Assembly: GCA_041752275.1 (NCBI GenBank)
Contig: JBGSHK010000008.1
Coordinates: 2,641 to 66,640 of the forward strand
DNA length: 64,000 bases
Origin: Minisyncoccia bacterium
GTDB taxonomy: Bacteria > Patescibacteriota > Minisyncoccia > Phycocordibacterales > CAIZLB01
Reading direction: 5' to 3'
In this document: positions 1 through 64,000 of the stretch, piece by piece
How positions within the stretch are numbered: the stretch's first letter is position 1
Layout: each line of letters begins with the position of its first letter
Program-made: the position numbers and the translations under genes
The notes under the pieces: model-generated
Database searches by the model: none
The model's input: the letters and a program-made list of their open reading frames with translations, nothing else
What the model was told of the DNA's origin: nothing

Positions 1-813
1 AAAGATTTTATTAGTTATGAACATATTATAACTCACAACATTTTAGATAAAATAAATTTCTTTTCAAGAAATCAAACAGCTTTACTTATAGGTGCGCTTA
101 TCATAGGTTCTGTTTTCGGACTTATAGATGATTTACTTCAAATATATGGTAAAGATTTGAAACTAGGAGACGGTATATCAAGAAAAACAAGAATATTTTT
201 TGTTTTATTTATAGCTGCAATAAGTGCTTATTGGTTTTATTTCAAATTGGGAATGAATACAATTCATATACCATTTGCAGGGGATTTATATTTAGGTATT
301 GGATTTATATTTTTATTTCTAATAGTTAGCTTAGCTATATTTTCAGGTGGTATTATAGACGGCATAGACGGTTTAGCTGCAGGTGTTTTAATACCAGCTT
401 TTTTAGCTTACACGATGATTGCTTTTGGAAATCAACAATATGACTTAGCCGCACTCGGAGGTTCTATTGTTGGTGGACTGCTGGCTTTTTTATGGTTCAA
501 TATACCGCCTGCTAGATTTTATTTGGGAGAAACAGGTATGTTGGGTTTGACCATAGTGCTATCCATGTTTGCTTTTTTAACAGATGAAGTTGTTGTTCTG
601 GCTATTATAGCTTTACCCCTACTTGTCACATCTGCATCATCGATATTGCAAATGTTTTCAAAAAAATATTTTAAGAAAAAAATATTTAGAATAGCCCCGC
701 TACATCATCATTTTCAGGCCATAGGATGGTCTTCTCCTCGTGTAACTATGAGATATTGGATTGTATCTATTATGTGCTCTGTTTCAGGTCTAATACTTGC
801 ATTTATAAGTTAA
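1..813 (+). CDS. mraY: phospho-N-acetylmuramoyl-pentapeptide transferase MraY, C-terminal part (5' end outside window)
   Basis: Frame 1 is open from nt 1. The translation carries MraY hallmarks (GLIDDLLQ, DGIDGLAAG, APLHHHFQ) and multiple TM helices. TAA stop at 811-813. Confidence 0.9.
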   Translation, partial: KDFISYEHIITHNILDKINFFSRNQTALLIGALIIGSVFGLIDDLLQIYGKDLKLGDGISRKTRIFFVLFIAAISAYWFYFKLGMNTIHIPFAGDLYLGIGFIFLFLIVSLAIFSGGIIDGIDGLAAGVLIPAFLAYTMIAFGNQQYDLAALGGSIVGGLLAFLWFNIPPARFYLGETGMLGLTIVLSMFAFLTDEVVVLAIIALPLLVTSASSILQMFSKKYFKKKIFRIAPLHHHFQAIGWSSPRVTMRYWIVSIMCSVSGLILAFIS

Positions 814-930
814 GGTCAAATTTATTTTCTCTATTTGACTACAGTCTCACTTCGTTATGGATACACTTTATCTAGGACAAAGTGTCGTTATAGAAATAAA
901 TTTTAGTAAATAATGATATAATTTATAAAA

Positions 931-2100
931 ATGAAAAATATTTTAAATATAATAACAAAAAATAAACCCAAAAAATCAAAAACTTTATCTAGAATAGAAA
1001 ATAGTATAGATAAACCCTTTATGATCATAACTTTTTTGCTTGTATTTTCCGGACTTATTATTTTTTCTTCTGCCATCATTATGCTTATAGGAACAGTAAA
1101 ATATGAAAGTGTTAGATTTAATCAATATTTTCTAGGTTTTGGTGGGGGACTAGTCTTAATGCTTATTTGCTATAATATACCCATATCTTTTTGGAGAAAA
1201 TATTCTTTTTATATTTATATAGCAGGTATTATTGCCATGATTATGGTTTTTGTGCCTGGATTAGGTGTATCACATGGTGGCGCTAGTAGATGGGTTCAAA
1301 TTTTTGGTATACGTTTTCAGCCTGCAGAATTGTATAAAATAGGTGCTGTTCTATACATGTCTTTGTGGTTTATGAGAAGTTTTGGAAAAAAACTCGACAA
1401 TACTCAAAATTTCTTTATTAGAACTTTACCTCTCATTATCATATTGGGTATAAGTGCTATATTATTTTTACTACAGCCTGACACAGATATATTAGGTGTT
1501 ATATCTTTATCTCTGATAATTATGTATTTATCATCAGGTGGAAATATTAAAGATATTGTAATATTAGGAACTATAGGTATTATCGCTTTATCTGCTATTA
1601 TATTTTCTCGTCCATATGTTATGAAAAGAATAGAGATATTTTTAAATCCAGGTTTAGACCCTAAAGGTTCAGGTTATCAATTTCAGCAATCTTTAATAGC
1701 TATAGGCTCAGGAGGTTTAACCGGTCGAGGTTTTGGACAAAGTATACAAAAATACAAATATTTACCAGAACCTATCGGAGACTCAATATTTGCAGTATCT
1801 TCAGAAGACTTTGGTTTTATAGGATCTACTTTCTTAATAGGTTTATATATAGCATTTTTGATGAGAGGTTTTAAGTTGGCTAAAAAATCTTCTTCATACG
1901 GGTCTCTAGTCATGGTCGGTCTATTATCTTTGATAGTTATACAATCATTTGTAAACATGTCTTCTATGCTAGGTATATTGCCATTATCTGGAACACCGCT
2001 CATATTTGTCAGTCAGGGCGGGACATCACTTCTTGTATCACTTATGTCTATAGGAATAATATTATCAGCCTCAAGAGAAAAGAAGGTGGTAATAAAATAA
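931..2100 (+). CDS. ftsW: SEDS-family peptidoglycan glycosyltransferase FtsW
   Basis: Polytopic membrane protein with the SEDS motif PEPIGDSIFA; sits between mraY and murG as in dcw clusters. Confidence 0.8.
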   Translation: MKNILNIITKNKPKKSKTLSRIENSIDKPFMIITFLLVFSGLIIFSSAIIMLIGTVKYESVRFNQYFLGFGGGLVLMLICYNIPISFWRKYSFYIYIAGIIAMIMVFVPGLGVSHGGASRWVQIFGIRFQPAELYKIGAVLYMSLWFMRSFGKKLDNTQNFFIRTLPLIIILGISAILFLLQPDTDILGVISLSLIIMYLSSGGNIKDIVILGTIGIIALSAIIFSRPYVMKRIEIFLNPGLDPKGSGYQFQQSLIAIGSGGLTGRGFGQSIQKYKYLPEPIGDSIFAVSSEDFGFIGSTFLIGLYIAFLMRGFKLAKKSSSYGSLVMVGLLSLIVIQSFVNMSSMLGILPLSGTPLIFVSQGGTSLLVSLMSIGIILSASREKKVVIK

Positions 2101-2122
2101 AGGTGGTGTATAATTTAACATT

Positions 2123-3262
2123 ATGAAAATAGTCATAACAGGAGGAGGAACAGGTGGACATTTTTATCCATTACTTGCAGTTGTTGATGCAATTTTGGAA
2201 GAATGTAGAGATCAAAAAATTTTAAATCCACGTATTTACTATACAGGTCCAAATCCATACAATATTAAAGAATTATTTGATAGAGATATAGAATATATAA
2301 ACATACCCGCAGGTAAAAAACGTATAAATCCAAAAGGTATGGCCATTGTCAATAATTTTATTGATATTTTCCGTATGGGCTTTGGTGTTGTTGTTGCTAT
2401 ATTCAAAATCTTTAGTATATTTCCTGATGTTGTTTTTGCAAAAGGGGGGTTTTCTAGTTTTCCTACACTTTTTGCGGCAAAACTTCTGGGAATACCAGTT
2501 ATTATTCATGAATCAGATTCTGTTCCCGGTCGTGTCAACTTATGGGCTGCAAAATTTGCAAAAAGAATAGCTGTGTCTTTTAAAGAATCAGCAGAATATT
2601 TTGATGCTAAAAAAGTTGCTTACACAGGACAACCTATTAGAAATGAATTATTAAAACCTATAAAAGTTGGCGCTCATGAATATTTAAACCTAGATCCGGA
2701 TTTAAAAACTATATCAATTTTAGGAGGTTCTTCAGGTGCAAAAAAAATAAATGATATTATTATAAACATATTACCTCAGCTTGTAGAAAAATATCAAATA
2801 GTACATCAAACAGGTAAAGCTAATTTTTCTATTGTTAAAGGTATGGCAAAGCTTACACTTGAAGGATCTACAAAATCAGATAGATATAAACCTATTGATT
2901 ATTTAAATATAATGTCTATGCGTATGCTTGGAGGTGTTTCAGATATAATAATATCTCGTGCCGGATCAGGTTTGTTTGAAATAGCATCTTGGGGTGTTCC
3001 TAGTATATTAATACCTATTACTGATTCAAACGGAGATCATCAAAGAAAAAATGCTTTTAATTATTTAAGGGCTGGTGGCTGTGAAGTTATAGAAGAATCA
3101 AATCTTTCAGGGCAGATTTTATTAAATGAAATAAACAGAGTATTATCTGATACAATGCTCAGAGAAAAAATGATTAAAAGTGCACAGGTTTTTTCTACGC
3201 CTGATGCGGCAAAAACCATAGCTCATGAGGTTTTAAACATAGCTTTAAGTCATGAGGTTTAG
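2123..3262 (+). CDS. murG: UDP-GlcNAc:undecaprenyl-PP-MurNAc-pentapeptide GlcNAc transferase MurG
   Basis: N-terminal GGTGGHFYP glycosyltransferase family 28 signature; dcw context. Confidence 0.9.
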   Translation: MKIVITGGGTGGHFYPLLAVVDAILEECRDQKILNPRIYYTGPNPYNIKELFDRDIEYINIPAGKKRINPKGMAIVNNFIDIFRMGFGVVVAIFKIFSIFPDVVFAKGGFSSFPTLFAAKLLGIPVIIHESDSVPGRVNLWAAKFAKRIAVSFKESAEYFDAKKVAYTGQPIRNELLKPIKVGAHEYLNLDPDLKTISILGGSSGAKKINDIIINILPQLVEKYQIVHQTGKANFSIVKGMAKLTLEGSTKSDRYKPIDYLNIMSMRMLGGVSDIIISRAGSGLFEIASWGVPSILIPITDSNGDHQRKNAFNYLRAGGCEVIEESNLSGQILLNEINRVLSDTMLREKMIKSAQVFSTPDAAKTIAHEVLNIALSHEV

Positions 3263-3388
3263 ATGTTGCACAATATCAGTTTAGGTGTTATTATGTTTAG
3301 GAAATGTTCTTTATATATCCTAAGGGAAGGGTAAATTATTTGAACATTTGACTAAAACAACAAAAAAAGTAGAAAGTTATTAGTTATT

Positions 3389-3832
3389 ATGAAAAAAGGA
3401 CTAGTTATAGGATTGAATCCACAAAGAATAAAAAAAATCTGCAACCGAAAAGTTCAAAAAATGATTACTTTAGGAGATGGATTTATCGCATTCTTGATGA
3501 ATGCAGTTGAAGATGAAGAGATTCAGATTGCAAATGCTCATTTTCAATCAACTATTACAGACATCAGTGGATTCCTTGCTGACCATGATTTTAAGCCTGT
3601 ACCAATCGAATCCTTAGAATTGATTGAGGAAAGGCTTCGTGTGCATAATGTAAAAGTGGTAGATATGGTTATTCCGTTCCGTATACCACCAAATCGTGGT
3701 CACTATTTGAAACTTGATCGTCAGAGTATGCGATATAAAAAAACACAACTTGTTATTCAAAATCTACACATACAAGGCGATGAATTTATAGTAGTCGCTA
3801 TGGATCCTATGTGGGAATATGGAGAAGGTTAG
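3389..3832 (+). CDS. hypothetical protein inserted between murG and mraZ
   Basis: 147-aa ORF with no recognisable family. Followed by two consecutive rho-independent terminators. GC somewhat above neighbouring genes. Confidence 0.45.
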   Translation: MKKGLVIGLNPQRIKKICNRKVQKMITLGDGFIAFLMNAVEDEEIQIANAHFQSTITDISGFLADHDFKPVPIESLELIEERLRVHNVKVVDMVIPFRIPPNRGHYLKLDRQSMRYKKTQLVIQNLHIQGDEFIVVAMDPMWEYGEG

Positions 3833-3877
3833 TTGATAACCCAAACTGACACCACAAACCAACAACCAGCCAACAAA

Positions 3878-3914
3878 AAAGCCACCTTCGTCCCGGACGG
3901 TGGCTATTTTTTTA
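3878..3914 (+). terminator. rho-independent terminator (GCCACC..GGTGGC hairpin plus T-run)
   Basis: gccaccttcgtcccggacggtggc followed by tattttttt. Confidence 0.6.
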
Positions 3915-3930
3915 TCTCAATTTTACCCAA

Positions 3931-3966
3931 AAACCACAATTATCCACAATACTGTGGTTTTTTGTT
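3931..3966 (+). terminator. second rho-independent terminator; loop contains a perfect DnaA-box-like TTATCCACA
   Basis: ccacaattatccacaatactgtgg followed by tttttgtttt. Confidence 0.55.
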
Positions 3967-3973
3967 TTAGATT

Positions 3974-4012
3974 TATTTGCGCAAATGTATCATAGTGGTA
4001 TATAATGGGTAC
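3974..4012 (+). promoter_or_regulatory. putative mraZ (Pmra) promoter with extended -10 (tggTATATAAT)
   Basis: TTGCGC ... tggTATATAAT about 40 nt upstream of mraZ; a GTGGG motif (MraZ-box-like) follows. Confidence 0.4.
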
Positions 4013-4052
4013 AGGTGGGATAAAGTGTCATATATAAAAAATTATTAAAATT

Positions 4053-4511
4053 ATGTTTATCGGCGAATTTACACACACATTAGATGACAAAAAAAGACTA
4101 TCACTTCCATCAAAGTTCAAAAAAGAACTTGGAAAAAAAGTGATAATAACACACGGACTCGACAACTGTTTGTTTATGTTTACTTTGTCTCAATGGGGTA
4201 AAATCGCAGAACAACTTGGAAATATGTCTTTTGGAAATGCAGACTCAAGAGGTTTCAACAGAATCATGCTAGGAGGTGCTGTAGAGGTTGAGATTGATAC
4301 AGCAGGTAGAATTCTTATACCAGATTTCTTAAGACAATACGCTGGAGTTTCTACAGTAGAGGACAAAAAAGAAAATACAAAACTTGTTTTTACTGGAGTA
4401 CATACACGTATTGAAATCTGGGAAGAAAAAAGATGGAAATCATATAAAGAAAAAATACTTAAACAAGCAGATAGTCTAGCTTCCAAGTTAAGTTCCATTG
4501 GAGCTATATAA
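4053..4511 (+). CDS. mraZ: transcriptional regulator MraZ
   Basis: 152 aa with the duplicated MraZ-domain pattern (DxKxRLxLP ... GxDxCLxxF; second half TAGRILIP). Confidence 0.85.
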   Translation: MFIGEFTHTLDDKKRLSLPSKFKKELGKKVIITHGLDNCLFMFTLSQWGKIAEQLGNMSFGNADSRGFNRIMLGGAVEVEIDTAGRILIPDFLRQYAGVSTVEDKKENTKLVFTGVHTRIEIWEEKRWKSYKEKILKQADSLASKLSSIGAI

Positions 4512-4515
4512 AAAT

Positions 4516-5454
4516 ATGATTAGACATATACCTGTTTTAGCAAAAGAAATATACGAGAACATTGTAAAAAATAATATAAATAAAGATAAAACTGAAAACT
4601 ATTATCATTTAGATTGCAATTTTGGCGACGGGGGACATGTTGAATATTTTATAGAAAACTTGATTAAAGATAATATATATAAAAACATTTTTATATATGC
4701 ATTAGACTTAGATAATGATGCTATATCTAGAGGTAAAAACTTTTTAAAAAAGTATAAGGAAAATAAACAAGTTTCTATAAATATAATACAAGGTAATTTT
4801 GCGAACATTACAGACCTTATAAAAGATATAAAATTTAATAGCATTCTATTTGATTTAGGCTTAAGTACTTATCAACTTAATGGCGCAGGAAGAGGTTTTT
4901 CGTTTAAATTTGATGAAAAATTAGATATGAGATTCTCGACATTGGTTGCCACAGAAGGTGAGTTGACCGCATACGATATAATAAACTTTTGGTCACTAGA
5001 TAATATTTGTCTTATTTTACGAAAATATGCCGATGAAAAATCAGCATGGCGTATAGCAAATAAGATAGTAGAGCTTAGAGAACATAAAAAAATAGAAACT
5101 TCAGGTGAACTCGCAAATATTATTGAAAAAGAAGTTTTTAAAAATAAAAAAAATAAAATTCACCCAGCTACAAAAACTTTTCAGGCTATACGTATTGCTG
5201 TAAATGGGGAGCTTCAGGCTTTAGAGCAAGGTTTAAATGCAGCATACGATGCTTTAAAAGAAGATGGATATATTGCAGTTATAAGTTATCACAGTTTAGA
5301 GGATATTATAACTAAACAATTTTTTAAAAAGTTGGAAAATGAAAAAAAAGGTATACGTTTAAATAAGAAAATTATCATACCAACAGATACGGAAATAAAA
5401 CAAAATTCAAAATCAAGATCTGCTAAATTAAGAATTTTTAAAAAACAAAAATAA
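4516..5454 (+). CDS. rsmH: 16S rRNA (cytosine1402-N4)-methyltransferase RsmH (MraW)
   Basis: HIPVLAKEI ... DCNFGDGGH SAM-methyltransferase signature directly after mraZ. ORF-track start 4498 is a TTG; the ATG at 4516 (MIRHIPVL) is preferred. Confidence 0.8.
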   Translation: MIRHIPVLAKEIYENIVKNNINKDKTENYYHLDCNFGDGGHVEYFIENLIKDNIYKNIFIYALDLDNDAISRGKNFLKKYKENKQVSINIIQGNFANITDLIKDIKFNSILFDLGLSTYQLNGAGRGFSFKFDEKLDMRFSTLVATEGELTAYDIINFWSLDNICLILRKYADEKSAWRIANKIVELREHKKIETSGELANIIEKEVFKNKKNKIHPATKTFQAIRIAVNGELQALEQGLNAAYDALKEDGYIAVISYHSLEDIITKQFFKKLENEKKGIRLNKKIIIPTDTEIKQNSKSRSAKLRIFKKQK

Positions 5455-5480
5455 GAAACAAAAGTATAAAAAATAAAAAT

Positions 5481-5777
5481 ATGAAAAATAAATCAAAAAA
5501 TATCTATAATTTATCGGTTTTAACAATGGTATTAATTTTGAGCTTTTCTTATATTGTTTGTATATATAAAACAGTTGTTTTAGCGTCTGATTCTGAGATA
5601 AATAATAAAAAAATAGCAATAATAAATGAAATTATAAATCAAAAAGAATTTGATTATATAGATAAAGTTGCATCTATTGATATAGACACTGCAGCATCTT
5701 TAGGTTATAAGAAAAATTCAGAAAATATGATAGCTTACTCTAATATAAAAGATAATACAGAATTTGCTAGAAGATAA
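5481..5777 (+). CDS. small bitopic membrane protein, FtsL-like by position
   Basis: 98 aa with a single TM helix, located between rsmH and ftsI as FtsL is in dcw clusters. No direct sequence evidence. Confidence 0.3.
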   Translation: MKNKSKNIYNLSVLTMVLILSFSYIVCIYKTVVLASDSEINNKKIAIINEIINQKEFDYIDKVASIDIDTAASLGYKKNSENMIAYSNIKDNTEFARR

Positions 5778-7549
5778 TGATTACTTTTGCTAAAAGAATA
5801 AGAATAATATCTATCTTTTTTGTTTTAGTTGCTTTATTGTTAATATCTAGATTGTATACAATACAAATTTTAAATCATGATAAATATGTTGATATAGGAG
5901 ATAGACAATATATTAAAAAAAATTCAAACATGCATGATAGGGGAGATATATATTTTACAAAAAAAGATGGAACCCATGTTGTTGCCGCAACTATGAGAGA
6001 TGAATATACTCTTTATATAAACCCTAAATCTTTTTATACTTTTTTAAAATCATATAAAAACACTACTTCAAAAACAGAAGATCAACTATTGTCTGAAGTT
6101 ACTTCTAGTTTAATAAATTCTCTAAAAATAGAATCAGAAAAAAAAGAAGATTTAAATACTAAAATTCAGAAAATAAAAGATAAAAAAAATGATACCAGCT
6201 TAGAGTTATTGAAAGAATTATCTTATGAAGAGCAAAATATTATAAAAGATTTAAAATTTGATTTTCTATCTTTAGGGGTTGAAAAAAAGAGGTATTATCC
6301 AGGCAACAGCTTAGCTTCAAATGTTATAGGTGTCTTAGGTTTTCAAGGTAATCAAATCGCAGGTAGATATGGATTAGAAAAATATTTTGAAGATACTTTA
6401 TCAAGAAATAATAAAGTTTATAATAATTTTTTTGTTGATTTATTTTCTGGTGCTAAAAAAATTATTTCTGATAGAGATAAATTGGAGGGAGATATATATA
6501 CAACAATAGAACCAATAGTACAAAAGGAATTAGAAAAAAAAATACTTCAAGTAAATGATAAGCAGAATTCTGATTTAACTGGTGCAATAATAATGAATCC
6601 GTATACAGGGGAAATAATCGCTATGGCAAAAGTACCAACTTTTTCTCATGACAATAAAAAATATGATATTTCAAGTTATAAAAACGATATGGTTGAAAAT
6701 TCTTATGAAATGGGATCTATTATAAAACCTTTAACTATGGCAGTTGGTGTTGATCTGGGTAAAGTTGATTCAGAGTTTACATATAAAGATAATGGTTTTG
6801 TAAAAGTTCGCGATAGAACAATATATAACTTTGATAAAAAAGCCAGAGGTAATATAAATATGCAAACTGCTTTTTCTCAATCTCTTAACACTGCTTTTGT
6901 ATACATATCAACACTTGTTGGCAATGAAAATTTAACTAAATATTTTACAAGTTTCGGTATGAGAGATAAAACCGGTATAGACTTGCCAAATGAATCATCT
7001 CCTTTGACAAATAACTTAGACAAAGGTGATGTTGAGCATGCAACTATATCTTTTGGTCAAGGTATTGCCATGAGTCCTATAGGTACAATAAGATCTTTAT
7101 CTGTGATAGCAAATAGTGGCTATATTGTAAAACCCCATGTTGTAAATAAAATTAAATATAAAATAGGTAATACTTTTGAGATAAAAAACGCTACTGAAGA
7201 AGAAAATAAAAAAATATTATTAAAAAATGAAACAATAGATGAGGTAAAATCTATGATGGTTTATAATGTTGATAATGTTTTATTAAATGGTTCTAGAAAA
7301 AATGCCAGACATAGCATAGCGGCCAAAACAGGTACTGCTCAAATAGCCTCTGAATCAGGTGGATATATTGACGGTAAAAATATGCATACATTTATAGGTT
7401 TTTTTCCTGCTTATAAGCCAGAATTTATAATATTGCTATATACTATAGATCCAAAATCTTCAAGGTATGCATCAGAATCATTGGCTACACCTTTTATGGA
7501 TTTAACAGATTTTTTAATTCAATATTATGAAATACAACCAGATAGATAA
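5777..7549 (+). CDS. ftsI: penicillin-binding protein 2/3 transpeptidase (FtsI-like)
   Basis: N-terminal TM helix; SxxK (SIIK), SxN (SLN) and KTG (KTGTA) motifs. Confidence 0.85.
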   Translation: MITFAKRIRIISIFFVLVALLLISRLYTIQILNHDKYVDIGDRQYIKKNSNMHDRGDIYFTKKDGTHVVAATMRDEYTLYINPKSFYTFLKSYKNTTSKTEDQLLSEVTSSLINSLKIESEKKEDLNTKIQKIKDKKNDTSLELLKELSYEEQNIIKDLKFDFLSLGVEKKRYYPGNSLASNVIGVLGFQGNQIAGRYGLEKYFEDTLSRNNKVYNNFFVDLFSGAKKIISDRDKLEGDIYTTIEPIVQKELEKKILQVNDKQNSDLTGAIIMNPYTGEIIAMAKVPTFSHDNKKYDISSYKNDMVENSYEMGSIIKPLTMAVGVDLGKVDSEFTYKDNGFVKVRDRTIYNFDKKARGNINMQTAFSQSLNTAFVYISTLVGNENLTKYFTSFGMRDKTGIDLPNESSPLTNNLDKGDVEHATISFGQGIAMSPIGTIRSLSVIANSGYIVKPHVVNKIKYKIGNTFEIKNATEEENKKILLKNETIDEVKSMMVYNVDNVLLNGSRKNARHSIAAKTGTAQIASESGGYIDGKNMHTFIGFFPAYKPEFIILLYTIDPKSSRYASESLATPFMDLTDFLIQYYEIQPDR

Positions 7550-7627
7550 TAGTATAAATGGTGTATTTTAATATATTGTGTTAACATAGGTTATCAAAAT
7601 ATATAAAATTAAACATTAAACATAAAT

Positions 7628-8989
7628 ATGATTAAATCACATGGACGTAAGTCAAAAATAATTGCCAAAATAGCTGACAACAACGCAGAACCAGAATACT
7701 TAAAATCTCTTATAGAGGCCGGTATTGATGTTATGTGGCTAAACACTGCTCATCAAGGTGAGGAAGAAGCTCTCGATGTTGTCAACAAAATACGTCAAGT
7801 GTCAGATCAAAAAATGTCTATTTTACTTGATACAAAAGGACCTGAAACTAGAACAAAAGGATTAGAAAATCCTTTGGAAATTAAAAAAGGTGATTATGTT
7901 GTTTTCACAGGTGATATGTCTTTAACAGGTTCAAATATTATAGGTGTAGATTATCCAAATTTTCACAATGAAATACCTGTAGGAGAGCTTATAAGTTATG
8001 ACGATAACTCAGCTTCTTTTATAGTTGAAGAAAAAGTTGATAACGGTATAAAATGTATAGTAAAAAATGATGCTATTATAAAAAATAAAAAAAGTTTAAA
8101 TGTTCCAAATGTTCACATAAACTTACCCTCACTTACTCCAAAAGATGTTAGCTTTATACATTTCTGTGCTAAAAATGATATAGATTTTATCATTCACTCT
8201 TTTGTAAGAAATGTTCAAGATTTAAACGATATAAAAGAAATACTTAAAGAATATCCAGCTTATAAAGGTAAAATTATAGCAAAAATAGAAAATAGAGCAG
8301 GTTTTGACAATAGAGATGGTATTTTAGATAACTGTGATGGACTTATGGTAGCCCGAGGAGACCTTATGGCCGAAGTTCCTCTTGAAGAGCTTCCTTATAT
8401 GCAAAAGAAAATGGTTGAATCAACTTTGAAAAAAGGAAAATACTGCATAGTTGCAACTCAAGTTCTTAAAAATATGGTTAAAAATCCATCTCCTACACGT
8501 GCTGAAGTTCTTGATATTGGTAACGCGGTCCTAGACGGGACTCATGGTATATCTATGAGTGATGAAACAGCTTTTGGTGATTATCCTCTTGAGGCTACAA
8601 ACGTAATGCATAGAGTTATGAAATATACAGAAGATATGAGAGGTGAACTTGTTCATTTTACAGCAGAGCCGGTATCAACAGATCCTTTATTTACTTGGGC
8701 AAAAGAAGTTGTTGAAAAGGCAAATTCTGAAAAAATTACAGCCATAGTAACAAAAATTTCTCTTGAGGCTAACAAAGCGTTGTCTGCATATCATCCAATG
8801 TCAACTATCTATGCAGGAGTGTCTGATATTATGGATTTTAGAAATATGTCTTTAGGGTATGCTTTAACACCTATAATGATAGAAAATGATACCGTTTTAG
8901 ATCTTAAAAACTCTATATCTTTTGAATCACAAGACAAGATCATGTTATGTGAAGAAGTTGATGGAAAACTTGTGTATAGCATTGTTTAG
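7628..8989 (+). CDS. pyk: pyruvate kinase
   Basis: RKSKIIAKI..., LDTKGPETR, MVARGDLMAEVP conserved pyruvate kinase blocks. Confidence 0.85.
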   Translation: MIKSHGRKSKIIAKIADNNAEPEYLKSLIEAGIDVMWLNTAHQGEEEALDVVNKIRQVSDQKMSILLDTKGPETRTKGLENPLEIKKGDYVVFTGDMSLTGSNIIGVDYPNFHNEIPVGELISYDDNSASFIVEEKVDNGIKCIVKNDAIIKNKKSLNVPNVHINLPSLTPKDVSFIHFCAKNDIDFIIHSFVRNVQDLNDIKEILKEYPAYKGKIIAKIENRAGFDNRDGILDNCDGLMVARGDLMAEVPLEELPYMQKKMVESTLKKGKYCIVATQVLKNMVKNPSPTRAEVLDIGNAVLDGTHGISMSDETAFGDYPLEATNVMHRVMKYTEDMRGELVHFTAEPVSTDPLFTWAKEVVEKANSEKITAIVTKISLEANKALSAYHPMSTIYAGVSDIMDFRNMSLGYALTPIMIENDTVLDLKNSISFESQDKIMLCEEVDGKLVYSIV

Positions 8990-8990
8990 T

Positions 8991-9072
8991 TTATTCATTT
9001 CGATCATAGTCCTCAAAAAGAGCTATTTTGGATAGCTCTTTTCTGCGGATGATCTTATTCATAAATAAACAA
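8991..9072 (+). repeat. copy A of a ~70-nt conserved intergenic module (TCATTTCGATCATAGTCCTCA - hairpin - TCTGCGGATGATCTTATTCATAAATAAA)
   Basis: Shares its 5' and 3' flank motifs with copies at 19969-20040 and 33681-33752. The central hairpin (11-bp stem) differs in sequence but not in structure. Confidence 0.7.
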
Positions 9073-9107
9073 TGAGTAACTCTTGACCATTATGATATAA
9101 TAGATAA

Positions 9108-9923
9108 GTGCCAAACATAAAAACATCCACAAAAAAAAATATACCAATAAAATCTCCATATGTAGAAATATATAATGGTGATTTGGTATTTATAGAAAAT
9201 GAAACAACTTACGGCAATAAATCAGCTAGTTTTATTGCTGGCAAAGTTTACCCTTTAAAAGTAAGAGATCTTCCTGATCATGATAAACCTAGGGAAAAAC
9301 TATTAAACCTAGGTGTAAAATCACTTGGATTAACAGAGTTACTTTCTATTGTACTCATGACAGGTACTAAAAAAGAAGATGTTTTATCCATGTCTTCTCG
9401 TGTCATAAAAGAATATGGAAAAAGTATTTTTTCAAATCCTGGACTTGATTTAAATAAAATATCAAAAGATTTAGATATACCTATAACTAAAGTATGTCAG
9501 ATTATTGCATGTGGGGAACTTGGTAAAAGACTTTTTGATAAAAATATAAATGGGGTAAAAACCATAAGAACAGTTGATGATGTTTATGAACACACAAAAG
9601 ACATGCATGGTTTATCAAAAGAACATTTAAGAGGGCTTTATCTGGACACTCACAATAAGATAATACATGATGAAGTTTTGTCTATTGGTACCATAAACAG
9701 TAGCATTATACATGCTAGAGAAGTTTTTAAACCGGCCATAGAGTATGGTGCAGCAGCATTTATACTTGTACACAACCATCCATCAGGTATCTCAACACCA
9801 TCAGAGTCAGATAAACTTATTACAGAGCAGATTATAAAAGCAGGAAAGGTTTTAGGCATAGCCTTGCTTGATCATGTTGTTGTGACAAGAGATTCTTTTG
9901 CCTCTGTGCCAGTTGAGTATTAG
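9108..9923 (+). CDS. radC: RadC-family JAMM/MPN+ protein
   Basis: C-terminal HNHPSG...SESD JAMM motif and N-terminal helix-hairpin-helix-like PREKLL..GxxxLxxxELLSIVL. GTG start at 9108 per the ORF track; the true start is uncertain. Confidence 0.8.
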   Translation: MPNIKTSTKKNIPIKSPYVEIYNGDLVFIENETTYGNKSASFIAGKVYPLKVRDLPDHDKPREKLLNLGVKSLGLTELLSIVLMTGTKKEDVLSMSSRVIKEYGKSIFSNPGLDLNKISKDLDIPITKVCQIIACGELGKRLFDKNINGVKTIRTVDDVYEHTKDMHGLSKEHLRGLYLDTHNKIIHDEVLSIGTINSSIIHAREVFKPAIEYGAAAFILVHNHPSGISTPSESDKLITEQIIKAGKVLGIALLDHVVVTRDSFASVPVEY

Positions 9924-9942
9924 TTTTATTATTTTAAAAAAT

Positions 9943-10623
9943 ATGCAAGGAAAACTTTATATAGTAGCAACTCCAATAGGAAACAAAGACGATATAACAA
10001 TTCGCGCCATTTCAACATTGAAAGAAGTTGATGTTATAGCCGCGGAGGACACTCGTGTTATAGGAAAACTTTTATCTTTACTTTCTATACCAAAAAAACA
10101 CATAGTATCTATAAACGAGTTTGCCACAGAAGAAAATCTTGCCTATATATATAGTTTTTTGACAGAAGGTAAAAATGTTGCTTATGTATCAGATGCAGGA
10201 ACTCCTGGTATATCTGATCCGGGTGCTGTTTTAGTATCATATTGTCGTCAAAAAGATATAGAGATAGTACCTATACCGGGTGCATCAGCCATATCAACGG
10301 CCATGTCAGTTTCAGGTATAAGAGAGACACCTTTCTTGTTTTATGGTTTTTTACCACACAAAAATGGACGTAAAAAGATTTTGACAGAACTATTTGCTTT
10401 AAACAAAAACATTATTTTATACGAATCAGTACATCGTTTCACTAAACTCTTGGATGATATTTTAAACACAAACAAAGATCAAGAAATATTTGTTGCCAGA
10501 GAACTTACAAAAATGTATGAAGATATAAAGTTCGATACTGTAGAAAATATTAAAAAATATTATGAAGAAAACAAAACAAAACTTAAGGGTGAATTTGTTG
10601 TAATTATTAAAAATAACAAATAA
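9943..10623 (+). CDS. rsmI: 16S rRNA 2'-O-ribose C1402 methyltransferase RsmI
   Basis: GKLYIVATPIGN...AAEDTR tetrapyrrole-methylase-fold N-terminus. The ATG at ~9943 is preferred over the upstream alternative start at 9898. Confidence 0.8.
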   Translation: MQGKLYIVATPIGNKDDITIRAISTLKEVDVIAAEDTRVIGKLLSLLSIPKKHIVSINEFATEENLAYIYSFLTEGKNVAYVSDAGTPGISDPGAVLVSYCRQKDIEIVPIPGASAISTAMSVSGIRETPFLFYGFLPHKNGRKKILTELFALNKNIILYESVHRFTKLLDDILNTNKDQEIFVARELTKMYEDIKFDTVENIKKYYEENKTKLKGEFVVIIKNNK

Positions 10624-10631
10624 ATAACAAT

Positions 10632-11300
10632 ATGATATCCCAATATGTAGATTTATTTATAAATTATTTGACCGCACATTCTGATTTTTTATCTGTTTAT
10701 TTTCCTATAATAGTATTTTTCTCAGCTCTGGCCGAGGCTATACCTGCTTTAGGGGCGCTTACTCCAGGAACCACTTTTTTACTATTTTTTGGTTTTATGA
10801 GTTCTATTTTAAAAACAAATATTTCTCTTATTATATTTGCAGCATTTGTCGGCTCTATTATTGGTGATGTTGCCGGTTTCTTTCTTGGAAAATATGGCTC
10901 CAATTTTTTGTTGAGACATAAAAAACTTTTAAAGATTTCTCATATAGAAGAAGGTAGAAAGTTTTTTTCAAACCATGGTTTTAAAAGTATTTTTTTAGGA
11001 AAATTTATAGGACCGATTAGATCTATATTGCCATTGATAGCCGGAAGTATAAACTTAAAGTTTTCAACATTTATGTTTTATAATATTCTTGCATCATTTA
11101 CATGGGTAAGTTTATATATCATTATAGGTTATTATTTTGGAAATAATTTCAGAACAATAGAAAAATACATATCAAATATAGGTATAATATTAACAATATT
11201 GGTTACATTGTATTTGATTTATCATTTCCACAAAAAAAATAAAGATAAAAATAAAGATAACGGTAAAAATAAAAATTATGAGAATCAGCAAACCATTTAA
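10632..11300 (+). CDS. DedA/SNARE-associated family membrane protein
   Basis: Multi-TM protein with DedA-like N-terminal blocks and a basic C-terminal tail. Confidence 0.6.
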   Translation: MISQYVDLFINYLTAHSDFLSVYFPIIVFFSALAEAIPALGALTPGTTFLLFFGFMSSILKTNISLIIFAAFVGSIIGDVAGFFLGKYGSNFLLRHKKLLKISHIEEGRKFFSNHGFKSIFLGKFIGPIRSILPLIAGSINLKFSTFMFYNILASFTWVSLYIIIGYYFGNNFRTIEKYISNIGIILTILVTLYLIYHFHKKNKDKNKDNGKNKNYENQQTI

Positions 11301-13317
11301 TCTTAAACATGCGCATAAACCACTCGGTGATCAACCGACTGCCATAGAGTCTTTGGTTCGCGGTGTAAAAAAAGGACTTAAACATCAGACATTACTAGGG
11401 GCCACAGGTACTGGTAAAACTTTTACTATAGCGAACGTGATACAACAAATACAAAAACCAACACTTGTTATTGCTCACAACAAAACTTTAGCTGCTCAGC
11501 TGGCTCAAGAGTTTAAGGAATTTTTCCCGGACAATGAAGTTCATTATTTTGTATCATATTATGACTATTATCAACCAGAAGCATATGTATCACATAGTGA
11601 CACATATATAGAAAAAGAGGCTCAGATAAACGAGGAGATAGACCGTCTTCGCCATGCGTCTACCCAAGCTTTACTTACACGAACCGATGTGATTATAGTC
11701 TCGTCAGTATCATGTATTTACGGTTTAGGTTCTCAAAAAGAATATGAAGAGACTAACTTCATCATAAGAAAGGGTGAGGTGTTAGATAGGAATGAGATTT
11801 CAAAAAGATTGATACAAATGCAATTTTCTCGTACACTAGCCGACTTGGGTCAAGGCCAGTTTCGTATTATAGGGAACAACATAGAAATCATGCCTATACA
11901 TGAAAGAACCGTGTATAGACTTATTTTTGATATGAACAAAATAGGTCGTATAGAAAAAATAGATCATATAACTCGTGTGATTATTGATGGAGACATGGAG
12001 TCTGTATTTATTTTTCCAGCAAAACACTTTATGACTTCAGACAGTGAAAGACTTAGGGCTATAGAAGATATAAAAAAGGAGTTGGACGCAAGACTGAAAG
12101 AGTTGAAAGGTGAAAATAAAGAAGTCGAGTATCAAAGATTGAAAAGAAGGACAACTTATGACCTAGCATTGATACGTGAGGTTGGATATTGCAACGGTAT
12201 AGAAAACTACTCTCGACACTTTGCTGGTAAAAAAGTAGGTGAAGCGCCAGACACATTGTTATCATATTTTCCTGATGGTTTTTTAACGGTTATAGATGAA
12301 TCTCATGTAACTATTCCACAGATTGGTGGTATGTATGCAGGGGATGCATCACGAAAGAAAAATCTCATAGACTTTGGATTTAGATTACCGTCAGCTGCAG
12401 ATAACCGACCCCTTAAGTTTGAAGAGTTTAAGGAGAAAATAGATCAAGCTATATATGTGTCAGCAACTCCGGGAAAATATGAATACGAAACCTGTGAAGA
12501 GAAAAACATAATACAACAAATCATACGTCCAACAGGTCTTATTGATCCAGTACTTGAGGTTAAACCAGTAACTTCAAACGATACCTATAAAGGTCAAATA
12601 TATAATTTTATAGAAGAAGTTCAAAGAGTTGTCTCAAAAGGTGAAAGAGTTTTGGCTACGACATTAACAAAACGTATGGCAGAGGATTTATCAGAATTTT
12701 TAAAAGAGAAGGGGATAAAGACAAAGTATCTTCACAGTGACATAGAAACACTTGAAAGAATACAGATACTGACAGAACTTCGTAAGGGTGAGTTCGATGT
12801 TTTGGTTGGTGTTAACTTGCTTCGTGAAGGACTTGATCTTCCTGAAGTTTCACTTATCGGTATACTTGATGCAGACAAAGAAGGGTTCCTCCGATCACGC
12901 ACAGCACTTGTGCAAACTATAGGTCGTGCCGCTAGAAATGTTAACGGTAGAGTTATACTTTACGCTGATCACATGACTGATTCTTTAGAGTATGCGATCA
13001 ACGAGACAAACAGAAGAAGGGCTATACAAGAAGCTTATAATAAAAAACATAATATAACTCCAACAAGTATAAAGAAAAGCATTCATGATATAACAGCATC
13101 GATACAGTCAAGTCATGAAAAAACTGTGAAGCGTATGTTGTCTCTTGACATAGATCTTGACAATGTTAAGAATATAAAGAAAAAAGATATAAAAATCATA
13201 CTAAAAAGGAAAGAGAGAGATATGGAAATTGCGGTCCAGGATTTGGATTTTGAGACTGCAGCAATACTGCGTGATGAGATAAAGGCAATAGGGAAAATGG
13301 TTGAGGATAAGGCGTAG
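11278..13317 (+). CDS. uvrB: excinuclease ABC subunit B
   Basis: HKPLGDQPTAI...GATGTGKTFT helicase motif I; 679 aa. Confidence 0.9.
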   Translation: MRISKPFNLKHAHKPLGDQPTAIESLVRGVKKGLKHQTLLGATGTGKTFTIANVIQQIQKPTLVIAHNKTLAAQLAQEFKEFFPDNEVHYFVSYYDYYQPEAYVSHSDTYIEKEAQINEEIDRLRHASTQALLTRTDVIIVSSVSCIYGLGSQKEYEETNFIIRKGEVLDRNEISKRLIQMQFSRTLADLGQGQFRIIGNNIEIMPIHERTVYRLIFDMNKIGRIEKIDHITRVIIDGDMESVFIFPAKHFMTSDSERLRAIEDIKKELDARLKELKGENKEVEYQRLKRRTTYDLALIREVGYCNGIENYSRHFAGKKVGEAPDTLLSYFPDGFLTVIDESHVTIPQIGGMYAGDASRKKNLIDFGFRLPSAADNRPLKFEEFKEKIDQAIYVSATPGKYEYETCEEKNIIQQIIRPTGLIDPVLEVKPVTSNDTYKGQIYNFIEEVQRVVSKGERVLATTLTKRMAEDLSEFLKEKGIKTKYLHSDIETLERIQILTELRKGEFDVLVGVNLLREGLDLPEVSLIGILDADKEGFLRSRTALVQTIGRAARNVNGRVILYADHMTDSLEYAINETNRRRAIQEAYNKKHNITPTSIKKSIHDITASIQSSHEKTVKRMLSLDIDLDNVKNIKKKDIKIILKRKERDMEIAVQDLDFETAAILRDEIKAIGKMVEDKA

Positions 13318-13334
13318 ATGTGATATGTTGATCA

Positions 13335-13853
13335 ATGTACGAACCAAATACGAATATGAGCACATTACAACAAGAAGTACCACATATAGTCCTTATTCCT
13401 CGCTTAAGCGCTGATTCAGATGGTCAGGCATTTTCCATAGATATAATGGAAGGTCTATACAGAATGAAATCTAAGACACACAATCTATCTTCTAATAATT
13501 TTGGTTCCTTTTATGATATTTATCTTAGAAATAGTACGGTTCCTGATCAGGAAAAAAATCTGGTAAAATTTATGGAAGTAATGAAAGAATCTTTTTTACG
13601 TCCAAATCTAATAAATCTAGTATCAAATTTCTGTGTGGCAGATTTAGATGAAATAATTAAATTTTTATTGGCAAATAAGCCTGATCTAAGAGTGTTGTTA
13701 TTATTAACCCAAAAACAACATGATATGAATGATGGATTTCAAAATTTAAAGCAAATGTGTCCCGAAAGAGAAAATTTTATTGATACGGTTATACACTATA
13801 GAAGTACGCCTAAGGCTGCAATGACTAGACTTGGGATGATTCAAGGTGATTAA
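13335..13853 (+). CDS. hypothetical protein
   Basis: 172-aa ORF with no recognisable family, followed by a strong terminator. Confidence 0.45.
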   Translation: MYEPNTNMSTLQQEVPHIVLIPRLSADSDGQAFSIDIMEGLYRMKSKTHNLSSNNFGSFYDIYLRNSTVPDQEKNLVKFMEVMKESFLRPNLINLVSNFCVADLDEIIKFLLANKPDLRVLLLLTQKQHDMNDGFQNLKQMCPERENFIDTVIHYRSTPKAAMTRLGMIQGD

Positions 13854-13871
13854 TAATGTTTTACTTTCATC

Positions 13872-13902
13872 AAAGCCCTTAGGTTGACTAAGGGCTTTTT
13901 CT
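13872..13902 (+). terminator. rho-independent terminator
   Basis: aagcccttaggttgactaagggctt followed by ttttt. Confidence 0.65.
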
Positions 13903-13983
13903 TATGTATTATATAGTCTTGGATTCGGGTGAGTACTCGTTTTCATGATCTATAAATAAAAAATTAAAAACTACATAAACATT

Positions 13984-14670
13984 ATGTGTCATATTGTTAA
14001 TACGCCAAAAGATAACCGTTTTGCAGTCATCATGGACGGCCCAGTTGCTTCCGGTAAAGGAGAACAATCTAGACTAATTGTATCCGCTATGGGAGGTGTT
14101 CACATCTCCACAGGTGATATTGCTCGTCAAAAGCGTGAGACATGCTCTGAGTTTGCGGATAAATATGGTCACCTTCTAGATTCTGGAAAGTATCTTCCAG
14201 ACAATATCGTCTTTGGGTTAATACGGGAATTCATTCCTAAGATTGCTGACAAAAAAGGTGTTATCATTGGTGACGGTTTGATTCGTACCCGACCTCAAGC
14301 TGCTAACTTAGGTACTATATTTGCAAAGCCTGCACTTATGTGTGGCTACAGCATTATTATACCAGAAGAAGTTGCTTTGATTCGTGCTAAAAAAAGATTT
14401 GAAAAACAAGGTCGCCCAGATGATTATAATGAAAAAACTATTTTAACTCGTTATAGAAACTGGGAGAGAAACAAAGAGAGGGTTCATAAAAAACTTCGAT
14501 CACAAGGTTTACGCCTTATTGAAGTTGATGGTAACAAATCTATAGAAGAGGTAAATCAAACAATCTATCACCATCTCGAAATTCACCTAAATCGTCAAAA
14601 ACAAGAGTGGGAAGATAGCAGGTCGTTTGCTCAACCCAAACGTCGTCGTCAACCTATAATTCGCGCATAA
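13984..14670 (+). CDS. divergent adenylate-kinase-family nucleoside monophosphate kinase
   Basis: P-loop GPVASGKG, ISTGDIAR, LLDSGKYLPD and IIGDGLIRTRPQA blocks match the Adk fold. Short LID region and an atypical basic tail (KRRRQPIIRA). Confidence 0.65.
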   Translation: MCHIVNTPKDNRFAVIMDGPVASGKGEQSRLIVSAMGGVHISTGDIARQKRETCSEFADKYGHLLDSGKYLPDNIVFGLIREFIPKIADKKGVIIGDGLIRTRPQAANLGTIFAKPALMCGYSIIIPEEVALIRAKKRFEKQGRPDDYNEKTILTRYRNWERNKERVHKKLRSQGLRLIEVDGNKSIEEVNQTIYHHLEIHLNRQKQEWEDSRSFAQPKRRRQPIIRA

Positions 14671-14689
14671 TTCAGAAAAAACCAAAACT

Positions 14690-14728
14690 AGACCGCCCAC
14701 CCTCACCCAGGGTCGGCGGTCATTTTTC
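14690..14728 (+). terminator. rho-independent terminator
   Basis: gaccgcccaccctcacccagggtcggcggtc followed by atttttc. Confidence 0.6.
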
Positions 14729-14788
14729 TTATATATTCCTCAATCTTTCTATCGTTCATTTTGTTTCAATTTATGATATATTTATCAC

Positions 14789-17431
14789 ATGAAAACTCCC
14801 TCGAAGAAGACCAAAACTGGACCCGACCTAGACATGATCCACGTCAAAGGTGCACGAACACACAACCTCAAGAACATTGATGTGTCTATTCCCCGTGGTC
14901 AAATGACTGTTATCTCAGGACTCTCAGGTTCAGGAAAGTCTTCACTTGCTTTTGACACCATATTTGCAGAAGGGCAAAGAAGATATATGGAATCACTGTC
15001 ATCGTACGCGAGACAATTTTTAAAACAAATGCAAAAGCCAGATGTTGATGAGATCACAGGTTTGTCCCCTGCGATATCGATCGATCAAAAATCAAGATCA
15101 AACAATCCCCGTTCAACTGTCGCAACTATAACTGAGATATATGATTATCTTCGTATACTTTATGCACGTATAGGAAAACCACATTGTTTAACATGTGATA
15201 GAGAGATCAAGAGACTTTCGAAAGAAGAGATAGTGGATACAATACACAACATAGTGAAGTCTATAAAAAAGACAGAACTCAAAGGAAAAAAAGAAATCAT
15301 GGGAGTTCATGTTGATTCTGAAATTTTTAAAATATATGCACCTGTTGTTATTGGACGTAAAGGTGAATATTATCAAATGCTTTATGACTATCTAGGTAAG
15401 GGTTTTGAAGAGGTTCGTATAGACGGAAAGCAACATAAACTTCGTGAAAAGATAGAGTTAACAAAAACAAAAAAACATAACATCGACATATTGATCGACC
15501 AGTTTTACATATCAGAGATAAACGAGCCGTCACAAAGTTTTAAAGAAAGACTGAACGATGCTATAGAGCGTGCACTTCGAGAAACTGATGGCTTGTTACG
15601 TATATACACAGACAAAGAAGAACATCTTATATCTTCAAAGTTCATGTGCCCTTATGATGGTTTTTCATTTCCTGAGATCGAGCCCCGCATCTTTTCTTTC
15701 AACTCTCCATACGGAGCATGTCCAGAATGTAACGGTTTAGGAACAGATAGTTTTTATGTAAATAGGGTTTGTAAGGTCTGCCAAGGTGCAAGACTTCGTC
15801 CTGAGGCTTTAAAAGTCTACTTGGATAAAAAAACAAATATCATAGATTTTGTTAACCTAACTATAAACGAAGCTATAGACTATGTTTTGTCACTGGACTT
15901 GTCACCAACAGACAAAGCAATATCAACGGTGATGATAAAAGAGATATTGTCTCGTCTTGAGTTTATGCAAGAGGTTGGTTTAGATTATCTTCAGTTGAAC
16001 CGTCGCGCTCACACGCTCTCTGGTGGCGAATCACAACGTATACGCTTAGCATCACAACTTGGATCTGGTCTTGTAGGAGCGTTGTATGTACTCGATGAAC
16101 CGACTATAGGATTACATCAAAGAGACAATGATAAACTTATTAAAACTTTGATACAGCTTAAAGATATGGGTAATACTGTGATAGTTGTAGAGCATGATGA
16201 AGACACTATTCTCGCATCTGATTATCTTATAGACATAGGTCCAAGGGCTGGTAAGGATGGTGGAAATGTAGTTGTTCAAGGTTATCTTGAAAATCTTTTA
16301 CGAGATCCAATCAAATCACTTCCAATAAATAAAAAACATGCTGATCCAGATTCATTTACAGGTTCACTTACACTAGACTATCTTCGCGGTGCACATGAAG
16401 TTGAGGTTCCAAAAAACCGCAGAGTACAAGACAAAGGTTTTATAAAAATAGCCGGAGGAAAAGCCAACAATATAAAAAACCTAAACGTAGAGTTACCTCT
16501 TGGGCGTCTTGTAACAGTTACAGGTGTATCAGGTTCAGGAAAATCAACTTTTGTTCATGAAATATTGTATAAAAACTTACTTGGAAAACTTGATCGTGAA
16601 CATAGAACAAGTCAGCTAGCTAACTGTACAACTTTTACAGGAACAGATTATGTTGGACGAACTATCATGATAGACCAGTCTCCGATTGGTAGAACGCCTC
16701 GTTCAAACCCTGCGACTTATACAGGAGCCTTTACACATATCAGAGATTTATTTGCTGAAACCATAGAGGCAAAGTCAAGAGCTTGGGGACCTGGCCGTTT
16801 TTCTTTCAATGTAAAAGGTGGTCGCTGTGAAAATTGCCAAGGAAATGGATCTATAGAAGTTGAGATGCATTTTCTACCAACAGTGTACGTTCAATGTGAT
16901 GTGTGTAATGGAAAAAGATTTATGAAAGAGACTTTGGAAATATTGTATAAAAATAAAAACATACATGACGTGCTTACTATGACAGTAGATGATGCAGTTT
17001 TGTTTTTTGAGGAAATGCCTGCCATATATGACAGAGTAAAAACTTTGCAAGAAGTAGGGCTTGGATATCTTGAGTTAGGTCAATCCGCAACAACGCTTTC
17101 AGGAGGGGAAGCACAACGTGTAAAGATAGCCTCAGAGTTATATAAACCACATGTACAAAAAACTATATATATACTTGATGAGCCCACTGTTGGTTTGCAT
17201 TATCATGATGTAAGAAAACTTATAGAAATACTTCAAAGGCTTGTTCAAGCAGGTAATACGGTTGTGGTTATAGAACACAACATGGACTTGATCAAATGTT
17301 CAGATTATCTTATAGACATAGGTCCTGAAGGAGGGGATAAGGGTGGAAATATAGTTGCAAAAGGTACTCCTGAGGAGGTTGCAAACAACAAAAACAGTCA
17401 TACTGGACATTATCTTAAAAAAGTACTATAA
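14789..17431 (+). CDS. uvrA: excinuclease ABC subunit A
   Basis: 880 aa with two ABC ATPase modules (GLSGSGKSS; GVSGSGKST) and Zn-finger CxxC pairs. Confidence 0.92.
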   Translation: MKTPSKKTKTGPDLDMIHVKGARTHNLKNIDVSIPRGQMTVISGLSGSGKSSLAFDTIFAEGQRRYMESLSSYARQFLKQMQKPDVDEITGLSPAISIDQKSRSNNPRSTVATITEIYDYLRILYARIGKPHCLTCDREIKRLSKEEIVDTIHNIVKSIKKTELKGKKEIMGVHVDSEIFKIYAPVVIGRKGEYYQMLYDYLGKGFEEVRIDGKQHKLREKIELTKTKKHNIDILIDQFYISEINEPSQSFKERLNDAIERALRETDGLLRIYTDKEEHLISSKFMCPYDGFSFPEIEPRIFSFNSPYGACPECNGLGTDSFYVNRVCKVCQGARLRPEALKVYLDKKTNIIDFVNLTINEAIDYVLSLDLSPTDKAISTVMIKEILSRLEFMQEVGLDYLQLNRRAHTLSGGESQRIRLASQLGSGLVGALYVLDEPTIGLHQRDNDKLIKTLIQLKDMGNTVIVVEHDEDTILASDYLIDIGPRAGKDGGNVVVQGYLENLLRDPIKSLPINKKHADPDSFTGSLTLDYLRGAHEVEVPKNRRVQDKGFIKIAGGKANNIKNLNVELPLGRLVTVTGVSGSGKSTFVHEILYKNLLGKLDREHRTSQLANCTTFTGTDYVGRTIMIDQSPIGRTPRSNPATYTGAFTHIRDLFAETIEAKSRAWGPGRFSFNVKGGRCENCQGNGSIEVEMHFLPTVYVQCDVCNGKRFMKETLEILYKNKNIHDVLTMTVDDAVLFFEEMPAIYDRVKTLQEVGLGYLELGQSATTLSGGEAQRVKIASELYKPHVQKTIYILDEPTVGLHYHDVRKLIEILQRLVQAGNTVVVIEHNMDLIKCSDYLIDIGPEGGDKGGNIVAKGTPEEVANNKNSHTGHYLKKVL

Positions 17432-17440
17432 TAAGAACAT

Positions 17441-18181
17441 ATGAGTATAGGATCTCAAAAACATCATAATATAGAATATATACAAATTGCTTTACAATTT
17501 GTGATCGGTCTTGTCGTTCTATCAATATTAAAAATATTTTTTAATTTTAAAGTAGAAGGTGTTGAAAATGTTGTTAAAAAATCAAAAGAGTATAAAGATC
17601 TTGAAAAGGGTTTATTGTTTGCACCAAATCATATTAGTGAATACGATGTACTGATCATGAGATATGCTTTGCCATTAATCATGCCATTGATGCCTATGTA
17701 TTATGTTTCTTTAACAAAAGAGCATTATCAGAATGAAAGATTTGGTTGGAGACAGTATTTTTATGGTGGAAAATTTTTCAAAATACTAGGTGCATATCCT
17801 GCTTATAAAGGTATACGCGATTATCAAGCTTCACTTATAAATCATATAGAACTTTTGGAAAATGGAAAAGCATTGTGTATTTTCCCTGAAGGAAAAATGG
17901 GTATGGAAACTTTTAAACCTGGAGAAGTAAAGGGTGGTATAGGGTTTTTGGCTGAGCATACAAGTACTGATATTGTACCAGTACAGCTAAAGGGTTTAAG
18001 AAATATAAATTGGCTTAAAGTATTTTTTACATTTTCAAGACCTACAATAGAGGTAAAGTATAAAGAAATTGTTTTTATAGATAAAGTTTTAGAAAGTTTG
18101 AAAAATGATGAAAATTATAAAGATGATATAGTTAGATATAAAAAAATTGCAAATATTGTTATGGATAAAGTTTGGGAATAG
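17441..18181 (+). CDS. plsC: 1-acyl-sn-glycerol-3-phosphate acyltransferase family protein
   Basis: NHISEYD (HX4D) and FPEG acyltransferase motifs. Confidence 0.7.
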   Translation: MSIGSQKHHNIEYIQIALQFVIGLVVLSILKIFFNFKVEGVENVVKKSKEYKDLEKGLLFAPNHISEYDVLIMRYALPLIMPLMPMYYVSLTKEHYQNERFGWRQYFYGGKFFKILGAYPAYKGIRDYQASLINHIELLENGKALCIFPEGKMGMETFKPGEVKGGIGFLAEHTSTDIVPVQLKGLRNINWLKVFFTFSRPTIEVKYKEIVFIDKVLESLKNDENYKDDIVRYKKIANIVMDKVWE

Positions 18182-18203
18182 TTTGTGATATAATAAATTT
18201 ATT

Positions 18204-19298
18204 ATGAAATTCGAGGGAAAAGAGATGGAAATAAGACCGTTGGATAATCTTTATACTAGAAAAGAAACTCAGGATATGGGTGATTTGGAGTTTATAGGAT
18301 ATCATGATTTGTTTACTGAGTTGTATGAGAAGGTTGATAGTGCAAAAAACATTTCTGAAAGGGAGGAAAGTGTTGAGAGGTTGCAAGTTCTTGCAAAAAA
18401 CATTCTTTCAGAAAATGAAAACCTTTCTTTGCATATATATGATTCTATAAGTAGAAAAAAAGATTTAAGAGAGGATGTTTTAAATTTTTTAAAGGAGGTT
18501 GATAACAGACAAGTTGAATTATTTTTAAAATTAAAAGAAAAAGTTTTAGAGTTTAGAGGTGAATTTAAAAAAGATATTGAAGTTTTTTTACAAAACTTGG
18601 GGGAGGAAAAATATGATTTGAAAAAAGTTGATGATTTGATTGAGGGTGTTGATGTCAGATTTTATTCTGTTGATATAGAAAATCCAACAAAAACTATGGC
18701 ATACAATCACTCCACTCATTTCGTTTTATTTTATTTAGAAAATTATTTTAATAATGTTGATAATTTCAAAATTACCTTTTACCATGAGTTTTTACATGTC
18801 TTGACTAATGACTATGAAAATATTATTTCATATAAAAATAAAAGTAACAATATTTCAAATAAAGGTAATCAGTCTTCAGGTGTTATGTTTTCTGGATTAT
18901 CTAATCATAGATTTATTTGGCTAAACGAAGCGGTGACAGAGTCCCTGACCATAAAGCTTAACAATGCTGAAAATAGTAAATCATATAATAAAGAAAGAAA
19001 GTTATTAGACTTATTAAATCAAAAGAAAAAACCTGAAACAAAACTGGATTTTAACCTCTTAACAAAAATATATTTTAGACATTTAAAAATAAGACAGGAT
19101 GACAAAACTACTGCAATAGACGAATGGAGGGAGTTTTCTAAAGAAGTTGATCTGGCATTTGGACCGAAATTTCTTGTTAAACTCGATCTTTTTATAGAAA
19201 AAAACGGTATAAAAAAAGCACTTGAAATTATAACTTCTTGGCCTGACGGAGAGCCGAACATCGATGATTTAAAAACAGATATTACAGGTAAAGATTAA
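18204..19298 (+). CDS. hypothetical protein with an HEXXH (HEFLH) motif
   Basis: 364-aa ORF. The only recognisable feature is YHEFLHVL; no signal peptide. Confidence 0.4.
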   Translation: MKFEGKEMEIRPLDNLYTRKETQDMGDLEFIGYHDLFTELYEKVDSAKNISEREESVERLQVLAKNILSENENLSLHIYDSISRKKDLREDVLNFLKEVDNRQVELFLKLKEKVLEFRGEFKKDIEVFLQNLGEEKYDLKKVDDLIEGVDVRFYSVDIENPTKTMAYNHSTHFVLFYLENYFNNVDNFKITFYHEFLHVLTNDYENIISYKNKSNNISNKGNQSSGVMFSGLSNHRFIWLNEAVTESLTIKLNNAENSKSYNKERKLLDLLNQKKKPETKLDFNLLTKIYFRHLKIRQDDKTTAIDEWREFSKEVDLAFGPKFLVKLDLFIEKNGIKKALEIITSWPDGEPNIDDLKTDITGKD

Positions 19299-19328
19299 AT
19301 ATAGGTCAATGGTGATATTTTTTTTACT

Positions 19329-19964
19329 ATGACTTATAATGTATTACCCATGTCTTATGTATTCTTTGATTTAGATAAAACTCTTATTACTAAAAATAGC
19401 TATGAAATAGTACTCAACGTTTTAAGACGAAGGAGAATTATTTCTGTATCTAGATTTTTTTATTATAAATTCATTTTACTTTTTATCAAAAATATAGATA
19501 AGAAAATGAATCATTTGGCTAGAGTTTTTGATGGTGTAAAAACTGATAGACTTGATAAAATAATAAAAGCTTTTATCTTTACAGAGTTTGATGCTATTAA
19601 AAATATAAAAGCTGTAGAAGAGCTTGAAAAACATAATACTCATAATAAAAAAGTTGTACTTGTAACCACTTCTTTTGAACCTATAGCAAAACATGCAGCT
19701 AAGTTTTTTCATATACATGATTATGTAGCAACAAAACTTGAGATTAAGAATGGAAAGTATACAGGAAAAATATTAGGTAAAATTAATTATAAAGATGAAA
19801 AGGTAAACAGACTTAATAAATATAACTTTGAAGGGTCTTTTGCATATAGTGATCACAACTCAGATATACCACTTTTAAAAAAGGCAACATATAGATATGC
19901 TGTAAATCCAAACAAAAGATTGAAGAGATATGCTAAAAATCATGGTTGGTTTATACTTCATTAA
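19329..19964 (+). CDS. HAD-superfamily hydrolase (subfamily IB-like)
   Basis: N-terminal FFDLDKTL motif I and a downstream K...(D/S)D pattern. Confidence 0.65.
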   Translation: MTYNVLPMSYVFFDLDKTLITKNSYEIVLNVLRRRRIISVSRFFYYKFILLFIKNIDKKMNHLARVFDGVKTDRLDKIIKAFIFTEFDAIKNIKAVEELEKHNTHNKKVVLVTTSFEPIAKHAAKFFHIHDYVATKLEIKNGKYTGKILGKINYKDEKVNRLNKYNFEGSFAYSDHNSDIPLLKKATYRYAVNPNKRLKRYAKNHGWFILH

Positions 19965-19968
19965 TTTA

Positions 19969-20040
19969 CTCATTTCAATCATGGTCCTCAGACTATTTTT
20001 CTTTGAAAATAGTCTTGCCGATGATCTCATTCGTAAATTA
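19969..20040 (+). repeat. copy B of the conserved intergenic module
   Basis: ctcatttcaatcatggtcctca - hairpin (agactatttttctttgaaaatagtct) - ttgccgatgatctcattcgtaaat. Confidence 0.7.
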
Positions 20041-20096
20041 ATCAAGAGATATTTAAGTATTGCCATTTTACCAAAAAAAGCATATAGTATATACCT

Positions 20097-20672
20097 ATGG
20101 CAATGCTAGAATACAACGAAATCGTTACAAGAAAAACAATTATACATGATGATGAACCGTATGAGGTACTGGACTATCATGTTTTCCGTAAACAAATGCG
20201 TAAACCAGTAAACGCTGTTAAGATAAGAAACTTACTCTCAGGACGTACTATTGAGGTTTCTTTTCAAGCAACTGATAAAGTAGAAGAAGCTGAAATAGAG
20301 ATGAAAAAAGTTAAGTATCTTTTTAACAACAAAGGGGAGTGGTGGTTTTGTGATGAAAAAAATGCATCAAACAGATTTATACTAAAAGATGAACTACTAG
20401 GTGATGCTAAAAAATACATCCTTGCAAATGATATTTTAGATATAAAATATTTTGGAGAGATTCCTATTGGAGTTAAACTTCCCATTAAAGTTAGTTTGGA
20501 AGTTACCGAAGCTCCACCTGCAGTAAGGGGTGATACGGCTAAAGGAGGAAATAAGTTGGTCACTCTATCTACCGGAACAACTATACTTGCACCTATGTTT
20601 ATAGAGCCCGGAGATATACTTACTATAAACACTGAGACAGGAGAGTATGTAGAAAGATCGTCTAAGAAATAA
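20097..20672 (+). CDS. efp: elongation factor P
   Basis: 191 aa; KPGKG-region analogue and OB-fold blocks; N-terminus aligns with EF-P. Confidence 0.85.
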   Translation: MAMLEYNEIVTRKTIIHDDEPYEVLDYHVFRKQMRKPVNAVKIRNLLSGRTIEVSFQATDKVEEAEIEMKKVKYLFNNKGEWWFCDEKNASNRFILKDELLGDAKKYILANDILDIKYFGEIPIGVKLPIKVSLEVTEAPPAVRGDTAKGGNKLVTLSTGTTILAPMFIEPGDILTINTETGEYVERSSKK

Positions 20673-20693
20673 AAAAGTTTTAATAAAAAAATA

Positions 20694-20720
20694 CACCGGC
20701 CGAGGCCGGGTTTTTGTTTG
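20694..20720 (+). terminator. bidirectional rho-independent terminator
   Basis: ccggccgaggccgg followed by gtttttg. Confidence 0.6.
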
Positions 20721-20734
20721 TTTGATTAAATTTT

Positions 20735-21043
20735 TTACTTAATAATGAATAAAAGTATAGTTCCAATAAAAGATGGTAACCATACACTTTTACCACGTAT
20801 GTCATAAAGTTTGTCTGTATCTTCTGTGTCACCTGACCAGAATTGTTTGTATAAATCATCTTTTCTGGAATTTATGTATGTAATTAATACAATCCAGATT
20901 AAAACACATAGAAAAACTTTAAGAGAAATCTGACCTTTTTTTTCACCAATCATAAATAAAATCAAAAAAATAATTGATCCAATAAACCAAATGTTCGCTA
21001 GTTTTACTGAAACCCAGACTATGAATTCGTCAATATTTTTCAT
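20735..21043 (-). CDS. small hypothetical membrane protein
   Basis: 102 aa with 3 predicted TM helices. Confidence 0.35.
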   Translation of the reverse strand: MKNIDEFIVWVSVKLANIWFIGSIIFLILFMIGEKKGQISLKVFLCVLIWIVLITYINSRKDDLYKQFWSGDTEDTDKLYDIRGKSVWLPSFIGTILLFIIK

Positions 21044-21197
21044 GATATTTTGTTGTTTTGTTTGCTTACTGTTTCAAAATATCATAAATCAGGCGTGGTG
21101 TAAATGTTAAATCTATTGTATATTTTTTATTAAAATTTTAGTATTTTTTGATAATTTCTTTATAAAAACTTTATAATTGATTTGTTAGTATGGTTGT

Positions 21198-21749
21198 ATG
21201 AAAAATAAATATATAGTTTACATTGACGAGTCAAATATATTATCGAAAACAGGTAATAGTGTTTATACTGCTGTCTATGTAAGATTTTTAAATAAAGAAT
21301 ATATAGCTCAAAAAATTATAAATATAGAAAGAAATCTAAAAATACCATATACACATTGGACTGATATGCCTTGGAAAATACGATTAAAATTTGCCCAACA
21401 GATAAAAAATATTAATTTTAATTGTAAAATAATTATATACAAAAATCCAATTGTACAAGAAAATATATTGGAAGATTTTTTACCTAAGGTAATAGAAAAG
21501 GGGGACAATTTATTTAAAATAGTTATAGATGGAAATAAAGGTAAAGATTATGAATTAAAGTTGAAAAGATTATTAAAAGAAAAATTACAAAAGTCTCATA
21601 AGGTTATTTTTATGAATGACAAAAACGAACCCTTGGTTAGGTTGGCTGATTATATTGCTGGGTTGTTAAGATCACTTACCGATAATAAAAATAAAGAGAA
21701 TGGTTATATTTATGGATTATTAAAACACAAAATAAAAATACTCAATTAA
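21198..21749 (+). CDS. DUF3800-like protein
   Basis: N-terminal YIDES motif and a late RLADYIAG block, as in DUF3800. Confidence 0.45.
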   Translation: MKNKYIVYIDESNILSKTGNSVYTAVYVRFLNKEYIAQKIINIERNLKIPYTHWTDMPWKIRLKFAQQIKNINFNCKIIIYKNPIVQENILEDFLPKVIEKGDNLFKIVIDGNKGKDYELKLKRLLKEKLQKSHKVIFMNDKNEPLVRLADYIAGLLRSLTDNKNKENGYIYGLLKHKIKILN

Positions 21750-21885
21750 GAGTATTTTTATTCCACGCGACAGGGCGCCAGCTAAGAGGTGAGAGTCTTT
21801 TGAACTCTAGTGGTCTAACGGACCTTTGTCCCTCCATCTGCTTGTTACATTTTATATAATATCAAATTTTGTTCTGGTGTCAAAT

Positions 21886-22803
21886 CTACCTCTGCAACCA
21901 AATATACAAACTCTCCAACGCTTTCACTGCATCTCCTGTAGCTATATTGTTCTGATGATATAACCCATCTGTACAGTCTCCAGCGGCCCACACACCTTCC
22001 ACAGACGCTTTTTGTGTCTTCGGGTCGACAATTATGTTACCTGCAGGATTTTTCTCTACAAAGCCAATATAGGCCGTGTTTGGCATTTGCCCAATCTCAA
22101 CAAAAATACCCTCAACATCAAGTTTTTCTGTATTGTTATATGTTAATCCATTTACAAATTGATCTCCGTGTATTTCATTTACAATAGCGTTATTTATGAT
22201 TTGTATTTTCTCATTTTTCAAAACTTTATCTACAGTTATCTCATCTGCTCGATACTTGTCAGTTCTGTTCAAAATCTTTACCGATTTACAATATGCAGTC
22301 AACTGTAAGGCTGACTCAAAGGCCGCGTTTCCACCACCTATAACAACAACGTCTTTTCCTGTAAATACTGGACCATCACAAGATGCACAATATGTCACAC
22401 CTTTATGTTCAAACTTATCAGCGTTTATGGCATCAAGTTTTCTACGTACACTTCCTGTTGTTACAAGAACAGCTTTTGCAGTCAGAACTATGTCTTTACT
22501 TGTTTTTATAGAAAATGTTTTATCTTCATTTTGTGTGACTTCAGATACATATCCTTTTACTATATTTAAAATATCTCCTTGGTACTCTTTAACATGAGAC
22601 TCTAGGGACTTGGCTAAATCAAACCCTGATATATGAGGTGTACCTATCCAGTTTTGTATATCATCAGACACTACACTTTGTCCACCGAACTCCGGTGTTA
22701 GTATGGCCGATTTTATTTTTTTTCTAGCAGCATAAACTGCAGCTGCAGAGCCGGCAGGGCCACCACCTATGATTACTAAATCGTATGTATATTCTTGTGT
22801 CAT
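21886..22803 (-). CDS. trxB: thioredoxin-disulfide reductase
   Basis: GGGPAGSAAAVYAAR FAD motif, CASC redox motif, GGGNAAFE NADPH motif. Confidence 0.9.
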   Translation of the reverse strand: MTQEYTYDLVIIGGGPAGSAAAVYAARKKIKSAILTPEFGGQSVVSDDIQNWIGTPHISGFDLAKSLESHVKEYQGDILNIVKGYVSEVTQNEDKTFSIKTSKDIVLTAKAVLVTTGSVRRKLDAINADKFEHKGVTYCASCDGPVFTGKDVVVIGGGNAAFESALQLTAYCKSVKILNRTDKYRADEITVDKVLKNEKIQIINNAIVNEIHGDQFVNGLTYNNTEKLDVEGIFVEIGQMPNTAYIGFVEKNPAGNIIVDPKTQKASVEGVWAAGDCTDGLYHQNNIATGDAVKALESLYIWLQR

Positions 22804-22880
22804 ATGCTAAAAATTATATCATAAAACAAAAAAACACATCATTCATAAATGTGTTTTTCTATTGTAAAGTATTCTTTACA

Positions 22881-24086
22881 TTATCTATTTTTAGATCGTC
22901 GGAGGAATGCAGGAACCGCTGACCAGTCATCTTCATCTTCACCGGGTGCAGTCGGCTTCATAATGTTTGTATTTTCATCGTTTGTATCAGACTCTTCTTT
23001 TTTATTTATAGTTATTGAGTTAAATATTTTACCAGAATATTTTGTATTATTCATATCATCTTGAGATGACACAGATTCATTCATCATATTTTCTCTATCA
23101 CGAAATATGTTTCTTACTGCAGTAAGTTTATCTGGAAAGTTGGCTGCGACCACAGTTATGCGTACTTCGTTCTTCTTAAGTTTTTCATCTTTAACTGTAC
23201 CAAATATTATCTTGGCATCTGGATCAACTGACTCAGTTATAACACGAGCTGCCTCTGATATCTCAAACATGGTAAGATCGTCTGATCCAGCGATAGAAAA
23301 CAGTACACCTTTGGCACCATGTATAGAAACATCTATAAGTGGAGAAGATATGGCAGCTTTTGCCGCGTCCACTGCTCTGTTTTCACCTGTACCAGTACCT
23401 ATACCCATAAGTGCTGATCCTGCATTTTCAAGAACTGCTCTGATATCGGCAAAATCTATGTTACCAACATTTCCAGGAGTTGTTATTAACTCTGATATGC
23501 CCTCAACAGCCTGTTTTAAAACCTCATCTGACATAGCAAAGGCATCTTTTGCAGTTGTGTCTTTTGATATTGCACCCATAAGCTTATCATTAGGAACAAC
23601 TATAAGCGCATCAACTGATTTTGATAATTCACCTAAAGCCTCCTCTGCCAATCTCATACGTCTTTGACCTTCAAACATAAAAGGTTTTGTAACAACACCT
23701 ATAGTAAGAGCACCCATTTCTTTTGCAATCTTGGCAACTATAGGGGAAGCACCTGATCCGGTTCCTCCTCCAAGTCCTCCTGCAACAAAAACCATATCTG
23801 CATTTTTCAAAGCCTCTTGTATCTCAGCTCTAGTTTCTTCTGCAGCATTTCTACCTATCTCAGGATTCATACCAGCACCTAAACCTTTAGTTAGATTTCT
23901 ACCAATATGTATTTTTTTAGTAGCTAGAGAATTGTTTAAGTCTTGAGCATCAGTGTTTATGGCCAAAAAATCCACACCCTTAACTTTTGAGTTAATCATG
24001 TGATTTGTAGCGTTTTTTCCTGAACCACCTACACCAACTACTTCTATTCTTGCAAATGTTTGTATGTCTGTTTTTATTTGTGCCAT
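22881..24086 (-). CDS. ftsZ: cell division GTPase FtsZ
   Basis: GVGGSGKNA... GGGTGSG tubulin signature; 401 aa with a C-terminal tail. Confidence 0.92.
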   Translation of the reverse strand: MAQIKTDIQTFARIEVVGVGGSGKNATNHMINSKVKGVDFLAINTDAQDLNNSLATKKIHIGRNLTKGLGAGMNPEIGRNAAEETRAEIQEALKNADMVFVAGGLGGGTGSGASPIVAKIAKEMGALTIGVVTKPFMFEGQRRMRLAEEALGELSKSVDALIVVPNDKLMGAISKDTTAKDAFAMSDEVLKQAVEGISELITTPGNVGNIDFADIRAVLENAGSALMGIGTGTGENRAVDAAKAAISSPLIDVSIHGAKGVLFSIAGSDDLTMFEISEAARVITESVDPDAKIIFGTVKDEKLKKNEVRITVVAANFPDKLTAVRNIFRDRENMMNESVSSQDDMNNTKYSGKIFNSITINKKEESDTNDENTNIMKPTAPGEDEDDWSAVPAFLRRSKNR

Positions 24087-24627
24087 GATTTATGATTATA
24101 TCATGCAAGTTAGACCATGCCAATTTGAGATGGGAACTATTATGTGTTCTGATTTGTGCTATTATTTATCTATGAACATTGAAAATACAGTTGAAAGTGT
24201 TGGAAAATTGACAAATTTTGAGATCGCATACGGACTCGCACTCGCATTGAACAGTAGGTATAGTTCTGGCGGATATTCAGTCGGAAGAAGTGAGAGATCT
24301 TATCTTTTGGATTTTTTTCTAAGACTCAATCATGAAAAAATGTTTTCAGTTTCAAGTCTTGATCCTTTTGTTAATCAGAAAATCTTTTTGGCAGAAGGTG
24401 AGCGTAGACTAGGTGGACGGATATCGGATAATGAAAATAAAAATTCTGAATTTTTGGACAATAAAGAACACTTCTCTGTAATAGTTTTGTATTTATGGAT
24501 TATTCACTACAGAATAAAAATGGTTGAGTTGAAGGTTTTTGATAGTCACAAGGATAAAGTAGGAGATCGTGTGAGCTTGAATGATATAGATTTTAGCTTT
24601 TCAAGAGAGATTGAATCTGCGGAATGA
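24064..24627 (+). CDS. questionable ORF antisense within the ftsA-ftsZ spacer
   Basis: 187-aa ORF with no family resemblance; overlaps the ftsZ start. Listed only because the 760-bp spacer is otherwise unexplained. Confidence 0.2.
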   Translation: MSVFICAMIYDYIMQVRPCQFEMGTIMCSDLCYYLSMNIENTVESVGKLTNFEIAYGLALALNSRYSSGGYSVGRSERSYLLDFFLRLNHEKMFSVSSLDPFVNQKIFLAEGERRLGGRISDNENKNSEFLDNKEHFSVIVLYLWIIHYRIKMVELKVFDSHKDKVGDRVSLNDIDFSFSREIESAE

Positions 24628-24803
24628 ATATACAAGCTATGTCTAGTTGAAGTAGCTGTTCCGGAAGGGTTAATTTGTAATGAGGCTCTAAAATACTTGC
24701 ATTCCAAGTTAGATGAAGATAACAATATCCCTAGACAGTCTTATAAAATAGAACTTTCTTGGCATGTTGATGATTTGTGCGAAGTTTGAAATTTGAGTAA
24801 CAC

Positions 24804-24834
24804 AAAAGCCTTTCTGGTGTCAGAAAGGCTTTTT
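24804..24834. terminator. bidirectional rho-independent terminator downstream of ftsA
   Basis: aaaagcctttctggtgtcagaaaggctttt is a perfect palindromic hairpin with A/T runs on both sides. Confidence 0.7.
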
Positions 24835-24850
24835 CATTTGACTAATTAAA

Positions 24851-26140
24851 TTATGGTAAAAACTGTTTTACCCACTCCCATATGTTTTTTATTCTCATTG
24901 AAAAACCGGAACGTCCTTTGTTTACATAATATTCACTTTCATCTTGATTTAAATAATACAAACCAGTAGCATATATACTCATAGTATCTCCATTGTCTAT
25001 ACAAATATTTTGATTTTGCTTAAATTTTAATAAATCTTTGTCGCAAATACTTTCTTTTTTTATTTGAGTGGGTAAGCGAAGCATTTCTCGGGATATAAGA
25101 TCTATATCTTTTATCATAGCACCTCCACCATGAATAATTATACCTGCAGGTAAAAGCCTATCTTTACCTATCTTTTTTAAATGCTTTTGTATCATTTCAA
25201 AAATATCTATTATACGTGCATAAATTATTTCATGATATTTTTCTTGAAGAGAAAGAAAAAAAGCTTTATCTTTTTGATCTTTTCTTACATTAATTTTATT
25301 CTTATTCATGAAAACATCTGTGAGATCTGATGCTATTCTTCTAAGCTCCATATCGGGATTTATTTTTATATTTTTTGCTTGATCTAAAGATACTTTTAAG
25401 CCTAAAGCTATATCTCTAGTTATATCTTCTGATCCTATAGGTATAACTTCCATTAATATTGGTATATTTTCATCATAAGTTATAACTGTTGTTGTATCAC
25501 CACCTATGTTTACAACACACACACCTGCCAACCTGTCTGATTCATTTATTATATTTTTAGAATAAGCATATTCGGATACTATGACATCTTCAACAATAAG
25601 ATTATTATCCTCACAAGCTAGCAATATGTTTTCAAGATGTTGCTTTGTTGCAAAAATACACAATGCCTGAAGTTCAAAAATATTTCCAGACAAACCTGAT
25701 GGTTTATTTGTGTTTATATTTTTACCATTTATTTTGTATTTTTGAGGTATTAATTGTATAAGTTTTTTATTTTGAGATATATTTTCCGGAATTTTACTTT
25801 CAACTCTGCTGAAGGCTTCATCTATAATATTTTGATCAACTATGTTTTTTTTATTGTTTATCTTTATTTCAGCAGAAGAAGATATGGAAGATATAGATCC
25901 TCCTGATAATGCTATAACTATTTTTTTTATATTGTTTAAATAGTTTTTATTTGTTTGAGATATAAGTTCTCTTATACTTTTTGTTAAAGAATCAACATCT
26001 TTAACTATACCTCTTTTTATATAGTTTATAGGTAAATTTGAAGTTGCTATAACTTTATATGATTCTTTGTCTATAATTATTAGTCTTAACATTGTTGTTG
26101 AGACTTCTATTATTATTACATCTGAATCATTTTTCTTCAT
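24851..26140 (-). CDS. ftsA: cell division protein FtsA
   Basis: Actin-like ATPase, 429 aa, immediately upstream of ftsZ in the conserved ftsA-ftsZ order. Confidence 0.8.
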   Translation of the reverse strand: MKKNDSDVIIIEVSTTMLRLIIIDKESYKVIATSNLPINYIKRGIVKDVDSLTKSIRELISQTNKNYLNNIKKIVIALSGGSISSISSSAEIKINNKKNIVDQNIIDEAFSRVESKIPENISQNKKLIQLIPQKYKINGKNINTNKPSGLSGNIFELQALCIFATKQHLENILLACEDNNLIVEDVIVSEYAYSKNIINESDRLAGVCVVNIGGDTTTVITYDENIPILMEVIPIGSEDITRDIALGLKVSLDQAKNIKINPDMELRRIASDLTDVFMNKNKINVRKDQKDKAFFLSLQEKYHEIIYARIIDIFEMIQKHLKKIGKDRLLPAGIIIHGGGAMIKDIDLISREMLRLPTQIKKESICDKDLLKFKQNQNICIDNGDTMSIYATGLYYLNQDESEYYVNKGRSGFSMRIKNIWEWVKQFLP

Positions 26141-26153
26141 TCTATATAGTATA

Positions 26154-26567
26154 CTAGTAAGGATAGAAAATGTTAAGTTTTTTTGTGTATTTCTTTTCTA
26201 GTTTATCCATTGTCTCACCATGATCATGTCCCAAAAGATGTATCATGCCATGTATAAACAAATAGTTTAAATAATTTTCAGTCGTCGTATCGAAAGCTTT
26301 TGCTTTTTGTATAACTTTGTTTTCACATATATATATTTCACCAAAGTCATCATAAGGGAATGAGAGTATGTCAGTTACATAATCTTTTTTTCTATACTTA
26401 CTGTTGACTGATTTCATTTTTTTATCGCCTATAAAATACAAATTTAAATCATAATTTTTACCCAGAATTTCATTTTTCAAAGTATGCAAAAAAACACCAT
26501 CTATCTTAGGTGCTTTTGTTGTTGTGTAAGATACTGCAAGATTTTCTTTATCTAGTATATATCTCAT
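26154..26567 (-). CDS. ybeY: rRNA maturation endoribonuclease YbeY
   Basis: HGMIHLLGHDH zinc-binding motif. Confidence 0.85.
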   Translation of the reverse strand: MRYILDKENLAVSYTTTKAPKIDGVFLHTLKNEILGKNYDLNLYFIGDKKMKSVNSKYRKKDYVTDILSFPYDDFGEIYICENKVIQKAKAFDTTTENYLNYLFIHGMIHLLGHDHGETMDKLEKKYTKKLNIFYPY

Positions 26568-26591
26568 GATATTATTTTTTTATAATATAAA

Positions 26592-26843
26592 TTATTTCTT
26601 TTTACCTGTTGTAGTAGCATTAAAATATTTTCCCATCTTGATATCAGCTAAACGAGTTTCGTTATTTTTGATTTTCTTTAAAGCTTCTTTTTTCATCTTA
26701 TAATATGAAAGACTTCTCTCTGCATATCTTTTACTACGAGATTTGTTTAATCCGCCCCATTCTTGCATTTTCTTTGTAAAACGTCTTAATACTGAAGAAG
26801 GTGATTCACTTTGGTTTTTGTTTATTGATACATTTAATGACAT
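26592..26843 (-). CDS. rpsU: 30S ribosomal protein S21 (bS21)
   Basis: VLRRFTKKMQEWGGLNKSRSKRYAERS resembles S21. Start assigned to the internal Met (MSLNVS...). Confidence 0.6.
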   Translation of the reverse strand: MSLNVSINKNQSESPSSVLRRFTKKMQEWGGLNKSRSKRYAERSLSYYKMKKEALKKIKNNETRLADIKMGKYFNATTTGKKK

Positions 26844-26883
26844 ATTGGCATATAGTATCATATTTATGATATATTTACAATAT

Positions 26884-29310
26884 ATGGCTCAAGTCAAAAA
26901 AAATACCTCTCAAGATAATCAATTCTACGATCACAAAAAGATTGATAGTAAATGGCAAAAGAAATGGGAAAAGGACCAGGTTTATAAAGCTACAACAGGT
27001 TCAAAAAAACAGAAAATGTATGTTTTATCTATGTTTCCATATCCGTCTGGGGCAGGTTTGCATGTTGGCCATCCTCGTGGCTATATAGCGGCTGATGTAT
27101 ATGCTCGTTTGAAACGTATGCAAGGTTTCAATGTTTTACACCCTATGGGTTATGATGCTTTTGGTTTGCCGGCAGAGCAATATGCTATACAAAACCAGGT
27201 TCACCCTCGTGAAGCTGTGTTAAAAAATGTAAAAACATATGAAAAACAGCTTGAAATCATAGGTCTTTCATATGACTGGTCAAGAAAAATAAACACAACG
27301 GATGAAGATTATTATAAATGGACTCAGTGGATTTTTTTAAAACTTTACAATCATTATTATGACCACAAAGCTAAAAAAGCAAAACCGATATCTGAGTTGG
27401 AGAGAAAATTTGCACATTTATCACAGGCTGATAAAGATAGAGAGTTAATGAAATACCGACTTGCTTACGAAGGTTTTTCTGAGGTTAACTGGTGTGAAGA
27501 GTTGGGAACTGTATTGGCCAACGACGAGGTTATAGATGGAAAAAGTGAAAGAGGTGGTTATCCAGTTGTCAAAAAAATGATGCGCCAATGGTTTTTACGT
27601 ATAACTGATTATGCTGATAGGCTTATATCAGGACTAGACACGGTGGACTTTGATGAGTCATTGAAAACTGTTCAAAAAAATTGGATAGGAAAAAGTTTTG
27701 GGCATGAGTTGGAATTTAAACTTGAAGGGGAAAGTGGGGAAGTTAAAGGTGTTAAAATTTTTACTACAAGAATAGACACCCTATCTGGTGTTACATTTTT
27801 AGCTATATCAAAGGATCATGATTTGATATCAAAAAATCCTGGAAAATTTTCTAATATAATAAATCAAACAAAGTCTTGGGGAACAGATGAAAAAGATATA
27901 AAAATAAAAAGAGGTATTATTGTTGATAATGTTTATGCTATACATCCTGATAATAAAAGTAAATTACCTATATATGTAACAAACTATGTTTTATCTGATT
28001 ATGGTTTTGGTTCTGTTATGGGTGTACCTGATATGGATGAAAGAGATGCTGACTTTGCTTCAGTTTATAATATACGTGTAAAAGAAACCATTATAGAAAA
28101 ACCAGAATCTATAGAAAAAAGATTAGGTTTAAAAAAAGTTTTCAAATATAAGATACGTGACGCTGTTTTTGCCCGTCAAAGATATTGGGGTGAACCTATT
28201 CCTTTAAAACATGAGTCCGACGGACACATAACTCCATTGACAGAAAAAGAGTTACCACTTAAACTTCCAAAAGTTTCCTCTTATGAACCTATTGGAAGTG
28301 GTGACTCACCGTTGGCTGGAATAAAATCCTGGGTTAAGTCAGGGTATGAGACAAACACCATGCCAGGTTGGGCTGGGTCATCATGGTATTTTTTGAGATA
28401 TATGGATGCCCACAATAAAACAGCTCCTGTTGGAAAAAAAGCTATAGACTATTGGAAACAAGTTGATATGTATATAGGAGGAAGGGAGCATACAACCGGA
28501 CACTTACTGTATTCTCGTTTTTGGCATAAGTTCTTGTTCGATATAGGTTTGACTGTAACCGAAGAACCTTTTAAAGCTTTGAGAAATCAAGGAATGATTT
28601 TAGGAAGTGATAATCAAAAGATGAGTAAGAGATGGGGAAACGTAGTAAATCCAGATGATTGTATAAACACTTACGGTGCCGATGCTTTTCGTATGTATGA
28701 GATGTTTCTGGGACCCTTCGATTCATCTTTACCTTGGTCTACTGATGGTATCATCGGTACTCGTCGTTTTATAGATAGAGTTTGGCGTTTGTCTTATGTT
28801 ATAGAATCACAAAATCTGCAAAATAAAAAGATTAAAACGAACCCTCAACTTATTTCAAAAATAAATAAAACAATAAAAAAAGTTACCGACGATATAGAAG
28901 GTTTTGCTTTTAACACCGCAGTGTCTTCACTTATGATTTTATTAAATGATTTTGAAGAAATACAGCAAAAAGGTGAGCAAATAAATCAAAATGATTTTCT
29001 TGATTTTATAAAACTACTTGCTCCATTTGCACCACATATAACGGATGAGATTTGGATAAATTTAAAAAATAAGAATTCTATAAATGTCGCAACTTGGCCA
29101 GTATGTGATAGTAAAAAAGTATTAGAAGATGTTGTAAAAATAGGTATACAAATAAACGGTAAACTTCGTGGCGATATACAAGTGTCACCTGATAGTTTAG
29201 AAAAAGAGGTAGTCGAGGAAGCAAAAAAAATAGTTAAAAACCACTTAGAAGGAAAAGTTATTAAAAAAACAATATATATTAAAGGTAAAATTATTAGTTT
29301 TGTTTTGTAA
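26884..29310 (+). CDS. leuS: leucine--tRNA ligase
   Basis: HVGHPRGY (HIGH) and KMSKRWGN (KMSKS) class I motifs. The ATG at ~26884 (MAQVKK) is preferred over ORF-track start 26743, which overlaps rpsU. Confidence 0.9.
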   Translation: MAQVKKNTSQDNQFYDHKKIDSKWQKKWEKDQVYKATTGSKKQKMYVLSMFPYPSGAGLHVGHPRGYIAADVYARLKRMQGFNVLHPMGYDAFGLPAEQYAIQNQVHPREAVLKNVKTYEKQLEIIGLSYDWSRKINTTDEDYYKWTQWIFLKLYNHYYDHKAKKAKPISELERKFAHLSQADKDRELMKYRLAYEGFSEVNWCEELGTVLANDEVIDGKSERGGYPVVKKMMRQWFLRITDYADRLISGLDTVDFDESLKTVQKNWIGKSFGHELEFKLEGESGEVKGVKIFTTRIDTLSGVTFLAISKDHDLISKNPGKFSNIINQTKSWGTDEKDIKIKRGIIVDNVYAIHPDNKSKLPIYVTNYVLSDYGFGSVMGVPDMDERDADFASVYNIRVKETIIEKPESIEKRLGLKKVFKYKIRDAVFARQRYWGEPIPLKHESDGHITPLTEKELPLKLPKVSSYEPIGSGDSPLAGIKSWVKSGYETNTMPGWAGSSWYFLRYMDAHNKTAPVGKKAIDYWKQVDMYIGGREHTTGHLLYSRFWHKFLFDIGLTVTEEPFKALRNQGMILGSDNQKMSKRWGNVVNPDDCINTYGADAFRMYEMFLGPFDSSLPWSTDGIIGTRRFIDRVWRLSYVIESQNLQNKKIKTNPQLISKINKTIKKVTDDIEGFAFNTAVSSLMILLNDFEEIQQKGEQINQNDFLDFIKLLAPFAPHITDEIWINLKNKNSINVATWPVCDSKKVLEDVVKIGIQINGKLRGDIQVSPDSLEKEVVEEAKKIVKNHLEGKVIKKTIYIKGKIISFVL

Positions 29311-29337
29311 AAACCAAAATAAAATAAATAAAAATAA

Positions 29338-29372
29338 AACCAGATTTGCTTAAAAACAAAGTCTGGTTTTTT
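29338..29372 (+). terminator. rho-independent terminator
   Basis: accagatttg...caaagtctggt hairpin followed by tttttt. Confidence 0.5.
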
Positions 29373-29397
29373 GATGTGTGTTTTGGTTTTTTAAATT

Positions 29398-29994
29398 TCA
29401 ATATACTCTGTACCAATCACAATCTTCATTTGTATCTCTCGGTTTTGCTATGTGGTCCGGTGTGTAAATTTCTGTATTTATAAAGTGTCCACACCGAGAA
29501 TTTGGGCAAGGTAGTTTATTTATAAAGCTAAAGTTAAGTAAAAAGTTTTCAGGGTGCTTTATTTCTATTTCTCTACTTTCGTTTTTCATTAAACCACAAT
29601 GATGACATATAAAAAACAATTTAACTTCTACTGGCGATATTATCATTTCAACTTTTTCCGAGTCGAGATTGGGTATTTCTTGTCTTATATACTTTTCTGC
29701 CTCATTTCTGTTTCTTAAAAGACGTCCATAAATAGGGTCTAAAAATTTAAAACTGATAGTATGATCTGATGAGACCGGCCTTATTTCTAAAAATCTTTGA
29801 TGATCTGTATTCCAAGGAAATAGAGGATGTGTCATAGGGCAACTTCTCAAAAGTATTGCTCTCGGCATAATTTTTAAAGAAAATTTTACACCGCATCTGT
29901 TTTGTACAATATGTTCAAATCTTGAGTATTCAGGTGTTAAGGGTTTAAGTTCGGATAATGCGACACTGGATGATTGATCTGTTATTATGTTCAT
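29398..29994 (-). CDS. hypothetical Cys/His-rich protein
   Basis: 199 aa containing CHHCG...CPNSRCGHF and HxxH clusters that suggest metal binding; no confident family. Confidence 0.4.
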   Translation of the reverse strand: MNIITDQSSSVALSELKPLTPEYSRFEHIVQNRCGVKFSLKIMPRAILLRSCPMTHPLFPWNTDHQRFLEIRPVSSDHTISFKFLDPIYGRLLRNRNEAEKYIRQEIPNLDSEKVEMIISPVEVKLFFICHHCGLMKNESREIEIKHPENFLLNFSFINKLPCPNSRCGHFINTEIYTPDHIAKPRDTNEDCDWYRVY

Positions 29995-30078
29995 ACGATA
30001 AATACAATACAATTATGATTGTATAAAGTCAATCATATATTTTTTTAAAAATTCATATTTTATGTTAAAATTTTGTTT

Positions 30079-32673
30079 ATGAGATTTACCGATAAAATAC
30101 TTATATTACTGTTTATTATATTATTCATTACCCCTAATAACATTTATGCTACGGTTTTCACCCCAAACCTATGTACGCCCAACAAATTATATGATCATGT
30201 TGCAAATCAAATAGATCAAAGAATAGTAGGTTTGTCAGGTTCAGATGATGATAAAAGACTTTTTGATATAAGAGGCAGTTTGACAAGTCCTTGGGTATAT
30301 AATGCTGATGCTTGGATTAATAAAGATGGTTTAGGAAATATTGATTTAACAGGTGCATCTCCTTGGAACTCTAGAGGTGGATATACCAGGGCAGGAACTC
30401 TTATTACACCTCAACATGCTATTTTGGCAGAACATTATTTATTAGAAGTAGGTGATACTATGCTTTTTGTCGCTTCTGACAATACTATCGTCACAAGAAC
30501 TGTTGTTGCTAAGGCACAAATAGCGTCCACTGATATACAGTTAGTAAAACTAAACTCTCCTGTACCTAACACTATAACTCATTATCCTATAATAGACAGT
30601 GATACTTTTGAAAAATATATAAATGACGGTATAGATATGAATAGTTTTACTTTACCTTTAATAACTTTAGATCAACAAGATAATTTACTTATTAAAAATA
30701 TAGCAAAAAGATTTTTATTTGGTCAAACTAGTATACAGCACAATATAGATCAAATAAATTCAGATAGATTCATGTTTGAAGAGTTATTAATAGGTGGTGA
30801 TTCTGGTAATCCTGCATTTGTGATTACAGGTAATAAACCTGTATTATTGTTTACTCACTTTAAGGCTTTTAATGGTCCATCTTTACCTTATTATAAAAAT
30901 CAAATAGAAAGTGCTATAGACTTAATGGGTGGAGAATATGATATATCAGATATGGATATAAATTGTTTTGATAGTCCTATTGTTATGAATGAAAATCCTT
31001 ATAGAGATTATTCGACCTCTATGATTTTAGGTGATAGTTTTGGTAGTAGTACTGTAAAGTATAATATAGACAATTCTCCCATAACATTTTCCATATATTC
31101 AGGAAATGATAGTGGTTATTTTGCTATAAATACAGCAACTGGAGAATTAACTTTGGCAACAACCTCTATACCTCAAACTGTAACCGATATGGGTTTAACA
31201 ATAAATGCTGTTAAAAATACAACAGGATATGTTTCAAGATTTTCTTATAAAATAAAACAAAACATAGCACCATATCTTATAAATGTTCCTGATAGTTTGA
31301 CTATATCAGAATTATTATCAAATAACTCACTTGTTACCACTTTTCAGGGTTATGATTTAAATAACGATGCACTCGATTATTCAATAGTTTCAGGAAATAC
31401 TAATAATGCATTTAGCATATCAACTACTACAGGTCAATTGAGAGTAAATAATAATCAACACATAGATTATGATTTAAATACTGTTTTTAACTTAACTATA
31501 CGTGTAAAAGAAAGAAATACAGTACAAAAATTATCCACAGATAAAAATATTATTATAAATATTGAAGATAAAAATTATGACTTTACTGAAAGCGAATATG
31601 TATTTTCTTTAGATGAAACTATAGCAACATCTACTTTTATAGGACAGGTTACAGCAAATATTTTAGATATAAACAGTATATCAACTACATATTATGAAAT
31701 ATCAGAAGGTAATGATAATAATTATTTTTCAATAGACTCAAGTGGAAATATTTATACAAGTGACAATTCTACTTTAGAAAACATAGAAGGAGGGCAAATA
31801 ATTAACCTGGTTGCGGGTGTTAAACCTGTAGGTGAAAATGATGTGTATAAAACAGTTCCAGTAAGATTGTTAATAACAAATACAATAAGACCTACTTTAT
31901 CAATAGATTTAAATCAGCAAGTAATTACTTTAAAAGAAGGGGAGACTTTTTCATTGAAACTTAGACTTTCTTCTGCTTATTCAAAAAATATATCAGGCTC
32001 ATTACATATAGATAATATAGCTTCTAATGCTATTTCTACCACCGATTATGTTGTAGATAATTATAATTTTGTTTTTAGTCCAGGGGATATTGAAAAAACA
32101 ATTAATATTCAAATAATTAATGATAATATTAGTGACAATTTAGAGTCTATTTTCATAAATGGATTTAATAATAAAAAAAGAATAACTGAAAATGTTAATA
32201 ATTTTTTAAATATTTTAATACTTGATTTAGTATTAAATACTTCGATTAGTAATAGTAATTCCGGTGGCGGAGGTGGTGGAGGTTCATTTTCAAGTCCAAT
32301 CAACACAGTATCTGTTCTTTCAAACACAAGTACAAGTACGAATGAATTTGTAATGGCTTCTTCTACAAATAAAACTATATCTGCAAACACTATAACAAAT
32401 AATACTCTTGATAAAACAATTAATGGTATAATTTTCTCAACAAATCTTAAACAAGGGTTTATAAATCAAGATGTAAAAAACCTACAAATATTTCTAAACA
32501 GTACAGGGTCTATAGTTGCAAAAAACGGTCCCGGATCAAAAGGAAATGAGACAAACTTCTTCGGTCCTGCAACACGTGCAGCTTTGATAAGATTTCAAAA
32601 AAGTAAAAATATAAAACCAGCTTCAGGATTCTTTGGACCTATTACAAGAAATGTGATCAATGATTTGAAATAG
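30079..32673 (+). CDS. large secreted/surface protein with a C-terminal peptidoglycan-binding-like domain
   Basis: N-terminal signal/TM segment, ~800 aa of Ser/Thr/Asn-rich repeats (cadherin/Ig-like flavour), a poly-Gly linker (SGGGGGGGS), and a C-terminal PG_binding_1-like motif (FFGPATRAALIRFQ...GFFGPITR). Confidence 0.6.
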   Translation: MRFTDKILILLFIILFITPNNIYATVFTPNLCTPNKLYDHVANQIDQRIVGLSGSDDDKRLFDIRGSLTSPWVYNADAWINKDGLGNIDLTGASPWNSRGGYTRAGTLITPQHAILAEHYLLEVGDTMLFVASDNTIVTRTVVAKAQIASTDIQLVKLNSPVPNTITHYPIIDSDTFEKYINDGIDMNSFTLPLITLDQQDNLLIKNIAKRFLFGQTSIQHNIDQINSDRFMFEELLIGGDSGNPAFVITGNKPVLLFTHFKAFNGPSLPYYKNQIESAIDLMGGEYDISDMDINCFDSPIVMNENPYRDYSTSMILGDSFGSSTVKYNIDNSPITFSIYSGNDSGYFAINTATGELTLATTSIPQTVTDMGLTINAVKNTTGYVSRFSYKIKQNIAPYLINVPDSLTISELLSNNSLVTTFQGYDLNNDALDYSIVSGNTNNAFSISTTTGQLRVNNNQHIDYDLNTVFNLTIRVKERNTVQKLSTDKNIIINIEDKNYDFTESEYVFSLDETIATSTFIGQVTANILDINSISTTYYEISEGNDNNYFSIDSSGNIYTSDNSTLENIEGGQIINLVAGVKPVGENDVYKTVPVRLLITNTIRPTLSIDLNQQVITLKEGETFSLKLRLSSAYSKNISGSLHIDNIASNAISTTDYVVDNYNFVFSPGDIEKTINIQIINDNISDNLESIFINGFNNKKRITENVNNFLNILILDLVLNTSISNSNSGGGGGGGSFSSPINTVSVLSNTSTSTNEFVMASSTNKTISANTITNNTLDKTINGIIFSTNLKQGFINQDVKNLQIFLNSTGSIVAKNGPGSKGNETNFFGPATRAALIRFQKSKNIKPASGFFGPITRNVINDLK

Positions 32674-32710
32674 ATGATGTTGGATGTTAAGTGTGGTATG
32701 ATGGTGTAAT

Positions 32711-33166
32711 ATGGAAAACTTACAACAACAAATCAAAAATAAAATAAAAGAAGCAATGATAGCCAAAGATGCTACACGTTTATCTGTTTTACGTGGCCTT
32801 TCTTCATCTATAACAAACGATTTGGTAGACAAAGGGCGTACACCTCAAGGAGAACTTACTGATGATGAGGTTTTGACTCTTATACGTCGTGCTGTTAAGC
32901 AAAGAAAAGATTCTATAGAACAGTTTACTGCAGGAGGTAGGGAAGATCTAGCGGTGTCTGAAAAAGAAGAACTTGCATATCTTGAAGTATATCTCCCTCA
33001 AATGATGAGTTTTACGGATGTGAAAAAAATAGTAGAATCAAAAAAAATAGAGCTAAATATAACAGATGTTAAAGATAAAGGTAAACTTATGTCAGAGATT
33101 ATGAAAGATTTAAAAGGTAAAGCAGAAGGTATGGATGTTAAAAATGCGGTTGACTCTTTGTTTTAG
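32711..33166 (+). CDS. GatB/YqeY-domain protein
   Basis: 151 aa; LSVLRGL...AGGREDLAVSEKEE...YLP pattern typical of YqeY. Confidence 0.7.
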   Translation: MENLQQQIKNKIKEAMIAKDATRLSVLRGLSSSITNDLVDKGRTPQGELTDDEVLTLIRRAVKQRKDSIEQFTAGGREDLAVSEKEELAYLEVYLPQMMSFTDVKKIVESKKIELNITDVKDKGKLMSEIMKDLKGKAEGMDVKNAVDSLF

Positions 33167-33669
33167 TATTTAACTTCTATAACATTATTTACTTCAGATT
33201 CTTTTATAGTTTTTATTAAAAAATATTTTAATTTACTTAATTCATCTGTAGGGTATTCAGCTTTATATATTTCATATATTTTATCATTAGTTTCAGTATC
33301 TACTTTTTCTAAAATATAAAAAACGTATCTATTCCCGAGTAATTTTCCAGATATTGCATCTTTTGCATCTGCTGGAACTTTATATTCAACCAAAGGATAT
33401 TCTGCTTTTATTAGTTTTTTGAAATCATTTCCCGTAAAATTAAATATTTTATATTCTTTATTTTGTATAACTACATACACATCAGATGATTTCAAAGATG
33501 TATCATTATTGTTTTTCCTTACTTCAAAATATGTATCAGATTTAAATATTGATATATTAAAATCACCCTGACTTATTTGATCTGTTTGTAACAAATATAA
33601 AAAAAGTGCTAAACCTAAAATCAAAACACTTAAAATAAAATTTTGCATCATATAGATATATTCTAACAT
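33163..33669 (-). CDS. hypothetical exported protein
   Basis: N-terminal hydrophobic segment; no recognisable family. Confidence 0.4.
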   Translation of the reverse strand: MLEYIYMMQNFILSVLILGLALFLYLLQTDQISQGDFNISIFKSDTYFEVRKNNNDTSLKSSDVYVVIQNKEYKIFNFTGNDFKKLIKAEYPLVEYKVPADAKDAISGKLLGNRYVFYILEKVDTETNDKIYEIYKAEYPTDELSKLKYFLIKTIKESEVNNVIEVKY

Positions 33670-33680
33670 AAAATTTATTT

Positions 33681-33752
33681 ACTTTGCTCAACCACGGTCC
33701 TCGAAAAATTATAACAATTTTTCTGCGGATGATTTCGCTACATAAATAAATT
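33681..33752 (+). repeat. copy C of the conserved intergenic module
   Basis: caaccacggtcctcg - hairpin (gaaaaattataacaatttttc) - tgcggatgatttcgctacataaataaa. Confidence 0.65.
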
Positions 33753-33805
33753 TAAGTATTTACAAAAAATAAAAAAACCGACCTATAAAAATAAGTCAGC
33801 ATTTT

Positions 33806-34176
33806 TATCATCCTCCTAACTATAAGCCGAATTCTGTATCAAATTTTATCGAAACAAAATTTGACGACAATCATTTATCTGGGATGAAGATTGCTCTTCA
33901 CCTCGAGCGGCACTTACGTGTAAACACGCACACGGCCTTGCACACATGTAAGAGTTTAGCCGTTTCACCCTTATTGTTTTTACAACACTAACAATAAGAT
34001 TGACCTCGTGTAGGCCTGTATCAACTTTCGTTGACACACGTCACTGCTCGCATCTCTCTGTTGCCAGAGAAGGGAGTTACCCTTTACAATCCTGCATGGA
34101 TAAATCCACGCGTGTGTTCGGACTTTCCTCTGTGTTTTCTCTAAAGAAATACAGCGATTGTCTGTTTGGAGGATGT
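33806..34176 (-). ncRNA. rnpB: RNase P RNA (bacterial type A)
   Basis: The minus strand carries AGAGGAAAGTCCGAAC (P4 5' strand), GGCAACAGAGAG, AAGGGTGAAACGG, GCAAGGCC and ACAGAATTCGGCTTATAG (P4 3' strand) in the canonical order. The P1 stem CATCCTCC/GGAGGATG sets the ends; ~371 nt. Confidence 0.85.
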
Positions 34177-34254
34177 ATTATATTTATACTGTTTTTGGGT
34201 TTTTGTCAATTTTTTTAGGTATATTAAAAATTGTTTTATGCTACAATAAACCCA

Positions 34255-35613
34255 ATGAAAATCATAGACATGTTAAAATCAAAGTCCATACAAAAAACGG
34301 CTCTCATGATTGCATTCTTTACTTTTTTAAGTCAGCTTTTATCCCTAGTTCGCGATAGATTGTTCGCAAATCAGATTGGCACAGGGCTTGTTCTCGACAG
34401 TTATTATTATGCATTTAAGATACCCGATATATTGTTTGCTGTTTTCACTGCTTTAGTTTCAGTGACAGTTCTGATACCTCTTTTGGTAAAATACGACAAA
34501 AACGGAGACTCTGTCACAATGAAAAAAGTTTATAATATTCTTTTTTCAGTCTTCTTTGTTTTCTCTACTGTTGTGATTTTGTTATTGTTGGTATTTATGC
34601 CATATCTTATAAAAAAATTTGTTGCTCCAGGAGTTATAGATGCTAATGCTATAGAAAATATTATTTTGTATTCTAGACTTTTGTTACTTCAACCTTTTTT
34701 CTTAGGACTTTCAAACCTCTTAGGTTCCTATACTCAGATGAAGGAGAGGTTTTTACTTTATTCTGTTTCACCACTTATTTATAACTTCTCCACAATACTT
34801 GGTTTAGTTTTCTTGTATCCAATATACGGCATACAAGGTGTTATATACGGTATTATTTTTGGAAGTATATTGCACGGACTTATACAAGTACCTTTTGTAA
34901 AGAGTCATAAGTTTTTGCCAGCTTTTGTTTTATTTAACAAAAAAGATTTGGGTATAGTGAAGGAAATAGTTTTAAGTTCACTCCCTCGAGCCTTTATACT
35001 TTCTTTATTTCAAATACAGTTTTTATTTTTCAATAGTTTTACATCGTTGTCGACTGCAGGCAATACCTCGATATTGAACTTTGCAAATAACCTTCAAGGT
35101 GTACCAATGGCCTTGATCGGTGTAAGTTTTGTTGTGGCTGCTTTTCCTAGATTTGCTAAAAAATACAGTGAGGGGGATGAAAAATCTTTTTGGAATATTT
35201 TCAAATATACTACAAAAAAGATTCTTATATATTGTGGACTGGCAACTGTTGCAGTATGGTTTTTGAAGGATTATATAGTTCTTATTATTCTTGGAAATAT
35301 AGAATCATATAAAATTATAGCTCTAGCCTTCGGTATATTTGTATTATCTTTAATACCACAATGTATACAATTACTTATTACTAGGGTTTATTATGCCAGA
35401 GGACAAAACTTAACTCCTGCTATTTTAAATACATTCTCGACAATATTAATAGTAACCTTGGCATATTTATCTGATAAAACGGCTGTGGGTATAGCAACAT
35501 CCTTTGCTATAGGTTCTTGGATATCTTGTTTGGTATTTTGGTTTAATATAAGTAAAGTTTTTAGATTAAATAAAGACAAAGAAAAAACTATAGAGGAGAT
35601 AATAAGGGTTTAG
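34255..35613 (+). CDS. murJ: lipid II flippase MurJ (MviN)
   Basis: N-terminal block LLSLVRDRLFANQIGTGLVLDSYYYAFKIPDILF matches MurJ; 14 TM segments. The ATG at 34255 is preferred over the TTG at 34231. Confidence 0.8.
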   Translation: MKIIDMLKSKSIQKTALMIAFFTFLSQLLSLVRDRLFANQIGTGLVLDSYYYAFKIPDILFAVFTALVSVTVLIPLLVKYDKNGDSVTMKKVYNILFSVFFVFSTVVILLLLVFMPYLIKKFVAPGVIDANAIENIILYSRLLLLQPFFLGLSNLLGSYTQMKERFLLYSVSPLIYNFSTILGLVFLYPIYGIQGVIYGIIFGSILHGLIQVPFVKSHKFLPAFVLFNKKDLGIVKEIVLSSLPRAFILSLFQIQFLFFNSFTSLSTAGNTSILNFANNLQGVPMALIGVSFVVAAFPRFAKKYSEGDEKSFWNIFKYTTKKILIYCGLATVAVWFLKDYIVLIILGNIESYKIIALAFGIFVLSLIPQCIQLLITRVYYARGQNLTPAILNTFSTILIVTLAYLSDKTAVGIATSFAIGSWISCLVFWFNISKVFRLNKDKEKTIEEIIRV

Positions 35614-35789
35614 ATAAATTTTTCTAAATAAAAAAGTATATTAAAAAATCTGACAGATATATTGTAAAAAATATTATATGTTCGTCTATAAAGCCATTTT
35701 GTACTATTTTCGTTGACATCAAAAAAAGGTATATTGGAACTATATAAAAATTTGCAGAGTGTCAAAATTGAGGTATATAATAATTCTCA

Positions 35790-36164
35790 ATGAAAACAAA
35801 TATAAACCAAAATGACAAAAGAATAATCACAAATGAACAACTATATGATCTTATGGTTTCATCTATTGCAGATTTAAGAAAATCAACTCTTGACGGTTTT
35901 GATAGGGTTTTTGAAGTGATTGATGAAAATAAACTTGAACTCAAGCAAGATATTAGTGATTTAAGAACAGAACTCAAGCAAGATATCAGTGACTTAAGAA
36001 CAGAGCTTAAACAAGATATTAGTGATTTAAGAACGGAACTCAAGGGTGATATTTTTGACTTAAGAAAAGAAATGAATCAAAGATTTACTTTTGTTGATGG
36101 CCGTTTTTCCAGTTTAGAAAATAATGTTGTATATAAACACCAATTATCTTCAAAGTTTGCATAA
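35790..36164 (+). CDS. small coiled-coil protein with 11-residue tandem repeats
   Basis: ELKQDISDLRT repeated about four times, encoded by 33-bp direct repeats. Confidence 0.5.
   Translation: MKTNINQNDKRIITNEQLYDLMVSSIADLRKSTLDGFDRVFEVIDENKLELKQDISDLRTELKQDISDLRTELKQDISDLRTELKGDIFDLRKEMNQRFTFVDGRFSSLENNVVYKHQLSSKFA
35935..36066 (+). repeat. 4 x 33-bp near-perfect tandem direct repeats (gaactcaagcaagatattagtgatttaagaaca)
   Basis: Four consecutive units with 1-4 substitutions each. Confidence 0.9.
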
Positions 36165-36170
36165 TTAAAA

Positions 36171-36494
36171 TTATTGTAAATCCAACTCTTGCTCAATATC
36201 TCTCTTTTTTATTTTTTCAGTTATTTTATTTAAAAATTTTATAGCCACAAAAACAGAAATTGTTATTATTAGAAAATTGATTATGTTGTTTATAAACATA
36301 CCTAACCTGATACCTGCAGGTGCCAAGGCAGAAAAATCAGTATTTCCGATAAGTTCAATACTTGGCATGATAATATCATCAACGAGCGAAGTGACTATTT
36401 TACCAAAAGCTGTTCCTATAACCACAGCAACGGCCAGATCCATCACATTTCCCTTGATAGCAAAGGCTTTAAATTCTTCCATAAAATTTTTCAT
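36171..36494 (-). CDS. mscL: large-conductance mechanosensitive channel MscL
   Basis: [38 protein letters not shown] matches the MscL N-terminus and TM1. Confidence 0.9.
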
Positions 36495-36557
36495 ATTTTC
36501 TTTGTTTTGTGATATATTAAATTATAATAACAATAATTATATAATATATACTCAAAA

Positions 36558-37571
36558 ATGTCTTTATTTTCAAAAAAACTCGGAATCGATCTAGGAACAG
36601 CAAATACTCTGGTTTTTTTGCCAGGTAAGGGTATCATCTTAAACGAACCTTCTGTTGTAGCTGTTTCTGAGGGTGATAATCAGATATTAGCAGTAGGTAT
36701 AGAGGCAAAAGATATGATTGGTAAGACACCAGATTCTATAATAGCTTATAGACCCATGAGAGATGGTGTTATTGCCGACTATAGAGTCACTGAGGCCATG
36801 CTCCGATACTTTATACACAAAGCTTTAGGTAGATGGAACATGATAGCTCCAGAGGTCATGATATCTGTTCCAGCCGGGGTTACATCAACAGAAAGACGTG
36901 CTGTTATAGAAGCTGCTATACGAGCTGGAGCTAAAAATGCATATGTTGTTAAAGAGCCTATACTCGCAGCCATAGGAGCTGGTATCTCTATACAAGACCC
37001 ATGTGGAAACATGATAGTTGATATAGGTGGAGGGACTACAGATGTTGCGGTTATTTCGCTAGGAGGCATAGTTGTTTGTTCTTCAGTTAAATGTGCGGGA
37101 ACTCGTATAGATAGTGCTATTATTGATTATGTAAAGAAAAATTATAACCTAGCTATAGGTGAAAAGACTGCGGAAGATATAAAAATAAAAATAGGTTCAG
37201 CCGTTACTGTAGAAGAGGAGCTTTCTATAACCATTAAAGGACGTGATTATATAACGGGTTTACCTCGACCTGTAGAACTTAAAACAAATGAAATAGTTAA
37301 AGCTATATCAAAAGAGCTTAGAGATATGATAAAGGCTATTAAAGATGTGTTACAAGAAACTCCACCTGAGTTGGCATCTGATATTATAGATCAAGGTATA
37401 ACCATGACAGGAGGATCTTCATTACTTAGAAACTTAGACGAATTAGTTTTTCGTAGAACTGGGGTAAAGGCCCGTGTTGCTGACGATGCATTATACTGTG
37501 TGTCAAAAGGAACTGGTATAGCACTTGATCATTTAAATGCATATAAAAAAGCAGTTATAACAAAAAGATAA
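36558..37571 (+). CDS. mreB: rod-shape-determining actin homolog MreB
   Basis: LGIDLGTANTLVF phosphate-1 motif; 337 aa. Confidence 0.9.
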   Translation: MSLFSKKLGIDLGTANTLVFLPGKGIILNEPSVVAVSEGDNQILAVGIEAKDMIGKTPDSIIAYRPMRDGVIADYRVTEAMLRYFIHKALGRWNMIAPEVMISVPAGVTSTERRAVIEAAIRAGAKNAYVVKEPILAAIGAGISIQDPCGNMIVDIGGGTTDVAVISLGGIVVCSSVKCAGTRIDSAIIDYVKKNYNLAIGEKTAEDIKIKIGSAVTVEEELSITIKGRDYITGLPRPVELKTNEIVKAISKELRDMIKAIKDVLQETPPELASDIIDQGITMTGGSSLLRNLDELVFRRTGVKARVADDALYCVSKGTGIALDHLNAYKKAVITKR

Positions 37572-37580
37572 TTTAACATC

Positions 37581-38141
37581 ATGATACAAAAAGGTGAAGC
37601 TATTTTATTAAAAACAAATAAAACTTTTGAAGAAAGAATTGATTTTGTAAATAATACTTTTGTAGAAAATCCGGACACCATTGTTTTAAAAAATAAAACT
37701 ATAGCCATAGATGATATACGTGATTTCCAAGATCATTTTCAAAAAACCTCCTTTGAGTCAAGTTCTGATTTTCAAAAACTTGGTATATTTATTTTTGACA
37801 ATATATCTGAGCAAGCTCAAAACTCTTTGTTAAAAATTTTGGAAGACATAGATAAAGAAAATTGTATTATTTTATATACAAATAAAAATATCAAGTTATT
37901 GTCAACTATACTGTCAAGAGTTGTGTCAAGAGATGAAGAGGAAAAAGGAAAAAAAAATAAACCAGAACTGCCAGACTTAACTGATAAAGAAAATCCCATA
38001 GACAAACAACAAGTTATAGAGTGGATAAAATACACCATAGAAAATAGTAAGATAAATAAAGATAAAAAGCCACTTATATGGATAAATAGCCCTTCACCTA
38101 ATATAAAATACATTATTGAATATGTTAACCTTTTTTATTAG
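37581..38141 (+). CDS. short DNA polymerase III delta'-like (HolB-like) AAA+ fragment protein
   Basis: IFIFDNISEQAQNSLLKILED...TILSRV resembles the delta' sensor-1/box VII region. Only 186 aa. Confidence 0.35.
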   Translation: MIQKGEAILLKTNKTFEERIDFVNNTFVENPDTIVLKNKTIAIDDIRDFQDHFQKTSFESSSDFQKLGIFIFDNISEQAQNSLLKILEDIDKENCIILYTNKNIKLLSTILSRVVSRDEEEKGKKNKPELPDLTDKENPIDKQQVIEWIKYTIENSKINKDKKPLIWINSPSPNIKYIIEYVNLFY

Positions 38142-38165
38142 TTCTATGAGAATATAATAACACAT

Positions 38166-39242
38166 ATGCGTATAGACAATGATATAAAACTTGATTATGA
38201 CGATGTTTTACTTAGACCTAAAAGATCTACTCTCACTTCAAGAAAAGATATCACACTCGAGCGAACTTTTACTTTTTTGCATTCTCCTAAAACATGGACT
38301 GGTGTACCTATAATGACAGCCAACATGGCATCTTGTGGAACTTTTTCGATGGCTAAAGCTTTGAGTAAATATAAAATCATAACTACTTTTCATAAATATT
38401 ATGGGGTGCAAGATTATGCAAAGTTTTTCAAAAATTTTAAAAATCCTGATTATGTAGCTTATACACTTGGTATACGAGATGAAGACATAGAAAAATTAAA
38501 AAAGATGAAAACAAAAAAGTTACTCGATAACTTTTCTTTTATTTGTCTTGATGTACCGAACGGCTATCTAGAAAGATTTTTGGAAGTTATAAAAGAGATA
38601 CGAGCTATATGTCCAAAACATATTATAATAGCAGGGAATGTTGTTACCAATGAAATGACTGAAGAAATACTTTTGTCTGGCGCTGACATAGTGAAAGTTG
38701 GTATCGGTCCAGGATCAGTGTGTACGACAAGACGTATGACAGGGGTTGGTTATCCTCAACTTTCTGCAGTTATAGAATGTGCTGATGCGGCTCACGGTAT
38801 ATCAAATAAGAAAGGGCATTGCGGCCTTGTGATAGCTGATGGTGGTCAAAAATATCCATCATGTGTTGCTAAAGCTTTTTGTGGTGGTGCTGACTTCAAC
38901 ATGTCAGGATCTTTGTTTTCAGGTTATGAAGAATCAGGTGGAGAAACTATAGATAAAGATGGAAAAAAATATAAAGAATATTTTGGTTCAAGTTCAAATA
39001 AAGCACTACAAGAATTTTATGGAAAAAAAGATATACATCGTGCATCAGAGGGAAGATATGTACTTATACCTTACAAAGGTGAGATTGATGTTTTTATACA
39101 AGATTTGTTTGGATCCCTACGAAGTACATGTACATATCTAGGAGCAAGGTTTATAAAAGAATTATCAAAGAGAACAACTTTTATTAGGGTGAGTAGGCAG
39201 TTAAATACTTCATTGGAAAATTTTGATATAAATAATGGCTAA
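38166..39242 (+). CDS. guaC: GMP reductase
   Basis: N-terminus (RIDNDIKLDYDDVLLRPKRSTL...ERTFTF...GVPIMTANM...GTFSMAKAL) aligns closely with GuaC; IMPDH/GuaC TIM barrel. Confidence 0.8.
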   Translation: MRIDNDIKLDYDDVLLRPKRSTLTSRKDITLERTFTFLHSPKTWTGVPIMTANMASCGTFSMAKALSKYKIITTFHKYYGVQDYAKFFKNFKNPDYVAYTLGIRDEDIEKLKKMKTKKLLDNFSFICLDVPNGYLERFLEVIKEIRAICPKHIIIAGNVVTNEMTEEILLSGADIVKVGIGPGSVCTTRRMTGVGYPQLSAVIECADAAHGISNKKGHCGLVIADGGQKYPSCVAKAFCGGADFNMSGSLFSGYEESGGETIDKDGKKYKEYFGSSSNKALQEFYGKKDIHRASEGRYVLIPYKGEIDVFIQDLFGSLRSTCTYLGARFIKELSKRTTFIRVSRQLNTSLENFDINNG

Positions 39243-39534
39243 AATAAAAGATCTCAAAGAAAAAGTATATAAAGAAATCTCTAAAATAAAAAAGGGTAAG
39301 GTTTTGACATATAAAGAACTTGCTTTAAAAGTAGGTAGTCCAAAAGCCATAAGGGCGGTGGCGACTATTGTAGGAAAAAATCCAAATCAAATAGTGGTCC
39401 CATGTCATAGGGTTATAAGGTCAGATGGAAAAGTGGGTGAGTATACATATAAAGGAAAAAGAAATCAGAAGATGAAGATAAAAATTTTAATAGAGGAGGG
39501 AGTGAATATAAAAGATGAGAAAGTTATGATATAA
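39235..39534 (+). CDS. methylated-DNA-protein-cysteine methyltransferase DNA-binding domain protein
   Basis: PCHRVI active-site motif in a 99-aa stand-alone domain. Confidence 0.7.
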   Translation: MAKIKDLKEKVYKEISKIKKGKVLTYKELALKVGSPKAIRAVATIVGKNPNQIVVPCHRVIRSDGKVGEYTYKGKRNQKMKIKILIEEGVNIKDEKVMI

Positions 39535-39541
39535 TATTTTT

Positions 39542-39901
39542 ATGAACAAACTAACATTTGAAGAGGAAGATGTAATAGTCTATAAAAAAACAGAAGCACC
39601 TTTTAAAGGTAAATATGTAAACTTTAAAGATGCGGGAATTTACGCTTGCAAGAGATGTGATGCGCCGCTGTACAAATCAGAAGATAAATTTGAATCTGAT
39701 TGCGGTTGGCCAAGTTTTGACAATGCAGTTGATGGGGCAGTCAAAGAATTGCCTGATGCTGATGGAAGAAGGGTTGAGATAGTTTGTAATAATTGTGGCG
39801 GGCACCTAGGGCATGTTTTTAGAGGGGAAAATATGACAGGGAAGAATATAAGATATTGTGTGAATTCTATTAGTATGAATTTTAAGGCGGGGGAGAAATA
39901 A
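39542..39901 (+). CDS. msrB: peptide-methionine (R)-S-oxide reductase MsrB
   Basis: Two CxxC pairs plus CGWPSF and HLGHVF motifs. Confidence 0.9.
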   Translation: MNKLTFEEEDVIVYKKTEAPFKGKYVNFKDAGIYACKRCDAPLYKSEDKFESDCGWPSFDNAVDGAVKELPDADGRRVEIVCNNCGGHLGHVFRGENMTGKNIRYCVNSISMNFKAGEK

Positions 39902-39994
39902 AATATTTGATTTTTAGTTTATATTGTGTTACCATGTTCACATTCAAATCGACTACGTGGTCGGTAATTCGCAAGTACAAAAACAAAAATAAAC

Positions 39995-40525
39995 ATGAAA
40001 ATTGAAAAAAGAGTTAAATTTGAAATGATTATATCTAAAATATTTGATTTTCCTATCATTGAGTTTGATCCAGAAGCAGTTTTTGGTTCTGGGTGGAAAT
40101 TTGCTCCAGAAATCAATGGTCCAGCCGAAAATGATGGAGTCACAGGATTTCAAGAAGCAGTACTCAAGGCATCCATACTGCCCAAAGATCAAGGTTACAG
40201 ACTTTTGTTTGCAACTGGTCTTACTGCAGGCAATAAAGTAATTACGGGAGAAAACCGAATCAAAGTTATTCCAAACGTAAACTTTGCCGACCCAGATTTA
40301 CCTTGGAGCCTTTACAAAGAAGGTGATCAGAGGACCTTGCGATATTTTCATGACACATATGGAGTTAATTGGATGGAAAGTCTTCGTAGAATTCTCCTAT
40401 CTCCTCGTGGTGGTCAATGTGCGTTGTGTATCCGTCGGGACATTGACGGTTCGTGGGACCACGACTACTATTGGCTCAGTGACGATCGAGACACCGACAA
40501 TCCTGTACTGTCCTTCGCAAGTTGA
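39995..40525 (+). CDS. hypothetical protein inserted between msrB and msrA
   Basis: 176-aa ORF with no recognisable family; GC about 10% above its neighbours; its own terminator follows. Confidence 0.45.
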   Translation: MKIEKRVKFEMIISKIFDFPIIEFDPEAVFGSGWKFAPEINGPAENDGVTGFQEAVLKASILPKDQGYRLLFATGLTAGNKVITGENRIKVIPNVNFADPDLPWSLYKEGDQRTLRYFHDTYGVNWMESLRRILLSPRGGQCALCIRRDIDGSWDHDYYWLSDDRDTDNPVLSFAS

Positions 40526-40570
40526 GCTTTACTCTTGTGCCCTTTGTGCTATTGCACTTTACCTTTCAAA

Positions 40571-40606
40571 TCCGCCATTGTCGCAATACAATGACGGATT
40601 TTTTTC
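40571..40606 (+). terminator. rho-independent terminator
   Basis: tccgccattgtcgcaatacaatgacgga followed by ttttttt. Confidence 0.6.
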
Positions 40607-40632
40607 ATTTTCAAAAATGCTATAATAAACCC

Positions 40633-41142
40633 ATGATAAAAAAAACAGTACTTGCAGGTGGATGCTTCTGGGGCATGGAAGATCTCATCAGAAAATTACC
40701 AGGTGTAATAAATACTGACGTTGTTTACGCTGGTGGTGTTATAGATAATCCAACATATGAAAATCATACTGGGTATACAGAAGCTGTGCTTATAGAATAC
40801 AACGATGAAGAAACAAACTTTAAAAATCTTTTAGACTTCTTTTTTCAAATACATGATCCTTCAACTTATAACAGACAAGGTAATGATATCGGTGAATCAT
40901 ATAAATCACTTATTTTTTACAATGATGAAAACGAGATGAATGAAGCAAAAGAATTTATCGAGATAGTAAACAAATCAGAGCGATGGCCAGGACCAGTTAT
41001 GACCGAACTTAAAAAACTTGATATGGATAAAGTTTACAAAGCAGAAGAATATCATCAGGATTATTTAGTAAAAGTACCAAAAGGGTATACATGTCACTAT
41101 GTTAGGGAAGGAGGGAGTTATCTTATCGATTCAACCAAGTAA
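40633..41142 (+). CDS. msrA: peptide-methionine (S)-S-oxide reductase MsrA
   Basis: GGCFWG active-site motif. The ATG at ~40633 (MIKKTVLAGGCFWG) is preferred over the upstream alternative start. Confidence 0.9.
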   Translation: MIKKTVLAGGCFWGMEDLIRKLPGVINTDVVYAGGVIDNPTYENHTGYTEAVLIEYNDEETNFKNLLDFFFQIHDPSTYNRQGNDIGESYKSLIFYNDENEMNEAKEFIEIVNKSERWPGPVMTELKKLDMDKVYKAEEYHQDYLVKVPKGYTCHYVREGGSYLIDSTK

Positions 41143-41521
41143 TATTAAACTGTAAAACTGTAGCGAAACATACCCATAATAGATAAGGTATTTGTATATA
41201 ACTTATCCAAGGGGTGTGTTTGTATATTGCTATCATTGCCCATACTAGAGTTACTAAAACTAAAGATATGTCTAGTGCAGCCAAGAGATTATTTTTCAAA
41301 CCAAATTGTATGGGTGTGAAAATAGCATTAAATAAAATATTTAAAATAAAAGGTAAAGCTATCATAAAAGATATTTCTTTTTGATAAGTCATTAAAAAAA
41401 CTTTTCCAAAAGATATTGCTATCAATATGTATAAGAAAGTCCACACTGGTCCAAAGAGATATGATGGAGGTGCCGATGTTGGTCTAATAAGTGTTGAGTA
41501 CCAGTTGTATGTATTGTTCAT
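41123..41521 (-). CDS. tspO: TspO/MBR (tryptophan-rich sensory protein) family membrane protein
   Basis: WYSTLIRPTSAPP..FGPVWTFLY pattern; 5 TM helices. Confidence 0.7.
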   Translation of the reverse strand: MNNTYNWYSTLIRPTSAPPSYLFGPVWTFLYILIAISFGKVFLMTYQKEISFMIALPFILNILFNAIFTPIQFGLKNNLLAALDISLVLVTLVWAMIAIYKHTPWISYIQIPYLLWVCFATVLQFNITWLNR

Positions 41522-41599
41522 AGTTTAAGTGTATACCTAAAAAGAAAAAGAAGCCAACCTATAAATTGCATCCCGCTCAAAAAGTGCTAAAATTAAACT

Positions 41600-42160
41600 A
41601 TGAAAAAATCAACAATAATCATATTAGTAATAGTCGGTATTATATTACTTTGGTCATTATCAGCCTATAACTCACTTGTAAGTCAAAGAGAGCAGTATAC
41701 CGCACAATGGTCACAAGTAGAAAATCAATATCAAAGACGTTTTGACCTTATTCCAAACCTTGTAAATGCTATAAAAGGATCACTTAATCAAGAGCTTGAA
41801 GTGTTTGGTGCCATAGCCCAAGCTCGTACACAGTATTCAGGAGCACAAACACAAGAGGAACAGGTACAAGCAGCTTCAAGGGTTGAATCAGCACTTGGAA
41901 GACTTTTAGTTATAACTGAGAATTACCCTGAATTAAAATCATCATTACTTGTACAAGATCTTTTGGTACAACTAGAGGGAACTGAAAACCGTGTTTCTGT
42001 AGAAAGACAAAAATACAATGAATTTATAAAAAATTATAATCTTCAAGTACAAAGAATACCAGGATCAATATTCGCTGCAATATTTGGTTTTGATGTACAA
42101 CCATATTTCGAATCAACAGAAGGATCAGATGTACCACCTACAGTTGATTTAGTAAACTAA
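41600..42160 (+). CDS. lemA: LemA family protein
   Basis: N-terminal TM helix plus YNSLVSQREQYTAQWSQVENQYQRRFDLIPNLV LemA core. Confidence 0.85.
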   Translation: MKKSTIIILVIVGIILLWSLSAYNSLVSQREQYTAQWSQVENQYQRRFDLIPNLVNAIKGSLNQELEVFGAIAQARTQYSGAQTQEEQVQAASRVESALGRLLVITENYPELKSSLLVQDLLVQLEGTENRVSVERQKYNEFIKNYNLQVQRIPGSIFAAIFGFDVQPYFESTEGSDVPPTVDLVN

Positions 42161-42164
42161 ATAT

Positions 42165-43022
42165 ATGAAAAAGATTTATCTACAAATATTTATTATTTCT
42201 GTGATAAGTCTTTTTTCTTTATCTGCTCAAGCTCAAAAATTAACTCAGTATGTAACCGATGATGCAAATATTATTCCTGATGAACAACAAGTGATATTGG
42301 AAAATAAGCTATATGCTTTTTTTGCTTCGACTACAAATCAAATAGTAATATTAACAATAGAAGAACTTCCATCAAATGAAACCATAGAAAGTTATGCCTA
42401 TAAAATATTTCAGGAAAATACTATAGGGCAGAAAGATAAAAATAATGGATTATTGTTTTTGATAGCAGTAAATGATAGACAAAACAGATTTGAAACAGGT
42501 TATGGTCTCGAGCCTATCATACCTGACGTTTATACAGGGCGGTTACAAAGAGATGTTATAGCTCCAGCTTTTAGGGATGGGGATTATGTGGGTGGTATAA
42601 ACTCAAGTGTTGATCAGATTATAGATAGAATAAATAAAAATGAGGTTTATGTGGATACGGAGAGTAAAAACTATGACCTTGATCTTAATTCTGAAATGGC
42701 GGGTCCAATATTTTTTCTTATAATTATATTTTTTCAAATGATCATTAATATATTTTCTAAATCAAAATCATATTGGGCTGGAGGTGTTGTTGGATTTATT
42801 ATTGGTTTGATCATCTATTTATTTTCTGGCTTTATAATTGCTTTTGTTTTAACTATACTTGGATTATTGCTTGACATGATAGTATCAAAGCATCCAAATA
42901 TGTTTAAAGCTAAAGGTGGTGGTTATGGAGGCTGGGGAGGTTTTGGTCGTGGTTCGAGTGGAGGAGGATTCTCTGGTGGAGGTGGTTTTTCAGGTGGTGG
43001 TGGTTCAAGTGGAAGATGGTAG
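42165..43022 (+). CDS. TPM-domain (YgcG-like) protein with a Gly-rich C-terminal tail
   Basis: Signal peptide, then TPM core (VTDDANII...NGLLFLIAVNDRQNRFETGYGLEPII), a TM helix, and a GGGYGGWGGFGRGSSGGGFSGGGGF tail. The usual LemA-TPM gene pair. Confidence 0.8.
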   Translation: MKKIYLQIFIISVISLFSLSAQAQKLTQYVTDDANIIPDEQQVILENKLYAFFASTTNQIVILTIEELPSNETIESYAYKIFQENTIGQKDKNNGLLFLIAVNDRQNRFETGYGLEPIIPDVYTGRLQRDVIAPAFRDGDYVGGINSSVDQIIDRINKNEVYVDTESKNYDLDLNSEMAGPIFFLIIIFFQMIINIFSKSKSYWAGGVVGFIIGLIIYLFSGFIIAFVLTILGLLLDMIVSKHPNMFKAKGGGYGGWGGFGRGSSGGGFSGGGGFSGGGGSSGRW

Positions 43023-43043
43023 TTTTTATGTTAATATACGAAA

Positions 43044-43295
43044 ATGAAAACATATATACTCGATGTTCGCAGTCCGGAAGAATATAAGAATGGTTTTATA
43101 GAAAATGCAATAAATCTACCTATAGATGAGCTTTTAAATAGAAGTGATTTTGCTATGTTTATTTTAAAAGATATAGACAAGGAAAATGATCAGATAAAAG
43201 TGTATTGTGCATCAGGTGCGAGAGCCACTATGGCAAAAAGTGTATTAGAATTTATACAATATAAGAATGTTACAAATATGGGTGGTTTGAATTAG
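43044..43295 (+). CDS. single-domain rhodanese-like sulfurtransferase
   Basis: CASGARA active-site loop; 83 aa. Confidence 0.7.
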   Translation: MKTYILDVRSPEEYKNGFIENAINLPIDELLNRSDFAMFILKDIDKENDQIKVYCASGARATMAKSVLEFIQYKNVTNMGGLN

Positions 43296-43296
43296 A

Positions 43297-43866
43297 TTAT
43301 TTAAAAACCATAGAACCACTATCATATTTTAAATCAAACACTAACTCACCCTTATCTGTAAAATGATAACTTGATACTTGGCTTAGAGCCTTTGAAAACT
43401 CAGCTTCTTGTGATCCTTCACAATACATAAGTGTAGATATCATTTTCTCAAAAGTTATACTTTTTCCATTTGCAATATATTCACCACCAACACCATTACA
43501 ATCAGTTGTCGCTGAAAATGTCTTACCACCCTCGTTGTTTTTAAATGTTAATTTAAATTTATCTAAATTTTTTGATTTTATAATTTTTCCATCACTATAA
43601 GTTGTACTGATCCATGTCCATGTCTTTGTATCTAAATCCATATCAAAAATACCGGGACCCATATTTCCATTATCTTCATCTATGTTGATAACTAATTCAG
43701 GTTTAGGTATTGTAATTTCTGTATCAATTGTAGTAGTGGGATTATTAATATTATTTATTTCAGTTTGTAAAATAGTAACATCTTTTTCCGTGTAAGTTAT
43801 ACTAGTAAGTACAGCGGCTACTATTACTATAAACAGTGTTGACACTATGACATATGTTTTTTTCAT
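43297..43866 (-). CDS. exported META/HslJ-like domain protein
   Basis: Signal peptide; C-terminal MYCEGSQEAEFSKALSQVSSYHF pattern resembles the META domain. Confidence 0.4.
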   Translation of the reverse strand: MKKTYVIVSTLFIVIVAAVLTSITYTEKDVTILQTEINNINNPTTTIDTEITIPKPELVINIDEDNGNMGPGIFDMDLDTKTWTWISTTYSDGKIIKSKNLDKFKLTFKNNEGGKTFSATTDCNGVGGEYIANGKSITFEKMISTLMYCEGSQEAEFSKALSQVSSYHFTDKGELVFDLKYDSGSMVFK

Positions 43867-43894
43867 AAATATAATTATATCATAACTATAACCA

Positions 43895-45112
43895 TTATAT
43901 TTTTACCTCAACTTGTTTATCCTCAACTTTATCTTTCTCCTCCGTCCTTGTTTTAACGGTTTTGGGTGTAAAATTGTTTAGCTGTATATATGAAGGTGTC
44001 TGAATGTTACTTTCCTGTATTTTTGATATATTTTCTCCTAATATAAAATCACTTGCATCAACTACAACTTTTATATTTTCTGGTTTAAGTTTAGCTACAT
44101 CTCTGTTATTACCTGTAACCGTAATGTTTACAGAGTCAGGGACACTAGTTTTTATAATAAGATTATTATTTACAAATCTATATTCTATTGGTACTGAATA
44201 TTCCATTTTAACTATACCTGTCTTATATGATAAAAAATACCAAAAACTTAATGCAAAAATAATAGCCATTGTTTTATACAAAACATTTTTTATGAATATT
44301 TTATATAATATATTTTTATTTACTTGTAAAACTTTTTCTTCTTGACCTGTAAATTTGGCTATTATATCGACAAGTTCTTCTGGTGTTTTTACTTTTTTTA
44401 AAATACCTTTTGATGATATAGAAACCTCACCTCTTTCCTCTGATACAACTATTGCCATTGCATCAGTTCCTTCTGTTATACCTGCCGCAGCCCTATGTCT
44501 TGTACCAACTTTTTTGTATTCAGTAAAATCACGAGCTAAAGGTAAATGTAGTCCAAACATCTTTATTTCTGATCCTTCTATAAGTATAGCCCCATCATGC
44601 CCAGGAGACGATGAATCAAAAATACTTTGTATAAGAGCTGCACTTATTTTCCCATTTAAAGGAAAACCTCCTTCAAGTAAATCATCAAGCGGAAACTCTC
44701 CGGGAAAAACTATAATAGCTCCAACATGTTGATCTCTCATATTGAAAACAGCTTTAACTATAGTTTGTATGTTGTTTTTAGGTAAATCTAAAGATTTTGA
44801 AAAAGATGTCAGTCTACCAGATGATATCCACTTGAAAAATTTTCTAATTTCTTGTTGAAATACAATAACAAAAATTGCAATAAACAAAGTTAAAAGTGGT
44901 TCAAATAATTGTCTAGTTAAACTCAAATCAAATTTTTGTGCTATAAAGTTTAATCCAAACAATAATATAAATATATTAAGTATAAAAAATGATTTTGTCT
45001 TTTTTATAAAAATAATTAAGAAATAAGTTAAAACAGCTATTATCAATATATCAAATACATCTTTTATCATTATGGATGATAGTAAATTTTGTGTTTGAGA
45101 TAAGTATTTCAT
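43895..45112 (-). CDS. cdaA: diadenylate cyclase CdaA with a C-terminal YbbR/CdaR-like extension
   Basis: 3 N-terminal TM helices, then the DAC domain (DGAILIEG...GTRHRAA...VVSEERGE), then an extra TM helix and ~120 aa resembling YbbR repeats. Confidence 0.75.
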   Translation of the reverse strand: MKYLSQTQNLLSSIMIKDVFDILIIAVLTYFLIIFIKKTKSFFILNIFILLFGLNFIAQKFDLSLTRQLFEPLLTLFIAIFVIVFQQEIRKFFKWISSGRLTSFSKSLDLPKNNIQTIVKAVFNMRDQHVGAIIVFPGEFPLDDLLEGGFPLNGKISAALIQSIFDSSSPGHDGAILIEGSEIKMFGLHLPLARDFTEYKKVGTRHRAAAGITEGTDAMAIVVSEERGEVSISSKGILKKVKTPEELVDIIAKFTGQEEKVLQVNKNILYKIFIKNVLYKTMAIIFALSFWYFLSYKTGIVKMEYSVPIEYRFVNNNLIIKTSVPDSVNITVTGNNRDVAKLKPENIKVVVDASDFILGENISKIQESNIQTPSYIQLNNFTPKTVKTRTEEKDKVEDKQVEVKI

Positions 45113-45119
45113 ATTTTTA

Positions 45120-46083
45120 TTATATTTTATTTTCTATTGTATTTCTTGTTTTATGAAAAAAACCTTTATTTGGAATAATATATTCTATAAATTTAATATA
45201 CCATTTAAAGAATATAAGTAAAAATATTGCTGCAATAATATTGACAAGGAGATGAGCGTTAGCTATTGATTGACCTATATTTGTATCCAAGAAAAATACA
45301 ATATTTTTTAATGGATTAAATAATAATATTGTTAATATCACTGATGTTGCATTGAACCACATATGTGCAAAAGCCGTTCTTTGTGAGGCTGTATTCATAA
45401 CAAAAGATGCCATAAGTGCTGTAACAGTTGTACCTATACCAGAACCTGCTACTATACCAAAAGCTTGATCAAAATTTAAAATACCTTGTGCTGCAAAAGT
45501 TATTGCTAAAACCGATATGGCTGTAGATGATTGAAAAATAGATGCAGCTACAACACCTATAAATATAGATAAATAAAGTGAATCAACTCCTGCTATGAAA
45601 TTTAATACAATAGGGTCATTTATATATGGAGAAATAAGTAATTGTAAATAACTTAAAGATAAAAACATAAGACCAAAATAAAAAACAGGACCAGAATAAT
45701 GTCTAACTGGATTTTTAAATCTTCTCATCATAAAACCTATAACTATAAAAATAGGTGCAAAAGCCATAATATTAAAAGCTATAAGTTGTGATGTAAGGGT
45801 GTTACCTACATTTGAACCTATAACTACACCTAATGCACCAGGAAAAGTTATAAGCCCGGCATTTACCAGTCCTACCAATGTAACTGTTATCGCAGTATTA
45901 GATTGAAAAATAGCATTTATTATAAAACCTGTAAAAGTTGATTTTGCTTTAGTGTCAGTTGTTTTTGTTAAAACTTTTTTAAGTTTTTCTCATGCAACTC
46001 TTTCAATGTTATTTGAAAATTTACTAACAGAAAAAAGAAATAAAAGTATAGTAGCTAATATTATAAGTATTGTTGAAAACATG
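45120..46083 (-). pseudogene. Na+/phosphate cotransporter family (PF02690-like) gene interrupted by a single in-frame TGA
   Basis: The minus-strand ATG at ~46083 reads MFSTILIILATILLFLFSVSKFSNNIERVA, then TGA at ~45990-45992, then EKLKKVLTKT...NAIFQSNTAITVTLVGLVNAGL continuing in the same frame into ORF 45120..45878. The stop sits where the family consensus has Gly. Confidence 0.6.
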
Positions 46084-46328
46084 TTTCATATATTATCATA
46101 AAATTTATGTATTAGGTTAAATGGCAATAGTGTGTCATATAACAATATAGATTGCTTTTTGTCAATATTAAGAATATAGTTAATATAACGCAAGGATTTC
46201 TATCTAACATGTTTAAAAACACAAGAAATTGCTTTGCTTTATAAATTTCATTTTTATAAATGCAAATGCCAAAATATTCGGAAATTCTATTATAAAGATA
46301 ATAATTAATCTACAAAAATAATAAATAT

Positions 46329-46964
46329 ATGAAAAATAAAACAATATTAAAAACTTTAGTTTTAACTTTAGCCTTTTTTCCGTTTTTAACTAGTGCTGCT
46401 ACTCTTACTCGTCAATTGCAATTAGGTATGTCCGGTGCTGATGTGAGTGCACTTCAAACTTTTCTTGCGCAAGATAGGACTATATACCCACAAGGTCTTG
46501 TAACAGGTTATTTTGGAACATTAACAAAATCTGCTGTTTCTAATTTTCAGTCTAGAAATGGTATATCTTCAGTTGGACGTGTTGGTCCACAAACATTGGC
46601 CTTTATAAATTCTATATGGATGAATGGTGGAAACAATAATACATTTAACTCAGCTGTTATAGGTCCATTGAACTTAAGTACTTCAAATAATCAGGCTACA
46701 GTTTCATGGAATACAAGTATAAATACTACAGCGTCAGTTTATTACAGTACTTCACCACTTACATTAACTGAGGCGACAGATAATTCACCATTCATGATAT
46801 CTGGAGGTGCAATGACTAACTTAAATAATGATTTTAGTACTTCACATTCTAGAACAATAACAGGATTAAGTCGAAATACTGTATATTATTATGTTGTATA
46901 TGTAAAAGATGCAGCAGGTAATGAAAGTATAACTCTTCCTTCAACTTTTCAAACTTCAAATTAA
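46329..46964 (+). CDS. secreted protein with an N-terminal peptidoglycan-binding-like domain and a C-terminal Fn3-like domain
   Basis: Signal peptide; LQLGMSGADVSALQTFLA...GYFGTLTKSAVSNFQ matches PG_binding_1; beta-rich C-terminus. Confidence 0.6.
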   Translation: MKNKTILKTLVLTLAFFPFLTSAATLTRQLQLGMSGADVSALQTFLAQDRTIYPQGLVTGYFGTLTKSAVSNFQSRNGISSVGRVGPQTLAFINSIWMNGGNNNTFNSAVIGPLNLSTSNNQATVSWNTSINTTASVYYSTSPLTLTEATDNSPFMISGGAMTNLNNDFSTSHSRTITGLSRNTVYYYVVYVKDAAGNESITLPSTFQTSN

Positions 46965-47075
46965 TATAAATTTGATTGTTAATTAGTAAAAAAATAAAAA
47001 TACAAAAATACACCGAGTAAGACAGGTGTTTTTTTGTATATTGTATATATGTATAAAATTGGTTAATATGAAAAA

Positions 47076-47606
47076 ATGCAAAATACAATAAGTCTAGTAA
47101 ATACCGAAGGGCGGGTGATAGGTGAAATAGAAAAACTTGAAGCTCATGAAAAAGGCTTGCTACATAAAGCTTTTTCTATATTTATTTTTAACCAAGAGGG
47201 TGATTTGTTATTACAAAAAAGAGATGTTGAAAAATATCATTCGGGAGGACTTTGGACAAATACATGTTGTAGTCATCCAAGATTTAATGAAGATTTAAAC
47301 TTGGCAATACATAAGAGATTGATAGAGGAAATGGGATTTGATATTAAAGATTTGAAAGAGGTTTATTCTTTTATATATAATGTTAAACTTACTAACGGTT
47401 TAACAGAACATGAATATGATCATGTTTTTGTAGGAAAATATAATAATGAAATAATAAATCCAAATGCAGATGAAGTTTGTGATTATAAATGGGTTAGTAT
47501 GGATTGGTTAAAACAAGATATTATTTCAAATCCGGAAGACTACACTGAATGGTTAAAAATTATTTTAAAAGATGATAACTTTTTGTCATATTTATTTTTA
47601 AAATAA
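47076..47606 (+). CDS. idi: isopentenyl-diphosphate delta-isomerase, type 1 (Nudix)
   Basis: HKAFSIFIFN...LLLQKR...WTNTCCSHP...EEMGF conserved IDI-1 blocks. Confidence 0.8.
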   Translation: MQNTISLVNTEGRVIGEIEKLEAHEKGLLHKAFSIFIFNQEGDLLLQKRDVEKYHSGGLWTNTCCSHPRFNEDLNLAIHKRLIEEMGFDIKDLKEVYSFIYNVKLTNGLTEHEYDHVFVGKYNNEIINPNADEVCDYKWVSMDWLKQDIISNPEDYTEWLKIILKDDNFLSYLFLK

Positions 47607-47641
47607 TTATTTTTAAACAACTATCTATATAAGAATTAGGG

Positions 47642-47932
47642 TTATACAATATCTTTTTTTAAAATGTCTAAAACAAGTACACTTGCTTCAACATAATGTC
47701 CACTCAAAATAAATTCTCTTATTTCTTTATTTTCAACATCATCTATAATACTACTTACTTTTTTGGCATATTTTTCTGCCCAATTTATTTCGAGTTGTAT
47801 TTGTTCTGCTCTTGGTTTTAATCTAAAATCTGCACCTAACATTTCTTCTATAAGCTCATGTTGAAAACGCATCCTTTCTAGCAAGGGTATTCTTTCATAG
47901 TCTGGTCTCATATCTATCTGTTCAGTTGTCAT
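47642..47932 (-). CDS. hypothetical protein
   Basis: 96-aa acidic helical ORF with no recognisable family. Confidence 0.35.
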   Translation of the reverse strand: MTTEQIDMRPDYERIPLLERMRFQHELIEEMLGADFRLKPRAEQIQLEINWAEKYAKKVSSIIDDVENKEIREFILSGHYVEASVLVLDILKKDIV

Positions 47933-47940
47933 ATTGTGTA

Positions 47941-48949
47941 TTATATCAGATTACAAATAAATATTTTAGGATAAAGGTAAGAATTTATACTTGAATATAT
48001 TGTTAAATCAAGCCTCTCAACTATTTCAAATGGAGATTCTTTTATTAACTTTTCAAAGATTTCATATTCGGTCGTATATACTATAAGTTTTCCATTATGA
48101 TTTAAAACATTTTGGCTGTATTTGATAAATTGTTCATATAGTTTAGTTAAATCCTGACCTTTGTTTATCTGCATGCCGAAAGGGTAGGTTAGCTGTTATT
48201 GCATCAAATTTTCCAAGCTCTGGTTCTTCAAATATATCACCCGTCTTTATCTGTATGTTTTTTATCAGACCCGCTTTCTTGATGTTTTGTATAGCTAAAG
48301 AGTTTGTTTTTTTATCTATGTCCAGTCCTATAAGTTTTATGTTTGGGTTAATATATGCGGCTTCAATAAGTAATGTTGCTGAACCTGAGAAAATATTTAA
48401 ATAAGAATTTATATTTTCTAAATCACAAAAACTATTCATAGTATATGCTAAAGTGGGATTTAAACCACCTTTAATATTTTTTTCTTTATATTCTCTTACT
48501 GATAAAGGTCGAGAGGAAAGTCTTACACATATTTCCCAAAGAGAGTCGATTTTGTTTATGTATATTTCAAGATCTGCGTCAAGAGATTTATTTAACCTGT
48601 ATGTTTCTTGTATGTATTTTTCTGTTTGTAATATTTCATCTGACTGTGATCCTGCACATCGAAGTCTAAAGGTTTTAAAACTTTTAGGATTTTGTTTTAT
48701 CACTGTTTCTATAAGTTCACCAAGTATGGATTTGTGTTTGTTTATATATTTCGGATTGTATCTTGTATCTTGTTTTACTATATATGCCGAGGTTATGGAT
48801 TTTAAGGAGAGAATGTTTGTGAGGTTTTCAGGCGGTTCCAAATAAATATCTTTTTCAGACTCTGAAACTATAGTATGTGGTTTTATTTCGTCCAGGACTA
48901 CATCTTTTAGGCCTGATATGAAAGTGAGTTTTAGTAAATATGAATTCAT
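47941..48949 (-). pseudogene. THUMP-domain RNA (guanine/adenine) methyltransferase (UPF0020-like) with a +1 frameshift near 48160
   Basis: ORF 48143..48949 (THUMP plus Rossmann, DAITANLPF...) and ORF 47941..48174 (...QINKGQDLTKLYEQF...NGKLIVYT) are consecutive parts of one methyltransferase. Removing one nt near cccttt-c-ggcatg would give NLPFGMQINKGQDLTKLY, matching the NPPYG...LY consensus. Confidence 0.6.
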
Positions 48950-49100
48950 GAAAACATATTACATTATAAGGTTGGATTAAGGAAGTAGTATTACTAGGTT
49001 TAATCACTTAAATGTGTCATATAGCAATTAAGCTTGTATATTGTCAATGACAGGTCTAAACTTAAGTAAGTGCACAAAATAACTAATAAAAAATAAAATT

Positions 49101-49466
49101 ATGAATTCATCACATAACTCAGCATCAACAAAACCAACATATCGTGCAACTCAAGTTGTCTGGTATATACTAGGAATAGTAGAAGTTCTTTTAGCTTTTC
49201 GCTTCGTATTAAAACTTTTAGGAGCAAATGCTGGTGCAGGGTTTACTAGTTTTATTTACAATCTATCATATGTTTTTGCAGAACCCTTTCGTGCCGTATT
49301 TAGAAATAACAGTATAGTCGAAGGATCTATATTTGAGTGGACAACACTACTTGCTATGGCTGTGTATTGGGTATTGGCTGCAGGTATTATAAAACTATTT
49401 TTGATGGGTAAAACTGTTTCAACTCCAGAAGCCGCAGTTAAGTTAGAGGATCAAGAGCAAAAATAA
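49101..49466 (+). CDS. YggT-family membrane protein
   Basis: YILGIVEVLLAFRFVLKLLGAN...FIYNLSYVFAEPFR resembles the YGGT repeat. Confidence 0.55.
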   Translation: MNSSHNSASTKPTYRATQVVWYILGIVEVLLAFRFVLKLLGANAGAGFTSFIYNLSYVFAEPFRAVFRNNSIVEGSIFEWTTLLAMAVYWVLAAGIIKLFLMGKTVSTPEAAVKLEDQEQK

Positions 49467-49490
49467 ATAAAATAAGTTAATATTATATAT

Positions 49491-49892
49491 ATGAAAAAAG
49501 GATATTTTGATAATATAGAAAAACTGACAATAGAAAATGAAAACTTTAGAAAAGTTTTGTACACCGGTGCTCATATGCAGCTTGTACTTATGAGTTTGAA
49601 GCCACTTGAAGATATTGGTTTAGAAACTCACACAGAAAACGATCAATTTTTCCGTTTTGAAAAAGGAAATGGAAAGGTAATAGTAGGTGAAACTGAATAT
49701 ACTGTTGAAGATGGAGACACTGTTATAGTACCAGCAGGAACAGAACATAATGTTATAAACACCTCAGAGTTTGAAGATCTTAAAATGTATACTATATATA
49801 CACCAGCACATCATAAAGATGGTATAGTTCGTTTTACTAAAAAAGATGCTATGGAAAATGAAGAAGATTTTGATGGGGTTTTGAGTGAATAG
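49491..49892 (+). CDS. cupin-domain protein
   Basis: GAHMQLVLMSL...HTENDQFFRFEKGNGKVIVGETEYTVEDGDTVIVPAGTEHNVIN has the two cupin motifs. Confidence 0.7.
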   Translation: MKKGYFDNIEKLTIENENFRKVLYTGAHMQLVLMSLKPLEDIGLETHTENDQFFRFEKGNGKVIVGETEYTVEDGDTVIVPAGTEHNVINTSEFEDLKMYTIYTPAHHKDGIVRFTKKDAMENEEDFDGVLSE

Positions 49893-49895
49893 TTT

Positions 49896-50114
49896 TTATT
49901 CTTTAACTGTTGCATCCGACATGACAACAGTTTTTTTAGGTATTATTAGTGCTGCAAAAATGTAAAATAATATTCCAGGAATAAAACCTGTTATTATTAA
50001 TATAAATACAAAAGCTACACGAATAATAGTTGAATCAACTTCAAAATACTCTGCAATACCGCCAAGTACTCCCCAAATCTTTTTATCCGTTTCACTTAAA
50101 TATAGTTTTTTCAT
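49896..50114 (-). CDS. PspC-domain membrane protein
   Basis: KKIWGVLGGIAEYFEVDSTIIRVAFV followed by a TM helix. Confidence 0.75.
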   Translation of the reverse strand: MKKLYLSETDKKIWGVLGGIAEYFEVDSTIIRVAFVFILIITGFIPGILFYIFAALIIPKKTVVMSDATVKE

Positions 50115-50158
50115 GGTTTTATTATAACATAAATCTTTTTTCAGATTATAATGGAATT

Positions 50159-50611
50159 TTATTTTACATCAATATCAAAATGATACACATCATTCTTATC
50201 TCCTAAAGATTCATATAGTTTGATTGCAGGCTCATCTACTTTGTCTGCTTGCACATATATAACATGTGCATCTTTTTCTTTAGCTATATCCTTAAGTTTT
50301 AAGATTAAATTTGTGGCAACACCTTTTTTCCTATTTTCTTCGTTCACTCCTAAGTCATAGATATATATTTCTCTCCGATCTTGTTCAAACTTTTCTAACA
50401 CATAAGCAACTAAACCGCCAACAATTTTGTTATCACATAATGCAACAACTGCTATAAAATCTTGTTTTGAAAGAATTTTTTGTAAATATTTGTCTGATGG
50501 AACATTGTCTTGATAGGTAGAAATATCATCAAATGCATTTCCAAAAACAAATAATAGTTGTTTTAGGTTTTCAATATCTGAAGATAGAAGTTGTTTGTAT
50601 GTGTAATTCAT
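50159..50611 (-). CDS. GNAT N-acetyltransferase, aminoglycoside 3-N-acetyltransferase AAC(3)-I-like
   Basis: DDISTYQDNVPSDKYL...IVGGLVAYVLEKFEQDRREIYIYDLGV..RKKGVATNLILKLKD...HVIYVQAD..DEPAIKLY...HFDID matches my recollection of AAC(3)-Ia block by block. Low GC like the host. Confidence 0.7.
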   Translation of the reverse strand: MNYTYKQLLSSDIENLKQLLFVFGNAFDDISTYQDNVPSDKYLQKILSKQDFIAVVALCDNKIVGGLVAYVLEKFEQDRREIYIYDLGVNEENRKKGVATNLILKLKDIAKEKDAHVIYVQADKVDEPAIKLYESLGDKNDVYHFDIDVK

Positions 50612-50656
50612 ATGTATATGATATCAAAAAAATGAAGAATTTGTTAAAATTATTAC

Positions 50657-50908
50657 ATGACTATAAAACGGATTTCTGGTGGTACGGTACATAAAATACC
50701 TATAGATGTAAAAAAGATTTTAATTTCAAAACCTGAATTTTATGAAATCTGGGAAGATATTACTCCATTGTCTCGCAATGAATTTATATGTTGGATAGAA
50801 GATACTAAGAATGTTGAAACAAGACAAAGAAGAATAAATATCATGTTAGATAAATTTAAAAAAGGGCAAAGAAGACCATGTTGTTGGGCAGGTTGTAAAC
50901 ACAGGTAA
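50657..50908 (+). CDS. YdeI/OmpD-associated-like small protein
   Basis: 83 aa; ...LSRNEFICWIEDTKNVETRQRRI..L pattern; Cys-rich tail. Confidence 0.35.
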   Translation: MTIKRISGGTVHKIPIDVKKILISKPEFYEIWEDITPLSRNEFICWIEDTKNVETRQRRINIMLDKFKKGQRRPCCWAGCKHR

Positions 50909-50952
50909 ACTAAATATAGTTTTTTATATATCGATTAGATATAATAGTAAAG

Positions 50953-51387
50953 ATGGCTAATCAAATACAAAAAATACAAAGCACTTTTAAATACGCTATG
51001 GAAAATCGTCCCAAAATAGGAGGTTTTCCTTTTCTTGCAGAATGTATGAGGCAATCTGGTGTAAGTTACAATATATGGTCATTACCAAGTGCTCAGAGTA
51101 TATATGTTATGGATGAGGGAAGTGTTGTACAGCAAGGAAATCCTTTAGTGTCAGGTTTAGTTGATATTGCTGTATTTGATCAAGAGTCTCTTGTTAAAGC
51201 TATTAGAAAAGATCAAATAGGGGAAAGTACTTTCGATGAATTTTTAAAATCCTGCTGGGAGGCTGGGGTTGTGCGATATGTTGTAGATTTTGAAAAAAGA
51301 ATGGTTAGTTATTTTGGTGTTAATGAAGAAAGTTATGAAGAGGAATATGGTGGGGTGGAGATTGGAGTAGTTTCAAGCTTACAATAA
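50953..51387 (+). CDS. DUF1398-family protein
   Basis: GGFPFLAECMRQSGV.SY...DEGSVV...ESLVKAIRKDQ.GESTFDEFL...EAGVVRYVVDFEKRMVSYFG follows the DUF1398 (YbcV-like) pattern. Confidence 0.55.
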   Translation: MANQIQKIQSTFKYAMENRPKIGGFPFLAECMRQSGVSYNIWSLPSAQSIYVMDEGSVVQQGNPLVSGLVDIAVFDQESLVKAIRKDQIGESTFDEFLKSCWEAGVVRYVVDFEKRMVSYFGVNEESYEEEYGGVEIGVVSSLQ

Positions 51388-51395
51388 GGTAAAGA

Positions 51396-51428
51396 AAAAC
51401 CACCCTATGGAATAAGGTGATTTTGTTG
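51396..51428. terminator. bidirectional terminator T1 (CACCCTAYRGAATAAGGTG), copy 1 of 3
   Basis: aaaaccaccctatggaataaggtgatttt; near-identical hairpins at ~53693-53725 and ~54376-54405. Confidence 0.6.
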
Positions 51429-51435
51429 GATCTGT

Positions 51436-51466
51436 GCATGGGAGGATGTTCGAACCTTGTTGGTGC
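51436..51466. repeat. E element (catgggaggatgttcgaaccttgttg), copy 1
   Basis: Repeats at ~52676-52716 (near-identical) and ~54406-54440 (diverged: ggttgagggatgttagaacctatttg). Confidence 0.55.
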
Positions 51467-51631
51467 AAAAATAAACCGCCATACCTTTCGGACGGACGGT
51501 TTTTGCTTTAGCTGATGTTGCCAGCGCGGGATAGTTAGTCCACAGTATCAATGTCAACAGTACCTTCTTTGTCGTAAATACTGTCGGGAACTGTACATAT
51601 GTTCGTGACAGGTTTCTGCTCAACGATACTG

Positions 51632-52147
51632 TTAGGGACGGAGGGTAGTTTGTGCCACCACCCCCCATCCTTCTTGCGGAACTGAAGAGTACCCCCAAAA
51701 GGTGTCGTTCTGCTCGGTTGGAACTGCAGGAATGTACCAGCCGATCTGATTCGTCCTGCCACCTAGTGATGAGCGACACCCTTCGGAGTCGATGTCACTG
51801 ATATCTTTATTGCCAATCCTTGCAGCACATGGTGCACAAAGCAAGGATTGGTGGTCGAGAAACGTTTGGTACTCTCGCCAGAGTTTTACCCCACGTGCAC
51901 CACACAGACAGCATCTGTAGCTTGCAGGTGCGGTGATCATGGAATAATTTACCGGTTGTGAAGGATTGACTATAGGGTCATATGGAGATCCTTCTCCAAA
52001 CATTTCCCGAGCAAGTCGAAGGGCCTTGGCCGGACCCCTTTCTCCATTAAATGACATCGAAGGTTTTTTACCTCTCGAACGTTTCCATATTGCATGCCCT
52101 ATAACGAAAGGAGCACTACCGGGTAAAAAACGAAGGAACTTTTTCAT
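51632..52147 (-). CDS. hypothetical Cys-rich protein (island gene 1)
   Basis: 171-aa ORF with GC ~50%, preceded by the duplicated TTGACA...TTATCTTAA promoter/leader module. Its 3' part overlaps alternative-frame ORF 51535..51762, which ends next to the terminator, so the C-terminus is uncertain. Confidence 0.45.
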   Translation of the reverse strand: MKKFLRFLPGSAPFVIGHAIWKRSRGKKPSMSFNGERGPAKALRLAREMFGEGSPYDPIVNPSQPVNYSMITAPASYRCCLCGARGVKLWREYQTFLDHQSLLCAPCAARIGNKDISDIDSEGCRSSLGGRTNQIGWYIPAVPTEQNDTFWGYSSVPQEGWGVVAQTTLRP

Positions 52148-52159
52148 GATTTATTGTTT

Positions 52160-52222
52160 GTTGTTGGTTGTGAAAAGTAAAAGTGCTACCGTTAAGATAA
52201 CACTTTTTATATATTTGTCAAC
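52160..52222 (-). promoter_or_regulatory. promoter/leader module copy 1 (minus strand: TTGACAaatatataaaaagtgTTATCTTAAcGGTAGCACTTTTAC...)
   Basis: ~55 nt conserved with the copy at 52610-52670, including the -35 TTGACA and a -10-like TTATCTTAA/TTATCGTAA. Confidence 0.5.
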
Positions 52223-52223
52223 A

Positions 52224-52298
52224 ATACTCCTCGAGTTACCTTTTTACCGAACTAGGGGAGTGGTTTAGATTGTTGAAGAGGAATGGGTTTAGATTTAT
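52224..52298. repeat. R element (~70 nt) copy 1
   Basis: ctcctcgagttacctttttaccgaactaggggagtggtttagattgttgaagaggaatgggtttag; second copy at ~53727-53800 with ~8 substitutions. Confidence 0.6.
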
Positions 52299-52300
52299 AT

Positions 52301-52338
52301 AAAATGAAAATCCCGTCAGCTTTACCTGTGACGGGAGG
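52301..52338 (-). terminator. rho-independent terminator for the 80-aa gene
   Basis: Minus strand: cccgtcacaggtaaagctgacggg followed by attttcatttt. Confidence 0.6.
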
Positions 52339-52352
52339 GGTATTCAATGTTT

Positions 52353-52595
52353 CTATGATGAAATTTGTGGTTTTGATATTTCATCCCAAGATGCTTCGTA
52401 ATCAAAGGATATTGACACGTTAACCCCGTTAGAATTTAAGAATTTTCCCGTGATGTGTAGTTCAGGGTAGTCTCCTGATGCATTATCCTCAAGAATTTCA
52501 CTATCATTATTGGGGACATTTGATTTTCCTTCGGCAGTAAGAATAACGAATATCCTATGCCAGAGTTCCTTGTTTTTGTGTTCTTGAACTTTCAT
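52353..52595 (-). CDS. hypothetical small acidic protein (island gene 2)
   Basis: 80-aa ORF between terminator T3 and promoter/leader module copy 2. Confidence 0.45.
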   Translation of the reverse strand: MKVQEHKNKELWHRIFVILTAEGKSNVPNNDSEILEDNASGDYPELHITGKFLNSNGVNVSISFDYEASWDEISKPQISS

Positions 52596-52609
52596 ATTTT
52601 GTTGTTACA

Positions 52610-52670
52610 GTTGATTGCAGTCAGTAAAAAGTGCTACCTATTACGATAACACTTTTTACGTATTTGTCAA
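52610..52670 (-). promoter_or_regulatory. promoter/leader module copy 2
   Basis: Minus strand: TTGACAaatacgtaaaaagtgTTATCGTAAtaGGTAGCACTTTTTAC. Confidence 0.5.
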
Positions 52671-52721
52671 CACTTGCTCCGCGCATGGGAGGATGTTCGA
52701 ACCTTGTTGTGCAAATGAAAA

Positions 52722-52765
52722 CCACCCCTGGCACGAATGGTTCCGTGCAGGGGCGGTGGTTGGTA
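52722..52765 (-). terminator. rho-independent terminator for island gene 3
   Basis: Minus strand: ccccTGCACGGaaccattCGTGCCAgggg followed by tggtttt. Confidence 0.6.
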
Positions 52766-52788
52766 GCAAGAGTTTATCCAGTTATCAG

Positions 52789-53253
52789 CTAACCTCGAAG
52801 GTCGATCTGGTTATAGCCCTTCTTTCTCATCTCAACATAGATAGGGAGAAGCAGCATGAGTAGTCTGTGGTTTGCTTCATCTTTGCTTTCTGTCGTATCA
52901 AGGTACACTGTATTGATTGCCTCGGAGATCGTAGGCATTGGGATGCCCAACCTCTCAATCGTACCGTCAAGTATCTGATAGAACTCGGCACCTGTTTGTC
53001 CTAGGCGCAATTCTGAATTGAAATAGTGTTTCCTGTCTTCTTCGGATATTGTATCCCTGAAAACTTTATCCCATCCGCCATTTTCTCGCATTAGGGTGCG
53101 ATATGTACCCTCCGAGTTGCCCGTAGGAACAGGTACATCGCCCAAAGGGAAGTGCTGATGGAAATTGTTGATAATATTGTTGCGTGCGATGGACCACCCT
53201 TCGCTTGCGTCAATTTTTGATTCAGATTCATCGTATGGTTGTTCGTTTTGCAT
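52789..53253 (-). CDS. hypothetical protein (island gene 3)
   Basis: Start moved to the second ATG, which has a perfect AAAGGAGGT 5 nt upstream. No own promoter: the gene begins ~35 nt after the DUF1059 gene's terminator. Confidence 0.5.
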   Translation of the reverse strand: MQNEQPYDESESKIDASEGWSIARNNIINNFHQHFPLGDVPVPTGNSEGTYRTLMRENGGWDKVFRDTISEEDRKHYFNSELRLGQTGAEFYQILDGTIERLGIPMPTISEAINTVYLDTTESKDEANHRLLMLLLPIYVEMRKKGYNQIDLRG

Positions 53254-53293
53254 TTTACCTCCTTTCAAGGGCTGGTTAAGTTGATTGAAACTA

Positions 53294-53330
53294 AAAAGAA
53301 CACGACATATTTATATCACGTTCTTTTTAA
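53294..53330. terminator. bidirectional hairpin aaaaagaacacgacatatttatatcacgttcttttt
   Basis: 11-bp stem with a mismatch, flanked by A-run and T-run. Confidence 0.55.
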
Positions 53331-53392
53331 TTTGTCTAATTAGCTCCTTCTAGTACACGAGTTCAGAACTTTAAATTGGAGGAATATTCAAT

Positions 53393-53620
53393 CTAAACTT
53401 GTGAATTTTCAACTTCTTTAACCTCTTCTTCGGACACATCTTCTGGTGCCATTTCAAATCTAGCTTTATTGTCAGCCATCCATTTTTCCATATCTCCATT
53501 AGGGTCATTCATTACTTCAGGGTGTGCTTGCATGTAGTGAGGTTGAAGATTTGTCATCCATTCTTCAAAAGTATTACCTTGGGCAGTTACTTCACATAAA
53601 TCACATTTAAGAGTTTTCAT
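53393..53620 (-). CDS. DUF1059-family small protein (island gene 4)
   Basis: 75 aa; MKTLKCDLCEVTAQGNTFEEWMTNLQPHYMQAHPEVM pattern as in DUF1059. Confidence 0.5.
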   Translation of the reverse strand: MKTLKCDLCEVTAQGNTFEEWMTNLQPHYMQAHPEVMNDPNGDMEKWMADNKARFEMAPEDVSEEEVKEVENSQV

Positions 53621-53692
53621 AATATTTTTTTTATTTAAAATTTAATTAATAATTTATATTATAGCACAAGTTCTGAACACTGTTTGGGTAAC

Positions 53693-53800
53693 CAAAATCA
53701 CCCTACAGAATAAGGTGATTTTAATGGCTCCCGAGTTACCTTTTTACCGAACTGGGGGAGTGGTGTAGGTTGTTGAAGAGGAATGGGTTTAGGTTTGTAT
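53693..53800. repeat. T1 terminator copy 2 fused to R element copy 2
   Basis: aaaatcaccctacagaataaggtgatttt immediately followed by ggctcccgagttacctttttaccgaactgggggagtggtgtaggttgttgaagaggaatgggtttagg. Confidence 0.6.
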
Positions 53801-53873
53801 AAAAGAAAAAGAACCCAGCAACTTTAGAAAGTACATCTAGATTCATCTTTTTGGTTTATATACCGAGATTTGA

Positions 53874-54281
53874 TCAATGATCAGGATAGAACATTGGAAT
53901 TTGTCCCTCGAAGACCTCCTGGAGATAAAGGTTGAGGAGGATTCGTTGTGCACCTCTACCAAAATCATCTCCACTCGACAAGTGTCCAGGGTCTTTCAGA
54001 GATCCGATATTACGAATCCTATCAGAGATGTTTTTCCAGATTTGTTCCGTCTGTCCACCAGATTTTGTCCCCGTGATGGTGATCGAGCAAGAGCAAGATA
54101 CACCCTTGGAATCAGTTATCGATTCACTGGTATTAATGTTGACTCCGACGAGGTGTGGTTGGATCAGTGAATCAGGAGTACTGAACTCTTCAGCAATGAT
54201 TTGTTGCAATTCAGCACGAGCATCTTCGAGATGTGTGCGATTTCCGAACTCACTCGTATAAGCGATGTTTATGGTTGACAT
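53874..54281 (-). CDS. hypothetical protein (island gene 5); TGA stop
   Basis: 135-aa ORF with no recognisable family; GC ~47%. Confidence 0.45.
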   Translation of the reverse strand: MSTINIAYTSEFGNRTHLEDARAELQQIIAEEFSTPDSLIQPHLVGVNINTSESITDSKGVSCSCSITITGTKSGGQTEQIWKNISDRIRNIGSLKDPGHLSSGDDFGRGAQRILLNLYLQEVFEGQIPMFYPDH

Positions 54282-54375
54282 GGTGGTTGTTTTCTGTTGA
54301 ATGATTAACTTATGTATAATATAATATTAGTATTAAAAAGTCAAATATAATAAAGATATAATAGAAAAATAACCT

Positions 54376-54440
54376 TACAAAATAAGGCTACTTTTGATTT
54401 GCTCCGCGGGTTGAGGGATGTTAGAACCTATTTGATTAAT
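54376..54440. repeat. T1-like hairpin copy 3 plus diverged E element copy 3
   Basis: aaccttacaaaataaggctacttttgatttgctccgcgggttgagggatgttagaacc. Confidence 0.45.
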
Positions 54441-54528
54441 ACATAATGAAGGTATTTATACTTATAAATATTAATAAAGAAGATATAATAGCAAAAATAT
54501 CTAATGGGTGGTAAAATATCATCTAATA

Positions 54529-56958
54529 ATGGCAATTAAAAAATCACAACTATATAGTTCTATTTGGCAAGGGTGTGATGAGCTCCGAGGTGGAATGGAT
54601 GCCTCACAATATAAAGATTACGTACTTGTTCTTTTGTTTATACGTTATGTTTCAGATAAATACTCAGGTAAAGTAGATTCATTGGTTGAAATTCCAGCGG
54701 GTGGTAGTTTTGCAGATCTTGCCAGTTTGAAAGGAAAATCACATATTGGAGATGGTATCAATAAAGTTCTTGCAAAACTTGCTGAGGCTAATGGACTGCA
54801 AGGTGTTATTGATGCAGTTGATTTTAATGACGAAGAAAAGCTTGGTAAAGGTAAGGATATGCAAGATAGACTTTCAAACCTTATTGCTATTTTTGAAAAT
54901 CCTGATTTAGATTTTAGTAAAAACAAAGCTGAGGGCGACGATCTACTTGGCGATGCATATGAGTACCTTATGAAGCATTTTGCTGTTGAGTCTGGTAAAA
55001 GCAAAGGACAGTTTTATACTCCGGCAGAAGTTTCCCGAATTGTAGCTAAAGTTATTGAAGCAAATAAAGCTGACAGTGGTATGCATACAGTGTATGACCC
55101 TGCCTGTGGTAGTGGTTCATTGCTTTTGAAAGTCGCAGAGGAAGCAAAGAAAATTTCTATTTATGGACAAGAGCTTGATACTGCAACCGCAGGACTTGCA
55201 ACACTTAACATGTGGCTACATAACAAACCTGAAGCTGAAATAAGAAAAGGGCAAAGCACACTCTCCACACCGCTCTTTATAGAACATGGATCTCTCAAGA
55301 CGTTTGATTATGTTGTAGCTAATCCACCCTTTTCTTACAAATCATGGCGTAACGGTTTTGAACCAGAACACGATCAGTACGATCGTTTTGACGGTTTTGG
55401 TATTCCTCCAAAAAAGAAAGGAGACTTTGCCTTTCTTTTGCATATTTTGAAATCACTTAAAAGCACAGGGACAGGTGCAGTCATCCTTCCGCACGGTGTT
55501 TTATTCCGTGGAAATGTAGAAGCTGAAATTCGTAAGAACATTATTGAAAGAGGATATATCAAAGGAATAATTGGATTACCAGCAAACCTTTTCTACGGAA
55601 CAGGAATATCTGCCTGCATTATCGTGTTAGACAAAGCAACTGCCACTACACGCAAAGGCATCTTCATGGTAGATGCCTCAAAAGGATTTATTAAAGATGG
55701 AAATAAGAATCGTCTTCGTGAGCGGGATATTCGCAAGATTGTAGATACGTGGACAGACAAGCTGGAGACTTCAAGGTTTTCCCGCTTTGTTACAAATGAA
55801 GAAATTAAGAAGAATGATTATAACCTCAACCTTCCGAGATATATTGATGCTCAAGAAATAGAGGATATTCAAGATATCGAAGCACATCTTAAGGGTGGAA
55901 TTCCTGAAGCTGATATTGAAATCCTTTCTCCCTATTGGAAAATCTGTTCAACCCTGAAACATTCACTTTTTAAAGCCAATGGCCGTAAAGGTTATAGTGA
56001 GATAAAGATTGCACCCGATGAAGTTAAGAAGACGATTCTTGGTCATGCTGAATTTGAGACATTCAGAAAAGATGTGTTGTTACATTTTGCAAAATGGCAA
56101 ACTCCAATCACCTCATATTTGAAGGGTATTTCTGTTACAGATCATCCAAAAGCGATTATTGAAAAAATATCCGATAGTCTACTTGAAAAATTTGCTGATC
56201 TTACACTGATTGATAAATATGATATTTATCAACACCTTATGTCATATTGGGAAGAAATAATGCAGGATGATACACATATCGTAACAGTTGAAGGTTGGAA
56301 ATCGGGAAATGAAATAGTTCGATTGCAAAAAGAGAATAAAGGAAAGAAAAAAGATATTGATGGCCTTGTCGGTCTTGAAGGTAGACTTATTCCTACATCT
56401 CTTATCATTAAGACTTATTTTGAAAAGGAACAAAAAGTAATTTATGGATTGAATTCTGCGCTTGAACAGGTGGGTGTAGACATGGATACTCTCAAAGATG
56501 AACATGGTGGAGACGAAGGTCTGCTTTCTGAGGTGATTGATAATGACAAGATCAGCAAGGTAAGTGTTTTGAAAAGAATCAAAGAAATCAAGCATAGCAA
56601 TGATGATACTGATGAACTCGCGGTCCTAGAAAAATATACTGTCCTATTTGAAAAGGAATTTGATACTAAAAAAACAATCAAAGACGCCCTTATAGATATT
56701 GAAAAGAAGGTCCTTAAAAAGTACCCGACACTTTCTATCGATGAGGTAAAAACACTTGTCGTTGAAGATAAGTGGATGAATGAACTCTCTACTCGCATAC
56801 TCGGCGAAGTTGATAGATTGTCCCAGACTCTTGCTGGCCGTGTAAAAGAGCTTGCGGAGAGATATGTAAAACCAATGCCTAAGATTGTGGAAGAGGTTGA
56901 AGATTTAAAAAATAAAGTCGAAAGACATCTGAAAAAGATGGGATTTGATATTAAATAA
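54529..56958 (+). CDS. hsdM: type I restriction-modification system DNA methyltransferase subunit HsdM (long form with ~300-aa C-terminal extension)
   Basis: N6-adenine methyltransferase motifs (DPACGSGS motif I; VVANPPFS motif IV), HsdM N-terminal domain, coiled-coil-rich C-terminal extension. ATG at 54529 preferred over GTG at 54508. Confidence 0.85.
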   Translation: MAIKKSQLYSSIWQGCDELRGGMDASQYKDYVLVLLFIRYVSDKYSGKVDSLVEIPAGGSFADLASLKGKSHIGDGINKVLAKLAEANGLQGVIDAVDFNDEEKLGKGKDMQDRLSNLIAIFENPDLDFSKNKAEGDDLLGDAYEYLMKHFAVESGKSKGQFYTPAEVSRIVAKVIEANKADSGMHTVYDPACGSGSLLLKVAEEAKKISIYGQELDTATAGLATLNMWLHNKPEAEIRKGQSTLSTPLFIEHGSLKTFDYVVANPPFSYKSWRNGFEPEHDQYDRFDGFGIPPKKKGDFAFLLHILKSLKSTGTGAVILPHGVLFRGNVEAEIRKNIIERGYIKGIIGLPANLFYGTGISACIIVLDKATATTRKGIFMVDASKGFIKDGNKNRLRERDIRKIVDTWTDKLETSRFSRFVTNEEIKKNDYNLNLPRYIDAQEIEDIQDIEAHLKGGIPEADIEILSPYWKICSTLKHSLFKANGRKGYSEIKIAPDEVKKTILGHAEFETFRKDVLLHFAKWQTPITSYLKGISVTDHPKAIIEKISDSLLEKFADLTLIDKYDIYQHLMSYWEEIMQDDTHIVTVEGWKSGNEIVRLQKENKGKKKDIDGLVGLEGRLIPTSLIIKTYFEKEQKVIYGLNSALEQVGVDMDTLKDEHGGDEGLLSEVIDNDKISKVSVLKRIKEIKHSNDDTDELAVLEKYTVLFEKEFDTKKTIKDALIDIEKKVLKKYPTLSIDEVKTLVVEDKWMNELSTRILGEVDRLSQTLAGRVKELAERYVKPMPKIVEEVEDLKNKVERHLKKMGFDIK

Positions 56959-56963
56959 ACTTT

Positions 56964-58151
56964 ATGACAAGTGTAATCAAAACAATTCCAAAGGGATACA
57001 AACAAACTGAAATCGGGGTTGTTCCTACTGATTGGGATGTCCAACCAATAAGTTATATTGCAAAGGTTACAACAGGGTCTAAAAACACTCAGGACAAAAT
57101 CGATACTGGCCTCTACCCATTCTTTGTGCGATCCCAAGTAGTTGAGAGGATAAATAGTTATTCTTATAACGGTGAAGCTATTCTAACTGCTGGAGACGGT
57201 GTTGGTACCGGTAAGGTTTTTCATTACATAAATGGTAAGTTTGATATCCATCAGAGAGTTTACAAAATCAGTGACTTCTCTAGTGATATAAATGGATATT
57301 ATTTCTACTTGTATTTTAGTAATAATTTCTATAAAAGAATTATGCAGATGACCGCAAAATCATCTGTCGATTCAGTTCGAATGGAAATGATTGCTGACAT
57401 GCAAATCCCTTTACCTAGTAAGACTGAACAGGTATCCATTACTAAAGCGCTCTCCGATATCAGTACTCTAATCCAAAAGACAGAAAGTCTGATTGAAAAG
57501 AAGAGGGTTATTAAACAAGGTGCAATGCAGGAATTACTTACGGGAAAAAGAAGACTGTCTGGTTTTAGTGGTGATTGGGATTATAAAAGACTTGGTGATA
57601 TCACAGACATGTCGTCGGGTGGAACACCGTTATCAAGTAATCCGGTTTATTATGGTGGGTGGATACCTTGGGTTGTAATTGCTGATATGACCAGAATAAC
57701 TAAATATCTTTTTGATACAGAAAAAAAGATCACAAACAAAGGACTTGAAAATAGTTCAGCAAAATTATTTCCTGCAGGAACACTGCTTTTTGCTATGTAT
57801 GCATCAATAGGAAAGTGTTCAATTACTAAAGTTGATGTAAGTTGTAATCAAGCTATTTTAGGAATCAATACAAAAAAGATTGATATAGAATTTTTATATT
57901 ATTATTTGTCATTTAATGAGCAGAAGTTTTTGCAAATGGGTCAATCAGGAACACAAAATAATCTGAACAAAGAAATAGTTGAGAATTTCTCGATACCCTA
58001 TCCTCAAATACCGGAGCAAACCGCCATTGCTACCATCCTCTCCGATATGGATACCGAAATAGAAAAGCTTGAATCGGAAATGATAAAATGGAAAGATATA
58101 AAGCAAGGGATGGTGCAAACATTATTAACAGGTAAAATAAGATTAATCTAA
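56964..58151 (+). CDS. hsdS: type I RM specificity subunit HsdS
   Basis: Two target-recognition domains separated by and ending in conserved helical spacers (LLTGKRRL ... LLTGKIRL). Confidence 0.85.
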   Translation: MTSVIKTIPKGYKQTEIGVVPTDWDVQPISYIAKVTTGSKNTQDKIDTGLYPFFVRSQVVERINSYSYNGEAILTAGDGVGTGKVFHYINGKFDIHQRVYKISDFSSDINGYYFYLYFSNNFYKRIMQMTAKSSVDSVRMEMIADMQIPLPSKTEQVSITKALSDISTLIQKTESLIEKKRVIKQGAMQELLTGKRRLSGFSGDWDYKRLGDITDMSSGGTPLSSNPVYYGGWIPWVVIADMTRITKYLFDTEKKITNKGLENSSAKLFPAGTLLFAMYASIGKCSITKVDVSCNQAILGINTKKIDIEFLYYYLSFNEQKFLQMGQSGTQNNLNKEIVENFSIPYPQIPEQTAIATILSDMDTEIEKLESEMIKWKDIKQGMVQTLLTGKIRLI

Positions 58152-58155
58152 TAAT

Positions 58156-61100
58156 ATGAATACAACACAAACAACAATTGTAGGACAAATCGAAAGAAAA
58201 ACACAGAACCGTGTTGTTTCTCTTTTTCGTGATAGTTTAGGTTATGATTATTTTGGTAATTGGGAAGATCGTGAAGAAAATAGCAATATTGAGGAAGAAT
58301 ACTTGCGACCATTTCTTATGCGATCAGGTCATGGTGATATACTTATAGATAAAGCCATCGAAACTCTAAAAAAGTCTACGAATCGTCCACAACTATCACT
58401 GTATGAACTCAACAAAGAAACATATGGTCTTCTTAGATATGGAATTAAGGTTCGTGAAGGATTGGGGGAAAGTTATCAGACAATTTGGCCTATAGATTGG
58501 AAGAATCCAGAAAAGAATCATTTTGCGATTGCGGAAGAGGTAACTATCAAAGGGAATAAGACAAAGCGTCCTGACATTGTTTTATATGTGAATGGTATTG
58601 CAGTTGGTGTGATTGAACTCAAGAGAAGTACTGTCTCTGTATCAGAGGGTATTAGACAGAATATAGGAAATCAAAAAGAAGATTTTATAAAAACATTCTT
58701 TGGAACGATCCAATTGATAATGGCTGGTAATGATACAGAAGGATTAAGATATGGTACAACGGAAACCCCAGAGGTTCATTATCTCTCATGGAAAGAGGTG
58801 GGGGTTGGTAGTGAATCTAGACTTGATAAAACAATACTTCAGATATGTGATAAGAATAGAATATTAGAGATTATTCATAATTTTATTGTATTTGATAGTG
58901 GAATTAAGAAGACCTGTAGACATAATCAATATTTTGGTATTAAATCAGCACAGGATTATCTAAACCGACATGAAGGTGGAATAGTTTGGCACACTCAAGG
59001 TTCTGGAAAATCTTTGACTATGGTGTGGCTAGCAAAATGGATCCGAGAAAATATCTCTGATGCACGTGTTCTTCTTCTTACTGACCGCACAGAGCTTGAT
59101 CAACAGATTAAGCAAGTATTTAATGGTGTTGATGAAGAAATATGGCGAGCACCAAATGCTAAAGATCTGCTTTCTGAATTAAATAAAAAGGATAAGTGGC
59201 TTCTGTGTTCACTAGTCCACAAATTCGGAAGAAGAAATGCAAATGGTGAGATGGAAGTTGATGTTGATTCTTTGCGAAGTAATTTACCAACTGATTTCTC
59301 AGCAAAAGGAAATATATATGTATTTGTTGATGAATGTCATCGATCACACACAGGTAAACTCCACGAGGCAATGAAGGAGTTATTGCCAAACGCTACTTTT
59401 ATTGGCTTTACAGGCACACCGCTTCTAAAGATTGATAAATCGAATAGTGTTGGCTCATTTGGTCCTTATATCCATACATACAAATACAATGAGGCTGTCG
59501 CTGATAAAGTTGTATTGGATTTAAGGTATGAAGCTCGTAGAGTTGATCAAGATATATCTTCTCAAGATAAGATCGATGAATGGTTTGAAGAACGTACACA
59601 AGGACTTACTGATGTAGCAAAAGCAGAATTGAAAAAACGTTGGGGTACAATGCAGAGTTTGTTATCTTCAAAGTCACGTTTAGAAAAAGTAGTATTTGAT
59701 ATTCTTGATGATTTCTATAAAAAGGATCGTCTTGCGAGTGGTCGGGGTAATGCCATGCTGGTTGCAAGTAGTATTTCTGAAGCTTGTATGTATTATGAGA
59801 TATTTCAGTTACAAGGTTTTACTAAATGTGCCGTTGTAACCTCATATGAACCAGGTGCTCTTTCAAGTGATACTCGTGAATATGCTATATATCAAAGAAT
59901 GTTAGGAGGTAAAGATACCGAGACTTTTGAAAAAGAAGTAAAAAAGAAATTCATTGATACACCAGGACAAATGCAACTTCTAATTGTGGTGGACAAACTA
60001 CTCACCGGCTTTGACGCTCCGCCTGCTACATATCTTTATATCGATAGAAATATGCAGGATCATGGATTGTTCCAAGCAATTTGTCGTGTAAATCGATTGG
60101 ATGGTGATGATAAGGAATACGGATATATTGTTGATTACCGCGACCTCTTTAAGAAGCTTGAAAAAGCCGTGAGTGACTATACTTCAGATGCACTGGATGG
60201 ATTTGATAAGGAAGATGTTGTAGGCCTTTTGAAGGATAGAATGGATGAAGGTAAGAAAGATTTAGATGAAGCCTTAGAGGTGGTTCGAGCATTGTGCGAG
60301 CCTGTAGCTCCTCCAAAAGATTCTATAAAATACATTAACTATTTTTGTGGTGATGTTGAAAATCCCTACTCTCTTAAAGAAAATGAGGTAAAAAGAGTTA
60401 AGTTATATAAGTCTGTAAGTCATCTCATAAGATCTTATGCTGATATTGCGAATGATATGAAGGATGCTGGATACAATAAAGATCAAGCAAAAGCTATCGA
60501 AAAAGACGTGAAGCATTATGAACAGGTACGTACAGAAGTAAAGCTTGCAAGTGGTGATTATATCGACCTCAAAAAATATGAATCTGCCATGCGCGTTCTT
60601 ATTGATAGATATATATCAGCCACTGAAAGTCAGAAGCTGTCAGCCTTCAATGATATGACATTGGTGGATTTGATTGTTAAAAAAGGTGAGGATGCTTTGA
60701 ATAATTTACCTGACACTATTAAGCAAAGTCATGAAGCTGTTGCTGAAACAATTGAGAACAATGTACGTAAACTTATTATTGATGAGATGCCAACAAATCC
60801 TAAGTATTACTTACGTATGTCTGAGCTTTTAAATGAATTGGTAAAAAAACGTAAGCAAGCAGATGTTGAATACAGGGAGTACTTGAAACAGATTATTGAG
60901 CTATCTAAAAAGGTTAAAGATCCTATGGACGAATCTGTAGGTGTAGAAATTAACACATCTGCAAAACGAGCTATCTACGATAATCTCGGACAAGATGTAC
61001 AAAAAGCTGTTATGGTACACGAAGCTGTTATGGGTTCAAGGCAGGCAGATTGGCGAGGTAATAAACTTAAAGAGAGGGCAATTAAAATTGAAATTAGAAA

Positions 61101-61173
61101 AGTGTTACCGGATATCATCGATGAAGATATGAAAACTTTAATTGAAATTATTAAAAATCAACATGAGTATTAA
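58156..61173 (+). CDS. hsdR: type I RM restriction endonuclease/helicase subunit HsdR
   Basis: N-terminal PD-(D/E)xK region (DIVLYVNGIAVGVIELK), SF2 helicase motifs (TQGSGKS; DECHRSHTG), 1005 aa. Confidence 0.88.
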   Translation: MNTTQTTIVGQIERKTQNRVVSLFRDSLGYDYFGNWEDREENSNIEEEYLRPFLMRSGHGDILIDKAIETLKKSTNRPQLSLYELNKETYGLLRYGIKVREGLGESYQTIWPIDWKNPEKNHFAIAEEVTIKGNKTKRPDIVLYVNGIAVGVIELKRSTVSVSEGIRQNIGNQKEDFIKTFFGTIQLIMAGNDTEGLRYGTTETPEVHYLSWKEVGVGSESRLDKTILQICDKNRILEIIHNFIVFDSGIKKTCRHNQYFGIKSAQDYLNRHEGGIVWHTQGSGKSLTMVWLAKWIRENISDARVLLLTDRTELDQQIKQVFNGVDEEIWRAPNAKDLLSELNKKDKWLLCSLVHKFGRRNANGEMEVDVDSLRSNLPTDFSAKGNIYVFVDECHRSHTGKLHEAMKELLPNATFIGFTGTPLLKIDKSNSVGSFGPYIHTYKYNEAVADKVVLDLRYEARRVDQDISSQDKIDEWFEERTQGLTDVAKAELKKRWGTMQSLLSSKSRLEKVVFDILDDFYKKDRLASGRGNAMLVASSISEACMYYEIFQLQGFTKCAVVTSYEPGALSSDTREYAIYQRMLGGKDTETFEKEVKKKFIDTPGQMQLLIVVDKLLTGFDAPPATYLYIDRNMQDHGLFQAICRVNRLDGDDKEYGYIVDYRDLFKKLEKAVSDYTSDALDGFDKEDVVGLLKDRMDEGKKDLDEALEVVRALCEPVAPPKDSIKYINYFCGDVENPYSLKENEVKRVKLYKSVSHLIRSYADIANDMKDAGYNKDQAKAIEKDVKHYEQVRTEVKLASGDYIDLKKYESAMRVLIDRYISATESQKLSAFNDMTLVDLIVKKGEDALNNLPDTIKQSHEAVAETIENNVRKLIIDEMPTNPKYYLRMSELLNELVKKRKQADVEYREYLKQIIELSKKVKDPMDESVGVEINTSAKRAIYDNLGQDVQKAVMVHEAVMGSRQADWRGNKLKERAIKIEIRKVLPDIIDEDMKTLIEIIKNQHEY

Positions 61174-61885
61174 TTCATATTTGCAACTTGGTCCAATCGA
61201 GGCATTAATTGTTCGTAAACCGGTCAAGAACTTACATCTTTCGATATTACCACCAAATGGATGGGTACGTGTTACTGCCCCACAAAATATGAATGATGAT
61301 GCCATAAGAACACTTCTGGCACTTAGACTTCCGTGGATAAAAAAACAACAAGCAAAATTTAGTGGACAGCAAAGACAAACCAAACGAGATTATGTCTCAG
61401 GAGAGAGTCATTATTTTCTTGGTAAAAGATATAAGCTTGAAGTTATATACAAAGATGAGCCATCCAATATAACAATAAAAGGGAAAAATAAAATTATTTT
61501 ACAAGTTAAACCAAAAACTAGTGTAAAAAAGAAACAAGAAATTATTACTGATTGGTATCGAGAAGAACTACATATTGTTTTAAATGAGCTTGTTGATAAA
61601 TGGCAAAAAAAGATTGGGGTTGAGGCTTCTTCTTGGAGTATTAAACAAATGAAAACTCGTTGGGGTACTTGTAATCATGAAACAGCAAAGGTACTTTTTA
61701 ATCTAGAGTTATCAAAAAAACCAATTAGTTGTATTGAATATGTGGTAGTCCATGAATTAGTTCATTTAATTGAAAGAAAGCATACTGAAAGGTTTGTTGC
61801 TTTGGTGGCCAAGCATCTTCCTAAATGGAAAAGCCTGAAGGATGAACTTAATAGTTTTATACTTTCTTATGACGAATGGAAATAA
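61163..61885 (+). CDS. DUF45/YgjP-like M48-related zinc metallohydrolase
   Basis: C-terminal HELVHLIERKH (HExxH) in a ~240-aa protein directly after hsdR, as seen in many type I RM loci. Confidence 0.7.
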   Translation: MSINSYLQLGPIEALIVRKPVKNLHLSILPPNGWVRVTAPQNMNDDAIRTLLALRLPWIKKQQAKFSGQQRQTKRDYVSGESHYFLGKRYKLEVIYKDEPSNITIKGKNKIILQVKPKTSVKKKQEIITDWYREELHIVLNELVDKWQKKIGVEASSWSIKQMKTRWGTCNHETAKVLFNLELSKKPISCIEYVVVHELVHLIERKHTERFVALVAKHLPKWKSLKDELNSFILSYDEWK

Positions 61886-62058
61886 AAAACTAGCCAAATC
61901 TTCAAGTACAGTACCAGAGATAAGTATAAGTAATTAAATAACAGAAGACATAGGTCTTAGGAATTTTGATAATGAGGTTTTAATTAATTCTGTTACATTC
62001 TTTTGTATATATTTGAAAATTGATGCTATTCAGTTAAAAAAGATATATAATAGTTTTT

Positions 62059-62814
62059 ATGGTAAATTCTAAAAAGAAAACTATTTCTGTAAAAAATACT
62101 AAACTAGTGTGGGGTGAAAGCGCGGGCTATTGTGCAAAATGTAAAAATAGGGTTATAGAAAAAATTGCAAAAGGAACACTTGAACCAGTTGGTCAATTGG
62201 CACATATTGAAGGTGAAATGCCGGGGTCTAAAAGATATAATCCTAATCAATCTGATAATGAGAGAAATGGACATGATAATTTAATTTTATTATGCCCAAA
62301 TGATCATGATTTGATCGATAGAGATGATGTTACGTACACTGTTGAAGTTCTACATAAAATGAAAAAAGATCATTTGAGGTTTGTTTTCAATTGTATTAAA
62401 TCAGAACTTCCAAATATCACCTTTGCTGAACTAGAAGTGGTTGTTAATTATTTAGTGTCTTCGGATAATAATTTTACTCCTGATCACTCTTTAGATCACA
62501 TTACACCTCAACAAAAAATAGATAAAAATAAACTAACAAATGATAATGCTATTTTAATAACAATGGGAATGACAAGGGTAAAACATGTTAAAGAATACCT
62601 AAACAATAATCCTGATGTTAATTTTTCAGAAAGGTTGAGAACAAAATTGTCTGAGTATTATACTCAAGCAAAAATTGAAGAATCTGACACAAATATTTTA
62701 TTTGAAAATATGATAGAATATGTATCTGGAAACTCTGTTGATATTAAAAAGAAAGCTGCTGCAATTGCTGTTATGACTTATTTTTTTGAAACTTGTGATA
62801 TATTTGAAAAATGA
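62059..62814 (+). CDS. HNH-nuclease-domain protein with a ~130-aa C-terminal helical domain
   Basis: N-terminal CxxC...AHIEG...N(x)HDNLILLCPNDHDLID HNH motif; C-terminal domain unassigned. Confidence 0.6.
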   Translation: MVNSKKKTISVKNTKLVWGESAGYCAKCKNRVIEKIAKGTLEPVGQLAHIEGEMPGSKRYNPNQSDNERNGHDNLILLCPNDHDLIDRDDVTYTVEVLHKMKKDHLRFVFNCIKSELPNITFAELEVVVNYLVSSDNNFTPDHSLDHITPQQKIDKNKLTNDNAILITMGMTRVKHVKEYLNNNPDVNFSERLRTKLSEYYTQAKIEESDTNILFENMIEYVSGNSVDIKKKAAAIAVMTYFFETCDIFEK

Positions 62815-63032
62815 TTCTACCTAATAAAAACATAATACTATCTAATTCACTATTAGGTCTCGGCCAGATTGTTTTAGGTATCTTAAATAATAAAGAAACG
62901 GTATCTTCTTTGTGGTTAAAAACTCGTGGAGAAAAAATTAATACTTTTGGAAAATTTATTTTAGTTTTAGATTTTTTATACACATTGAAATTAGTAAAGA
63001 TCACTGATAATCTTATAAGTAAGACAAATGAT

Positions 63033-64000
63033 TAAATCAATCAAAAGCAATAATAAAGATTTTAAAACAGTGACTTTTAAAGAGGGTTTTAACGTTGTGT
63101 TGGCTGAAAGAACTTTAGATTCAACAGATAAAGATTCTCGAAACGGTGTTGGTAAATCAACTTTAATTGAGATAATACATTTTTGTTTAGGTTCAGATTT
63201 GAGTAAGACAAGTTTTTTGGCTCTAAATTGCAAGAATCATTCTTTTACAATAGAACTTGAGTTACAAAACAATACACTAAGTGCGACGAGGAGTATTGAA
63301 AATCCTAACGTGATACAAATGTACGGTGATTTTTCAAGTTTACCAGTTAAACCAAAGTATGATGAGCACTACAAATCAAACATATATTCTATTGAAGAGT
63401 GGAAGGGTGTTTTAGGTCAAAAGTTATTTAATTTAAATATTGAGAATGGCGGAAAATATAATCCATCTTTTCGAACTCTAATTTCTTATTTTATAAGAAA
63501 AGGTGTAGGTGCATTTATTGATCCCTTTAAATATTTTCCCGATCAGCCAAATTACAGTGTTCAAGTGCATAATAATTTTCTTTTAAATTTAGACATTAAT
63601 CATGCAATAAGTTTTCAAAAAATTAAAGATGAAAAAGAATCTTTTAATATTATAAGAAAAAACATAAATGATGATTCACTTAACGACATATTAGGATCAG
63701 TAGGTGAATTGCAAGCGGAAAGAGTTAGGTTGACTGAGGAATCAATAGAATTAGATTTACAAATTAAGTCTTTCAAGGTTCATACTCAATATAAAAAAAT
63801 ACAAGAAGAGGCTGATTTGATAACTGGTCAGATTCACGCATTACTTAATGATATCAATCTGGATCAAAGAATTTTGGCAGAATATAAGAACAGTTTAGTT
63901 GAGGAAGAGGATGTTTCAGCAGATAAGGTGGCAGAGGTATATTCTGAGGCAGGGTTGGTTTTTGATAAAAAAGTAATGAATAGATTAACTGATGTGCGTA
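63033..64000 (+). CDS. P-loop ATPase of the ABC/SMC-like (AAA_15/RecF-like) type, N-terminal part (continues beyond window)
   Basis: EGFNVVLAERTLDSTDKDSRNGVGKSTLIEIIHFCLG is a Walker A typical of ABC-like defence ATPases, followed by coiled-coil-like sequence. No stop before nt 64000. Confidence 0.65.

Follow-up and report, generated by a model that had tools for sequence, protein, structure and literature searches.

A family of interspersed structured repeats from a genus-level clade of Parcubacteria

The three similar intergenic modules that a first-pass annotation had pointed out in the window (the whole 64,000-nucleotide stretch of DNA analysed here) proved to be genuine members of one family of folded repeats of about 90 bases. 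The family consisted of lineage-restricted, interspersed structured repeats of about 85-95 nt from a genus-level clade of Parcubacteria, and it comprised two subfamilies. It was previously undescribed: a full-text search of the literature found no description of interspersed repeats or small structured nucleic acids of Patescibacteria. We consider that there is an even chance that the three copies in the window (A, B and C) represent a non-autonomous mobile structured repeat that is recognised as a folded single strand.

The genomes of Patescibacteria are tiny and tightly packed. The repeat family united conserved unpaired bases within covarying helices, a fold of greater stability on one strand, and turnover at dispensable intergenic bases. 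This combination of features provides a handle either on a new mobilising enzyme that reads folded single strands or on a new class of RNA.

Three copies in the window and their fold

The motif pair GTCCTC-N10-40-GATGAT had exactly three exact matches in the 64 kb (9009-9053, 19984-20025 and 33697-33733) versus 0.12 expected, and none of 100 shuffled sequences reached three. All three matches were on the plus strand, in agreement with the three copies in plus orientation that had been claimed. The common 5' and 3' flank motifs around three unrelated central hairpins were also as described, and the hairpin stems had 11-12 bp in copy A, 10 bp in copy B and 7-8 bp in copy C. The copies were 11-14 kb apart. 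The genome had 31% G+C and was rich in AU hairpins, so that chance similarity among AT-rich palindromes, or an artefact of local duplication, had to be considered. Nevertheless, this reading was already refuted and retains practically no probability: besides the result with the shuffled sequences, full-length matches to the covariance model at E<1e-10 were found in four other assemblies from different samples, and a descriptor that fixed only GCA…GA and the helix geometry retrieved members only, without false positives, on both strands of about 1 Mb (about 2 Mb scanned).

The modules were real but longer than had been noted, since the conserved unit ran outward into an AU-rich outer stem. According to the covariance-model boundaries, the complete elements were located at 8984-9075 (copy A, 92.2 bits), 19959-20047 (copy B, 87 bits) and 33672-33756 (copy C, 75.3 bits), all with the minus strand as the folding strand. 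On this strand each window copy folded into a rod where the flanks paired with each other around the hairpin. From the outside inward, the AU-rich outer stem led into a GA loop that was rich in purines and included a 2-bp mini-helix; after a stem of 5 bp and a bulged stem of 3 bp came the GCA/GA loop and then the apical hairpin.

The plan of the whole family could be read on the strand carrying CGCA…GAGGAC. Its outermost part was P0, an AU-rich stem of 5-14 bp that was followed by a G.A/A.G step. Next came the 2-bp mini-helix (AU/UA, GC/CG or AC/GU), a GA/GAA loop and the 5-bp stem P1, which was GAUCA/UGAUC in the kind found in the window and GUUUC/GAAAC in the X kind found in relatives. Inward of P1 there was a 3-bp stem, U-Y-C/G-G-A, and a bulge that started with C; innermost was the 3x2 loop GCA/GA, capped by the apical hairpin P2. 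Thus, the core common to both subfamilies was YCGCA–hairpin–GAGGACU (that is, U-Y-C-GCA–hairpin–GA-GGA-C-U) together with the GA-rich internal loop. The internal loops were purine-rich on the minus strand (GAAUAAG / GAAAUGA) and pyrimidine-rich on the plus strand.

Copy A belonged to the GAUCA subfamily and was complete. On the minus strand, its 5' core AUCAUCCGCA (9044-9053) supplied the 5' strand of P1, the UCC of the 3-bp c-stem and the GCA loop; the apical hairpin P2 was formed by AAAAGAGCUAU and AUAGCUCUUUU (9015-9042); and the 3' core GAGGACUAUGAU (9003-9014) supplied the GA loop, the c-stem GGA, the bulge CUA and the 3' strand of P1. Copy B was of the same subfamily with a slightly defective core, where UCG produced a G.G mismatch in the c-stem. 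Its apical hairpin, AGACUAUUUU / AAAAUAGUCU (19990-20015, minus strand), was unrelated in sequence to that of copy A. Copy C was a variant of the GAUCA subfamily with AAUCA/UGGUU as P1, including a wobble pair, with GC/CG instead of AU/UA as the mini-helix, and with the apical hairpin GAAAAAUU / AAUUUUUC (33703-33723, minus strand). The statement that copy C retained only GGTCCTC was therefore too simple, as the changes in its flanks compensated each other and preserved the same helices.

Copies A and B had been placed directly after the stops of pyk and the HAD gene, and both indeed began at those stop codons: the outer stem of copy A overlapped the stop codon (8987-8989) of the pyruvate kinase gene (7628-8989, plus strand), and the outer stem of copy B overlapped that of the HAD gene (19962-19964). 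Pfam identified pyruvate kinase and HAD hydrolase upstream of the two copies and RadC and EF-P downstream. Copy C had been placed between the start of a minus-strand gene and rnpB. This was borne out, except that rnpB, the class A RNase P RNA (33807-34173, 106.2 bits), was itself encoded on the minus strand and had its own terminator, so that copy C was downstream of it. Namely, on the folding strand this canonical intrinsic terminator (33777-33800, minus strand) directly preceded copy C, on whose other side were the promoter and start codon of a minus-strand ORF of 168 aa. The RNase P RNA was unusually divergent for class A, as its 106 bits compared with a gathering score of 100. It was also the sole gathering-level match to Rfam 15 in the window, and no Rfam family fitted the copies.

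The promoter of efp (TTGCCA-17-TATAGT, 20060-20088, plus strand) was located 13 nt past copy B and was conserved in relatives without the element. In the radC (9081-9110) and efp (20060-20099) promoters, the TATAAT-like -10 box was only 6-9 nt before the start codon, and this was conserved in relatives, suggesting leaderless mRNAs.

Family members and orthologous spacers in related genomes

Copies in relatives were searched for with blastn-short and nhmmer. Orthologous loci were obtained by protein look-up and one protein-anchored metagenome scan, and about 1 Mb of the relatives' DNA was examined. The repeat was present in the window and in the L118-type, L124-type and L212 lineages, whereas the approximately 21 kb examined for each of L209 and L213 contained no intact copy. 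Related Parcubacteria contigs contained seven further intact members, ten in all, and four of these belonged to the GUUUC sister subfamily. An intact copy D was found in L131, adjoining the stop codon of trxB, and the repeat X was found beside a decayed copy in L118, with further copies in L118 and L124. The covariance model R1 was built from the four GAUCA-type copies A-D only (three from the window and one from a relative). It recovered the GUUUC subfamily at full length (X2 47.7, X3 46.1 and X1 33.7 bits, E 5.5e-6 to 2.6e-3) and the L212 copies E1, E2 and E3 (69.7, 64.5 and 48.1 bits). The model R2 was built from the ten members and run over 1.07 Mb, where only the ten distinct members at E<1e-10 and one nested variant in L132 (E 0.011) were found, with zero antisense matches. 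The first-pass annotation had called for such a covariance model and had held that finding no further copies would count against the family; in the approximately 1 Mb examined, further copies existed in the relatives.

In the window, a covariance-model scan with the filters off returned A, B, C, a 17-bit match at 819-906 and nothing else. The latter match (minus strand, 17.1 bits, E about 1) was a decayed GUUUC-subfamily copy upstream of ftsW that kept its outer stem and the hairpin CACUUUGUC-CUA-GAUAAAGUG and had lost its 5' core. The same spacer held the intact X2 in L118. The pattern ATCATCSGCA-N10-40-GAGGACYRTGRT gave only G+C-rich chance or coding matches in genome contigs, with no real copy among the matches listed. 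The AT-rich 25-mer GAGGACYRTGRTYGARMWRARTAAA had no matches in the metagenome scan, and the scans of viral sequences had none.

Two further arrangements were observed in relatives. At L132 865-947, a second C-CUA-G hairpin (CUUUGCC-CUA-GGCAAAG) replaced the 5' strand of the 5-bp stem of a GUUUC variant (29.9 bits, E 0.011), which looks like a nested or recombined copy. In the pyk-radC spacer of L118 (11363-11533), two members were located side by side in opposite orientations: a decayed GAUCA-type copy, of which the hairpin alone was intact, and the intact GUUUC-type X1, which ended 2-3 nt from the radC -35 box. Permissive Rfam scans over this spacer and over copy A produced sub-threshold chance matches of at most 24 bits.

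The hairpin tip was C-CUA-G in most members outside the window and had been lost from A, B and C. Thus, the sequence-variable hairpin that had been described was partly peculiar to the three window copies. The claimed full turnover of the hairpin sequence was true among A, B and C, but the relatives kept the C-CUA-G tip and the stem of copy A was unchanged in three other lineages, namely in L118 and L127, at pyk, and in L131, as part of copy D.

Homologues of the pyruvate kinase assigned the window to Patescibacteria/Parcubacteria. The nearest relatives had pyruvate kinases 77-87% identical to that of the window, and comparison of their orthologous spacers, another check that had been proposed, showed spacers that were empty, that carried one-arm remnants, or that held a different subtype in the opposite orientation. 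The pyk-radC spacer (site A) was only 18 nt long in L121 and L123. It contained only the right outer arm (TAAATAAACAATGA) in L124-126 and only TTATTCATTTCGAT of the left flank in L128; L118 and L127 had the copy A hairpin (AGAGCTAT…ATAGCTCT) with unrecognisable or decayed flanks. The HAD-efp spacer (site B) was empty in L129 and L130, and in L133 it contained ATTTATTTACTTTAGCTCAA, an arm of the copy-C type rather than the copy-B type. At rnpB (site C), L209 had a single outer arm, L211 an A/D-type arm and L212 the intact A/D-type copy E1. The spacer 3' of trxB held the GAUCA-type D (minus strand) in L131, the GUUUC-type E3 (plus strand) in L212 and neither in the window. Since the ORFs upstream of D and E3 were not homologous, the trxB site was defined solely by the common 3' end of trxB. 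Thus, this small set of spacers at gene ends had seen copies arrive, disappear and be exchanged for others, and the turnover was rapid. Both presence/absence at orthologous sites and copies at lineage-specific sites were observed, as is expected of a mobile repeat. Given this variation of the spacers, the REP/MITE-like mobile module was the best fit of the three candidates in the first-pass annotation, which had also named a small RNA and a terminator-associated element.

The intact copies were nevertheless strongly constrained. At four-fold sites, the window and the L118-type lineage were 0.36-0.52 identical versus 0.38 expected at random, which is effectively saturation, and across lineages saturated at silent sites intact copies were about 96% identical. 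Namely, A and D were identical at 46 of 48 flank positions, 21 of 22 positions in the hairpin stems and 2 of 5 in the loop. The loop of D was the same as that of the hairpin at the pyk site of L118 itself, which argues against recent import.

Several other features of the window were recorded. The 136 nt downstream of trxB (21750-21885), the place of D and E3 in relatives, contained a different, G+C-richer sequence (CCACGCGACAGGGCGCCAGC…) with a weak sub-threshold match to the DUF3800-II RNA (21.6 bits versus a gathering score of 43.2, E 0.035), and its right end was similar to the sequence that precedes the first gene called in L209. The sequence ATTATCCACA, which contains the DnaA-box consensus TTATCCACA, was found at 3939-3948 and 31530-31539 of the window and at 6335-6344 of L118; the occurrences at window 3939 and L118 6335 were both upstream of mraZ and each was followed by an inverted GTGG. 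At 35904-36068, four to five tandem 33-nt units (65-88% identical) within an ORF encoded an 11-residue protein repeat (ELKQDISDLRT-like). The region 51396-54434, where the G+C content was higher (0.38), contained repeat families of 79, 37 and 32 nt that were 84-94% identical and recurred 1.2-2.3 kb apart. One of its repeat units contained GGATGTTCGAACC, resembling a tRNA T-arm; its ORFs had no Pfam hits, no Rfam hit was obtained there at E<0.01, and ARAGORN found no tRNA in the 64 kb. A complete type I restriction-modification operon, encoding HsdM (816 aa), HsdS (395 aa) and HsdR (1005 aa), occupied 54508-61173.

Covariation, strand preference and alternative readings

Every helix of the family covaried. 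In the model-fitted alignment of the ten members, 91.9% of the cells were paired versus 68.9% after shuffling, and 23 of the 30 pairs changed on both sides. The covariation score was 0.660 versus 0.266 for shuffled alignments, with the observed value reached by none of 500 shuffles, and slid controls had 34-53% pairing. Since this alignment was fitted to the structure, a hand segmentation verified against the raw sequences was also checked and gave the same picture. The covariation grew as homologues were added, from seven to ten members, so the selection on structure that had been claimed from three copies held up.

The plus-strand reading of the copies, on the other hand, was not supported. 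The RNA fold of copy A had -30.4 kcal/mol (z -7.6) on the minus strand versus -24.7 on the plus strand, and that of copy C had -19.3 versus -11.6 kcal/mol; moreover, the 5-bp stem of copy C held only via a G.U pair on the minus strand. The minimum free energy, which does not depend on the alignment, was lower on the folding strand in nine of the ten members, and G.U cells outnumbered A.C cells on this strand by 15 to 5. The gap between the strands was 2-11 kcal/mol with RNA parameters versus 1-3 kcal/mol with DNA parameters. Eight of the ten members, including all six of the GAUCA type, had their folding strand on the same chromosomal strand, which by GC skew carried the sequence of the leading-strand template. 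Since the copies were few and partly related by descent, the sign tests on both proportions (nine of ten for free energy and eight of ten for chromosomal strand) were suggestive only.

Such a pattern is also what a structured RNA with a host function would produce. In this reading the minus strand would encode either a small RNA or a part of transcripts that serves in protein binding or processing; the purine-rich and GCA/GA loops would be its functional surface and the copies would be paralogues. We regard this as the main rival to the mobile repeat and as possible, though on balance improbable. In its favour were the covariation of all helices, the wobble pairs and the lower free energy of one strand, for which RNA parameters gave a far wider gap, the purine-rich loops with tandem G.A on the folding strand, and the strong conservation of unpaired bases, with A and D about 96% identical across saturated divergence. 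Additionally, six of the ten members had the same orientation as at least one gene next to them: D, E2, E3 and X1 directly followed a gene of their own strand, and C and E1 were downstream of rnpB, past its terminator. However, no sigma-70-like promoter preceded A, B or X2 on the folding strand, copy C was behind the rnpB terminator, and A, B, X2 and X3 were antisense to both of their flanking co-directional genes. In A and D, the apical hairpin and the following U5 would end a sense transcript halfway. Moreover, at each site the copy had been lost or truncated in most lineages, so no copy was indispensable, and there was no match to Rfam. The small-RNA candidate of the first-pass annotation, too, was weakened by the missing promoters and by the four antisense members.

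The core with its tandem-G.A loop and the C-CUA-G tip could conceivably be a new class of functional RNA confined to Parcubacteria, such as a module for an RNA-binding or RNA-guided protein, a self-cleaving ribozyme, or the RNA intermediate of a retro-mobile element. We offer this as a speculative and rather doubtful suggestion; if true, the repeats would be dispersed RNA genes and not passive DNA. As for classes already known, a kink-turn (UCC-GCA-GA…GA-GGA) could be drawn for A and C and was not conserved across the family, because D was without the G, B had AG, and in the GUUUC subfamily GCA was directly followed by Watson-Crick pairs. The hammerhead, twister, pistol and hatchet ribozymes, as well as SRP RNA, Y RNA, the sarcin-ricin loop, the RAT antiterminator, boxA, box C/D and CRISPR repeats, were rejected by eye against their consensus sequences, with no supporting Rfam hit. 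A small ORF was rejected too: when all frames were read, stops in B and C interrupted the 23-codon minus-strand frame of copy A, and the plus-strand read-through frames of the copies differed by non-synonymous changes at first and second positions.

The position of A and B at stop codons suggested another explanation, namely that the copies were intrinsic terminators or 3'-end stabilisers of the plus-strand genes pyk and HAD, with the flanks only lengthening the stem. The A/D hairpin, an 11-bp stem with A- and T-runs, was consistent with this, and L118 and L127 had kept it at pyk without its flanks. However, the terminator scan that detected the rnpB terminator found nothing at A, B or C, and it was negative at every copy. 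A T-run was restricted to the A/D type of hairpin and was missing from B, C and the GUUUC subfamily, and a separate GC-rich stem followed by a T-run could be seen by eye downstream of efp. In addition, the plus-strand 3' flank would fall past the termination point, the plus-strand fold was the weaker one in nine of the ten members, and C, X1 and E3 were oriented otherwise relative to their neighbours. Thus, a role as terminators was unlikely, and the earlier designation as terminator-associated was not supported. The sharing of the copy A hairpin without flanks by L118 and L127 also raised the idea that the flanks had captured native terminators. We rejected it because D, E1 and E2 showed the hairpin travelling with its flanks, and the 3' flank in L118 was plausibly that of a decayed copy. 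For annotation, the family is a warning against taking every hairpin that directly follows a stop codon in these genomes for a terminator.

Proposed mobility and comparison with known systems

In the mobile structured repeat that we favour, the whole unit would be copied or transferred to the short dispensable stretches that separate a stop codon from the following promoter or stop. A trans-acting protein that reads the folded single strand would dock on the unpaired bases that are conserved, namely those of the GCA/GA loop and the tandem G.A loop, the bulged C and, in most members, the tip C-CUA-G. The logic of recognition would be like that of integrases on attC or of HUH enzymes on REP or IS200 hairpins. 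The apical hairpin would be needed only for the fold, which would explain why A, B and C have entirely different ones. Copies would then be deleted by palindrome-driven slippage, with solo arms left behind.

A number of observations stood against mobility. The AU-rich outer arms differed between copies and partly coincided with the sequence at the empty sites, and a consistent target-site duplication was not definable across copies. Neither an excision product nor a filled/empty polymorphism inside a single population was seen. The near-identity of A and D over saturated divergence and the compensations in copy C would also fit purifying selection by the host on an RNA. The strand given by GC skew, the leading-strand template, was not the one favoured by transposition of the IS200/IS605 type, and the free-energy gap between strands was larger under RNA than under DNA parameters. 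Among the part of the window's ORFs that was screened, no transposase, HUH enzyme, recombinase or reverse transcriptase was found. An IS200/IS605-type single-strand mechanism was itself rejected, as it depends on a pair of end hairpins and would prefer the opposite strand. The readings as a mobile repeat and as a functional RNA are not mutually exclusive. In practice, the covariance model can be used on complete genomes, and the repeat can be used as a marker for strain-level tracking of uncultured hosts.

Several known systems resembled the repeats in part. TIGR systems likewise combine variable palindromes with short conserved motifs and occur in parasitic bacteria, including Parcubacteria (Tas systems; PMC12045711). 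Their units form tandem arrays adjoining a Tas (Nop-domain) gene and have box C/D motifs inside the loop as well as spacers (PMC12045711). In contrast, the copies described here were dispersed singly, their conserved blocks were outside the variable hairpin, and neither loop had a conserved K-turn geometry; no tandem family was found at the copy sites. The pneumococcal BOX elements are similarly modular and intergenic, with conserved end modules around a variable middle and a stable predicted fold. However, BOX varies by the copy number of boxB and not by replacement of a hairpin, its sequence is unrelated and its host belongs to another phylum.

Integron attC sites were comparable in that they keep a structure while most of their sequence can change, conserve a small number of unpaired or extrahelical bases and vary in their terminal structure. 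In view of this layout, with paired conserved boxes and an unpaired spacer, the copies might themselves be attC-like or other tyrosine-recombinase sites, of the integron or CALIN type, that act as folded single-stranded DNA. We consider this very improbable. The R''/R' boxes (RYYYAAC…GTTRRRY) were absent from all copies, there were no R/L box consensus and no cassette arrays, no integrase was seen among the neighbouring genes, and the flanks were far more conserved in sequence than those of attC. Moreover, core genes (uvrA, uvrB, ftsZ, ftsA and leuS) lay in the 11-14 kb between copies, and since these genes keep their order in relatives without the element, they were not cassettes.

The proposed non-autonomous mobile structured repeat also had parallels among MITEs and REP elements. 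Similar to the MITEs Correia/NEMIS, RUP, ERIC and bcr1, the family had a size within their class (70-160 bp), formed an imperfect palindrome overall and included several subfamilies; the copies were inserted next to gene ends and were present or absent at orthologous sites. The defining features of MITEs are terminal inverted repeats that are conserved and a target-site duplication, whereas here the termini were variable, the conserved blocks were internal, and the helices covaried with a strand preference. No conserved terminal inverted repeats were found, since the outer arms paired within each copy and differed between copies. Short direct repeats could be drawn at the junctions (ACATAAA at C, ATTAAT at B and TAR at A), in low-complexity sequence and with inconsistent ends of the element.

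REP/REPIN elements, which are mobilised by RAYT transposases (HUH Y1), are likewise short, multi-copy, intergenic, vertically persistent and hairpin-folding. Their copies, too, are conserved in sequence, are presumably read as single strands by an enzyme in trans, have an orientation bias and decay to remnants. In the REP test, the copies had no GTAG-type head with a short palindrome and showed no inverted pairing, and no RAYT gene was seen among the part of the window's ORFs that was screened. Thus, in comparison to REP/REPIN elements, the family did not have the GTAG/GTGG head or the inverted pair of short palindromes, and instead it was the internal loops and the flanking helices that were conserved, with the tip free to vary.

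Follow-up and report, generated by a model that had tools for sequence, protein, structure and literature searches.

What is the stretch of about 3 kb at positions 51,395-54,436 of this Parcubacteria (candidate phyla radiation) chromosome, in which five small minus-strand gene units are separated by a handful of recurring modules? In the window, by which we mean the whole 64-kb stretch of DNA analysed, every one of the five ORFs has a promoter-like site ahead of it, and a terminator hairpin comes after most of them. The first-pass annotation had described this locus as a possibly shufflable cassette array of unrelated, high-GC small genes with common modules. All five minus-strand ORFs were found to be present (171, 80, 154, 75 and 135 aa, here g1 to g5), while the elevated GC content applies to three of them: g1 (49%), g3 (45%) and g5 (44%) differ from the host level of 29-32% (left flank 29%, entire window 32%), whereas g2 and g4 lie at 36%. 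The T1, E, R and P repeats are located where they had first been placed. Their copies are 76-100% identical inside one genome and confined to the array, with 0 copies in the remaining 61 kb of the window and a chance expectation of 0 matches per module based on dinucleotide shuffles of the window. Adjoining the array is a type I R-M system. The features are listed here in the reading direction of the genes.

54397-54436, minus strand: E', first (array-proximal) E-type site, diverged, ATCAAATAGGTTCTAACATCCCTCAACCCGCGGAGCAAAT (nhmmer 33.8 bits, E=4.9e-9)
54365-54395, no strand assigned: T1' hairpin, terminator-like, diverged, right after E' (hairpin fold/sequence)
54316-54344, minus strand: putative g5 promoter TTGACT-17-TATTAT in an AT-rich stretch (consensus match only, 10/12)
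53874-54281, minus strand: g5, 135 aa, cargo of cassette 5 (homologue search)
53732-53810, minus strand: R copy 2, closing the g5 cassette on its 3' side (91% identity with copy 1 over 79 nt)
53692-53722, no strand assigned: T1 hairpin copy 2, start of the g4 cassette (repeat comparison)
53393-53620, minus strand: g4, 75 aa, GC 36%, small, Cys/His-rich (ORF list)
53340-53372, minus strand: E'', degenerate E-type site at the g4/g3 junction, AAAGTTCTGAACTCGTGTACTAGAAGGAGCTAA (read from sequence)
53291-53328, minus strand: H module, -10 of the g3 promoter enclosed by the palindrome AAAAAGAACGTGA..TCGTGTTCTTTTT (inverted repeat)
52789-53253, minus strand: g3, 154 aa from ATG, GC 45%, AAGGAGG upstream (ORF list)
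52713-52759, minus strand: g3 terminator hairpin (sequence)
52672-52709, minus strand: E copy at the g3/g2 junction, CAACAAGGTTCGAACATCCTCCCATGCGCGGAGCAAGT (nhmmer 34.2 bits)
52626-52670, minus strand: P promoter copy 2, predicted to drive g2, TTGACA-16-TG-TATCGT (repeat and consensus scan)
52353-52595, minus strand: g2, 80 aa, GC 36% (ORF list)
52301-52335, minus strand: g2 terminator hairpin, a stock part, CCCGTCACAGGTAAAGCTGACGGG-TTTTCATTTT (sequence)
52232-52310, minus strand: R copy 1, E-type site at the g2/g1 junction (repeat comparison)
52179-52221, minus strand: P promoter copy 1, predicted to drive g1, TTGACA-16-TG-TATCTT (repeat and consensus scan)
51632-52147, minus strand: g1, 171-aa ORF; 51535-52147 with frameshift repair (ORF list, family alignment)
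51467-51504, minus strand: g1 terminator hairpin (sequence)
51428-51464, minus strand: last E copy (nhmmer 26.7 bits)
51395-51424, no strand assigned: T1 hairpin copy 1, after the last E (terminator scan)

Rather than modules combined in varied orders as equals, as originally proposed, each junction consists of one E-type site (E, E', E'' or the allele R), followed by a stock part, namely a T1 hairpin with an AT-rich promoter, P, or the H operator-promoter. Once the degenerate E'' between g4 and g3 is counted, there is a bounding site for every gene. E-type sites are about 40 bp long and combine a conserved left half (CAAAWAGGTTCKAACATCCTC) with a lineage-specific right half, here CCATGCGCGGAGCA. 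A 26-nt core (51437-51462) is 100% identical between the last E copy and the copy at 52672-52709; the last copy has a perfect left half and a right half without GGAGCA (..CCCATGCAC followed by AGATCC). E' is 69% identical to the reference E copy. E'' scores under the nhmmer threshold, and the same variant form (AAAGTTCTGAACCTATCCACTAGGCGGAGCAG) also marks a cassette junction in another contig (L034, 3907-3940). R is built from about 45 nt of extra sequence and an E-like skeleton, GTTC-N18-GGAG, and follows g5 in the window at the place taken by E in L034 and L038; R represents an alternative E-site allele.

The stock parts are not tied to particular genes. P, whose two copies have a 32-nt core of 91% identity (76% with the leader), stands ahead of the unrelated genes g1, g2, geneX of L033 and two genes of L034, and in copy 2 a palindrome (AAAAAGTGTTA..TAGCACTTTTT) spans -10 to +10. 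The H module, predicted to be operator-like, recurs in L010 and L034, in both after E. Hairpins homologous to T1' come after E in L033, L034 and L038. T1 copy 2 precedes a promoter region containing GTTCAGAAC, and its counterpart by homology is the T1-plus-promoter module found in L038 and L025, while T1 copy 1 is also the terminator of a convergent DUF1398 gene and its homology to the L038 module extends about 27 nt into the 3' end of that gene (BLAST, L038 631-723 vs window 51459-51368). The g2 terminator is also located behind unrelated genes (geneX, L033 7289-7320; a 206-aa gene, L034 4691-4724). The terminator-like hairpin of g5 is weaker, and none is evident downstream of g4. The initial observation of common modules around unrelated genes therefore extends to other genes in L033, L034, L038 and L010.

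Conservation of E reaches far beyond this genome, whereas the remaining modules are lineage-specific. Its left half is also found in Patescibacteria contigs from MAGs labelled Paceibacterota and Saccharibacteria and from freshwater metagenomes, and both large scans for the E pattern gave matches in Patescibacteria-type contigs. Using an nhmmer model, 30 E sites were identified at E<=0.01 in nine non-redundant arrays with 2-6 copies each. None of the nine showed mixed orientation (p=2^-21, about 5e-7), and E polarity is unchanged where cargo genes use the opposite strand (L012, L020, L022, L023). The 21-nt left half is nearly invariant among contigs of 35-51% GC and differently labelled classes although the flanks are unrelated, which requires a sequence-specific reader and not homology alone. 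The right half shows no consistent dyad between lineages and no covariation or compensatory changes were detected for CTCC/GGAG pairing in E, so that classical core-site symmetry is not established.

Cassettes differ between related contigs, the exact window strain being represented by one assembly only. L025 corresponds to L031 plus a 1.66-kb two-gene insertion between two E copies, and L019 and L031 are identical through GGAGCA and unrelated beyond. L033 and L038 have both flanks and the g5 cassette in common and differ in the first cassette, while L022 and L023 have a TrmB cassette in common with different cassettes ahead of it. All breakpoints that could be mapped fall in an 18-40 nt stretch. 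Reading along L025, the resident left half is joined first to the cassette's right half, and at the other end the cassette's left half to the resident right half, an arrangement that places the crossover inside TTCGAACATCCTCCCACC. Further, the g5 cassette and its junction modules recur at 79-88% nucleotide identity in L033, L034/L035 and L038, and the cassette occupies three different chromosomal contexts. Shuffling, as first suggested, is thus seen as whole-cassette differences located exactly at E.

We therefore consider the locus to be probably an array of cassettes that site-specific recombination at E mobilises, with the enzyme encoded elsewhere. A cassette comprises a stock promoter, a single small ORF whose GC content is often foreign, mostly a hairpin terminator, and an E-type site. 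Cassettes would be gained, lost and exchanged via crossover within E, where its conserved left half meets the variable right half, most likely by an enzyme supplied from elsewhere in the genome or by a helper element. Two direct E copies would recombine to release a circle with one E, and insertion of the circle at whichever E is resident would restore the array with its orientation unchanged. As a first guess, the recombinase might be a tyrosine integrase of the tRNA T-loop class. The promoters would be active and presumably repressed through the palindromes.

Among the cargo, g1 is extended to 203 aa when a single G is dropped in the G6 run (51665-51670), which brings back the C-terminal WW..LP motif of its family. 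The protein is a zinc-ribbon-like member of this conserved, uncharacterised group, whose 205 homologues have invariant columns of Cys, Trp and Tyr and are frequent in phage-like gene clusters (L004-L009, L037). An AF2 model of g1 was confident (pLDDT 86), and a fold search with it gave no match. The g5 family is tiny (6 clusters, 77-100% identity); the protein is conserved at 77-88% identity in four other assemblies and starts with MSTINI here vs MPTINI in the homologues. Searches for families or homologues of g2 and g3 found none, nor were homologues detected for g4, whose proposed DUF1059 identity is sub-threshold (E=0.11, 13.2 bits vs a cut-off of 21.1). The earlier statement that no protein but the DUF1059 candidate has a clear family does not hold for g1. 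Comparison of all five proteins with PADLOC, PHROGs, NCBIfam and Pfam gave no matches above threshold; together with the g1 fold search, this lends no direct support to the suggested defence, anti-defence or toxin role. Arrays elsewhere carry GNAT, Fic/DOC, NYN, CYTH, HicAB, Phd/ParE and many unknowns, and HicAB, Phd/ParE, Fic, NYN and GNAT there, the phage-like contexts of g1 homologues and the R-M neighbour are no more than circumstantial evidence for such a role. The similarity of these cargo types to chromosomal integron cassettes was counted in favour of mobile cassettes.

Homologous recombination or gene conversion between the short conserved intergenic blocks (E, R, P, T1 and terminators), for example after natural transformation and akin to the linker-mediated mosaicism of phage genomes, would dispense with dedicated machinery. 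We regard it as rather unlikely. In its favour, a search of the 10 kb to the left and to the right, of 10 further ORFs of the window and, by eye, of the flanks of other E arrays revealed no recombinase gene, and module identities of 76-100% per genome are expected from gene conversion. Promoter and terminator modules inside cassettes are also common to different genes (geneX of L033 vs g2), hence exchange occurs inside cassettes as well; a pure unit of gene plus site is insufficient and additional homologous exchange is indicated. What speaks against homology alone is the near-invariance of the E left half amid unrelated flanks, the strict polarity in 9/9 arrays whatever the cargo strand, and a breakpoint stretch that is short for RecA-dependent exchange.

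It is improbable that E acts as a regulatory element in cis or at the RNA level, for instance as the operator of a conserved DNA-binding protein or as a signal for tRNA-like processing, and that the arrays represent the genes of one regulon. In the window, L010, L027 and L034, a TTGACA -35 does follow E at a distance of 4-6 nt, a partial inverted E core (GTTCGAACC; GTTCAGAAC in the window) is located between -35 and -10 of T1-type promoters (L025, L038 and window g4), and the left half is similar to a tRNA T-arm. However, many E copies precede a terminator and not a promoter, E orientation is independent of that of neighbouring genes, the hairpin shows no compensatory changes and Rfam gave no match. 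Synteny breakpoints and insertions exactly at E would also be left unexplained.

Very unlikely is a classical integron array without integrase (CALIN), with E and R as attC sites. Same-orientation repeats between mostly single small ORFs, upstream stop codons that in some cases fall inside the repeat, an AAC motif after pyrimidines (GTTCTAAC) and TA pairs, GNAT proteins and unknowns as typical chromosomal integron cargo would fit. Against this, no RYYYAAC...GTTRRRY pair (>=6/7 complementarity, 50-150 nt apart) was present in the window array, L012, L017 or L034, the site of about 40 nt has weak, inconsistent single-strand folds and no significant downstream inverted partner, cassettes have their own promoters, and no intI was found. 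Repeat-rich junk, with REP- or MITE-like modules and ORFs that are not genes, is largely refuted and deserves hardly any credence: the lack of detected homologues for g2, g3 and g4 and the g1 frameshift are outweighed by modules absent from the other 61 kb, the g1 family with its invariant columns and confident fold, g5 conservation, and the promoter-like sites and, for most, terminator hairpins of the ORFs.

Among known systems, the earlier exclusions of CRISPR, classical integrons, DGRs and retrons hold. CRISPR was rejected as the identity of the locus, as were REP elements, since the modules occur nowhere else in the 64 kb, and a classical integron, given no attC boxes, no nearby integrase and cassettes with their own promoters. 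The pdif modules of Acinetobacter plasmids are Xer-dependent and carry small cargo including TA pairs, with the recombinase encoded elsewhere; their sites are plasmid-borne 28-bp XerC-spacer-XerD dyads in alternating orientation. E cassettes likewise place small cargo between short, presumed recombination sites with the enzyme probably encoded elsewhere, but all E copies are direct, chromosomal and without a consistent dyad, and Xer/pdif was rejected.

Tandem accretion of integrase-less elements at tRNA-type att sites is known from tycheposon islands (bioRxiv 10.1101/2020.12.28.424599), cis-mobilizable elements, CIMEs (review PMC5704250), and the ssrA islands of Dehalococcoides (PMC3146451). 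As in these, direct repeats of about 40 nt that look like a T-arm plus acceptor end flank the units, no integrase is found in the units so that one would be needed in trans, and for L012 and L023 a tRNA gene with matching orientation lies 0.6-1 kb upstream of the array start. The similarity to a tRNA end is, however, marginal. In contrast to those elements, E units measure just 0.4-2.4 kb and usually hold one gene, neither an integrase nor a replication module was observed, and E is no exact tRNA fragment, with a universal 2-nt 'T-loop' insertion and extra bases ahead of the acceptor-like end. The window array and L033, L034 and L038 are away from tRNA genes; none was found at these arrays or within the 64-kb window.

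Phage morons are similarly autonomous promoter-ORF-terminator units with GC content unlike their surroundings, and g1 homologues occur in phage-like clusters, but E cassettes form chromosomal arrays with a conserved polar bounding site and no prophage context. Integron attC sites are 57-141 bp long and structure-conserved with R''/L''/L'/R' boxes, whereas E, of about 40 bp, is sequence-conserved in its left half; neither IntI, attI nor Pc was found, and every E cassette comes with a promoter, in many cases bearing an operator-like palindrome, and mostly with a hairpin terminator as well. Like integron arrays and CALINs, E arrays consist of short, mostly single-ORF cassettes that vary between related genomes, with a polar repeat that is similar within species and in which ORFs sometimes end, and with cargo rich in TA pairs, acetyltransferases and unknowns. 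Without any of the integron hallmarks, the array nevertheless behaves like an integron.

The first-pass annotation had described five small minus-strand ORFs among repeated modules, and both observations were confirmed. All five ORFs (g1 to g5) are present, as are the repeats of T1 (a hairpin), E (a ~40-bp junction repeat), R (a 79-nt module) and P (a promoter module), for each of which dinucleotide shuffles gave 0 expected matches. No copies of T1, E, R or P were found in the 64-kb window outside 51.4-54.4 kb. Read in gene orientation, the array is arranged as follows, E' and E'' denoting diverged copies of E and H an operator-like promoter module:

Cassette 5, minus strand: E' (54436-54397), T1' hairpin, AT-rich promoter, g5 (135 aa)
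Cassette 4, minus strand: R, T1, promoter, g4 (75 aa)
Cassette 3, minus strand: E'' (53372-53340), H operator-promoter, g3 (154 aa), terminator
Cassette 2, minus strand: E, P promoter, g2 (80 aa), terminator
Cassette 1, minus strand: R, P promoter, g1 (171 aa), terminator
Distal array end: E, T1, followed by the convergent DUF1398 gene

Based on this unit-by-unit order, every junction consists of one E-type site and, after it, one of a few stock modules. Sites that agree with the sigma-70 consensus at 10/12 positions lie upstream of g1, g2 and g5. Palindromes span the -10 region in both P (AAAAAGTGTTA..TAGCACTTTTT) and H (AAAAGAACGTG..CACGTTCTTTT) and look like operators. Promoter modules of the array are also present in other arrays. 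When sought in related genomes, the modules were found flanking other genes, with P and the g2 terminator around unrelated genes in contigs L033 and L034 and H in L010 and L034. These regulatory modules thus form a common kit, in agreement with the original proposal that unrelated small genes share regulatory modules. Homology to the T1-plus-promoter module of L038 (631-723; window 51368-51424) runs ~27 nt beyond the T1 hairpin and takes in the stop codon and final codons of the DUF1398 gene (50953-51387), which is convergent to the array. The distal end of the array therefore overlaps the 3' end of that gene. Further, T1-type promoter modules in L025, L038 and the window carry a partial inverted or variant E core between -35 and -10, namely AGTTCGAACCTATG in L025 (gene orientation, ~220-245) and L038 (~700-725) and GTGTTCAGAACTTGTG in the window (53650-53672). 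One DNA-binding protein might read both E and T1-type promoters.

To determine the distribution of E, a degenerate 21-mer was scanned against one genome per species and JGI metagenomes. Three genome matches, all single copies in high-GC DNA (L011, L015 and L016), look like chance, with about four chance matches expected in the one-genome-per-species scan by our own estimate. Most of the remaining matches are low-GC contigs, several of them labelled Paceibacterota, Patescibacteria or Saccharibacteria. The E consensus reads CAAAWAGGTTCKAACATCCTC followed by a lineage-specific part, which is C-N7-GGAGCA in the lineage of the window as well as in several further ones. Searching with an nhmmer model of 28 copies identified 30 E sites in nine non-redundant arrays, none of which showed mixed orientation (p = 2^-21). 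These arrays included:

Six E sites: L012
Four E sites each: L017 and L034
Three E sites each: L020, L022, L038 and the window

Orientation was constant even where the intervening genes lie on the opposite strand; accordingly, E does not belong to any particular gene as its promoter or 3'-UTR element. Successive E copies are 0.09-2.4 kb apart, with ORFs, promoters and terminators in between. The E and R patterns had no match in the viral contigs scanned, E plus P had no BLAST match in plasmid and phage collections, and the R prefix was absent from the metagenome contigs scanned. By these comparisons, R appears specific to the window's lineage, being found elsewhere only in L033.

Several variants of E arrays were additionally observed. 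The N7 part can carry a 25-50-nt hairpin insertion, e.g. CCCAGCCTCTCGCGAGAGGCTGGG (L013/L024 and the first E copy of L025), which is either a tolerated variable loop or a site inactivation by a small inserted palindrome. In L022, L023 and L030, a stock module of that lineage, TTTTTTGATACCYAAT-N8-GTTAGAACTTTT-GAAAAGAAAGAC, is located ~55-100 nt past each E and is probably a promoter. It contains GTTAGAAC, the exact reverse complement of the lineage's E core GTTCTAAC, and is the sole case resembling an attC-style R''/R' pair. Contig L017 (CAZWYZ010000002.1; 40% GC), which carries a 4-5-copy E array, probably comes from Patescibacteria and was mis-binned into a MAG with the label 'uncultured Pseudomonadales'.

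Comparison of related contigs showed whole-cassette differences at E, which supports and sharpens the initial cassette-array reading. Three freshwater metagenome contigs (L019, L025 and L031) have an upstream gene and E in common. L019 and L031 are unrelated directly past GGAGCA. L025 corresponds to L031 with 1.66 kb inserted, which comprises two genes and has an E copy at either end. One of these copies combines the resident left half with a variant right half and the other the cassette's own left half with the resident right half, which places the exchange point within TTCGAACATCCTCCCACC. Similarly, L013 and L014 have a HAD-hydrolase gene and E in common and diverge afterwards, and L022 and L023 have a TrmB cassette in common that is preceded by a Fic cassette in one and HicAB in the other. 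The window's own cassettes likewise appear to move, as judged from sequence comparison. The g5 family comprises six clusters only, and copies of the g5 cassette with its junction modules, 79-88% identical in nucleotide sequence, occupy three distinct settings:

Window: hsdM on one side, the DUF1398 gene on the other
L033 and L038: flanked by a Bro-N-like gene and an FAD oxidase
L034/L035: first of six cassettes, between a CsoR-DUF305-copper ATPase cluster and AbiEii

L033 and L038 have the g5 cassette and the flanks on either side in common, while the other cassette differs. Around g5, L033 carries R-type sites and L038 E-type sites, which makes R an allele of the E site; the GTTC-N18-GGAG skeleton is retained in the last 30 nt of R.

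The host is a Parcubacteria-type member of Patescibacteria, its FtsZ sharing 92% identity with proteins that carry the name 'Candidatus Parcubacteria bacterium'. The window also contains the dcw cluster, MreB and RNase P RNA. To the left, the array is flanked by DUF1398, GNAT and cupin genes. The right-flank genes and the RNase P RNA are located as follows:

33807-34173, minus strand: class A bacterial RNase P RNA (106 bits)
54529-56958: hsdM, type I restriction-modification system
56964-58151: hsdS, type I restriction-modification system
58156-61173: hsdR, type I restriction-modification system
61142-61885: YgjP-like metallopeptidase
62059-62814: protein with ABC-3C C-terminal domain, CTD10

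The right-flank block (54529-63000) has a GC content of 36% compared with 29-32% for the core, so it was probably acquired as well.

A raised GC content had been assigned to all five array genes. This holds for g1, g3 and g5 (49, 45 and 44%) but not for g2 and g4 (36% each; left flank 29%, window 32%). The five proteins had further been described as lacking a clear family, DUF1059 excepted, and as possibly connected to defence or toxicity. Searches of Pfam, NCBIfam, PHROGs and PADLOC indeed returned nothing above threshold for g1 to g5, and a defence or toxin role could be assigned to none of them. The DUF1059 label given to g4 needs correction, its match being sub-threshold (E=0.11), and g1 does belong to a family. 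Its homologues number 205, and many of them come from MAGs assigned to Kaiserbacteria, Yonathbacteria, Saccharimonadales and Dojkabacteria by label. Homologues of g1 often lie within phage-like gene clusters. In L004-L009 and L037, g1-family genes are found in runs of small same-strand genes in phage-like early regions of genomes with 43-67% GC, next to genes for PD-(D/E)XK, DnaA_C, DNA methylase, ribonucleotide reductase and NUDIX proteins. The high GC content of g1 in the window fits this setting. No E sites were present in the g1-homologue contexts L003-L009, L036 and L037. A confident structure model of g1 (pLDDT 86) shows a domain that contains a zinc ribbon and had no significant match in PDB or BFVD. 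The gene is frameshifted at a G6 run (51665-51670, minus strand). When one G is removed, the ORF reaches 51535 (203 aa) and regains the family's C-terminal GxxWWxxLP motif, which is nearly invariant; this also accounts for the 127-nt gap ahead of the terminator. The G6 run is identical in the Logan assembly of the same sequencing run, so that the frameshift either is genuine (a pseudogene or slippage site) or reflects a read artefact common to both assemblies.

The homologues of g5 (P0131-P0134 and P0121) all begin with MPTINI, the window copy carrying Ser in place of Pro (MSTINI), and the predicted secondary structure opens with a beta-alpha-beta pattern. Tautomerase superfamily proteins start with beta-alpha-beta and use Pro1 as the catalytic residue. 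Based on the homologues' N-terminal Pro and this pattern, our guess is that g5 is tautomerase-like; its structure model is poor (pLDDT 54). Cargo of E arrays in general includes GNAT acetyltransferase, histidine phosphatase, CYTH, NYN, Fic/DOC, HicAB and Phd/ParE proteins as well as many without family.

Two sequence features provide leads on mechanism. Following the near-palindrome GGTTCGAAC, E carries CATCCTC|C, which we take to resemble a relaxase/HUH nick region. Further, save for a universal 2-nt insertion, the E left half has the sequence of an Asn/Val-type T-arm, GTAGGTTCGAATCCTAC. The L012 and L023 arrays start 0.6-1 kb downstream of tRNA-Asn and tRNA-His, respectively, in the same orientation. 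Of the tRNAs compared, the one heading the array gave the highest score with the E right half in both cases (Asn for L012, His for L023), the likeness being to the tRNA 3' end and the margin a statistically marginal 1-2 points. This likeness would point to tRNA T-loop-class integrases and to tandem accretion of integrase-less units, as described for tycheposon islands and CIMEs (bioRxiv 10.1101/2020.12.28.424599; PMC5704250). In tycheposon/CIME-type elements, flanking direct repeats copy the 3' portion of a gene for tRNA or tmRNA, and a tyrosine or serine integrase is encoded either within the array, by one element or more, or at another place in the genome. No partial tRNA was found by Infernal, and no tRNA or tmRNA genes are present in the 64-kb window or beside the L033 and L034 arrays. 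Because the arrays of the window, L033, L034 and L038 are not at tRNA genes, the tRNA-att model is a lead. Among the window ORFs scanned for domains, those within 10 kb either side of the array and 10 further ones, none carried an integrase domain, and no integrase was seen in the related contigs as far as these were read (at most 18 kb of any one, against 64 kb of this genome).

A classical integron was among the readings considered. The attC sites of integrons and CALINs are 57-141-bp imperfect inverted repeats with complementary R'' (RYYYAAC) and R' (GTTRRRY) boxes, while E is ~40 nt long. A regex scan found 0 such box pairs in the window array, L012, L017 and L034, single-strand DNA folds of E are weak (-3 to -13 kcal/mol) and inconsistent, and no inverted partner is enriched downstream of E. 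IntI, attI and Pc lie beside integron arrays (though this is not required of CALINs), whereas no integrase was found among the window ORFs scanned, and integron cassettes are promoterless as a rule whereas the window cassettes have their own promoters, as judged by consensus matches. On these grounds we rejected the integron, and likewise CRISPR, whose short identical repeats have regular 25-50-nt non-coding spacers compared with an E spacing of 0.09-2.4 kb occupied by ORFs, promoters and terminators. Both outcomes are in line with the first-pass annotation.

Phage morons have the same promoter-ORF-terminator grammar as the array but are inserted among prophage genes, whereas the array flanks are chromosomal. 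Xer/pdif modules have 28-bp sites of two 11-bp arms and a 6-bp spacer in alternating orientation. In E, a dyad (ATCCTCC-N7-GGAGCAA) is limited to the GGAGCA lineage, the L017 and L018 types lacking it, and all E copies are direct, so this reading was rejected. REP, BIME or MITE elements, the genome-wide repeats considered at the outset, occur as many dispersed palindromic copies; this was rejected since the modules are confined to the array within the 64-kb window and E is weakly palindromic and without covariation. A structured RNA was rejected because Rfam yielded nothing at E, R, P or T1 at gathering and permissive thresholds (the region and 13 related loci gave only RNase P and ordinary tRNAs) and the CTCC/GGAG hairpin of E shows no compensatory changes. 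The idea that T1·E and P·R represent attB/attP, with P·E and T1·R as hybrids, was dropped because L034 and L038 show T1, P and H to be alternative parts downstream of one common site. Logan contig L001 (exactly 51417-54453) was not taken as evidence for a population variant, since the assembly it comes from has contigs of ~3 kb throughout, with overlaps of 28 and 10 nt, not k-1.

In conclusion, the array consists of repeat-bounded mobile cassettes, and arrays of this type are found repeatedly in Patescibacteria. More tentatively, and with considerable doubt, Patescibacteria may possess their own widespread, integron-independent system for cassette capture, in which an array-unlinked recombinase (housekeeping, helper-element, or a HUH-type nickase at CATCCTC|C) would act on a ~40-bp tRNA-T-arm-like site to stack single-gene units built from a small interchangeable kit of promoter/operator and terminator parts. 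If true, this would give these tiny genomes (~1 Mb) a compact and standardised way of sampling accessory genes. To our knowledge, little is known about accessory-gene gain and loss in Patescibacteria, and in the searchable literature we came across neither integrons nor comparable cassette systems described for this group. The conserved polar E, which marks cassette insertions and replacements in several lineages, is a searchable signature of a flexible gene pool. Reuse of promoter/operator and terminator parts around unrelated ORFs is unusual, and the shared parts can serve directly as a catalogue of candidate expression signals and repressor sites in organisms with which genetic work is difficult. 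The window array and related arrays are integron-like in function, with like-oriented repeats between short cassettes whose set differs from genome to genome, and different in build; E arrays would represent a second, apparently independent, solution to the problem solved by integrons.

Follow-up and report, generated by a model that had tools for sequence, protein, structure and literature searches.

A bacterium of the Minisyncoccia carries, at the 3′ end of the 64,000-nucleotide stretch of contig JBGSHK010000008.1 that was analyzed here (the window), an HNH nuclease gene and the beginning of a gene for a P-loop ATPase, both downstream of a type I restriction-modification (RM) operon. The question that this locus raises is whether these genes belong to a defence system of their own and, if so, to which kind. 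A sequence-only reading of the window had pointed to the ATPase and HNH pairing known from Septu, and had suggested either an ABC-3C-like system or an undescribed variant, with the remaining component or components beyond nt 64000. From the evidence presented below, the locus is probably a complete and intact three-gene short Lamassu (type II, ABC-3C) of the HNH subtype, for which a sequester-and-release mechanism is proposed by analogy. Two genes described as "hypothetical" and an overlooked ORF of 74 codons can in this way be annotated as a complete second defence system in the genome.

Gene Content and Organization of the Locus

The system lies directly 3′ of the type I RM operon (hsdMSR) and a YgjP-like gene, and the features discussed here are as follows, in window coordinates:

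61886..62058, + strand: AT-rich spacer of 173 nt located 5′ of the effector gene, the presumed promoter region
62059..62814, + strand: LmuA-like effector gene (251 aa; Cap5-type HNH and ABC-3C CTD10), from the ORF call and a match to PADLOC PDC-M68A (3.8e-63, residues 9-250)
62059..62403, + strand: HNH (His-Me finger) nuclease domain of the effector, aa 1 to ∼115
62410..62811, + strand: helical C-terminal domain of the effector, ABC-3C CTD10, aa ∼118-251
62811..63035, + strand: LmuC-like middle component gene (74 aa, ABC-3C MC6), from a match to Pfam PF20293 MC6 (52.9 bits, cut-off 27.2)
63028..64000 (window edge), + strand: LmuB-like gene for an SMC/Rad50-type ABC ATPase (DUF2326/YydD family), with the first 324 of its 581 codons within the window

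The genes are tightly coupled on a single strand in the order effector, middle component and ATPase, and the same layout is found among related loci. This effector-first arrangement, which the sequence-only reading had set apart from canonical Septu, is not unusual, being the standard LmuA-LmuC-LmuB order. The proposed 251-aa protein with an N-terminal HNH motif was confirmed as the ORF at 62059-62814, which includes the motif AHIEG...NLILLCPNDHD. The ATPase gene starts at the ATG at 63028, 213 nt past the stop codon of the HNH gene, and the interval that had been taken for a gap of 220 nt is filled by the 74-aa MC6 ORF (62811-63035). The ATG of this ORF overlaps the effector stop codon by 4 nt (ATGA) and its stop codon overlaps the start of the ATPase gene by 8 nt; the middle component gene is translationally coupled to both of its neighbors. 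PADLOC holds no model for the 74-aa protein, and its gene was overlooked by the sequence-only reading and by the two-gene PADLOC model alike. The spacer at 61886..62058 is all the non-coding DNA that separates the effector gene from the YgjP-like gene. A promoter consensus scan of the operon, in what is AT-rich DNA, scored no better than shuffled sequences, and a terminator scan of the operon found none.

The sequence downstream of the window was obtained from a public contig (L001) with 100% identity across 6,493 bp, on which the ATPase gene is complete, encodes 581 aa, and ends at window-equivalent position 64773. All that was found of the system beyond nt 64000, where further components had been anticipated, is the end of the ATPase, its last 257 aa; the third component lies in the supposed gap. 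The genes 3′ of the ATPase gene on this contig are convergent to it, which indicates that no component is missing, and the system consists of proteins of 251, 74, and 581 aa.

The Effector

The effector has the architecture of LmuA, in which a variable N-terminal enzymatic domain is joined to a family-specific helical C-terminal domain (CTD). Within its HNH domain, the zinc ligands are C25, C28, C79, and H83, and the catalytic residue is H49, with N74 and D87; all of the metal-binding and catalytic residues are intact, and the loss of catalytic residues that the sequence-only reading had allowed for is not seen. The closest relative of this domain, in both sequence and structure, is the HNH domain of Cap5, with the Cap5 matches ending at around residue 115. 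Three residues before the catalytic histidine, glutamate is replaced by Q46 in this protein, and the residue varies across the family. From our own motif alignment, this position may match the bridge residue E50 of SPARHA, in which case the HNH domains may meet at a different interface.

The C-terminal half, a helical domain that had been left unassigned, matches Pfam PF20275 (CTD10 of ABC-3C) with 43.6 bits (cut-off 28.1) and ends in an invariant tail, F-E-x-C-D-[IV]-F-E-K. It is predicted to serve as the docking and oligomerization domain, and its fold in the AF2 model of the effector (pLDDT 80.7) resembles that of the LmuA CTD.

The ATPase

The translation of the ATPase gene bears out the earlier description of an N-terminal strand and Walker A (FNVVLAERT...NGVGKST) in a protein that runs off the window. 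The full protein matches PADLOC PDC-M68B (4.1e-181, residues 1-580 of 581) and, more weakly, PADLOC LmuB (1.4e-12), and has a match of 129.8 bits to Pfam DUF2326. Its invariant motifs comprise the Walker A GxGKS (K43), the signature S-Q-G (476-478), and the Walker B LIHD-S (503-508), the last of which, with a residue other than glutamate after the Walker B aspartate, fits the short-LmuB pattern hhhhD[Q/S/T/E]. The length of 581 aa also fits the reported short-LmuB average of ∼600 aa.

In the AF2 model of the ATPase (pLDDT 81.4), helices 190-450 form a short coiled coil without a zinc hook. Foldseek ranked YydD (9a6c_A, 3e-28) above LmuB chains, followed by Rad50/SMC, with the five solved LmuB chains (9uxh_F, 9hqx, 9hqu, 9nyg, and 9ux7) at 1e-14 to 1e-12. 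Owing to a different coiled-coil geometry, the TM-scores for LmuB reach only ∼0.4, but the modeled fold nonetheless points to a relationship with LmuB. A search of PDB sequences with the ATPase family profile gave nothing significant (Rad50, E 0.24), and fold comparison was therefore needed to recognize this relationship.

A sub-threshold match to Pfam CTD10 (22.8 bits) falls within the coiled coil, and the CTD10 family is also recorded on many ATPase homologues. A CTD10 domain shared by effector and ATPase was considered and rejected, as the profiles of the effector CTD and of ATPase residues 190-450, when compared with each other, gave a probability of 0.2%, and the match was treated as helical-composition noise.

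Distribution and Domain Exchange

Homologues of the effector form ∼70 clusters and those of the ATPase >1,100, where the JGI name is "YydD (DUF2326 family)," which supports both as real genes. The HNH subtype of short Lamassu (PDC-M68) is present in at least 307 species genomes of Bacteria and Archaea. The ATPase is patchily distributed in both domains, and its best match among GTDB representatives is 48%. In 80 other genomes, bacterial and archaeal, the three components (effector, middle component, and ATPase) are invariably found as a set and in the same order. A homologue of the middle component was found in 80 of 81 loci and the CTD in 77 of 81, and the cases in which the middle component (one) or the CTD (four) is missing are all due to truncated contigs. 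Wherever the contig permits checking, the ATPase gene is never alone and is always preceded by the genes for the middle component and CTD.

The N-terminal domain of the effector is exchanged on this constant CTD. Of the 77 loci with a CTD, 53 have HNH and the remainder another N-terminal domain or none, so that ∼30% of the related effectors keep CTD10 and do not have the HNH domain.

Identity and Proposed Mechanism

The CTD10 and MC6 matches, the resemblance of the ATPase fold to LmuB, and a three-gene synteny that does not vary agree with what had been proposed from the sequence, namely that the system is ABC-3C-like and that the region next to the type I RM operon encodes a second defence system. 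ABC-3C corresponds to type II Lamassu (PMC10586767), and HNH is listed among the effector types of short Lamassu/ABC-3C (PMC10586767; bioRxiv 10.1101/2025.04.02.646746). The HNH subtype is already catalogued and is not a new kind of system; with a listed effector type and end-to-end matches to PDC-M68A and PDC-M68B, the locus is not the undescribed variant that had been considered.

In the solved Cap4-type relatives, LmuA is sequestered, DNA ends are sensed directly, and LmuA tetramerizes. The A1B2C1 complex, activation by DNA ends or replication structures, and abortive infection against phages and plasmids are known only for Cap4-type Lamassu. HNH domains of the Cap5/SPARHA clade have been found in ABC-3C effectors, and their oligomerization is predicted to be necessary. 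The literature on Lamassu with HNH and LmuA lists the HNH subtype, and no experimental tests of it were found there, so the mechanism proposed here rests on analogy; literature on PDC-M68, DUF2326, and YydD gave nothing bearing on defence. What is proposed here on stoichiometry, trigger, and required oligomerization is transferred from Cap4-type systems with other CTD/MC families (CTD7/MC3 and CTD12).

By this analogy, two ATPase protomers and the middle component would grip one effector monomer by its CTD in the uninfected cell, and this grip would keep the HNH domain monomeric and inactive. The ATPase heads, aided by the middle component, would sense DNA ends or aberrant replication structures of phages or plasmids, and ATP turnover would then lead to release of the effector. 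Free effectors would oligomerize via their CTDs, allowing the Cap5-type HNH domains to form a composite active site, which would cleave dsDNA without sequence specificity and result in killing or arrest of the infected cell (abortive infection).

Alternative Explanations

The superficial likeness to Septu, a P-loop ATPase and an HNH nuclease encoded on one strand, would suggest a two-gene PtuA/PtuB-like system in which the gene order is reversed. Neither large protein, however, gave a match to PtuA or PtuB with PADLOC at E ≤ 1. Their genes are separated by one for a middle component, the effector carries the ABC-3C CTD10 and an HNH domain of the Cap5 clade, and the ATPase combines a long coiled-coil insertion with a fold of the LmuB/Rad50 kind, so that this explanation has almost nothing left to recommend it. 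It is equally hard to believe that the ATPase is a housekeeping DNA-repair protein of the RecF/RecN/SbcC kind with an HNH gene adjacent by chance. Its Rad50/SMC-related fold and weak Pfam AAA_23 and SMC_N matches are in keeping with such a role, but the protein has no RecF, RecN, or SbcC match in NCBIfam, where only a sub-threshold match to TrlF was obtained (24.7 bits, cut-off 350), and there is no Mre11/SbcD partner among its neighbors, which are instead the middle component and effector genes. The constant presence of the middle component and CTD genes ahead of the ATPase gene, the patchy distribution across bacteria and archaea, and the linkage to RM systems also speak against a housekeeping function. 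Two other known systems were rejected: for Gabija/OLD, PADLOC gave no GajA or OLD match and Pfam no TOPRIM domain, and for a CBASS Cap5 effector, the C-terminal half is CTD10 and not SAVED, with no cyclase among the neighboring ORFs.

The position of the system immediately 3′ of hsdMSR and the YgjP-like gene raises the further possibility that it guards the adjacent type I RM system in the manner of PrrC/EcoprrI, monitoring the Hsd complex and firing the HNH nuclease once a phage has disarmed restriction with an anti-restriction protein, with no independent sensing of DNA structures. PrrC is cited as almost exclusively embedded in type I RM (Payne et al., 2024), and a direct tblastn census for Hsd genes in the 6-kb flanks of 80 loci found type I RM within 6 kb of 12 (15%), in six of which (7.5% of the loci) the three genes lie between hsdM/S upstream and hsdR downstream. 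The other 68 loci have no type I RM in these flanks, and the system evidently works without it. Embedding is, moreover, viewed as a genomic habit of autonomous systems, and the PDCs of PADLOC derive from systems embedded in this way (Payne et al., 2024, guilt-by-embedding set). Since the solved relatives sense DNA directly and none of the three proteins has a domain like an Hsd-binding module, a role as guard of the RM system seems quite unlikely. There is also a small chance that the locus is a genuine ABC-3C/Lamassu relative with a trigger or output unlike that of the Cap4-type systems, for example one in which the effector stays bound to the ATPase and cuts only the invader DNA that is sensed (direct restriction), with no cell killing after release. 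The CTD10 and MC6 families differ from the CTD7/MC3 and CTD12 of the solved systems, the effector CTD is short (∼130 aa), its FExCD[IV]FEK tail is strictly invariant, and the ATPase forms a separate YydD/DUF2326 clade and matches no PDB sequence, all of which would suit such a difference. The modeled CTD fold nevertheless still resembles that of LmuA, the Cap5-clade HNH domains characterized so far oligomerize to become active and cut without sequence specificity, and the ∼30% of relatives with another or no enzymatic N-terminal domain on the same CTD fit a generic release-and-oligomerize switch. That the HNH/CTD10/MC6/YydD-type clade as such departs from the Cap4 model, either through a functional tie to type I RM, for which it would step in whenever restriction is blocked, or through an activation switch that uses the invariant tail and short CTD and is unlike the LmuA tetramer, is likewise improbable. 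The short Lamassu with an HNH effector described above is the explanation retained here.

Comparison With Known Systems

The short (type II) Lamassu systems, Vibrio cholerae DdmABC and Salmonella enterica LmuACB, share with this locus the gene order LmuA-LmuC-LmuB on one strand, an ABC ATPase of the SMC/Rad50 kind whose coiled coil is short, a small middle component, and an effector in which a variable N-terminal domain precedes a helical CTD. The N-terminal domain of their effectors is a Cap4 (PD-(D/E)xK-like) nuclease, whereas here it is a Cap5-type HNH. The CTD and middle component families also differ, being CTD7/MC3 in V. cholerae and CTD12 in type I, compared with CTD10/MC6 here, and the ATPase, which belongs to the DUF2326/YydD clade, is too divergent from solved LmuB for a match at the level of PDB sequences.

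The closest catalogued entry is the candidate system PDC-M68 of PADLOC, whose two modeled components, PDC-M68A and PDC-M68B, are both matched end to end by the large proteins of this locus, although the locus has three genes when the 74-aa middle component is included. The method by which the PDCs were discovered depends on embedding, and related loci do lie within type I RM, whilst the system described here comes after the RM operon and not inside it. In structure, the ATPase is most similar to YydD of Bacillus subtilis YydB-YydC-YydD (3e-28 by Foldseek, with TM 0.62 and 20% identity), and PDB 9a6c is an integrative model of YydD with YydB. The partner of YydD is there YydB, which we take to be a metallophosphoesterase-type effector, and not an HNH protein.

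Septu shares the pairing of an ABC-type ATPase with an HNH nuclease, but has two genes, PtuA and PtuB, where this locus has three, with a middle component, a CTD, a coiled-coil insertion in the ATPase, and an HNH domain of another clade. The nuclease domain itself is closest to those of the HNH effectors of Cap5 (CBASS HNH-SAVED) and SPARHA, which are activated by tetramerization or filament formation. Those effectors have a SAVED or APAZ sensor and a cyclase or Argonaute partner, none of which is present here, and the effector of this locus would instead be controlled by the ABC ATPase and middle component through CTD10. By analogy with both groups, the locus would join an oligomerization-dependent Cap5-type HNH to the sequester-and-release scaffold of Lamassu, making it a compact candidate for asking whether activation as known from Lamassu extends to effectors of other classes.

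A Short Lamassu Locus of Three Genes

The locus at the end of the window is a member of a group already catalogued bioinformatically, short Lamassu or ABC-three-component (ABC-3C) systems of the HNH subtype, listed in PADLOC as phage defence candidate PDC-M68. The sequence-only reading described two ORFs here, an HNH-motif protein of 251 aa and an ATPase with a Walker A motif that runs off the window edge, and both are as described; its proposal of a second defence system in the region also holds. The 213 nt from effector to ATPase, which it took for a spacer, are occupied by a middle-component gene that it missed; the start codon of this 74-aa ORF and the HNH stop share an ATGA, and at its other end the ORF runs 8 nt into the ATPase gene.

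62059–62814, + strand: effector ORF, 251 aa, carrying the AHIEG...NLILLCPNDHD motif
62811–63035: middle-component ORF, 74 aa, overlapping both neighbours
ATG at 63028, extending past the window edge: ATPase ORF, with strand and Walker A FNVVLAERT...NGVGKST

Further components had also been expected past the window, and the downstream sequence was obtained through an exact-protein look-up, which found an 8,783-bp public contig (L001) identical to window 57508–64000 at 6,493/6,493 overlapping bases and reaching 2,290 bp beyond. Read from this contig, the full-length ATPase has 581 aa, and 27 nt past its end lie two convergent genes, neither of which matched Pfam, PADLOC or NCBIfam.

L001 7294–8016 and 8020–8748 (window-equivalent ~64801–66255), − strand: convergent genes of 240 and 242 aa, directly downstream of the ATPase

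Because L001 shows the complete ATPase and then these genes, the system consists of three genes with nothing missing, and only the C-terminal 257 residues of the ATPase lie outside the window.

Protein Families and Folds

Residues 125–250 of the HNH protein, previously left as an unassigned helical domain, are PF20275, C-terminal domain 10 (CTD10) of ABC-3C systems (Pfam, 43.6 bits; cut-off 28.1), and the 74-aa protein is PF20293, Middle Component 6 (MC6; Pfam, 52.9 bits; cut-off 27.2), for which PADLOC has no model. ABC-3C, one of the options named in the sequence-only reading, is thus the right family, whilst novelty was overrated, with the effector matching PDC-M68A (3.8e-63) and the ATPase matching PDC-M68B, both as the window fragment (2.2e-96, with weaker matches to LmuB of Lamassu) and when complete (4.1e-181, residues 1–580).

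All Pfam HNH models fell below their own cut-offs on the effector. Its N-terminal 115 residues match the CBASS SAVED-HNH effectors of PADLOC (~1e-22), and a PDB search with a 24-homologue profile returned 9om4, "HNH endonuclease" (1.6e-32), and Cap5 (2.4e-21). A loss of catalytic residues had been considered, but the zinc ligands C25, C28, C79 and H83, the catalytic H49, and N74 and D87 are invariant in the 24-homologue alignment, and the window protein keeps them all; FExCD[IV]FEK, the C-terminal tail, is likewise invariant.

The full ATPase matches Pfam DUF2326 (129.8 bits), and many of its more than 1,100 homologue clusters carry the name "YydD (DUF2326 family)". In an alignment of 16 homologues, the Walker A (DSRNGxGKS, lysine K43), an S-Q-G signature at 476–478, the Walker B (LIHD, then serine) and a DGVDERQ motif are invariant, and there is no CxxC zinc hook. 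The ATPase profile had no significant match among PDB sequences. With a confident AlphaFold2 model (pLDDT 81.4), the top Foldseek match was 9a6c, an integrative model of B. subtilis YydD-YydB (3e-28), followed by five solved LmuB chains (9uxh, 9hqx, 9hqu, 9nyg and 9ux7; 2e-14 to 3e-12) and then by Rad50, SMC and JetC. A sub-threshold Pfam match to CTD10 falls within the ATPase coiled coil (residues 287–378; ATPase at L001 5521–7266) and is recorded for many homologues too; in a profile-profile comparison, the coiled coil and the effector CTD showed no real similarity (probability 0.2%).

Septu, to which ATPase and HNH pairs had been likened, is ruled out by the profile, fold and synteny results, as are Gabija/OLD and a housekeeping repair ATPase, the RecF, RecN and SbcC models of NCBIfam all being unmatched by the ATPase.

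Related Loci in Other Genomes

Scanning one genome per species, ATPase relatives were found encoded at 307 loci, spread over many phyla of bacteria and several lineages of archaea. Eighty of these were retrieved and, together with L001, searched with HMMs for the middle component, CTD and HNH domain. The middle component lies upstream of the ATPase in 80/81 loci and the CTD is present in 77/81, all misses being contigs that end at the ATPase start. An HNH domain is carried by 53 of the 77 CTD-bearing loci, and the remaining effectors keep the CTD with a different N-terminus; a CTD that stays constant while the N-terminal domains are exchanged is the hallmark of ABC-3C/Lamassu effectors.

L016, L023, L025, L026, L032, L034, L042: ~300-aa effector ORFs of acidobacterial and Bryobacterales relatives
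L033, L044, L048, L051–L054, L056, L066–L068, L070, L072, L075, just upstream of position 6001 or equivalent: ~210-aa cyanobacterial effector ORFs

The ~300-aa effectors bear on CTD10 an N-terminal domain of ~170 aa, without a Pfam match, in which the conserved motif GDWK(C/A)DG...YQCY bears a possible resemblance to a PD-(D/E)xK nuclease. In the cyanobacterial relatives, CTD10 is joined only to a coiled coil of ~70 aa, without an enzymatic domain, and these are probably the effector-less clade of short Lamassu that Haudiquet et al. note (bioRxiv 10.1101/2025.04.02.646746).

Genomic Neighbourhood

54508–61885: complete type I RM operon (hsdM 816 aa, hsdS 395 aa, hsdR 1005 aa) and YgjP-like gene
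61142–61885: YgjP-like metallopeptidase gene, overlapping, after the RM operon (Pfam PF01863, 211 bits)
L003, L020, L030, L037, L047, L063, ~1–10500 per locus: effector, middle component and ATPase inserted between hsdM/hsdS and hsdR

Of the 80 loci, 12 have type I RM genes no more than 6 kb away; the chance for a random 12-kb stretch is, as a rough estimate rather than a computed value, below ~1%. In six of the 80 the trio has hsdM/S on one side and hsdR on the other, which is the "embedded defence system" pattern; the PDC set of PADLOC comprises 145 untested candidates, discovered through their embedding in BREX, DISARM or type I RM. One further locus, L046, repeats the order of the window (hsdR, YgjP-like gene, system), and the hsdR-YgjP pairing is seen again beside related systems in L046 and L003. 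Such proximity could point to a PrrC-like guard of the adjacent RM system, but this role is improbable, given that 85% of relatives lack a type I RM in their vicinity.

51632–54281, mostly − strand: small ORFs of 171, 159, 75 and 135 aa
43895–45112, − strand: CdaA-type diadenylate cyclase, one ORF with DAC domain, CdaA N-terminal TM domain and YbbR-like region
33807–34173, − strand: bacterial class A RNase P RNA gene (Rfam RF00010, 106 bits)

The small ORFs, just upstream of the RM operon, have a G+C of 0.35–0.40 against ~0.30 elsewhere, with no Pfam match for those of 171, 159 and 135 aa, and may mark the boundary of an island gained by horizontal transfer. The cyclase gene, which lies upstream of the defence region, has ordinary housekeeping genes as neighbours. 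No tRNA genes were found in the 64-kb window; the RNase P RNA gene is present, and the window is therefore chromosomal bacterial DNA.

Comparison with Known Lamassu Systems

Type II Lamassu was formerly named ABC-3C, and HNH is among the listed N-terminal domains of LmuA, the Lamassu effector (PMC10586767). Lamassu has since been split into long and short forms, the latter averaging ~600 aa with a Walker B of hhhhD[Q/S/T/E], and the HNH effector is specific to the short form (bioRxiv 10.1101/2025.04.02.646746). HNH domains of the Cap5/SPARHA clade are present in ABC-3C effectors and are argued to require tetramer or higher-order assembly (PMC12738770). A literature search found no experimental test of HNH-type Lamassu.

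In solved Cap4-type systems, the oligomerisation domain of monomeric LmuA is sequestered by two LmuB protomers and LmuC (the middle component), the complex senses DNA ends or, in vivo, phage replication origins, and freed LmuA forms a tetramer that is an active, non-specific nuclease. By analogy, the best-supported model for the HNH system is that ATPase and middle component would sequester the effector, and that sensing of a trigger would lead to its release and oligomerisation, with abortive infection as the outcome; this model is favoured because the three parts are the same and the nuclease domain has characterised relatives that are activated by oligomerisation. The CTD and middle-component families are CTD10/MC6 here, as against CTD7/MC3 and CTD12 in the solved systems; stoichiometry, trigger and interface details would carry over by analogy. 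The main value of the locus is as a compact candidate subtype in which the generality of the Lamassu mechanism can be checked.
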